Part shown: positions 1-32,000 of the stretch, piece after piece
Numbering within the stretch: the first letter of the stretch is position 1
Layout of the letters: each line of letters opens with the position of its first letter
NCBI RefSeq assembly: GCF_001457595.1
Contig: NZ_LN831039.1
Span: forward strand, 1-32,000
DNA from: Mycolicibacterium smegmatis
GTDB lineage: Bacteria > Actinomycetota > Actinomycetes > Mycobacteriales > Mycobacteriaceae
Direction of reading: 5' to 3'
DNA length: 32,000 bases
The notes under the pieces: model-generated
What the model was told of the DNA's origin: nothing
The model's database searches: none
Seen by the model: the letters and a program-made list of their open reading frames with translations, nothing else
Made by a program: the position numbers and the translations under genes

Positions 1-1515
1 TTGACTGCTGACCCCGACCCACCGTTCGTCGCCGTCTGGAACAGCGTCGTCGCCGAGCTCAACGGGGACGTCAACGGAGATCGCCAGGGCGATCCGTCGC
101 TTCCGGTGCTCACTCCGCAGCAAAGGGCCTGGCTCAAGCTGGTCAAACCCCTGGTGATCGCCGAGGGGTTTGCCCTGCTGTCGGTTCCGACGCCGTTCGT
201 GCAGAACGAGATCGAGCGCCACCTGCGGGAACCCATCGTCACCGCGCTCAGCCGCAAGCTCGGCCAGCGCGTGGAACTGGGCGTTCGCATCGCGACGCCC
301 ACCGACGAGCCCGAGGACGCACCCGACAGCTTCGCCGATTCGCCGGCCCCGGCTTCGGTTCCGGCGGGACCGGCCGACGCCGACGAGATCGACGACGACC
401 GCGACGCCCGGGTCAACGCCCAGGAGAGCTGGCCGAAGTACTTCAGCCGTCCCGAGCCGGACACCTCGTCGGACGATTCGAACGCGGTGAACCTCAACCG
501 CCGCTACACGTTCGACACGTTCGTGATCGGGGCGTCCAACCGGTTCGCGCACGCCGCGACGCTCGCGATCGCCGAGGCGCCGGCGCGGGCCTACAACCCG
601 TTGTTCATCTGGGGCGAGTCGGGTCTGGGCAAGACGCACCTGCTGCACGCGGCCGGGAACTATGCGCAACGTCTCTTCCCGGGTATGCGTGTCAAGTACG
701 TCTCAACCGAAGAGTTCACCAACGACTTCATCAACTCGCTGCGTGACGACCGCAAGGCGTCGTTCAAGCGCAGCTACCGCGACATCGACATCCTGCTGGT
801 CGACGACATCCAGTTCATCGAGGGCAAGGAAGGCATCCAGGAGGAGTTCTTCCACACCTTCAACACGCTGCACAACTCGAACAAGCAGATCGTGATCTCG
901 TCGGACCGGCCGCCGAAGCAGCTCGCGACGCTCGAGGACCGGTTGCGCACGCGGTTCGAATGGGGCCTCATCACCGATGTCCAGCCGCCCGAGTTGGAGA
1001 CGCGCATCGCGATCCTGCGCAAGAAGGCGCAGATGGATCGCCTCGACGTGCCCGATGATGTGCTCGAGCTCATCGCCAGCAGCATCGAGCGCAACATCCG
1101 CGAGCTCGAAGGTGCGCTGATCCGTGTCACGGCGTTCGCGTCGCTCAACAAGACCCGCATCGACCGGTCGCTGGCCGAGGTCGTGCTGCGGGATCTGATC
1201 GCCGACGCCACCACGATGCAGATCAGCACCGCGGCCATCATGGCGGTGACCGCCGAGTACTTCGAGACCACGGTCGAGGAGTTGCGCGGCCCGGGCAAGA
1301 CCAGGGCGCTGGCCCAGTCTCGCCAGATCGCGATGTACCTGTGCCGTGAGCTCACCGACCTGTCGCTGCCCAAGATCGGTCAGGCGTTCGGCCGTGACCA
1401 CACCACGGTGATGTACGCCGAGAAGAAGATCCGCGGCGAGATGGCCGAGCGCCGTGAGGTGTTCGACCACGTCAAGGAACTCACCACGCGCATCCGCCAG
1501 CGCGCCAAGCGCTGA
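1..1515 (+). CDS. dnaA: Chromosomal replication initiator DnaA (complete, TTG start at window base 1)
   Basis: The 504-aa ORF starts [22 protein letters not shown], like the mycobacterial DnaA N-terminus. AAA+ Walker A is [11 protein letters not shown] and Walker B is LLVDDIQF. The C-terminal DnaA-box binding helix is [10 protein letters not shown]. It is followed by oriC and dnaN. Confidence 0.97.
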
Positions 1516-1534
1516 GCTCGGAAACTCAGCCCAC

Positions 1535-1567
1535 ACGGATGCCCCGGGACTCCCCCGGGGCATCCGT
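1535..1567 (+). terminator. Perfect 14-bp stem / 5-nt loop hairpin 20 nt after the dnaA stop (I-shaped terminator candidate, no U tract)
   Basis: ACGGATGCCCCGGG (1535-1548), loop ACTCC, then CCCGGGGCATCCGT (1554-1567), an exact reverse complement. Downstream sequence is CGTCTACGG, not T-rich. Confidence 0.55.
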
Positions 1568-1619
1568 CGTCTACGGACCCGTTCCGACCCGGTTTCGATG
1601 ACGCCTGACCGAAATTTTT

Positions 1620-1842
1620 TGTGAGCAACTTCTGTCACACGCGTGCCTGCCGTCACGCTCGGCGGCTGTGGATACCGATGTGCAGAACCTGCGCGCAAAC
1701 CACAGGATGACTACGGAATCTCTCCACACCTGCGCGACGATCCACAGTGCCGGCGGAGTTCATCAACCGCTCTCCACACACCACTCACACCGCGACACAC
1801 CGAGGATGCTGGGCAAACAGGCGTTCATCCCCAGATTCCACA
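1620..1842. promoter_or_regulatory. Cluster of six DnaA-box-like 9-mers (xxxTCCACA type)
   Basis: Boxes: TGTGAGCAA 1620-1628 (rc TTGCTCACA), TGTGGATAC 1667-1675 (rc GTATCCACA), CTCTCCACA 1720-1728, CGATCCACA 1738-1746, CTCTCCACA 1770-1778, GATTCCACA 1834-1842. They were compared by eye with mycobacterial TT(G/C)TCCACA and E. coli TTATCCACA. Confidence 0.65.
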
Positions 1843-1895
1843 GCACCTATTACTGTTACTCGAATATCTTTCAAGGATTCTCTTCAGAAGAAGCG
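1843..1895. other. AT-rich stretch, candidate DNA-unwinding element
   Basis: The sequence is gcacctattactgttactcgaatatctttcaaggattctcttcagaagaag. It is about 60% A+T in a genome that is about one-third A+T, and it lies immediately 3' of the last DnaA box. Confidence 0.5.
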
Positions 1896-2109
1896 CCCTG
1901 GGGAGATCGGGATCGTTCGCCTCGAGAGACGTCCCCGGTCATCCGCATGTCGGCCCGATCGATTAGCTTTCAAGTTGGTGCGGAAAGCTCTACGGTGTTT
2001 CATCGACGGCGGTTCTGTGAGCGTGTCATTCGGTGTGCCACCGATGGTGCTTTCGAGGAACCTGCTGCTTAGAGCTCATTGCGGGGATTATCGAAGGGGC
2101 GCATAGGAC

Positions 2110-3303
2110 GTGGCGACGACGACGGCTGGGCTGACCGACTTGAAGTTTCGCGTCGTCCGCGAGGACTTCGCGGATGCGGTGGCCTGGGTAGCCCGCAGCT
2201 TGCCGACCCGGCCCACCATCCCGGTGTTGGCAGGCGTCCTGCTGACCGGCACCGATGAGGGCCTGACGATCTCGGGGTTCGACTACGAGGTCTCGGCCGA
2301 GGTCAAGGTGAGCGCTGAAATCGCTTCCGCCGGAAGCGTTCTGGTGTCCGGACGGCTACTGTCCGACATCACCAAGGCGCTGCCCGCCAAGCCCGTCGAG
2401 GTCAGCGTCGAGGGCACCCGCGTGTCCCTGACCTGCGGCAGCGCGCGCTTCTCGCTGCCGACGCTCGCGGTCGAGGACTACCCGGCGCTGCCTGCGCTGC
2501 CCGAGGAGACCGGTGTGATCGCGTCGGATCTGTTCGCCGAGGCCATCGGCCAGGTGGCGGTGGCGGCAGGCCGCGACGACACGCTGCCGATGCTGACCGG
2601 TATCCGCGTGGAGATCTCCGGCGAGTCCGTGGTGCTCGCCGCGACCGACCGGTTCCGTCTCGCGGTGCGTGAGCTCACATGGGTCACCACGGCAGGTGAC
2701 GTCGAGGCCGCGGTGCTGGTGCCGGCGAAGACGCTGGCCGAGGCCGCCAAGGCCGGCACGGACGGAAACCAGGTGCATCTGGCGCTGGGGTCCGGTGCGT
2801 CGGTCGGCAAGGACGGTCTGCTGGGTATCCGCAGCGAGGGCAAGCGCAGCACGACGCGCCTGCTCGACGCCGAGTTCCCGAAGTTCCGCCAGCTGCTGCC
2901 CGCCGAGCACACCGCGGTCGCCACGATCGGTGTCGCCGAACTCACCGAGGCGATCAAGCGTGTGGCCCTCGTGGCCGATCGTGGCGCCCAGATCCGCATG
3001 GAGTTCAGCGACGACACGCTCAAGCTGTCCGCGGGCGCCGACGACGTGGGCCGCGCCGAGGAAGACCTCCCGGTGGATTTCGCCGGCGAGCCGCTCACCA
3101 TCGCGTTCAACCCGACGTATCTCACCGACGGCCTGGGGTCGCTGCACTCCGAGCGTGTGACCTTCGGGTTCACCACGCCGAGCCGTCCTGCGGTGTTGCG
3201 GCCGGCAGGCGAGGATGATGGAGCCAACGGTGGTTCGGGTCCGTTCCCGGCCGCCAAGACGGATTACGTGTATCTGCTGATGCCGGTGCGGCTTCCGGGC
3301 TGA
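2110..3303 (+). CDS. dnaN: DNA polymerase III beta sliding clamp
   Basis: This is a 397-aa ORF with a GTG start preceded by GAAGGGG. The text [22 protein letters not shown]...[11 protein letters not shown]...[11 protein letters not shown] is typical of a beta clamp, and the gene sits after oriC. Confidence 0.97.
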
Positions 3304-3331
3304 CCGGCCACGCCGGAGGGGAAGGGCGCGT

Positions 3332-4225
3332 ATGCAACTCGGGTTGATCGGCCTGGGCAAGATGGGCTTCAACATGCGCGAACGTCTGCGCGAAGCCGGC
3401 CACGAGGTGATCGGATACGACCCGCGGCCCGAGGTCAGCGATGTCGCGAACCTCGAGGAACTCGCCGGTGCACTGTCGGCGCCGCGGGTCGTGTGGGTGA
3501 TGGTGCCGTCGGGCACGATCACCCACAGCACCATCGTGGAACTCGCGGGCGTGCTCAGTCCCGGTGATCTGGTGATCGACGGCGGCAACTCGCGCTACAC
3601 CGAGGACGGTCCGCACGCAGAACTGTTGGGCGAGAAGGGCATCAGCTTCATCGATGCCGGTGTGTCCGGTGGCATCTGGGGCCTGACCGAGGGTTACGGC
3701 CTGATGGTCGGCGGCAGTGACGACGACGTGGCTCGAGCCATGCCGATCTTCGACGCGCTGCGTCCGCCGGGTGATGTCGCCGACGGTTTCGTCCATGCCG
3801 GCCCGGTGGGTGCGGGCCACTACGCCAAGATGGTCCACAACGGCATCGAGTACGGCCTGATGCACGCCTACGCCGAGGGCTACGAACTGCTGGCGGCCGA
3901 GGAACTCATCAAGGACCCGCAGGCGGTGATCCAGGCGTGGAGCAACGGCACCGTGGTGCGGTCGTGGTTGCAGTCGCTATTGGCCAAGGCACTCAAGGAG
4001 GATCCGGGTTTCGCCGAGATCAGCGGTTACACCGAGGATTCCGGTGAGGGACGCTGGACCGTCGAGGAGGCCATCGCCCACCGGGTCCCGATGCCGGTGA
4101 TCGCGGCGTCGCTGTTCGCCCGGTTCGCCTCGAGGCAGGAAGACTCGCCGACCATGAAGGCCGTCTCGGCGTTGCGCAACCAGTTCGGTGGTCATGCCGT
4201 CAAGCGGATCAGCGAGTCGGGTTAG
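3332..4225 (+). CDS. gnd: Short-form 6-phosphogluconate dehydrogenase (decarboxylating), Gnd/YqeC-like
   Basis: This is a 297-aa ORF. The N-terminal Rossmann motif is GLIGLGKMGFNM, and GHYAKMVHNGIEYGLM and SGEGRWT motifs of the 6PGDH family are present. A GGAGG sits 14 nt upstream of the ATG. Confidence 0.9.
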   Translation: MQLGLIGLGKMGFNMRERLREAGHEVIGYDPRPEVSDVANLEELAGALSAPRVVWVMVPSGTITHSTIVELAGVLSPGDLVIDGGNSRYTEDGPHAELLGEKGISFIDAGVSGGIWGLTEGYGLMVGGSDDDVARAMPIFDALRPPGDVADGFVHAGPVGAGHYAKMVHNGIEYGLMHAYAEGYELLAAEELIKDPQAVIQAWSNGTVVRSWLQSLLAKALKEDPGFAEISGYTEDSGEGRWTVEEAIAHRVPMPVIAASLFARFASRQEDSPTMKAVSALRNQFGGHAVKRISESG

Positions 4226-4234
4226 GCAGATGGC

Positions 4235-5389
4235 ATGTTTGTCCGGCATCTCGGACTGACCGATTTCCGGTCGTGGGCACGGGTCGATCTCGATCTGGAG
4301 CCGGGGCGCACCGTCTTCGTCGGCCCCAACGGTTTCGGAAAGACGAATCTTGTTGAGGCGCTGTGGTATTCGGCGACGCTCGGATCTCATCGGGTGGCCA
4401 CCGACGCGCCGTTGATCCGTGCGGGTGCCGAACGCGCGATCGTGTCGACCATCGTCGTCAACGAGGGCCGCGAACTCGCGGTGGATCTCGAGATCACCAG
4501 CGGCCGGGCGAACAAGGCCCGGATGAATCGCTCCCCGGTGCGCAGTGCCCGCGAGATCCTCGGCGTGCTGCGCGCGGTGCTGTTCAGCCCCGAGGATCTC
4601 TCGCTGGTGCGCGGGGATCCGGGTGACCGCAGGCGTTACCTCGACGAACTCGCGACCACGCGCCGTCCGGCCCTCGCGGGTGTGCGCGCGGATTACGACA
4701 AGGTGGTGCGCCAACGCACGGCGTTGCTGAAAACCGCTGCGGGAGCACGTTATCGGGGCGACCGCAGCGTGATCGACACGCTCGAGGTGTGGGACGGGCA
4801 CCTTGCCGCGCACGGCGCGGCGCTGGTGGCGTCGCGCGTGAAACTCGTCGAGGAACTGCAGCCAGAGGTGGAGAAGGCCTACCAACTGCTCGCACCGGCC
4901 TCGCGTCCCGCGGCCATCCGGTACCGCAGCAGTGTCGAGGCCATCGAGAACGCGCCGGGCCCCGAGAGCGTGGAGTTCTACGAGGCCGCGCTGCTCGACG
5001 CACTGGCGCGCCGCCGTGATGCCGAGCTCGAGCGTGGTGTGTGCCTCGTTGGGCCCCACCGCGACGACCTGGAACTGCGTCTCGGTGACCAGCCCGCGAA
5101 AGGCTTTGCCAGCCATGGGGAATCGTGGTCGATGGCGCTGGCACTGCGACTCGGCGCCTATGAACTGCTGTGCTCCGACGGCGTCGAGCCGGTGCTGCTC
5201 CTCGACGACGTGTTCGCCGAACTCGACACCTCGAGGCGGCGTGCGCTGGCCACCGTGGCCGGCTCGGCCGAGCAGGTTCTGGTGACTGCCGCTGTGGGCG
5301 AAGACATTCCGGAGGACTGGGACGCGCGTCGCGTCCAGATCCGGATGGTCGAGGACGACGGCGGACGCGTGTCGATGGTGGCCTCGTGA
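4235..5389 (+). CDS. recF: DNA replication and repair protein RecF
   Basis: This is a 384-aa ORF beginning [14 protein letters not shown]. Walker A is [13 protein letters not shown], the signature-like motif is [14 protein letters not shown] and Walker B is [11 protein letters not shown]. Confidence 0.96.
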
Positions 5390-5970
5390 CCGGGCCCTTC
5401 GACGGCGACGGTCCCGAGCAGGACGCGCCGGTCCCCGCTCCCCCGGATCATCTGGCGGATCTGCGCGGTATCGATCTGGTGCGTCGCACGCTCGAGGAGG
5501 CCCGCGGTGCGGCACGCAGCCAGGGCAAGGATGTCGGCCGCGGCCGCAGCGGCCCGGTCCGCCGAGTTGCCGGGAACCGCAGGCGCAGAACCTGGTCGGG
5601 GCCGGGACCCGACGCGCGGGACCCGCAATTGTTCGGTGCGGTCACCCAGGACCTCGCGAAATCACGCGGGTGGAGCGCGCGCGTCGCGGAGGGCTCGGTG
5701 TTCGGCCGGTGGCGCGCCGTGGTCGGTGACCAGATCGCCGATCATGCGACCCCGACGGCGCTCAACGAAGGCGTGTTGACCGTGACTGCCGAGTCGACGG
5801 CGTGGGCCACGCAGCTGCGGATGGTGCAGTCACAGCTGCTGGCCAAGATCGCCGCGGTGGTCGGCGACGGTGTGGTGACGACGTTGAAGATCGTCGGGCC
5901 CACGGGTCCGTCGTGGCGGAAGGGCCGCTACCACGTCTCCGGACGCGGGCCCCGCGACACGTACGGGTGA
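5386..5970 (+). CDS. DUF721 (Rv0004-like, DciA-type) protein
   Basis: The GTG at 5386 overlaps the recF stop (GTGA). The protein ends ...[26 protein letters not shown]...GRGPRDTYG, as in the mycobacterial Rv0004 family. The upstream part of track ORF 5170..5970 overlaps recF and is Arg-rich. Confidence 0.85.
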
Positions 5971-6084
5971 GGCGCGTCACACCTCCTGCCAGGTCGCGCT
6001 CAGAGCCGCCACAGGCCTTGCAAGGGTGCGCTGAAGCGTCCTCACGCTCGGATGGCCGAGAAATTACGCACACGGCGCAACTAG

Positions 6085-8229
<2,145 letters not shown>

Positions 8230-8258
8230 CCCGCGATCCGACAATCGAGGATTGATTC

Positions 8259-10787
<2,529 letters not shown>

Positions 10788-10839
10788 TGGAAACGCTGAG
10801 GTCCCCGAAAGGTCCTCGGCCCGAGCTAAGGAGCTGTAG

Positions 10840-11622
10840 GTGAGTTCACCCAACGAGCCGGGATACCCGCGCGCGGGGGACCGGCCGGGCGCCACCAACG
10901 GCACGGGTCCGGGCGGCGACAGCGGAGCCCTCAGCAGCAACTCGACGCGGGCCACGGGGCACATCACCGATTCCGGTGACGTGCCCCCGTGGCAGCGCGG
11001 GGTCTCCCGCACCGCTCAGCAACCTGGTCAGCCGCTCGGCGACACCGAGCAGCAGCCCCGTCCCGCGCCGAGGCCCGAGCCCCGCGAGACCCGCCAGGAG
11101 CCGCGGTCTGAACATCGCACCGAGGCCTACGCGAGCGAGTTGCCGGACCTCTCGGGCCCGGTCCCCCGCTCACCGCAGCGCAAGACCGGGACCGACGCGC
11201 CCCGGGCATCGGCGCCCACCACCCGCATCCAGGTGGCCAACCGGCCGCAGCCGTCGGGACCGGTGCGCGCCAGCATGCAGATCCGCCGGGTGGATCCGTG
11301 GACCGTGCTGAAGGTCTCACTGGTGCTCTCGGTCGTGCTGTTCTTCGTATGGATGATCGCCGTGGCGTTCCTCTACCTGGTGCTCGGCGGCATGGGCGTG
11401 TGGAGCAAGCTCAACAGCAATGTCGGCGACCTGCTGACGAGCGCGAGCGGCAGTTCGGGCGGTGAGCTGGTCTCCAGCGGCACGATCTTCGGCGGCGCGG
11501 CCCTCATCGGCCTGGTCAACATCGTCGTTCTCAGCGCGATGGCGACCGTCGGCGCGTTCATCTACAACCTCACGACAGATCTCGTCGGGGGTATCGAAGT
11601 GACGTTGGCGGATCGGGATTGA
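10840..11622 (+). CDS. DUF3566-type membrane protein (Rv0007 homologue) with a Pro/Arg/Gln-rich disordered N-terminal half
   Basis: A GTG start follows AAGGAG. The C-terminal part, [35 protein letters not shown]...[25 protein letters not shown], has two hydrophobic helices. The position after gyrA is conserved. Confidence 0.85.
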
Positions 11623-11682
11623 ACCGTTTTGGAGAACCGCCCCTCAGTGGGGTAATCTCGCTGCTCGGTTGATCCACTATTC

Positions 11683-11756
11683 GGGCCTATAGCTCAGGCG
11701 GTTAGAGCGCTTCGCTGATAACGAAGAGGTCGGAGGTTCGAGTCCTCCTAGGCCCA
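11683..11756 (+). tRNA. ileT: tRNA-Ile (anticodon GAT)
   Basis: The cloverleaf was folded by hand: acceptor GGGCCTA/TAGGCCC, anticodon loop CTGATAA, T-arm GGAGG TTCGAGT CCTCC, discriminator A. CCA is not encoded. Confidence 0.95.
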
Positions 11757-11794
11757 CGACGCCGGTCTGCCGGTGATCACCGAAAGGGTGTGCC

Positions 11795-11887
11795 ATGCGG
11801 TTTGTGGTGTTGGCTGTTGTGGCGGCTGTGGCGGTGAGCGTCTGGCGATCACGACACGGCCAAGAGGTTTGGCATCAGGCCGGTTGA
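11795..11887 (+). CDS. 30-codon ORF encoding a single-pass hydrophobic peptide between the two tRNA genes (possible DLW-39-like small protein)
   Basis: The ATG at 11795 is preceded by GAAAGGG (11782-11788). The peptide is MRFVVLAVVAAVAVSVWRSRHGQEVWHQAG with a stop TGA at 11885-11887. It is below the length cut-off of the ORF track. Hydrophobic helix, basic stretch and an acidic-x-Trp tail make up its architecture. Confidence 0.45.
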   Translation: MRFVVLAVVAAVAVSVWRSRHGQEVWHQAG

Positions 11888-11906
11888 ACCGACCTGACAC
11901 CGGCTA

Positions 11907-11979
11907 GGGGCCTTAGCTCAGTTGGTAGAGCGCTGCCTTTGCAAGGCAGATGTCAGGAGTTCGAATCTCCTAGGCTCCA
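11907..11979 (+). tRNA. alaT: tRNA-Ala (anticodon TGC)
   Basis: Acceptor GGGGCCT/AGGCTCC includes the G3:U70 wobble pair that is the alanine identity element. The anticodon loop is TTTGCAA and the T-arm is AGGAG TTCGAAT CTCCT. Confidence 0.95.
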
Positions 11980-12000
11980 CAATCAAGAGAATCTCCAAGA

Positions 12001-12019
12001 GTTGGTTAGGTTACCCTCA
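12001..12019. promoter_or_regulatory. Candidate IdeR/DtxR iron box upstream of the SIP-importer operon
   Basis: GTTGGTTAGGTTACCCTCA matches the IdeR consensus TTAGGTTAGGCTAACCTAA at 14 of 19 positions (hand alignment). It contains a TANNNT hexamer (TAGGTT, 12007-12012) and ends 5 nt before the GTG of the first iron gene. Confidence 0.55.
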
Positions 12020-12024
12020 GCTGT

Positions 12025-12825
12025 GTGAGCTTCTCGTATGCGTCCGTCATCGAGACCAAGGCGCTCAACCCCCGGATGGTCCGGATCACCCTTCAGGTCG
12101 AGGACCCCGCTTCCCTCGACGTGCAGCAGGCCGCCGACTCGGCAGTCGCGGTCTTCATGCCCGGCACCGACGAGGGCCGCAACTACTCCGTACGCCGCCA
12201 GCGCGGCGATCTGCTCGACCTCGACGTGGTGCTGCACGCCCGCGGTGTGGGGACCGACTGGGCGGCGCGAACCCGGCCCGGTGACCGCGTCGGCCTCGAC
12301 CACGCACGCTCGTGGTACCGCCCGGACCCGGCCGCGCAGTGGCAGCTGTTGATCACCGACCTGTCCGGGCTGCCGGCCACCGCGCGCATCCTCGAAGAGT
12401 TGTCTCCGGAAGTCCCCGTGACGGTGATCGCCGAGGTCGCCGAAGCGCAGGATCTCGACTACCTGCCGGCGCATCCGCAGGCGCGGTTGGTCACGTCGAT
12501 CGGGACGGGTAACGGCAACGCGCCGAGCGAACTGGCCACGCTGGTGCGTGAGCTGGCCCTGCCGCGGGATCGCGGCTACTGCTGGTTCGCGGGTGAAGCC
12601 GCAGAGTCGCGCGCGGTCAGGAAGTATCTCAGGGGGCTGGGGTACCAGAACGAACAACTCGACATCACGGGTTACTGGAGGTTCGACTCCGAGACCTGGG
12701 ATGCCGCATTCGCTCTGGTGGAATCGGATGTGTTGGCGGTGTACGAGCGTGCACTCGCCGAAGGCAAGGGGGACAAAGTGGCTTTCGAGGAGTTCGACGA
12801 GGCCTGCGAGCGAATCGGTCTGTGA
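12025..12825 (+). CDS. Siderophore-interacting protein (SIP/ViuB-type FAD-binding ferric-siderophore reductase)
   Basis: This is a 266-aa ORF. The N-terminal beta-barrel text is VIETKALNPRMVRITLQV, the FAD motif RNYSVR is present, and the C-terminal NAD(P)-binding part is CWFAGEAAESRAVRKYLR. Confidence 0.88.
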   Translation: MSFSYASVIETKALNPRMVRITLQVEDPASLDVQQAADSAVAVFMPGTDEGRNYSVRRQRGDLLDLDVVLHARGVGTDWAARTRPGDRVGLDHARSWYRPDPAAQWQLLITDLSGLPATARILEELSPEVPVTVIAEVAEAQDLDYLPAHPQARLVTSIGTGNGNAPSELATLVRELALPRDRGYCWFAGEAAESRAVRKYLRGLGYQNEQLDITGYWRFDSETWDAAFALVESDVLAVYERALAEGKGDKVAFEEFDEACERIGL

Positions 12826-12828
12826 TAG

Positions 12829-13860
12829 GTGATCACGCAGGCACCGCTCGCACCGCCGCGCGCCGCGCGTAACCACCGGGCTGTCGGACTGGCCGTCGCG
12901 ACAGTCGTTCTGGTCGCGATGTGCATCGCGAGCCTCGCGATCGGCACGCAGAACGTCTCGTTGTCCACGGTCTGGCAGGCCGTCACCGACTACCGCGACA
13001 TCGGCGACCAGTGGATCGTCCACGACCTGCGGATCCCGCGTACGGTGCTGGGTCTGCTGGTCGGCCTGGCCCTCGGACTCTCGGGCACCCTGATCCAGGC
13101 CGTGGGACGTAACCCGCTCGCCGATTCCGAGATCCTCGGCATCAACTCGGGTGCGGCGCTGTTCGTCGTCGCGGCCATCGCGTTCCTCGGGTTCAGCGGA
13201 ATCTGGACGTACATCGGATTCGCTTTTCTCGGAGCGCTTTTCGCGATGCTCATGGTGTACCTGATCGGCATGACCGGACGGGCCACCGTCACACCGGTCC
13301 GCGTGCTGCTCGCGGGGGTGGCGATCGGTGCCGTGATGGACGGTTTCGGATTCGTCATCAGACTGCAGAATCCGCGGGCGTTCGACAACATGCGCTTCTG
13401 GGATGCCGGCGCGCTCGACGGGAGACCGCTTGAGGTGGCCGGCGCGATCGCACCGTTCATCGCGGTCGGCGCCGTGTTGTGCCTCGTGGTGTCGCGCTCG
13501 CTGAACATCACCGCGCTTGGCGACGATCTTGCGAAGAGCATGGGCAGCAACGTCGTTCGTACCCAGGTGCTCAGCCTGACGGCGGTGACGCTGCTGGCCG
13601 GTGCGGCGACGGCAGGCGCCGGGCCGATCGGCTTCGTCGGCTTGATGGTGCCGCACGCGGTGCGGCGGTTCACCGGCCCGGACTGGCGGTGGGTCCTGGC
13701 GTACGCGACGGTGGTCGCGCCCAGTCTGATGCTGGCCGCCGACATCGTCGGCCGGGTCGTCATCCGGCCGTCGGAACTGCCCGCGGGCATCGTCACTGCT
13801 TTTCTCGGCGCCCCCGTACTCATCTGGCTCATCAGGCGTTCGAAGGCGGACCGCGCATGA
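12829..13860 (+). CDS. FecCD-family iron-siderophore ABC importer permease (FepD-like; fxu cluster)
   Basis: This is a 343-aa polytopic ORF. It carries typical FecCD motifs (LRIPRTVLGLLVGLALGLSGTLIQAV.RNPLADSEILGINSGAAL and GPIGFVGLMVPH). The start lies 4 nt after the SIP stop. Confidence 0.92.
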   Translation: MITQAPLAPPRAARNHRAVGLAVATVVLVAMCIASLAIGTQNVSLSTVWQAVTDYRDIGDQWIVHDLRIPRTVLGLLVGLALGLSGTLIQAVGRNPLADSEILGINSGAALFVVAAIAFLGFSGIWTYIGFAFLGALFAMLMVYLIGMTGRATVTPVRVLLAGVAIGAVMDGFGFVIRLQNPRAFDNMRFWDAGALDGRPLEVAGAIAPFIAVGAVLCLVVSRSLNITALGDDLAKSMGSNVVRTQVLSLTAVTLLAGAATAGAGPIGFVGLMVPHAVRRFTGPDWRWVLAYATVVAPSLMLAADIVGRVVIRPSELPAGIVTAFLGAPVLIWLIRRSKADRA

Positions 13861-14915
13861 CCGTCATCGATTTCGGGAAGCGCCAGTGCGTGGTTCGCGT
13901 CGGCAGCGCGTCGGCGCGCATGTCGTGGCGTGCGGTGATCGCGGTCGTCGCACTGCTGGTGGGTGCCTTCGTGGCCGCGGTTCTGGCGATCGGGATCGGC
14001 AAGTACCCCATCACACCTGTCGACGTGCTGCGTGTGCTGGTCGGCACGAACACCACGTTCGACCGTGTGGTGGTGCTCGAGTGGCGCATGCCGCGCATGC
14101 TCATGGCGCTGCTGATCGGTGCGGCGCTCGGGGTTTCCGGTGCGATCTTCCAGGCGCTGACGCGAAACCCGTTGGGCAGTCCGGACATCATCGGTGTGAA
14201 CGCCGGGGCCTACACCGGAGCGCTCGTCGCGCTGGCGGGGCTGGGGACCGGAGGGCAACACGGCGGGTACTACGCCGTGGCGGGCGGCGCGCTGGTCGGT
14301 GGGTTGATCACCGCCGCTGCGGTGTACGCACTGTCGTACCGCAACGGACTGGCCGGTTACCGCCTCATCGTGGTCGGCATCGGCGTGGGCGCCGTACTGA
14401 GTTCGGTCAACCAGTGGATCGTCATCAAGCTCGATCACCACACCGCGGTCACGGCCTCGGTGTGGCAGCAGGGCACCCTCAACGGCCTCACCTGGTCCCA
14501 GGTCGTCCCGATGACGGTGTGTCTTGCCGTCGTGACGGTCGCACTGCTCGCGATGGGCCCGCAGTTACCCGTTCTGCAGATGGGTGACGACGCGGCAGGT
14601 GGGCTCGGCGTCAACCCGGAACGGGTCCGCCTGTCCTATCTGGTCGCCGGCGTCGCGCTCGTGGCGTTGGCCTGCGCGGCGGCCGGGCCGATCTCCTTCG
14701 TGGCGCTGGCCGCCCCGCAACTGGCACGGCGACTCACCGCGAGTCCCGGCGTCGCACTGGTCCCCGCGGCCGCGATGGGCGCCGTGCTGCTGCTCGCGAG
14801 CGACCTCGTGGCCCAGCATCTGTTCACGGCCAACGAACTACCGGTGGGCGCGGTCACCGTATCGCTGGGCGGGATCTACCTGGTATATCTCCTTGTCACA
14901 CAGGCACGTCGGTGA
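13857..14915 (+). CDS. FecCD-family iron-siderophore ABC importer permease (FepG-like; fxu cluster)
   Basis: The ATG at 13857 overlaps the upstream stop (ATGA) and gives 352 aa. Motifs are WRMPRMLMALLIGAALGVSGAIFQALTRNPLGSPDIIGVNAGA and GPISFVALAAPQ. The upstream part of track ORF 13479..14915 overlaps the previous permease and is Arg-rich. Confidence 0.9.
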   Translation: MTVIDFGKRQCVVRVGSASARMSWRAVIAVVALLVGAFVAAVLAIGIGKYPITPVDVLRVLVGTNTTFDRVVVLEWRMPRMLMALLIGAALGVSGAIFQALTRNPLGSPDIIGVNAGAYTGALVALAGLGTGGQHGGYYAVAGGALVGGLITAAAVYALSYRNGLAGYRLIVVGIGVGAVLSSVNQWIVIKLDHHTAVTASVWQQGTLNGLTWSQVVPMTVCLAVVTVALLAMGPQLPVLQMGDDAAGGLGVNPERVRLSYLVAGVALVALACAAAGPISFVALAAPQLARRLTASPGVALVPAAAMGAVLLLASDLVAQHLFTANELPVGAVTVSLGGIYLVYLLVTQARR

Positions 14916-15754
14916 AAGAACATATGACTCACACGCCAGAGAACGCGGTGCCCGACCGGTTGGGGGCCGTCGACGTCTCGATCGGGTACGACGACCGGAC
15001 CATCATCGACGGTCTGACGGTCCAGGTGCCTGCCGATCGGGTGACCGCGATAGTGGGGCCCAACGCGTGCGGAAAGTCCACACTGTTGCGGGGTTTCGCC
15101 CGGTTGCTCACACCGTCGGCCGGGCGGGTGATCCTCGATGGGCACGACATCGCGACCATGCACACCAAGGACGTGGCGCGCCGACTCGGGTTGCTGCCGC
15201 AGACCTCGATCGCGCCCGAGGGTATCACGGTGGCAGATCTGGTGTCGCGTGGCCGTTTTCCACATCAGAAGGTGTTCCGGCAGTGGTCACGTGACGACGC
15301 GGCCGCGGTCGCCGACGCCATGCGGCACACCGGTGTCACCGAACTGTCGGCACGACTGGTCGACGAACTGTCGGGCGGGCAACGCCAGCGCGTCTGGGTC
15401 GCAATGGTTCTCGCGCAGCAGACGCCCCTGATCCTGCTCGACGAGCCCACCACCTATCTGGACATCGCGCACCAGGTGGAACTGCTCGACCTGTTCGCGA
15501 TGCTCAACCGCGAGCACGGCCGCACCGTGGTGGCGGTGCTGCACGATCTCAACCAGGCCTGCCGCTACGCCGACGAGTTGATCGTCATGAAGGCGGGCCG
15601 CATCGTGGCCCAGGGCGATCCCGACGTCGTGATGTCGGCCGATCTGGTGCGCGACGTCTACGGGCTGGAATGCCAGATCATCGACGACCCGCAGACCGGG
15701 ACACCCCTGATCGTGCCGCGGGCGTCGCGGCACGCGCGGGTGGTCAAACGGTAG
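14912..15754 (+). CDS. Iron-siderophore ABC importer ATP-binding protein (FepC-like; fxu cluster)
   Basis: Walker A is GPNACGKSTLLRG, the signature is [12 protein letters not shown], Walker B is ILLDEPTTYLD and the H-loop is VLHDLN. The GTG at 14912 overlaps the permease stop (GTGA). An in-frame ATG at 14924 is an alternative start. Confidence 0.93.
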   Translation: MKEHMTHTPENAVPDRLGAVDVSIGYDDRTIIDGLTVQVPADRVTAIVGPNACGKSTLLRGFARLLTPSAGRVILDGHDIATMHTKDVARRLGLLPQTSIAPEGITVADLVSRGRFPHQKVFRQWSRDDAAAVADAMRHTGVTELSARLVDELSGGQRQRVWVAMVLAQQTPLILLDEPTTYLDIAHQVELLDLFAMLNREHGRTVVAVLHDLNQACRYADELIVMKAGRIVAQGDPDVVMSADLVRDVYGLECQIIDDPQTGTPLIVPRASRHARVVKR

Positions 15755-16703
15755 CGAATTCCGGTGTGGCGGTCAGGTATCCGCCACCGTGCCCGAAGTA
15801 GTCGAGTGCCGAGTGGTCGATGCCGTCGTCGGTGCGCACCACGTCGAGAACCAGACCCGGTGACCTGCCGCGGAACGCGTCGGCGCCCGCGACGATCACC
15901 ATGCCGCCGTTCTCTTCGATGAACACGCGTCCTGGCGTGCCACCGTAGGTGCATCTCGAGACGTGGGCAGAGATCAGGCGTAGCCGTTCGCCGCGAAAAT
16001 ACGTGTACGCATTGGGATAGGGGTCCGAGAGCGCCCGAATGAACCGCTCGATGTCGGCCGCGGGCCAGGACCAGTCCACCAAACTGTCGCGAGCGGACCG
16101 CTTGTGGAAAAACGTTCGTTGTGAGAGATCCTGCGGAACCGGCGTCGCGGTGCCGTTCTCGATGGCGTCGAGAGCGTCCTCGAGCACATCCGGAATCAGG
16201 TCGAGCGTGTCGTACACCAGGCTGGTGCCGGTGCTGGTCGGGGTGATCTCGACGGACCGCTGCAGCAGGATGTCGCCGGTGTCGAGTTCGTCGTCCATGA
16301 AATGCGCCGTGAGCCCGGTCTGTCCGGCACCGCTGATCAACGACCAGATCACCGGCGAGAAACCGGTGAACTTCGGCAGCAGCGAATCATGCAAATTGAC
16401 GGTGCCGTACTTGGGAATCGAGAACAGTTCGCGCGGCAGGCGGGTACGCCAATTGTTCGCGACGCCGACATCCGGTGCGAGTTCCCTGACACGTTGGACG
16501 AGTTCTGGGGTGGGCCGCTTGGCCAGGAGCACCTCGATTCCCGCGCCGCGCGCCAGGTCCTCCACCGAATCCGCCCAAATCGATTCGTACGCATGGTCAC
16601 TCGTCGGATGAGTCACCACCAGGCACACTTCGTGCCGCGATTTCAACAACGCCTGCAGGGTCCGATGGCCCCACGTCTGGTAGCCGAACATGACCACGCG
16701 CAC
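15744..16703 (-). CDS. fxbA: Formyltransferase of exochelin biosynthesis (Fmt/PurN-like N-terminal domain plus Fmt-type C-terminal domain)
   Basis: The N-terminus VRVVMFGYQTWGH and the catalytic motif NLHDSLLPKFTGFSPV (HxSLLP) are present. The start is placed at the GTG at 16703 (319 aa) because this matches formyltransferase N-termini. GTG 16712, GTG 16697 and ATG 16691 are also possible. The longer track ORF (to 16967) would run through the promoter and iron box and into the divergent gene. Confidence 0.85.
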   Translation of the reverse strand: MRVVMFGYQTWGHRTLQALLKSRHEVCLVVTHPTSDHAYESIWADSVEDLARGAGIEVLLAKRPTPELVQRVRELAPDVGVANNWRTRLPRELFSIPKYGTVNLHDSLLPKFTGFSPVIWSLISGAGQTGLTAHFMDDELDTGDILLQRSVEITPTSTGTSLVYDTLDLIPDVLEDALDAIENGTATPVPQDLSQRTFFHKRSARDSLVDWSWPAADIERFIRALSDPYPNAYTYFRGERLRLISAHVSRCTYGGTPGRVFIEENGGMVIVAGADAFRGRSPGLVLDVVRTDDGIDHSALDYFGHGGGYLTATPEFATV

Positions 16704-16754
16704 AGGAAACACCCAGCTTTCTGGCAGGTTCGGGGCGGTTTCAACGAGCCCCAC

Positions 16755-16773
16755 ATTGGTAAGCCTTACCTTT
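16755..16773. promoter_or_regulatory. Candidate IdeR iron box (palindromic core GGTAAG-C-CTTACC) in the fxbA / mbtH-like divergent control region
   Basis: ATTGGTAAGCCTTACCTTT matches 12-13 of 19 positions of TTAGGTTAGGCTAACCTAA, with symmetric substitutions in both half-sites. A TANNNT hexamer (TAGCAT, 16776-16781) follows on the + strand. Confidence 0.5.
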
Positions 16774-16898
16774 GATAGCATGCCGGTTGGCTTACGAGAC
16801 GTCCAGTGCTCCGCACGGTAGTCGACAGCCAGGGGGAAGACCACCACGGCCCGCGTTGCGGCATTACGGTGGCCGAAAATCTCGGGGGAAGGAAACGT

Positions 16899-17135
16899 TT
16901 GTCCACCAATCCTTTTGACGACACCGACGGCCGCTTCGTGGTCCTGGTCAACGACGAGGGCCAACATTCGCTGTGGCCCGTGTTCGCCGGCGTTCCCGCA
17001 GGCTGGACGGTCGCGTTCGGCGGCGCCGGCGGCGCTGATCGTGGCAGTGCCCTGCGCTTTGTCGACGAGAACTGGAACGATCTGCGTCCGCGGTCGCTGC
17101 GCGAAGCCACCGACAATACGGCCACATTGGCGTGA
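16899..17135 (+). CDS. MbtH-like protein (NRPS adenylation-domain chaperone)
   Basis: A TTG at 16899 follows GGGGGAAGGAAA and gives 78 aa. The text is [37 protein letters not shown]....[10 protein letters not shown], with the three invariant Trp positions of the family. The GTG at 16806 would add 31 non-family residues. Confidence 0.85.
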
Positions 17136-18865
17136 GCATGGCCGACACCACGCGAACCGACCTGTCCTGGACCGGGGTTCGCGTACTTCGGCGCACCGTG
17201 AGCCGAAATCTCAAGTGGCTCACGTCCGGTACGACACTCATCGCCCTGCACCAGCTGTGCGAGGTGTCGGTACCGGTTCTGATCGGCATCATCGTCGACC
17301 GCGCGGTCGCGACCGGCAGCGTCGAAGCGATCATTCGCTGGATCGCCGTCCTCGCCGCACTTTTCGTGGTGTTGACCGTGGTCTACCGATTCGGCGCCCG
17401 GCTGCTGATGTTCGCCATCGCGCGGGAATCGCACCTCTTGCGGGTGGAGTCGAGCGCCAAGATCCTCGACCCGCTGGGTATCGAGACCGACTACAAAGTC
17501 GGTGAACTACTGTCGATCTCGTCGGACGACGCCGACGAGGTCTCCTACCTGCTGGACTACGTGCCGCGGATCGTAGGCGCCGTGGTGGGCACCGTGGTGT
17601 GCGGCGCGGTGTTGCTGAGCATCCATCTACCGCTGGGGCTGATGGTCCTGATCGGTGTGCCAGTCGTGGTGTTCGGCCTGCAATTGACGGCTCCGATGAT
17701 CGCGCGCCGGGTCGAGGACCAACAGGCCGAGATCGGCCGCGCGACGGCCCTGGCCACCGACCTCATCAGCGGACAGCGGCCGTTGCAGGGAATCGGCGCG
17801 CAGGCCAACGCGGCCGCGCGCTACCGTGTCGCGAGCCGTCGCGCGCTGACCGCGACGTTGCGTGCCGCGCGCATCCAGAGCATCCACTCGGGCGCTGCGG
17901 CGGCGGCCGGGGCACTCGCCGCGATGGCGGTGGCCGTGGTCGCGGCCTACTTCGCGATCCGCGGTTCGATGACGGTGGGCCAGTTGATCACCGTGATCGG
18001 CCTCGCCCAGTTCCTCATCGAACCGTTCTCGCTGCTGGCGGTCGTGCCGAGTTGGGTCGCCGAGGCCCGGGCGTCGGCCAACCGCGTCGCTCGCGTCCTG
18101 AGCGCCCCGACCCGCCACTCCCCCGTCTTCGCGGCGGACCCCCGCGACGCCGCGGCCCGCCTGTCGGTCCGCAACGCAACACACGCGGGTCTGAAAAACC
18201 TGTCGTTCGACGTCGAGCCAGGCGAATTCGTCGCGGTACTCACGAGCGACGTCCGCGATGCCGGCGCACTCATCGATCTGCTCTCCGGATATCAGCGAGC
18301 CGAGGACAAAGGCACGGTGCTGGTCGGTGGCCGGCGCCTCGACCAGATCCCGCTGAAAGAGCGCCGCGAACACCTGCTCGTCGAACACCACCTCAGCTCG
18401 TTGTTCAGCGGGACGCTGGAAACCAATCTGAATGTCACAGGAACCGATCCGCGGCGCGGACGGGTCTCCGTCGACGACGCACTACAGGCGTCGTGCGCCG
18501 TCGACGTCGTCGACCTGCACCCCGACGGTCTCGCCCATGCCGTCGTGGAGCGCGGTGCGAGCCTGTCCGGAGGACAACGCCAACGCTGGACCCTGGCCCG
18601 TGCGCTGCTGGCCGATCCGGCCGTCCTGGTGCTGCACGATCCGACCACCGCGATCGACACCGTCACCGAGCAGGTCATCGCCGACGGCATACGCCGGCTG
18701 CGCACGCGCGCGGGACGCACAACGGTGGTCCTCACCAGCAGTCCGGCCTTGCTCGCCGCGGCCGACCGGGTGCTGCTCGTCATCGACGGGCGTCTGGACA
18801 GCGAAGGCACACACCGCGATCTGGTCGACGCCCACTCCGACTACCGGGATCTGGTGACCCGATGA
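17132..18865 (+). CDS. exiT: ABC exporter half-transporter (TMD-NBD) with a degenerate nucleotide-binding domain; exochelin export (exiT region)
   Basis: This is a 577-aa ORF with an N-terminal six-helix type exporter TMD. The C-terminal NBD has an intact LSGGQRQR signature but no Walker A lysine ([21 protein letters not shown]). Walker B is VLVLHDPT (no catalytic Glu) and there is no H-loop His. The GTG overlaps the mbtH-like stop; an ATG at 17138 is an alternative start. Confidence 0.88.
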
Positions 18866-20631
18866 TCTCCGACGAACCCGTCACGCCTCCGGTTCTGCCG
18901 GTGGCGACCGCCCGACGCTCGGGTGCCTGGCTGATCGCCGATCTGCGTGGTCGGCGCACTGCGCTGGCCGCGGTCGTGACCGTGGGGCTCGCGGCGGCAG
19001 CGGCCTCGGTGGTGCCCATCTATCTGCTCGGCATGCTCGTCGACCGCGTCGAACACGGCGACGGCACACGCGGTCTCGTGGCACTCGGCACGGTGATCGC
19101 GCTGGCTGCCGTCGCGGGTGGCCTGGGCACCGGATTGTCGACCTACCTGACCTCCCGTCTCGGTGAGCAGATGCTCGCCGATCTGCGTGAGCGAGTGCTC
19201 GAGCGCGCACTCAACCTGCCGGCCACGCTCATCGAGGAGAGCGGACGCGGCGACCTGCTGTCTCGGGTCGGTCCGGATGTGGCCGTGGTGGCCCGCACGG
19301 TCGCGCAGGTGTTACCGGTGATCCTCAACGGTTTCTTCCTCGGCGTCGTGACGCTGGTCGGGATGACAACCCTCGACTGGCGCCTGGGTCTCGCGGGCGC
19401 GCTGGCCATCCCGGCCTACATCGCCGGACTGCACTGGTATCTGCCACGATCGGCCCCGATGTACGCCGACGAACGGATCGCGATCGCCAACCGCGCGCAG
19501 GTCACGGTCGAGTCGATCCAGGGTGCGCGGACCATCGACGCCTACGAGATCCACGACCGGCACCTCGCCGACATCGACCGCGCCTCAGGCCGGGCGCGCG
19601 ACATCTCGATCGCGGTGTTCACGTTCTTCACACGTCTGGTGGGCCGCGTCAACCGTGCCGAATTCATCGGCCTGGCCGCCACTTTGGTCGTCGGATTTCT
19701 GCTGGTGCGCTCCGGTGAGACCACCGTCGGCCAGGTCACCGCGGCCGCGCTGATGTTCCACCGGTTGTTCAACCCCGTCGGCGAACTGATGTACAACTTC
19801 GACGAGATCCAGTCGGCATCGGCAAGCCTGGCGCGCCTGGTCGGGGTCATCGACCTGGACGCCCCCGGCCCGGACGCACGGCGAACTGCGCCGGCGAGGC
19901 CCCACGGTGCCGACATCTCCGTCGAGAACGTGTCGTTCGGCTACGGCACGGGACCTGAGGTGCTGCACGGTGTCTCGCTGCACGTACCGGCCGGCACCAG
20001 GTGTGCTCTGGTCGGCACCACAGGCGCGGGCAAGACGACACTCGCCGCGATCGTCGCGGGCCTGCTCACCCCGACGTCGGGACATGCGCGCATCGGTGGC
20101 GTCCCCGTAACCGAGATCGCCGACCTGCGCCGCTGGGTTGCCACGATCACGCAGGAAGTCCACGTCTTCTCCGGGCCGCTCATCGACGACCTGCGGCTCG
20201 TGGCACCGCAGGCCTCCGTCGACGACGTGTGGACCGCGCTGGAGACGGTGGGCGCGAGCACCTGGGTGCGGGCGCTCGACGACGGCCTGGACACGGTCGT
20301 CGGCGAGCACGGCCACGAGTTGACCGCCGCGCAGGCACAACACGTCGCGATGGCCCGCCTGGTGCTCGCCGACCCCGAGGTGGTCGTTCTGGACGAGGCG
20401 ACCGCCGAGGCCGGCAGTGCACACGCCGCCGAACTGGAGGACGCCGCCTCGGCCGCCACCGCGGGCCGGACCACGCTGATCGTCGCACACCGGCTCACGC
20501 AGGCCGCGCAAGCCGATCAGGTCGCCGTCATGGCCGACGGCCGCATCGTCGAAAACGGCACGCACGCAGAGTTGATCGCCCTCGGCGGTCGCTACGCGCG
20601 GCTGTGGCAGGCCTGGATCAGGCACAACTAG
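18862..20631 (+). CDS. exiT: ABC exporter half-transporter (TMD-NBD) with a canonical NBD; partner of the preceding gene (exiT region)
   Basis: The ATG at 18862 overlaps the upstream stop (ATGA) and gives 589 aa. Walker A is GTTGAGKTT, the Q-loop is ITQE, Walker B is VVVLDEAT and the H-loop is IVAHRL. The signature is degenerate (LTAAQAQ). The first 421 codons of track ORF 17599..20631 are an Arg-rich read-through overlapping the previous gene. Confidence 0.9.
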   Translation: MISDEPVTPPVLPVATARRSGAWLIADLRGRRTALAAVVTVGLAAAAASVVPIYLLGMLVDRVEHGDGTRGLVALGTVIALAAVAGGLGTGLSTYLTSRLGEQMLADLRERVLERALNLPATLIEESGRGDLLSRVGPDVAVVARTVAQVLPVILNGFFLGVVTLVGMTTLDWRLGLAGALAIPAYIAGLHWYLPRSAPMYADERIAIANRAQVTVESIQGARTIDAYEIHDRHLADIDRASGRARDISIAVFTFFTRLVGRVNRAEFIGLAATLVVGFLLVRSGETTVGQVTAAALMFHRLFNPVGELMYNFDEIQSASASLARLVGVIDLDAPGPDARRTAPARPHGADISVENVSFGYGTGPEVLHGVSLHVPAGTRCALVGTTGAGKTTLAAIVAGLLTPTSGHARIGGVPVTEIADLRRWVATITQEVHVFSGPLIDDLRLVAPQASVDDVWTALETVGASTWVRALDDGLDTVVGEHGHELTAAQAQHVAMARLVLADPEVVVLDEATAEAGSAHAAELEDAASAATAGRTTLIVAHRLTQAAQADQVAVMADGRIVENGTHAELIALGGRYARLWQAWIRHN

Positions 20632-20664
20632 ACATCACGAGAAGCACATGGAGGACGCTCGCAC

Positions 20665-23600
20665 GTGACCGCGGATTCGCTGGACATCGCAGAGCTTCTG
20701 GAGCTGTGGAACAACCACTCCACGCCGGAGCACACATCGACCGTCCCGACGCTGTTCGCCGCCCAGTGCGCGCTGACGCCGGACGAGGTGGCCGTGGTCG
20801 ACGGCGAACGGCGGCTCACCTACCGCCACCTCGAGACCCACGTCGCGCAACTCGCGCACGCCGTGCGCGTCGCGGCCGGGGAGGGCCCCGAACCGATCGT
20901 GGCGATCGGTGTCCCGCGGTCGGCCGAGATGGTCGTGTGCGTGCTCGCCGCGATGATGGCCGGTGTCGCGTTCGTACCCCTCGATCCCTCGTGGCCCGCG
21001 CACCGACGCCGCCAGGTCCTCGCCGACTCCGGCGCGGTCGCGACGTTCATCACCCGCGAAGACGAATCCGATTGGGGCGTGCCGGGATTGCGGGTCGACC
21101 TCGGCGCCTGGCAGTTCACGGCCGAGTCGCCCGTGTTGCCGCAGGCCGACGTGCATCCGGCCCAACTGGCGTACGTGATCTTCACCTCGGGCTCGACGGG
21201 CAAGCCCAAGGGCGCGATGATCCGCCACGACGCGATCGCCGAGCGGTTGCAGTGGCAGCGCGATCACATCCTGCACTTCGGCAAGCACGACCACACCGAC
21301 GCGTCACTGTTCAAGGCGCCCTTGTCCTTCGACATTTCGGTCAACGAGATCCTGTTGCCGCTCGTCAGTGGCGGACGCGTGGTGGTCGCGGTCCCCGACG
21401 GCGAGAAGGATCCCGAGTACCTGCTCGAGCTGATCCGCACCGAACAGGTGACGTTCGTGTACCTGGTGTCGTCCATGCTCGACACGTTGCTCGAGCTCGA
21501 CCGGCTCGCGACCGCCGACGGCGCGCCGAGCTCACTGGCGTCGCTGCGCCATGTGTGGTGCGGCGGTGAGGTTCTCACACCCGGTCTGTTCGCGCGGTTC
21601 CGCAAACAGCTGACCACGACGCTTTACCACGGCTACGGCCCGGCCGAGGCCACCATCGGCGTCTCGCACGTGATCTACCGCGACACCGCAGAACGCATCG
21701 CGACCTCGATCGGCCGCCCCAATCCGCACACGCAGCTCTACGTGCTCGACGAGTACCTGCAGCCCGTGCCACCCGGCGTCGGTGGTGAACTGTACGCAGC
21801 CGGATTCCTGCTGGGCCGTGGCTACGTCAACGCACCGTCACTGACCGCGTCCCGCTTCGTCGCGAACCCGTTCGACGGCAACGGATCCCGCATGTACCGC
21901 ACAGGCGATCTGGCGCGGTGGACCGAGGACGGCAGCCTGGAATTCCTGGGTCGCGCCGACAACCAGGTCAAGATCGGTGGCAGGCGCGTCGAACTCGAGG
22001 AGATCGAGTCGCAACTGGCCGACCACCCCGCCGTGCGGCACGCGGTCGTGGACGTGCACCGCCAGGGCGGTGCGGATGTGCTGGTGGGCTACCTGGTGGC
22101 CGCCGACGGCGTGCGCAACGACGCGGCGTGGCACGCGGAGGTCGCCGACTGGGCACGCACCCGCCTGCCGGAGTACATGGTGCCCAAGGCCTTCGTGGCC
22201 CTCGAGCGGGTTCCTCTGACCGCCAACGGCAAAACCGACCGACGGGCGCTTCCCGCGCCAGATCTCGAGCGCAGCGGCACCGTCAAGCCGCCCCGCACAC
22301 CGCGCGAGACCGTGCTGTGCCAGGTCTTCGCCGACGCGCTCGACATCGACGCGGTCGGCGTCGACGAGGACTTCTTCGCCCTCGGTGGCGACAGCATCGT
22401 CGCGATCCGCGTCGTGAGCCGGCTGCGCGCCGCGGGCTACACCCTGCGACCGCGCGACATGTTCGCCCACCGCACGGTCGAGGCACTGGCGCCCCTGCTC
22501 GGCGACTCCGATGTCCGGGACACCGGTCCGGCCGTCGACCCCACCGGCGCTGCCACACCCACGCCCATCCTGCGGTGGCTCGACGAGGTCGGCACCGCGG
22601 GATCCGTGCTGAACGGATTCCACCAGGGCATGTCGCTCGTGACACCGGCCGATGCCGACGAGAACACACTGCGCGCGGCGATCGCGGCCACCGTGCGGCG
22701 CCACCACGTTCTGTGGGCTCCGCCCGGACGCACCGCGTCGGACATCGACATCCCCGGTACGCCGCCCGAGACCCGGCTGCTGATCGCCGATGCTTCCGAC
22801 GGAATCCCTGCGCAGGCCGAAAAGGTTGCACGGCAACTGGTGTCCCTGCTCGACACCGCCAGGATCGCATTCGGCTGGATCCGGCGCCCGGCCGCGCCCG
22901 GCCGTCTCGTGGTGATCGCCGACCACACCGTGATCGACGGCGTCTCGCTGCGGATTCTCGCCGAGGACATCGCCACCGCCTACGGGCTGATCGCAGAAGG
23001 CCGGGCCGTCGAACTGCCCACGCCGCACACCTCGTGGCGGGCCTGGGCACAGCGCCTCGCCGATACCGCGGCCGCCGGTGGATTCGACGCCGATCTCGAG
23101 CACTGGCAGCAGGTGTGCGCGACAACCGAGACGCCGTGGGGCGACCGGGCATTGGACCCCGCGATCGATACCGTCGCCACCGAATCCCGGCTGACCGTCG
23201 AGCTGCCGTCCGCGGTCACCGACGCGATCCTCACCACCGTGCCCGACCGGATCCACGGCCACGTCAACGACGCCCTGGTCGCGGCGCTGTACCTGGCGCT
23301 GCGCCGGTGGCTGCACACGCGCGGCGTGGGTGCCGACACCCTGCTGGTCGAGATGGAAGGCCACGGCCGCGAGGGCCACCTCGTCGACTCGGACACGGCA
23401 GGCCTCGACCTGTCGAACACCGTCGGCTGGTTCACCACGCTGTACCCGGTCGCCCTGCGCGACGCCGAATTCGACTGGCAGGCAGCCGTCTCCGGCGGGC
23501 CTCAGCTGGGTGCGGCGGTGCGCTCGGTCAAGGATCAGCTTCGGTCGGTGCCGTCGCACGGGTTCAGCTACGGTGCACTGCGCTACCTGCGTGACGGCAC

Positions 23601-23925
23601 CAGCGGTCTCGAGGCCGCGCCGCAGGTGCTGTTCAACTACCTGGGCCGCTTCGGCACCGCCGACCGGCCATGGGCTCTCGCGAACGACACCACCGCGGTG
23701 CTCGAGGACCGCGATCCGGGCATGCCGCTGCCGCGTCTGCTCGAGGTCAACGCGGAGGCCGTCACCACCGCTGACGGCTCCGTGCTCCGCGCGACGTTCA
23801 GTTGGCCCGCCCACGCCGTCGCGGAGGTCGACGTGCGCACGCTGGCCGGCATGTGGACGGACCTGCTCACCGCGATCGCCTCGAGCGACGACGTGCGAGG
23901 GCACAGTGCATCGGACTTCGACCGC
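20665..23925 (+). other. NRPS module 1 (approximate bounds): A (20740-22250), T (22291-22500), E (22540-23925); no N-terminal C domain
   Basis: Motifs are listed under the NRPS CDS. The E domain carries [23 protein letters not shown] and FNYLGRF. Confidence 0.75.
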
Positions 23926-26900
23926 GTCAGCGTCACGGCGGACGACGTCGCCGAACTCGAACGCCGCTACCCCGGTCTCACCGACCTCCTGCCGCTCACG
24001 CCGACGCAGCAGGGCATCTATTTCCACTCGACCTTCAGCCGCGACCGCGACCCCTACGTGGTGCAGCAGATCGTCGACATCACCGGCCCGCTGGACACCG
24101 AACGCTTCCAGCGCGCAACCGAATCCGTGGCCGCGCGCCACCGTGCGCTTGGGGCCGTGTTCACGACGCTGTCCGACGGCACCCCGGTCGCGGTGCACGC
24201 CGCGACGGTCGCACCCGACTTCGACGTCCTCGACGCCCGCCACGCCGCCGATCCGTCGACTGTGGTCGCGCAACGTGCCCGGTGGGAGCGTGAGCGCCGC
24301 TTCGACCTGGCCGCCGCGCCGCTGACCCGTTACACGCTGGTCCGCCGCCGCGACGACCTGCACACCATGATCCAGACCGTGCACCACATCGTCGCCGACG
24401 GGTGGTCGGTGCCCATCGTGCTGGACGATCTGCTCACGGCCTACGCAGGTGACGATTTCGACGGTCCCGCACCGGAATTCGCACGCTTTGTCGACTGGCT
24501 CGAGCAGCGCGACACCGACGCCGACCGTGCGGCCTGGGCGCCTGCGCTCGAGGACATCACCGAACCCACGCGCCTGGCCGCCGCTGACGGCGCCCGTGGC
24601 CGTACAACCGGCTCCGGTTTCGGCACCCGCACCGTGACCCTGCAGTCCCGCAGCGCGGTCGCCGACGCCGCCAACGGTGCTGCGGTCACCGTCGGCACCC
24701 TGCTGCACACCGCATGGGGGCTCGCACTGGGGCGGCTCACCGGACGCGACGACGTCGTGTTCGGCACTGTGGTCTCGGGTCGTGGCGCAGATGTGCACGG
24801 CATCGAGTCGATGGTCGGCCTGCTGGTCAACACCGTCCCGGTGCGCGTGGCCTGGAGCGCCGACGACACCGGCGCCGATGTCGCGGGGCGCCTCGCTGCC
24901 GTGGAATCCACGCTGCTCGAACACCATCACCTGCCGCTGACCGAGGCGCACCGCCTCGCGGGGGTCGGCGAACTGTTCGACACGCTCGTCGTGATCGAGA
25001 ACCTCGGCGCGACAACGCATACGCGCGGCGACCTGACATTGGGTGACATCGGCGTGATCGAGGCTCCGCATTACCCGCTGACGCTCATGATCAGCGTGCG
25101 CGACACCATCACGGTGACCGTCACCAACGACCGCGAGCACGTCTCCGACGTGCTGGCCGACACCGCGGTCGCCGCGTTCACCGAGGTGTTGACGGCGCTC
25201 ACAGCCGATCCCGGGGTGTCCCCCGGCGACATCGCGCTGCCCGCACCGCAGGCGACCGCCCCACCGACGCAGGCGCCGCAGACCGTCACAGATCTGATCG
25301 CGGCCGCGATCGCGGAGCACCGCGACGATATCGCCCTGGTGGTCGGCGAGACCGAGTGGACCTACGGCCAACTCGGCGCCCGCGCAGGTGAACTCGCCGC
25401 AGCGCTGGCCGAGGCGGGTGTGCGCCGCGGCGACATCGTGGCGCTCGCGACCGCTCGTTCGGCGGACCTGGTGGCCGCGATCTGGGCGATCATCGCCGCG
25501 GGCGCGGCGTATCTCCCGGTCGACCTCGCCTATCCGCGGACCCGTATCGAGTACATGCTGCGCCATGCGCGCCCCACCGCGGTGATCGCCGACGGTGTGG
25601 GAGCGCACGTGGTGTCCGGGGCCCTGCCTGCGGACACGATCGTCGTCTCGACCACGGCAACACACGCCGCCGTGCCCTTCACGCCGGTGCCGGTGGACGG
25701 CGCCGACGCGGTTTCGGTGCTCTACACCTCGGGTTCAACGGGTGAACCCAAGGCCGTGGTCGGCACACACGCGGCGCTGGCCAACCGCCTCGCGTGGGCG
25801 GTCGAGGCCTGGCCCGCCGCGACGCGCATCGCGAAGAGCTCGCTGTCGTTCATCGACGGCACCACCGAACTGCTCGCCGGTCTCGCGGCAGGCGCGCGCA
25901 CGGTGCTGGCAGGCGATGAGACCGCTCGCGACGGCAGGCGCCTCGCGCAACTCGTGGCCGCGCACGGCGTCGAACAGCTGCTCGCCGTACCGTCACTGGC
26001 CGCGGTGCTCGCCGACGAACGCACCGAAGATGTTGCCGAGCTGAACCGTTGGATCGTCAGCGGTGAGGCCCTGGAGCCTCGGCATCTGCACGCACTGCGG
26101 ACGGCTTGCCCCACCGCCGAGATCGTGAACTCATACGGATCCTCCGAGGTGGCCGGGGATGTGCTCGCCGGTGTGCAGGATGACGCGGGCATCACGCTCG
26201 GCGCGGCCGTGCCGGGGGCAGGCATCCGGATCCTCGACAGCCGGCTGCGGCAGCTTCCCGCCGGGGTGATCGGCGAGATCTACGTCACGGGTGGGCAATT
26301 GGCGCGCGGTTACCTGGGCCGGCCCGGGCAGACCGCGACACGGTTCGTCGCGGCGCCCGGCGGTGAGCGGATGTACCGCACGGGTGACCTCGGCGCGTTG
26401 CTGCCCGACGGTCGCGTCGTGTTCGCGGGCCGCGCCGACGATCAGCTCAAGATCAACGGCCACCGTGTCGAACCCGGCGAGATCGAGAGCGTGCTGGCAC
26501 GGCAACCCGGTGTCCGGGAAGCCGCCGTGATCGGCACGGGAACGCAACTCGCCGCGTTCGTGGTGCTGGAGTCCGACGCCCCCGGCGCCGGTGATCTGCT
26601 CACCGCGGTGAGCGCCGAACTGCCCGGGCACCTGGTCCCGTCGAGCCTGCGACCGGTGGACGCGATCCCGCTGCTGCCCAGTGGCAAACGGGACAACACC
26701 GCGCTGCGATCGCTTCTGGTCCCCGGTGAAAGCACGGACACAGCGCCCACCAACGACGTCCAACGGGCCGTGCTCGATGTGATGACCGGTGTACTGGCCC
26801 GCGACACGCTCGGCGCCGACGACGACTTCTTCGCCGTCGGCGGTGACAGCATCTCGGCGATCCGGGTCACCAGCCGGCTGGCCCGCGCCGGGTACCACAT

Positions 26901-29900
26901 CGCGACCGAAGACGTCTTCCGTGGCCGTACCGCCGCGGGCGTGGCGGCCCTGGTCGACACCGTCGAACCCCTCGCGCACGACGCGGCGATCGAACCGTTC
27001 GGCACCGTGCGGCTGTCGCCGCAGACCATCGATCGGATCCGGGAAAGCGGTCCGGTCGAGGACATCTGGGCCATGTCGCCGCTGCAGCTCGGCGTGTACT
27101 ACCAGAGCACGCTCGCCGACGCGGGCCCGACGTACATCGCGCAGAACGTCTTCGAGTTCGACCGCCGCATCGACGTCGACGCCATGCGGCGAGCATTCAC
27201 CGCGCTGTTGCGCCGTCACCCGCAACTGCGGGCCGGGTTCCGCACCGTCGAGCACGCCGAACCCGAACCGGCCCCCGACGCCACACCCGTCGTGCAGGTC
27301 GTGGTGACCGACCCTCCGTCGGACCTCACGGTCGTCGACCTCACCGACCAGGACGACCCGGCCGCCGCGCAGCACATCGTCGACACCGACCGCACCGCGC
27401 CCTTCGACGTCGCGACGCCCCCGCTGCTACGGCTCACCGTGATCCGGCTACCGGGCGGACGTGACCGGATGCTGTTCACCTATCACTTCCTGCTGTTCGA
27501 CGGCTGGTCGCGCGAACTGGTGCTGCGAGACCTGTTCGCGCTCTACGACTCCGACGCGCAGCACGGCGCGATCGCACCGCACGGCGACCTGGTGGTGCGC
27601 CACCTGCAGTGGCTCGCGACCGACGGCGACCCGCAGGCCTCGGGCGCCACAGACGCATGGCGTGACCTGCTCGCGGGTCTGACCGAGCCGACGCTGGCGA
27701 GCGGCGTGTCACCCGATCACCCCGACGCGCGGCCCGGCACCGAACCCGGCAGGATCGTCGTGAGGGTGCCCGAGGACGTCACCACGCAACTGCACACGTG
27801 CGCCACCGCGCACGGCGCGACGCTCAACTCCGTGGTGACCGCGGCCGTCGCGCTGGTGACCGGCTATCACGCCGGCACCACCGACGTCGTGATCGGGACC
27901 ACCGTCGCCGGGCGCCCCGGCCACCTCGTCGGGATCGACGAGACCATCGGCCTGTTCCTCAACACCGTGCCGGTGCGGGTCGACATGTCCCCCACCCGTT
28001 CGGTCGCGGCCGCGATGGCCTCCATCGGTGAACAACGTGTGGCGATGATGCGGCACGACCACCTGGGCCTGGGCCAGATCCAGCGCGCCGCAGGTGATTC
28101 CGGCAGCGCGCTGTTCGACTCGCTGCTGGTGCTGCAGAACTTCCTCGACGACGACACTTTCACCGACCTCGAATCCCGCCACGGCATCATCGACGTCAAC
28201 TACCACGACACCACGCACTTCCCGCTCACCTGGGTGCTCACCCCGGGCCGCGAACTCGCGATCAAGCTCGAGCACCGCGTGGTCGACGACGCCAGGGCCA
28301 CCGAGATGGTCGAACAGCTCGTCACGGTGCTGCGGACCATCGCCGCGGAACCCGATACCGCCGTGGGCGCGGTCGACCTGATCGGCGCGGACCGGCGTGC
28401 ACAACTGGAGCGCAGGTGGTCGTCGACCGAACGACCGCTCGAGCCGGTCACGATCGCCGAACTCCTCGCGCGGCGTGCCGAACAGAATCCCGACGACGTC
28501 GCGCTGGTGTTCGGCGCGCAGTCGGTGACCTACCGCGAATTCGACGACCGCGTCTCGCAATTCGCGCGCCATCTGCGCGCACGAGGCGCGGCGCCCGAGA
28601 CGTTCGTCGCGCTCGCACTGCCTCGATCGATCGACATGGTGGTCGCGCTGTTCGCGGTGCTGCGCGCAGGTGCGGCCTATCTGCCGCTCGAGCTGGACCT
28701 CCCCATCGACCGCCTCCGCACGATCATCGACGACGCCGAACCCGTGCTGCTCGTCACGACGACCGACCGCACGGAACTGATCGGGCACGCACGAGCCCGT
28801 GGAGCCGATGTCATCGCGCTCGACGACGCGGAAACCGCTGCCACACTCGCCGATACGCCCGCGTACGCGCTGACCGCAGGCGAACTCGGGGCTTTCGCGT
28901 CCGGCAGCACGCGCCTGAACCACCCGGCGTATCTGATCTACACGTCCGGTTCCACGGGACGCCCGAAGGGTGTGCTCACCGGGTACGCGGGCCTGACCAA
29001 CATGTACTTCAACCACCGCGAGGCGATCTTCGCACCCACCGTGGCCCGGGCCGGTTCGGCAGAACAGTTGCGCATCGCCCACACCGTGTCGTTCTCGTTC
29101 GACATGTCGTGGGAAGAGTTGTTCTGGCTGGTCGAAGGACACCAGGTGCATGTGTGCGACGAGGAGTTGCGCCGGGACGCACCGGCACTGGTCGCGTACT
29201 GCCACCGGCACCGCATCGACGTCATCAACGTCACGCCGACGTATGCCCACCACCTGTTCGACGCCGGTCTCCTCGACGACGGCGCCCACACCCCGCCGCT
29301 CGTACTGCTCGGCGGCGAAGCCGTCGGTGACGGCGTGTGGTCGGCGCTGCGCGATCACCCCGACTCGGCCGGATACAACCTGTACGGACCCACCGAGTAC
29401 ACCATCAACGCCCTGGGCGGCGGCACCGACGACAGCGAAACTCCGACTGTCGGACAACCGATCTGGAACACCCGCGGCTACATCCTCGACGCGGCATTGC
29501 GACCCGTGCCCGACGGCGCGGTCGGCGAACTCTACATCGCAGGCACCGGCCTGGCGCGCGGATACCACCGCCGTGCGGGTCTGACCGCGGCCACCATGGT
29601 CGCCGACCCGTATGTGCCCGGTGGGCGCATGTACCGCACCGGGGACCTCGTCCGCCGTCGCCCCGGCAGCGCCGAACTCCTCGACTACCTCGGCCGCGTC
29701 GACGACCAGGTGAAGATCCGCGGCTACCGCGTCGAGCTCGGCGAGATCGAATCCGTCCTCACGACGGCCGACGGCGTCGCACGCTGCGCGGTCGTGGCGC
29801 GCGCGACCGGGGCCAATCCGCCCGTGAAAACCCTCGCGGCCTACGTCATCCCGGACCGGCGGCCTGCCGAGGACGCCGCGTTCATCACGGGACTCCGCGA

Positions 29901-32000
29901 CCACCTGGCGCGCGTGCTGCCGGGTTACATGGTGCCGACGCGCTACGGCATCGTCGACTCGTTGCCGCTGACCATCAACGGCAAACTCGACGTCGCGGCA
30001 CTGCCCGAACCCGTCGCCGCGACCAGTGGCACCGGCCGGACACCGCGCACCGACCGCGAGGCCACCCTGCTCGAGATCGTGGCCTCGGTGCTCGGCATCG
30101 ACGGCATCGGCGTGGACGACGACTTCTTCACCCTCGGCGGTGACAGCATCTCATCGATCTCGGTGTGCGGACGCGCCCGCAAGGCCGGGCTCAACATCAC
30201 GCCGCGAGACGTGTTCCGGCGCCGCACCATTGCCGCGCTCGCGGCAAGTGCCGACACCACGCAGACCCCGGAGTCCGGTCCCGACACCGGGACCGGGGCC
30301 ATCACCGCGACCCCCATGCTCGCCGAGACCGCACAGGCGAACACGCCGCTGACCAACTTCTACCAGGCCATGGTGCTGGCCACGCCGGCCGGGATCACCG
30401 CGCACGAGGTGCAACGCGTGCTGCAGACCGTGGTCGACGCCCACGCGATGCTGCGTGCGCGCCTGGTGACCACCGCGACGGGCTGGACCCTGACCGTTCC
30501 CGATCAGACCGCGGCGATCGGGCTCACCGTCCGGTCGGGTGCGCTGACCAGCGACTGTGTCGAGGCCGAGAAAGCCGCGGCGGCAGCCGAACTCGACCCT
30601 CGGGCGGGCAACATGGTACGCGCGGTGTGGTTCGACGCCCCGGAGGCGAGCGGGCAACTGCTGCTCGTGATCCACCACCTGGTGATCGACGGCGTGTCGT
30701 GGCGCATCCTGTCCGAGGATCTTTCGCGCGCGTGGAACGACCTGGCCGCAGGACGCGACGTGGCGGCCGACGCCGTGCCGACGTCGTTTCACACGTGGGC
30801 GAACGCACTGGCACAGCGCACATTCGACGACGAGCGCGAGTACTGGGCCGATGTGCTGGCCACGCCGGATCCGGATCTGGGCAGCCGCCCGCCGGATCCG
30901 GCGATCGACACCGCGGACACCGTGCGCAGTCACGAGGTCACCCTGCCGTCCGATGTCACCGCGGCCCTGCTGACCTCGGTGCCCGCCGCGATGCACGGCG
31001 GTGTCAACGACGTGCTGCTCACCGGACTGGCGGTGGCGCTGGGACAGTGGCGTGCCGACCGGGGCCACTCACAGAACACCGCCACCGTGATCAGCCTGGA
31101 GCGCCACGGCCGCGAATCCGACCTGGTGGCAGCCGATCTGGACCTTTCACGAACCGTCGGCTGGTTCACCTCCATCTATCCGGTGCGCATCGACCCGGGC
31201 CCCCTCGAATGGGACACAGTGCGGTCGGCAGGCGCGGAACTCGCCGCAGCGGCCAAGGCCGTCAAAGAACAACTGCGCGCGGTACCCAACCGCGGGCTCG
31301 GCTACGGCGTCCTGCGTCACCTCCACGGCGCGCTGGACGGCACCCCGCCGCAGATCCTGTTCAACTACCTCGGCCGCTTCACCGGCGGCAGCGGCAACGA
31401 CTGGCGACCGGTCGCGGGAATCGGCGCGCTCACCGAGGGCGTGGATCCGAGCAACCCGGCCATGCCACTCGAGATCAACGCCCTGGCCGAGGAGCGGCCC
31501 GACGGCACGGTGCTCAGCATGACGCTGGCCTGGCCCGGTGGGCTGCTCGACGCCGACGACGTCGCCGAACTCGGCTCGATGTGGGCCGATGTGCTTGTCG
31601 CGCTGACCCGTTGTGATGCCCTGCGGGGCCACACCCCGTCGGACTTCGGCCTGGTGACCGTCAGCCAGGACGACATCGACGGCTGGGATCGACTCGGCGA
31701 GGTCGAGGAGGTGCTGCCCCTGCTGCCGCTGCAGGAGGGTATGTACTTCCACAGCATGTTCGGGGATCCTGCGACCGACACCTACCGCGTGCAGCAGATC
31801 GCCCAACTGTCCGGCCCGGTGGATCCCGAGGTGCTGCGTACCAGTCTCACCGTCGTGATGCGCCGCCACCAGGCGTTGCGTGCGAGCTTTAACGAACTCA
31901 CCGACGGCCGGGTGGCGCAGGTGATCTGGTCCGACGTCCCGGTTCAGCTCACCGTGGTCGACACGGATGATCTGGAAAGCATTGCCGCAGAGGAGCTCGC
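20665..32000 (+). CDS. fxbB: Non-ribosomal peptide synthetase, 3' end beyond the window (exochelin synthetase, fxbB/fxbC region). Domains seen: A-T-E, C-A-T, C-A-T-E, C...
   Basis: This frame is not in the ORF track. It is the same frame as the preceding gene. The first start after the TAG at 20629-20631 is the GTG at 20665, 9 nt after GGAGGA. Hand translation shows:
- A3 motifs at about 21170 ([16 protein letters not shown]), 25715 ([12 protein letters not shown]) and 28930 ([13 protein letters not shown])
- A8 motifs [40 protein letters not shown] and [20 protein letters not shown]
- carrier GGDS serines at 22393, 26848 and 30145
- HHxxxDG-type motifs at 22921, 24385, 27481 and 30670
- epimerase EGHGRE/ERHGRE at 23356 and 31100
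All of these are in one frame. No frame-1 plus-strand ORF is listed after 20631, so no in-frame stop occurs before base 32000. Confidence 0.93.
23968..26955 (+). other. NRPS module 2 (approximate bounds): C (23968-25230), A (25282-26710), T (26749-26955); no E domain
   Basis: The C domain has [14 protein letters not shown] and HHIVADGWS. The A domain has unusual A4/A5 regions ([17 protein letters not shown]). The T domain has [14 protein letters not shown]. Confidence 0.75.
27040..31650 (+). other. NRPS module 3 (approximate bounds): C (27040-28375), A (28440-29995), T (30043-30250), E (30295-31650)
   Basis: The C domain has [14 protein letters not shown] and [10 protein letters not shown]. 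The A domain has [28 protein letters not shown] and LTINGKLD. The T domain has [14 protein letters not shown]. The E domain has [25 protein letters not shown] and FNYLGRF. Confidence 0.75.
31690..32000 (+). other. Start of NRPS module 4 condensation domain (truncated by the window end)
   Basis: [14 protein letters not shown]...YRVQQI...[10 protein letters not shown] follows an E domain. Its N-terminal motif resembles that of the module 2 C domain, which also follows an E domain. Confidence 0.7.

Follow-up and report, generated by a model that had tools for sequence, protein, structure and literature searches.

The frame that opens at base 20665 of the window, i.e., of the whole 32,000-nt stretch of Mycolicibacterium smegmatis DNA analysed here, is best explained overall as encoding the first three modules and the start of the fourth of a single-polypeptide exochelin synthetase, a thiotemplate assembly line, and we put the probability of this reading at about 95%. 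Judged by its sequence, the frame belongs to FxbB/FxbC, a single gene of 7523 codons orthologous to MSMEG_0019; the window holds its 5′ half (20665..32000, +; 3778 codons), after which the gene runs off the window end. The remaining modules were read from orthologues. Exochelin is the siderophore with which M. smegmatis scavenges iron. The gene, its product and the FxbB/FxbC fusion were all previously in the literature. The original prediction had interpreted the frame as that of an NRPS, which the Pfam domain matches support, without seeing that it is the well-known M. smegmatis exochelin synthetase gene.

The open frame and its decoys

Frame translation across the whole window gives no stop codon from 20632 to 31998 (3789 codons), and none in the 3778 codons of the (+) stretch 20665-31998. 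The claim that the frame of base 20665 stays open to the end of the window is thus borne out, no stop being present between 20665 and 32000. The TAG at 20629-20631 is the preceding in-frame stop, the GTG at 20665 is the first start codon in the NRPS frame, and a ribosome-binding site, GGAGGA (20650..20655, +), lies 9 nt before this start. With a stop probability of 0.021 per codon, derived from base composition, 3789 open codons would arise by chance with a probability of about 10^-36. However, frame length alone is weak evidence, because antisense frames in the window stay open for up to 1298 codons at 68% GC. The discriminators for a real gene are instead GC by codon position, which for GC1/2/3 is 0.73/0.50/0.87, and the Pfam matches. 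The latter comprise three AMP-binding (E 9e-236), five Condensation (1.5e-205), three PP-binding and three AMP-binding_C domains. TIGR01733 also scores above its cutoff. Every Pfam NRPS match maps to the frame of base 20665, as had been claimed for the NRPS motifs, and all the domains are colinear on a single strand, whereas the six longest overlapping alternative ORFs on both strands gave no Pfam match at E <= 0.01.

Because the gene runs off the window end, it is absent from the mechanical ORF list, where this frame has no + strand entry beyond 20631. The list offers four decoys instead, and their coordinates agree with those originally given: 21838..25665 (-, 1275 aa), 27709..29904 (-, 731 aa), 21918..23594 (+, 558 aa) and 30165..31616 (+, 483 aa). 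They had been described as Arg/Gly/Asp-rich, and their composition is indeed rich in Gly, Arg, Val, Ala and Asp, with 26-30% Arg in the two + strand decoys. The warning that a list dropping edge-open ORFs mis-calls a third of the window also stands, the hidden share being 35%. The finding is of use mainly as a caution for annotation: with such a list the largest gene goes unseen, and GC-driven shadow ORFs stand where it should be.

Gene identity and the exochelin locus

The window DNA is 100% identical to GCA_039889265.1 over 21.8 kb, and gene callers on identical public assemblies report the same GTG start and one 7523-aa gene. Two older FxbB deposits are close to the translated frame, namely O87313 (2569 aa; 98.3% identical over aa 1-2526) and O85019 (1639 aa; 99.4% identical over aa 1-1568), and 18 substitutions in 2253 aa separate it from an mc2 155-like fragment (P0075). 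In the single scan of a genome collection, the source species was not among the matches and the best match reached 69%; a search with C3 alone returned only fragments, with no M. smegmatis protein among the matches, and the contig-truncated 3160-aa product had no exact match in the protein collection.

The 1998 descriptions name two separate genes, fxbB and fxbC, which would place a true boundary inside this region. Both O87313 and O85019 were deposited as FxbB, and in the complete genome CP089215.1 the gene is split into 2522 + 5000 aa. However, the window frame has no stop, and the C-terminal tails of the two deposits come from translating this DNA in another + frame, at nt 28289-28378 and 25493-25582; lying in another frame at two different places, they therefore reflect frameshifts in the deposits. 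The split in CP089215.1 results from one G->A substitution that turns codon 2523 from TGG into TGA; this codon lies within C3 and at no domain boundary. One study states that FxbB and FxbC are fused as one ORF in genome annotations (PMC5550956). We give almost no credence to two genes; going by these sequence comparisons, the two-gene model stems from frameshifts in the 1998 sequences.

The genomic context matches that of the exochelin synthetase gene. From dnaA-gyrA, the window extends into the exochelin locus (SIP/fxu/fxbA/mbtH/exiT), with gyrA, tRNA-Ile and tRNA-Ala upstream and with the fxu uptake genes, the fxbA formyltransferase gene and exiT all present, and the locus map and gene numbering agree with published accounts (PMC2170428, PMC8371482). 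The proteins encoded next to the NRPS gene match M. smegmatis entries exactly, and the ExiT deposit falls in the same cluster. A siderophore-interacting reductase gene (12025-12825), two FecCD permease genes and an ABC ATPase gene make up the fxu uptake region (12025..15754, +), followed by fxbA (15744..16703, -; 319 aa as called in identical assemblies). A 78-aa mbtH-like gene (16899..17135, +) is the first of a likely mbtH-exiT-exiT-NRPS operon, in which 17138..20631 (+) holds two ABC permease/ATPase genes that overlap each other (17138-18865 and 18862-20631); the 1998 deposit gives the pair as one 1122-aa 'ExiT'. Two overlapping IdeR-box-like 19-mers lie directly upstream of the SIP gene (12001..12024; compare PMC2170428), each with 5 mismatches to the consensus, and a weak IdeR-box-like site with 6 mismatches lies in the divergent fxbA/mbtH intergenic region (16755..16773). 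The NRPS gene is probably co-transcribed with mbtH-exiT under IdeR control.

Domain order and the predicted assembly line

Within the window, the domains follow one another as A-T-E / C-A-T / C-A-T-E / C(start). The three A domains carry the adenylation core motifs A3 (TSGSTGxPK), A7 (YRTGD), A8 (GRxDxQxKIxGxRxE) and the A10 Lys, with motif positions at aa 174/1688/2760, 411/1904/2990 and 429/1922/3010, and the three carrier domains each bear a phosphopantetheine-attachment serine in a GGDSI-type motif (Ser577, Ser2062 and Ser3161). The first module consists of A1 (20755..22233, +; aa 31-523), whose code DINYWGGIGK predicts (formyl)hydroxyornithine, T1 (22312..22491, +; aa 550-609; GGDSI, Ser577) and the epimerisation domain E1 (22546..23958, +; about aa 628-1098; TIGR01720 match). 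In the second, C2 (23986..25239, +; aa 1108-1525) has the canonical HHIVADGWS at aa 1240, and is followed by A2 (25306..26688, +; aa 1548-2008) with the code IDTLISSGDK, predicted to select beta-alanine, and by T2 (26767..26955, +; aa 2035-2097; Ser2062). A2 is without Asp235 and reads NSYGSSE instead of NxYGPTE. The third module comprises C3 (27058..28407, +; aa 2132-2581), which has a non-canonical active site, A3 (28468..29985, +; aa 2602-3107) with the hydroxyornithine-type code DMENLGLINK, T3 (30064..30246, +; aa 3134-3194; Ser3161) and E2 (30355..31683, +; aa 3231-3673), a TIGR01720 match with its motif, [10 protein letters not shown], at aa 3337. Of C4, the first 98 residues are encoded (31705..31998, +; Pfam), ending before the HHxxxDG motif.

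The structure of exochelin MS and its bond connectivity were reportedly described by Sharman et al. in 1995. The three window modules, with their (f)hOrn-, bAla-like and hOrn-type codes, are colinear with that structure, and the codes fit its D-formylhydroxyornithine, beta-alanine and D-hydroxyornithine, as judged against reference codes for coelichelin synthetase and for beta-alanine. In five other mycobacterial genomes, the orthologues keep this order; their codes are those for (f)hOrn / bAla / hOrn / Thr / hOrn, and modules 1, 3 and 4 carry E domains, matching D-fhOrn, bAla, D-hOrn, D-alloThr and L-hOrn. The substrates are thus predicted from pocket codes together with colinearity with the published structure. 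In the mechanism that we propose, A1 would activate N5-hydroxy- or N5-formyl-N5-hydroxy-L-ornithine and load it on T1, where E1 would invert the residue to D, and C2 would then form the amide bond from this first residue to beta-alanine, loaded by A2 on T2. A3 would load N5-hydroxyornithine on T3, C3 would transfer the beta-alanyl carbonyl to the ornithine side-chain N(OH), giving an in-chain hydroxamate and no peptide bond, E2 would invert the ornithine residue on T3 to D, and C4 would hand the chain to a threonine module encoded past the window end.

A different product, e.g., a hexapeptide precursor made by a full protein of six modules, is rather improbable. Six modules, against the pentapeptide exochelin MS, are implied by the orthologues and by the 7523-aa length, since the 24 Pfam entries listed for the 7523-aa gene agree with six A/A_C/T/C sets, and since a sixth module is present in both the orthologues and P0076, where its code DTWDTGLVD(K) is followed by a T domain and a possible thioesterase motif. 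However, modules 1-5 alone account fully for the order, identity and stereochemistry of exochelin MS, and the sixth module, as read from the orthologues and P0076, lies outside the window.

The C3 motif and related systems

The active site of C3 reads H2274-F2275-LLFDGWS (nt 27484-27510), with Phe at the catalytic second-His position; the domain is a full-length Condensation match (212 bits) with HFLLFDG in place of HHxxxDG, and this Phe aligns with the catalytic His of the PvdL condensation domain (PDB 9lcp). The E1 motif, DHTVIDGVS at aa 753, has Asp for the first His and keeps the second. Two of the five C/E-type domains thus have non-canonical motifs, as a decaying or inactive NRPS remnant might, yet such a remnant is very unlikely: 11.3 kb run without a stop at a GC3 of 0.87, E1 retains its second His, and M. 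smegmatis is the classical exochelin producer, whose exochelin locus reacts to iron-related conditions and is important for low-iron growth or biofilm formation (PMC2170428, PMC8371482, PMC6684656). Orthologues at 59-69% identity moreover keep the HF motif, which is found again in C5; being conserved and recurring, it is therefore under selection. We considered a dead E1 and rejected it, as the motif DHTVIDG loses only the first His. For C3, the missing second His could nevertheless mean an impaired domain.

An F, L, V or M in place of the second His, with an A domain of the DMENLGLI (hOrn) type directly after the C domain, is found in C3 here and in C3 and C5 of the five orthologues. Among 150 representative NRPSs, the hOrn code follows 22 of 24 such C domains, compared with 2 of 465 HH domains. 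This link between the substitution and hydroxyornithine modules may be a new observation.

The HFLLFDG-type substitution tracks hydroxyornithine modules across many NRPSs, precisely at the places where exochelin has hydroxamate and not peptide links.

We tentatively propose, as one possibility and as no established family, that C3 and its paralogue C5 represent an unnamed C-domain subtype that has lost the catalytic second His (H-[F/L/V]-x-x-x-D-G-W-S) and acylates the side-chain N-hydroxy nitrogen of hydroxyornithine to form in-chain hydroxamates. That C3 would acylate the delta-N(OH) rather than the alpha-amine is suggested by the two hydroxamate link positions in exochelin MS. If true, the delta-N(OH) or alpha-amine linkage of hydroxyornithine in a siderophore could be predicted from sequence alone, given this motif and a DMENLGLINK A domain; structure prediction for peptide siderophores would improve, and the proposal would bear on how far C domains depend on their second His to acylate a low-pKa hydroxylamine. 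The 26 non-mycobacterial loci from the genome-collection scan, mostly from Streptomyces, proved to be unrelated NRPSs with other pocket codes and were uninformative on this point.

Among the closest known systems, FxbB/FxbC of M. smegmatis mc2 155 (MSMEG_0019; O87313, O85019) has its locus, start codon and order of genes and domains in common with the window, and the in-frame parts of the deposits reach 98-99% protein identity; it comes from another strain, and frameshifts divide the protein into two in the old deposits, whereas the window has one frame. The first A domain of FxbC, which is A3 here, has been described as activating hOrn, with Glu239 (PMC4786211). The coelichelin synthetase CchH of Streptomyces coelicolor is likewise a hydroxamate siderophore NRPS that starts A-T-E, with formylhydroxyornithine, threonine and hydroxyornithine modules and a formyltransferase in its cluster. 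DINYWGGIGK and DMENLGLINK are the pocket codes of its modules 1 and 3. In CchH-M3, Glu stands at code position 3 (PMC10522769). By description, CchH is set apart by three modules that are partly iterative and by having no known beta-alanine module. For the qinichelin synthetase QchJ of Streptomyces sp. MBT76, an NRPS C domain has been proposed to link the preceding carbonyl to the delta-N(OH) of hydroxyornithine (10.1101/163170), the same in-chain hydroxamate chemistry that we propose for C3, whereas qinichelin is a catecholate-hydroxamate hexapeptide from another organism and that report gives no active-site motif. The closest solved structure to C3 is the PvdL condensation domain (PDB 9lcp and related). 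The two align over the full length of the C domain (E 1.8e-46), and DxW and the remaining core motifs coincide, but PvdL reads N-H-H-I-L-I-D-A-W where C3 has Y-H-F-L-L-F-D-G-W.

The open frame and its shadows

Following an in-frame TAG at 20629-20631, the plus-strand frame of base 20665 contains no stop codon through base 31998, leaving 3789 codons open from 20632 and 3778 from the first start codon, a GTG at 20665 with the sequence GGAGGA 9 nt upstream (20650-20655). The stop-free run of 3778 codons to the window end that the original prediction had claimed was thus found, as was its absence from the ORF list, whose rule drops ORFs running past the window edge. The "invisible gene" is a consequence of this listing rule and no biological property. 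The four long overlapping ORFs described as Arg/Gly/Asp-rich decoys (21838..25665 and 27709..29904 on the minus strand, 21918..23594 and 30165..31616 on the plus strand) all appear in the mechanical list at exactly these coordinates, with compositions of 26-30% Arg or 14-16% Gly.

From base composition, the chance of a 3789-codon open stretch is ~10^-36. At 68% GC, length by itself does not settle the matter, because an antisense stretch is also open for 1298 codons. What distinguishes the frame from its shadows is its codon-position GC (0.73/0.50/0.87, with the shadow frames peaking at position 1 or 2), an ordinary amino-acid composition unlike that of the decoys, and the Pfam matches. Every one of these lies in the frame of base 20665, as expected for the single-frame nonribosomal peptide synthetase (NRPS) that had been proposed, and none was found in the six longest ORFs overlapping it.

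Locus and gene identity

The siderophore locus directly adjoins origin-proximal core genes (1-11619), namely dnaA (truncated by the window edge), dnaN, a 6-phosphogluconate-dehydrogenase-like gene, recF, dciA, gyrB, gyrA and a DUF3566 gene. Between these and the NRPS lie tRNA-Ile and tRNA-Ala, a siderophore-interacting reductase, two FecCD permeases, an ABC ATPase, the minus-strand formyltransferase gene fxbA, an MbtH-like gene and two ABC permease/ATPase genes (17138-20631), which overlap by ATGA at 18862-18865. The NRPS starts 33 nt past the second ABC gene, whose product has exact-identity matches on many assemblies with conserved gene order. The window is 100% identical to GCA_039889265.1 (JBDQEF010000003.1) over 21.8 kb and 99.0-99.98% identical to four further assemblies. 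In the identical assemblies the NRPS is called from the same GTG as a 7523-aa protein; the window therefore contains half of it. The published map and gene numbering of the exochelin locus, MSMEG_0011-0019, match the window (PMC2170428; PMC8371482). The NRPS interpretation is right, and the gene is the exochelin synthetase, already known.

By comparison with an IdeR-box consensus, similar sites lie immediately 5' of the reductase gene (12001-12024), which fits the iron boxes that PMC2170428 shows, and a weaker one lies in the fxbA/mbtH divergent region (16755-16773). In another M. smegmatis strain (locus L003, 1050-2597), a 515-aa DDE transposase is inserted between the DUF3566 and reductase genes, in the place that the tRNA pair and IdeR-box region hold in the window. 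A 424-bp contig carries a 141-aa fragment of the M. smegmatis ABC transporter (P0016) under the label 'hypothetical protein, partial [Escherichia coli]'; contamination probably accounts for its presence in that assembly. In cluster look-ups, proteins encoded in the window carry the name Mycolicibacterium smegmatis, and the 1998 "ExiT" deposit (AAC32046.1, 1122 aa), which corresponds to the two ABC genes fused, shares a cluster with the window's ABC protein.

Two FxbB deposits match the window protein only in part: O87313 (2569 aa) at 98.3% identity up to residue 2526-2529, and O85019 (1639 aa) at 99.4% up to residue 1568. Past the matching part, both end in Arg/Pro/Ser-rich tails, which are found verbatim in another plus-strand frame of the window DNA (28289-28378 and 25493-25582, respectively), so the old gene boundary reflects a frameshift in the deposits, at two different places. 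An fxbB/fxbC boundary as a feature of the window DNA is thereby ruled out, and annotation of FxbB and FxbC as a single ORF is already in the literature (PMC5550956). In the complete M. smegmatis genome CP089215.1, the NRPS is split into 2522 + 5000 aa by a lone G->A at window position 28233 (Trp2523, TGG to TGA), within the third condensation domain; this stop may represent an exochelin-null allele, of natural or laboratory origin, or else an error in sequencing.

Domain order and product

For Pfam and NCBIfam scans the protein was divided into eight consecutive pieces; these, with motif scans and coordinate conversion, gave the domain map, and the pockets of the adenylation (A) domains were read from alignments anchored on the A4, A5 and A10 motifs. 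Module 1 comprises A1 (aa 31-523, code DINYWGGIGK), the carrier domain T1 (aa 550-609, Ser577) and the epimerisation domain E1 (aa ~628-1098, a TIGR01720 match). E1 carries DHTVIDGVS (aa 753-761, window 22921-22947), with DH where all orthologues have HH and the catalytic second His retained. Module 2 consists of the condensation domain C2 (aa 1108-1525, HHIVADGWS), A2 (aa 1548-2008, IDTLISSGDK) and T2 (aa 2035-2097, Ser2062), and module 3 of C3 (aa 2132-2581), A3 (aa 2602-3107, DMENLGLINK), T3 (aa 3134-3194, Ser3161) and E2 (aa 3231-3673, with a ten-residue motif). Only the first 98 residues of C4 (aa 3681-3778) fall in the window. The frame has no starter C domain, and chain initiation is therefore placed on module 1.

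Orthologues in five other mycobacterial genomes (59-69% identity) are single frames of >6300 aa, except in Mycolicibacterium litorale F4 (L010, CP019882.1, a complete genome), where the NRPS lies in at least four frames, either through sequencing-error frameshifts or through pseudogenisation. Their modules read A-T-E (DINYWGGIGK), C(HH)-A-T (IDT[VL]ISSGDK, beginning VDT in L011), C(HF)-A-T-E (DMENLGLINK), C(HH)-A-T-E (DFWN[IV]GMVHK), C(HF)-A-T (DMENLGLINK) and C(HH..DE)-A… (DTWDTGLVD-). Exochelin MS, as reportedly described by Sharman et al. in 1995, consists of D-formylhydroxyornithine, beta-alanine, D-hydroxyornithine, D-allo-threonine and L-hydroxyornithine. Modules 1-5 are colinear with this structure in both residue order and E-domain placement. 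DINYWGGIGK and DMENLGLINK are the codes of coelichelin CchH modules 1 and 3. The hydroxyornithine assignment of A3 has support in the literature: the first A domain of "FxbC", which is A3, is described as activating hydroxyornithine, with Glu239 (PMC4786211), and Glu also occupies the third code position in CchH module 3 (PMC10522769).

The sixth module, which lies beyond the window (orthologue L007, aa ~6460-7153; also L008, L010 and protein P0076), has a C domain with HHIATDEWS, an A domain with code DTWDTGLVD(K) and a T domain, together with a candidate thioesterase motif. It is not accounted for by the published pentapeptide.

The C3 active site and proposed hydroxamate bonds

At the HHxxxDG position, C3 reads H-F-L-L-F-D-G (HFLLFDGWS, aa 2274-2282, window 27484-27510). 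In a HMMER alignment with PvdL, the closest solved C domain (E 1.8e-46), the second, catalytic His faces the Phe of C3. The substitution is kept in C3 of all five orthologues and is found again in their C5; within one protein C3 and C5 share 47% identity, versus ~29% with HH-type C domains. Relatives of C3 with H-F or H-L include one in Pseudonocardia benzenivorans and several further records, and HH is retained in a more distant Streptomyces relative.

C3 was also searched against 1.84 billion representative proteins, and in the best 150 matches, picked by C3 similarity, all 566 C-type active sites were scanned, along with the pocket code of whichever A domain came next. A DMENLGLI-type code followed 22 of the 24 readable C domains with H plus F, L, V or M, versus 2/465 with HH (Fisher p ~1e-33, in a similarity-selected set in which C-A units of shared descent are treated as independent). 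One of the two H-hydrophobic exceptions (P0211, whose code shares its first six residues with that type) is probably a mis-extracted code, and each HH exception lies in its protein's last module. A second non-canonical class, with H-Q replacing H-H, occurs in P0093, P0111 and P0148 and mostly precedes DVEE[IL]GV-type codes. The literature searched contained no description of the motif change in C domains. Only two points may be worth more work, namely the C3/C5 motif association and the sixth module that the pentapeptide leaves unexplained.

Exochelin MS reportedly has its three ornithines joined via delta-N(OH) and alpha-CO groups (Sharman et al., 1995), in which case the beta-alanyl-Orn2 and allo-threonyl-Orn3 links would be hydroxamates. 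C3 and C5 would then make exactly these two bonds, and C2 and C4, both HH, the two amide bonds. The hydroxylamine nitrogen should be largely unprotonated at neutral pH, so that the His may not be needed, and a hydrophobic residue at its position may also disfavour alpha-amine binding. A precedent for such link chemistry, as a proposal, is the C domain of qinichelin biosynthesis suggested to form a link of this kind, with no motif change mentioned (10.1101/163170).

Follow-up and report, generated by a model that had tools for sequence, protein, structure and literature searches.

The exochelin locus beside oriC

The window, a stretch of 32,000 nucleotides at the start of contig NZ_LN831039.1 of Mycolicibacterium smegmatis, carries in this order dnaA, dnaN, gnd, recF, a DciA gene, gyrB, gyrA, a DUF3566 gene, tRNA-Ile, tRNA-Ala, a siderophore-interacting protein (SIP), two FecCD permeases, an ATPase, a formyltransferase, an MbtH-like protein, two ABC exporters and a non-ribosomal peptide synthetase (NRPS). 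Pfam matches in the window confirmed the synthetase's neighbours as the first-pass annotation had named them (formyltransferase, MbtH-like protein, exporter pair and FecCD importer):

12025 to 12825, + strand: siderophore-interacting (FAD) reductase, equivalent of Msmeg0011, after tRNA-Ile and tRNA-Ala (Pfam SIP, 1.8e-30; FAD_binding_9)
12829 to 13860, + strand: FecCD permease, fxuC / Msmeg0012 (Pfam FecCD, 8.7e-89)
13857 to 14915, + strand: second FecCD permease, fxuB / Msmeg0013 (Pfam FecCD, 3.6e-79); its ATG at 13857 overlaps the stop of fxuC
14912 to 15754, + strand: ABC importer ATPase, fxuA / Msmeg0014 (Pfam ABC_tran, 9.3e-29)
15744 to 16967, - strand: FxbA formyltransferase, longest ORF (Pfam Formyl_trans_N, 2.3e-28; Formyl_trans_C); alternative starts exist, the likely one lying near 16703
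16899 to 17135 (within 16806 to 17135), + strand: MbtH-like protein (Pfam MbtH, 6.8e-22), with a TTG at 16899 behind GGAAGGAAA
17132 to 18865, + strand: ABC exporter half 1, exiT region (Pfam ABC_membrane, 3.5e-28; ABC_tran)
18862 to 20631, + strand: ABC exporter half 2 (Pfam ABC_membrane, 1.4e-32; ABC_tran, 4.9e-23); its ATG at 18862 overlaps the stop of half 1
20665 to 32000, + strand: 5' half of the gene for the FxbB-FxbC fusion NRPS (7523 aa; complete gene 20665 to 43236 in the genome)

Because this gene order is that of Msmeg0007-0019, including the tRNA-Ile and tRNA-Ala followed by the reductase that are described for Msmeg0008-0011 (PMC2170428), and because published primers match exactly, the window is identified as the M. 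smegmatis exochelin locus published as fxu-fxbA-mbtH-exiT-fxbBC, which adjoins oriC after gyrA, DUF3566 and the two tRNA genes. Three of the four RT-PCR primers published for strain mc2155 match exactly and in the expected genes, namely both Msmeg0012 primers in fxuC (13222-13240 and 13258-13276) and the Msmeg0015 reverse primer in fxbA (16581-16601); the fourth matches 40 bp away, apart from a single substitution and a single deletion. Sequence identity with the mc2155 genes was judged from these primers rather than from the full reference sequence. The FxbB/FxbC and fxu-fxbA-exiT locus of mc2155 (Msmeg0011-0019) thus shares the genome position, the gene order, the exact primers and the assignment to exochelin. 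The literature ties fxbA and the locus to exochelin, whose published form is a pentapeptide (PMC2170428), and exochelin is on this ground the probable product of the NRPS gene. The locus has been characterised since 1998 and the colinear reading of its synthetase is already known, so its re-identification adds nothing new. Downstream of the NRPS, the cluster continues with a PanD-type aspartate decarboxylase, an ornithine N5-monooxygenase and a binding protein, and these precursor and uptake genes are kept in 14 related loci.

Domain architecture and adenylation codes

The open frame of the NRPS starts with a GTG at 20665 and runs uninterrupted to the end of the window (3778 aa). Pfam recognised three AMP-binding, three PP-binding and five Condensation-family stretches in it, and a piecewise scan, in which each match had an E-value between 1e-9 and 1e-92, arranged them as A(31-523)-T(550-609)-E(628-1099) / C(1104-1539)-A-T / C(2129-2596)-A-T-E(3211-3675) / C(3678-...) in amino-acid positions. 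This is the order A-T-E / C-A-T / C-A-T-E / C... that had been proposed by the first reading of the sequence:

20755 to 22233, + strand: A1, code DINYWGGIGK, formyl-hydroxyornithine type (Pfam; code reading)
22312 to 22491, + strand: T1, GGDSI (Pfam PP-binding, 1.4e-14)
22546 to 23961, + strand: E1, active site DHTVIDGVS, with EGHGRE and FNYLG (Pfam scan; groups with E3 in the tree)
23974 to 25281, + strand: C2, DCL type, HHIVADGWS (Pfam, 3.1e-60; in the clade of post-E domains)
25306 to 26688, + strand: A2, code IDTLISSGDK, whose Asp is displaced by one position; of the beta-amino acid type and predicted for beta-alanine (Pfam; code; aspartate decarboxylase gene in the cluster)
26767 to 26955, + strand: T2 (Pfam PP-binding)
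27049 to 28452, + strand: C3, His-less condensation domain with its Phe codon at 27487-27489, putatively forming the hydroxamate between beta-Ala and N5(OH)-Orn (motif, tree, PvdL alignment)
28468 to 29985, + strand: A3, code DMENLGLINK, N5-hydroxyornithine type (Pfam; code; PMC4786211)
30064 to 30246, + strand: T3 (Pfam PP-binding, 2e-13)
30295 to 31689, + strand: E3, HHLVIDGVS (Pfam, 2.2e-40)
31696 to 32000, + strand: start of C4, DCL type, running past the window end (Pfam scan; motif)

The whole protein of 7523 aa reads A-T-E|C-A-T|C-A-T-E|C-A-T-E|C-A-T|C-A-T-TE and comprises six modules. Epimerisation domains are confined to modules 1, 3 and 4, and all three carry the marks of the E type (xHxxxDGVS, E(G/R)HGRE, FNYLG). 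Unlike the original FxbB and FxbC (Yu et al. 1998; Zhu et al. 1998), the enzyme is a single fused ORF here, as in modern genome annotations (PMC5550956). The computed mass of the whole protein is 806 kDa. The 1998 description reportedly gave masses of 257 and 497 kDa, compatible with five as well as with six modules, and is reported to have spoken of five modules rather than six.

The six adenylation codes, read by hand with a reference for each type and GrsA numbering rather than by a predictor, are DINYWGGIGK, IDTLISSGDK, DMENLGLINK, DFWNIGMVHK, DMENLGLINK and DTWDTGLVDK for modules 1 to 6. The A4 code is the canonical Thr code and served as an internal control for the code positions. The codes of A1, A2 and A3 fit formyl-hydroxyornithine, a beta-amino acid and hydroxyornithine, respectively, and are compatible with the Orn-type / beta-Ala / Orn-type substrates anticipated for these domains. 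Adenylation domains for beta-amino acids are marked by a one-position displacement of the alpha-amine-binding Asp (GrsA 235) and by the A5 motif YGSSE; A2 shows both marks, in SFIDGTTE and NSYGSSE. The first A domain of FxbC has been cited as hOrn-activating, with Glu239 (PMC4786211), and none of the codes of the six-module enzyme is present in the PARAS supplement. Among the solved relatives, 1AMU ranks 21st. The coelichelin synthetase CchH of Streptomyces coelicolor, the enzyme of Lautru et al. in 2005, reportedly uses three modules for a tetrapeptide, has neither a beta-alanine module nor a TE, and carries the codes DINYWGGIGK, DFWN.GMVHK and DMENLGLINK. By that description, it resembles the present enzyme in its A-T-E start for formyl-hydroxyornithine, in its Thr and hydroxyornithine modules with the same codes, and in its N5-acylated hydroxyornithine.

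The modules are colinear with D-fhOrn, beta-Ala, D-hOrn, D-allo-Thr and L-hOrn, with the sixth module as surplus. Because the codes fit and the cluster includes an aspartate decarboxylase gene, the colinear reading holds, and the D, achiral, D pattern expected for modules 1 to 3 agrees with E domains in modules 1 and 3. We conclude, with a probability of roughly 0.9, that the frame encodes modules 1 to 3 of the exochelin MS synthetase and the beginning of module 4, FxbB and FxbC forming one protein in this genome.

A conserved sixth module

The first-pass annotation had expected modules 4 and 5 and release to follow downstream. Both modules and a thioesterase were found there, but three modules rather than two lie between module 3 and the thioesterase, and the pentapeptide does not account for the last one, C-A-T-TE. 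A full-text literature search for a sixth exochelin-synthetase module or its codes returned nothing specific, a homology search with module 6 among proteins of up to 5000 aa gave no FxbC-named entry, and comparison of A6 with Rhodococcus synthetases yielded no substrate assignment.

If module 6 is active, the primary product would be a hexapeptide, exochelin MS extended at its C-terminus by a probably basic residue, perhaps L-ornithine, and the pentapeptide would result from later trimming or be one of several congeners. This explanation, which falls somewhat short of an even chance, agrees with the intactness of the module: C6, A6, T6 and TE retain all core motifs, and the module is 65-75% identical among 15 orthologues, the same level as modules 4 and 5. 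About 37 Mycolicibacterium loci, like the M. neoaurum-type synthetase, show the A6 code DTWDTGLVDK without variation, and five of the loci (L015, L020, L025, L030 and L033) carry the module in tandem copies. Condensation domains of the HHxxxDE type occur inside other sampled multi-module synthetases, between modules that need linkage, and no five-module relative was seen, though the loci were retrieved with module 6 as the query. However, no peptidase gene was seen in the cluster, and the 1995 structure and later potentiometric work reportedly describe a pentapeptide, with three amines and a single carboxylate.

A slightly less likely alternative, also short of an even chance, is that module 6 is skipped or serves as a mere relay, in which case the pentapeptidyl chain would pass from T5 through T6 to the TE without condensation and be released directly. 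The five residues of the published product (PMC2170428) are consistent with such skipping, as is the sequence HHIAIDE in C6 in place of HHxxxDG. It is hard to reconcile with an invariant code in an adenylation domain that would be unused, with adenylation motifs intact over about 30% sequence divergence, and with the tandem duplication of the whole module.

Condensation domains and the proposed assembly of exochelin MS

The condensation domains were typed with a FastTree tree, built on a sample that a search with C3 as the query had supplied. C2 and C4 are of the DCL type and fall in a clade with all 47 post-E domains that carry HH, in keeping with the likeness of these two domains claimed earlier from their N-terminal motifs. 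The HHxxxDG motif of C3 and C5 is without its second His and reads Y-H-F. The two domains belong to one clade of 26 domains (SH-like support of 99), nested within the DCL superclade and far from the LCL clade to which C6 belongs, and its members all stand upstream of DMEN-type A domains or in a record without an A domain. Among 150 representative proteins, 24 of the 27 C domains that precede an A domain with a DMEN code have no second His, versus 11 of 487 before other codes. The best solved relative of C3 is the C domain that follows an E domain in PvdL (PDB 9up2, 9lcp; DCL type), aligned over the whole domain with an E-value of 1e-45; PvdL keeps HHxxxDA, whereas C3 has Phe at the second His.

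The three N-terminal motifs quoted by the first-pass annotation are present as written, but that of C3 is not the mark of a post-T (LCL) domain, as had been supposed, and recurs in C5. C3 is not an LCL domain. That C3, which follows T2, departs from C2 and C4 in this motif merely as an ordinary LCL domain after a carrier domain is very improbable and was rejected, in view of the same type in C5 directly after E4, the placement of both domains in the DCL superclade, the PvdL relative, and the lack in C3 of the SxAQxR motif that is present in C6, a true LCL domain outside the window. Because the type recurs directly after E4, the C3-type motif appears to track the hydroxyornithine acceptor rather than the chirality of the donor. 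No LCL domain follows any E domain in the enzyme, and since the codes also fit, neither the typing nor the adenylation domains contradict the colinear assignment.

These features suggest that C3 and C5 would acylate the N5-hydroxylamine and produce backbone hydroxamates. Their proposed chemistry is that of a domain in the qinichelin synthetase QchJ, condensation domain 5, to which the isopeptide (hydroxamate) bond from Ser-4 to N5-hOrn-5 has been assigned (bioRxiv 10.1101/163170); this likeness is by description, and the preprint gives no sequence signature. A full-text literature search for a hydroxamate-forming C subtype returned nothing specific beyond this preprint.

In the proposed assembly, the ornithine N5-monooxygenase, the formyltransferase FxbA and the aspartate decarboxylase of the cluster would supply the precursors, and module 1 would load and epimerise N5-formyl-N5-hydroxyornithine. 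C2 would couple the alpha-carbonyl of this residue to the amino group of the beta-alanine carried by module 2. On module 3, C3, without the catalytic second His, would link the carbonyl of beta-alanine to the N5-hydroxylamine in the side chain of hydroxyornithine, giving the first backbone hydroxamate. After epimerisation by E3, C4 would form an ordinary peptide bond to threonine on module 4, which also has an E domain, and C5 would create the second hydroxamate, to L-hydroxyornithine on module 5. Module 6, with its LCL-type C domain, would come last, before chain release by the TE. Exochelin MS, whose structure was reportedly solved by Sharman et al. in 1995, is said to have two peptide and two N5-acyl hydroxamate bonds, placed precisely as in this scheme, so that the His-less domains C3 and C5 match the hydroxamates two for two.

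Each of the two peptide junctions would thereby correspond to one His-containing C domain and each of the two hydroxamate junctions to one His-less C domain, and the solved structure of exochelin MS may provide a chemical anchor for the His-less clade. Our broader proposal is tentative: M. smegmatis and at least 35 other Mycolicibacterium species would possess a six-module exochelin line (seven modules in some), whose strictly conserved last module adds a residue, probably basic and possibly L-ornithine, the pentapeptide arising by trimming or as a partial product; apart from this, exochelin MS would be the chemically defined case of His-less C domains that build backbone hydroxamates. The conserved sixth module implies that the relation between exochelin and its synthetase is not fully understood, even for this widely used model siderophore.

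The exochelin locus at the chromosomal origin

The window, positions 1-32000 of one 6,983,267-bp contig, begins at the chromosomal origin. Its genes and those downstream are arranged as follows.

Origin side, in order: dnaA, dnaN, 6-phosphogluconate-dehydrogenase-like gene, recF, DciA, gyrB, gyrA, DUF3566 gene
After the DUF3566 gene: tRNA-Ile, tRNA-Ala
After the tRNAs, in order: siderophore-interacting reductase, two FecCD permeases, ABC ATPase, formyltransferase (transcribed divergently from its neighbours), MbtH-like protein, two ABC exporter genes
From 20665: exochelin synthetase (NRPS)
Behind the NRPS, minus strand: periplasmic binding protein gene
Genome 44511-44966 (8511-8966 of L004, the DNA downstream of the window), plus strand: aspartate 1-decarboxylase gene, between the binding-protein gene and an ornithine N5-monooxygenase gene
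Behind the decarboxylase: ornithine N5-monooxygenase gene, then cwsA, a DUF881 gene and pknB

The gene order in the window is exactly that of M. smegmatis mc2155, which runs Msmeg0007, tRNA-Ile (0008), tRNA-Ala (0010), 0011, fxuC (0012), fxuB, fxuA, fxbA (0015), mbtH (0016), exiT (0017) and onward to 0019 (PMC2170428). Of the four RT-PCR primers that this study gives for Msmeg0012 and Msmeg0015, three have exact matches in the window, each inside the corresponding gene. The remaining one, the Msmeg0015 forward primer, is placed at 16638-16656 on the minus strand, 40 bp away from its partner, and departs from the window by one substitution and one deletion; the cause is either divergence between this strain and mc2155 or a mistake in the published table. 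Genome annotations have FxbB and FxbC fused in one ORF (PMC5550956). The locus is the known exochelin locus of M. smegmatis and the finding as such is already known; the His-less condensation domains C3 and C5 and the sixth module are side results that leave the class of finding unchanged.

Domain architecture and predicted substrates

A single frame is open from a GTG at 20665 to the end of the window and, with downstream DNA added, stops at genome position 43236 (7523 aa). Pfam searches of the whole window frame and of pieces of it returned A-T-E / C-A-T / C-A-T-E / C with E-values of 1e-9 to 1e-92, which confirms the domain order read in the first-pass annotation; all three N-terminal motifs quoted there were found in the frame. 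The full architecture, obtained from eight pieces, is A-T-E / C-A-T / C-A-T-E / C-A-T-E / C-A-T / C-A-T-TE. Modules 4 and 5 and a release domain (TE, thioesterase) had been expected downstream and are present, but the further modules number three, including module 6, instead of two. E1 reads DHTVIDG (window 22921-22941; residues 753-759 of the NRPS), in which the E-domain motif HHxxxDG has Asp in place of its first His and keeps the second; the orthologue representative P0002 has HH.

We read the ten specificity positions of each adenylation domain via motif anchors, with GrsA numbering.

A1: DINYWGGIGK
A2: IDTLISSGDK
A3: DMENLGLINK
A4: DFWNIGMVHK
A5: DMENLGLINK
A6: DTWDTGLVDK

The A4 code is the canonical threonine code and provides a control on the chosen positions. 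The A1 code equals that for formyl-hydroxyornithine in coelichelin synthesis, and the A3/A5 code that for hydroxyornithine. A2 shows the signature of beta-amino-acid domains, a one-position shift of the Asp combined with a YGSSE motif, and the cluster-encoded aspartate decarboxylase further supports beta-alanine as its predicted substrate. Because E domains are restricted to modules 1, 3 and 4, these codes would read modules 1-5 as D-fhOrn, beta-Ala, D-hOrn, D-(allo)Thr and L-hOrn. The codes and the placement of the E domains together support the proposed colinearity with exochelin MS, whose residue order, reportedly determined by Sharman and colleagues in 1995, is the same. The first A domain of FxbC has been cited as one that activates hydroxyornithine and has Glu at position 239 (PMC4786211). 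The cluster decarboxylase is the sole PF02261 protein of this genome among the matches listed, and therefore may supply the synthesis of pantothenate as well as that of exochelin. In 14 related loci the same succession is kept: TE, binding protein, decarboxylase, monooxygenase.

Condensation domains preceding predicted hydroxyornithine modules

Alignment of the eight C and E domains of the synthetase separated the C domains into three kinds. C2 and C4 are 40% identical, start with LPLxPxQxGxYFHS and carry HHxxxDGWS; C6 has an LCL start (SPAQRRM) together with HHIAIDEWS; C3 and C5, 44% identical, read Y-H-F-LL(F/L)-DGWS, with Phe at the catalytic second His. In a HMMER alignment with the solved PvdL C domain, which itself follows an E domain, the Phe is paired with the second His. 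The C3-type start had been regarded as the mark of a C domain after a T domain, but C5, of the same type, sits after E4, and the type therefore does not reflect donor chirality. With this correction and that of the module number, the first-pass interpretation is supported.

The feature common to C3 and C5 is an acceptor module with the code DMENLGLINK. Throughout the related loci, C domains that precede an A domain coded DMENLGLIN- always lack the second His (HF, HV or HL; in two Rhodococcus loci, EF). A library-wide search queried with C3 itself provided a sample of 150 representative proteins. In these, the second His was absent in 24 of 27 C domains before DMEN codes versus 11 of 487 before other codes, with domain contexts labelled by regular expressions. 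A quick FastTree tree of 168 domains placed all 23 His-less pre-DMEN domains in a single clade of 26 (support 99), nested within a clade of 99 containing all 47 post-E HH domains; C6 fell in the LCL clade (45 of 48 members post-T).

In exochelin MS, beta-Ala and allo-Thr are reportedly bonded to N5(OH) of the next ornithines, leaving alpha-amines free, the other two junctions being peptide bonds. On this structure, hydroxamate and peptide junctions map two for two onto His-less and His-containing C domains. The second His might be dispensable because the acceptor hydroxylamine would have a low pKa and be a strong nucleophile. A comparable isopeptide bond in qinichelin has been attributed to a C domain (qinichelin preprint, bioRxiv 10.1101/163170).

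In a second set of C domains, from the representative proteins P0044, P0029 and P0071, the second His is replaced by Gln (SYHQMLVDGWS). Where a downstream A code is readable, most of these domains precede codes like DVE-LGVINK or DVE-IGVCTK; the set may be another hydroxylamine-acceptor group.

The sixth module

L004:3385-7233 (genome 39385-43233), past the window: module 6, C(HHIAIDEWS)-A(DTWDTGLVDK)-T-TE, intact and conserved

The pentapeptide exochelin MS (PMC2170428) does not account for this module. C6-A6-T6-TE retains every core motif, and the M. smegmatis domains share 65-75% identity with those of 15 orthologues, just as modules 4 and 5 do. A species-genome scan with module 6 as the query found full-length matches (56-74% identity) in 34 Mycolicibacterium/Mycobacterium loci and, in three further loci, a match ending at the contig edge. 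As far as the DNA extends, E-C(HH)-A-T-E-C(HF)-A-T-C(HHxxxDE)-A-T is kept in all these loci but L035, where the NRPS frame is disrupted immediately before module 6. The code DTWDTGLVDK is invariant across all the loci, and a TE stands at the end of every one of them whose NRPS frame is not shortened. Relatives in the protein library have other final codes (DILQAGMVDK, DGDDTGLVDK). Elsewhere in the sample, HHxxxDE-type C domains also stand inside multi-module synthetases at points where two modules must be joined, and the Gly-to-Glu change is therefore no sign of inactivity. The last module is in tandem duplicate in five loci (L015, L020, L025, L030 and L033, at about 7000-13800 in each), where the terminal C-A-T with DTWDTGLVDK occurs twice before the TE, predicting a product one residue longer.

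The same code is found in M. neoaurum ATCC 25795, in a probable exochelin MN synthetase (L039:1142-16633; also L073). Its domains run C-A(beta-Ala type)-T-C-T-C(SCHVLLMDGWS)-A(hOrn code, embedded methyltransferase)-T-C-A(DTWDTGLVDK)-T-C-A(DAQEGGLVDK), so that besides the beta-Ala module there are an additional C-T pair and, in front of the methyltransferase-bearing hydroxyornithine module, a His-less C domain. The C-T pair without an A domain suggests that the beta-Ala domain would be used twice. Exochelin MN consists of two beta-Ala, N-methyl-hOrn, Orn and cyclic hOrn. The layout fits this composition, and by analogy DTWDTGLVDK might, tentatively, specify L-ornithine; Asp at positions 278 and 331 of A6 is compatible with a basic substrate.

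The conserved module 6 is a side result of specialist interest, as is the His-less type of C3 and C5, for which exochelin MS provides a chemical anchor.
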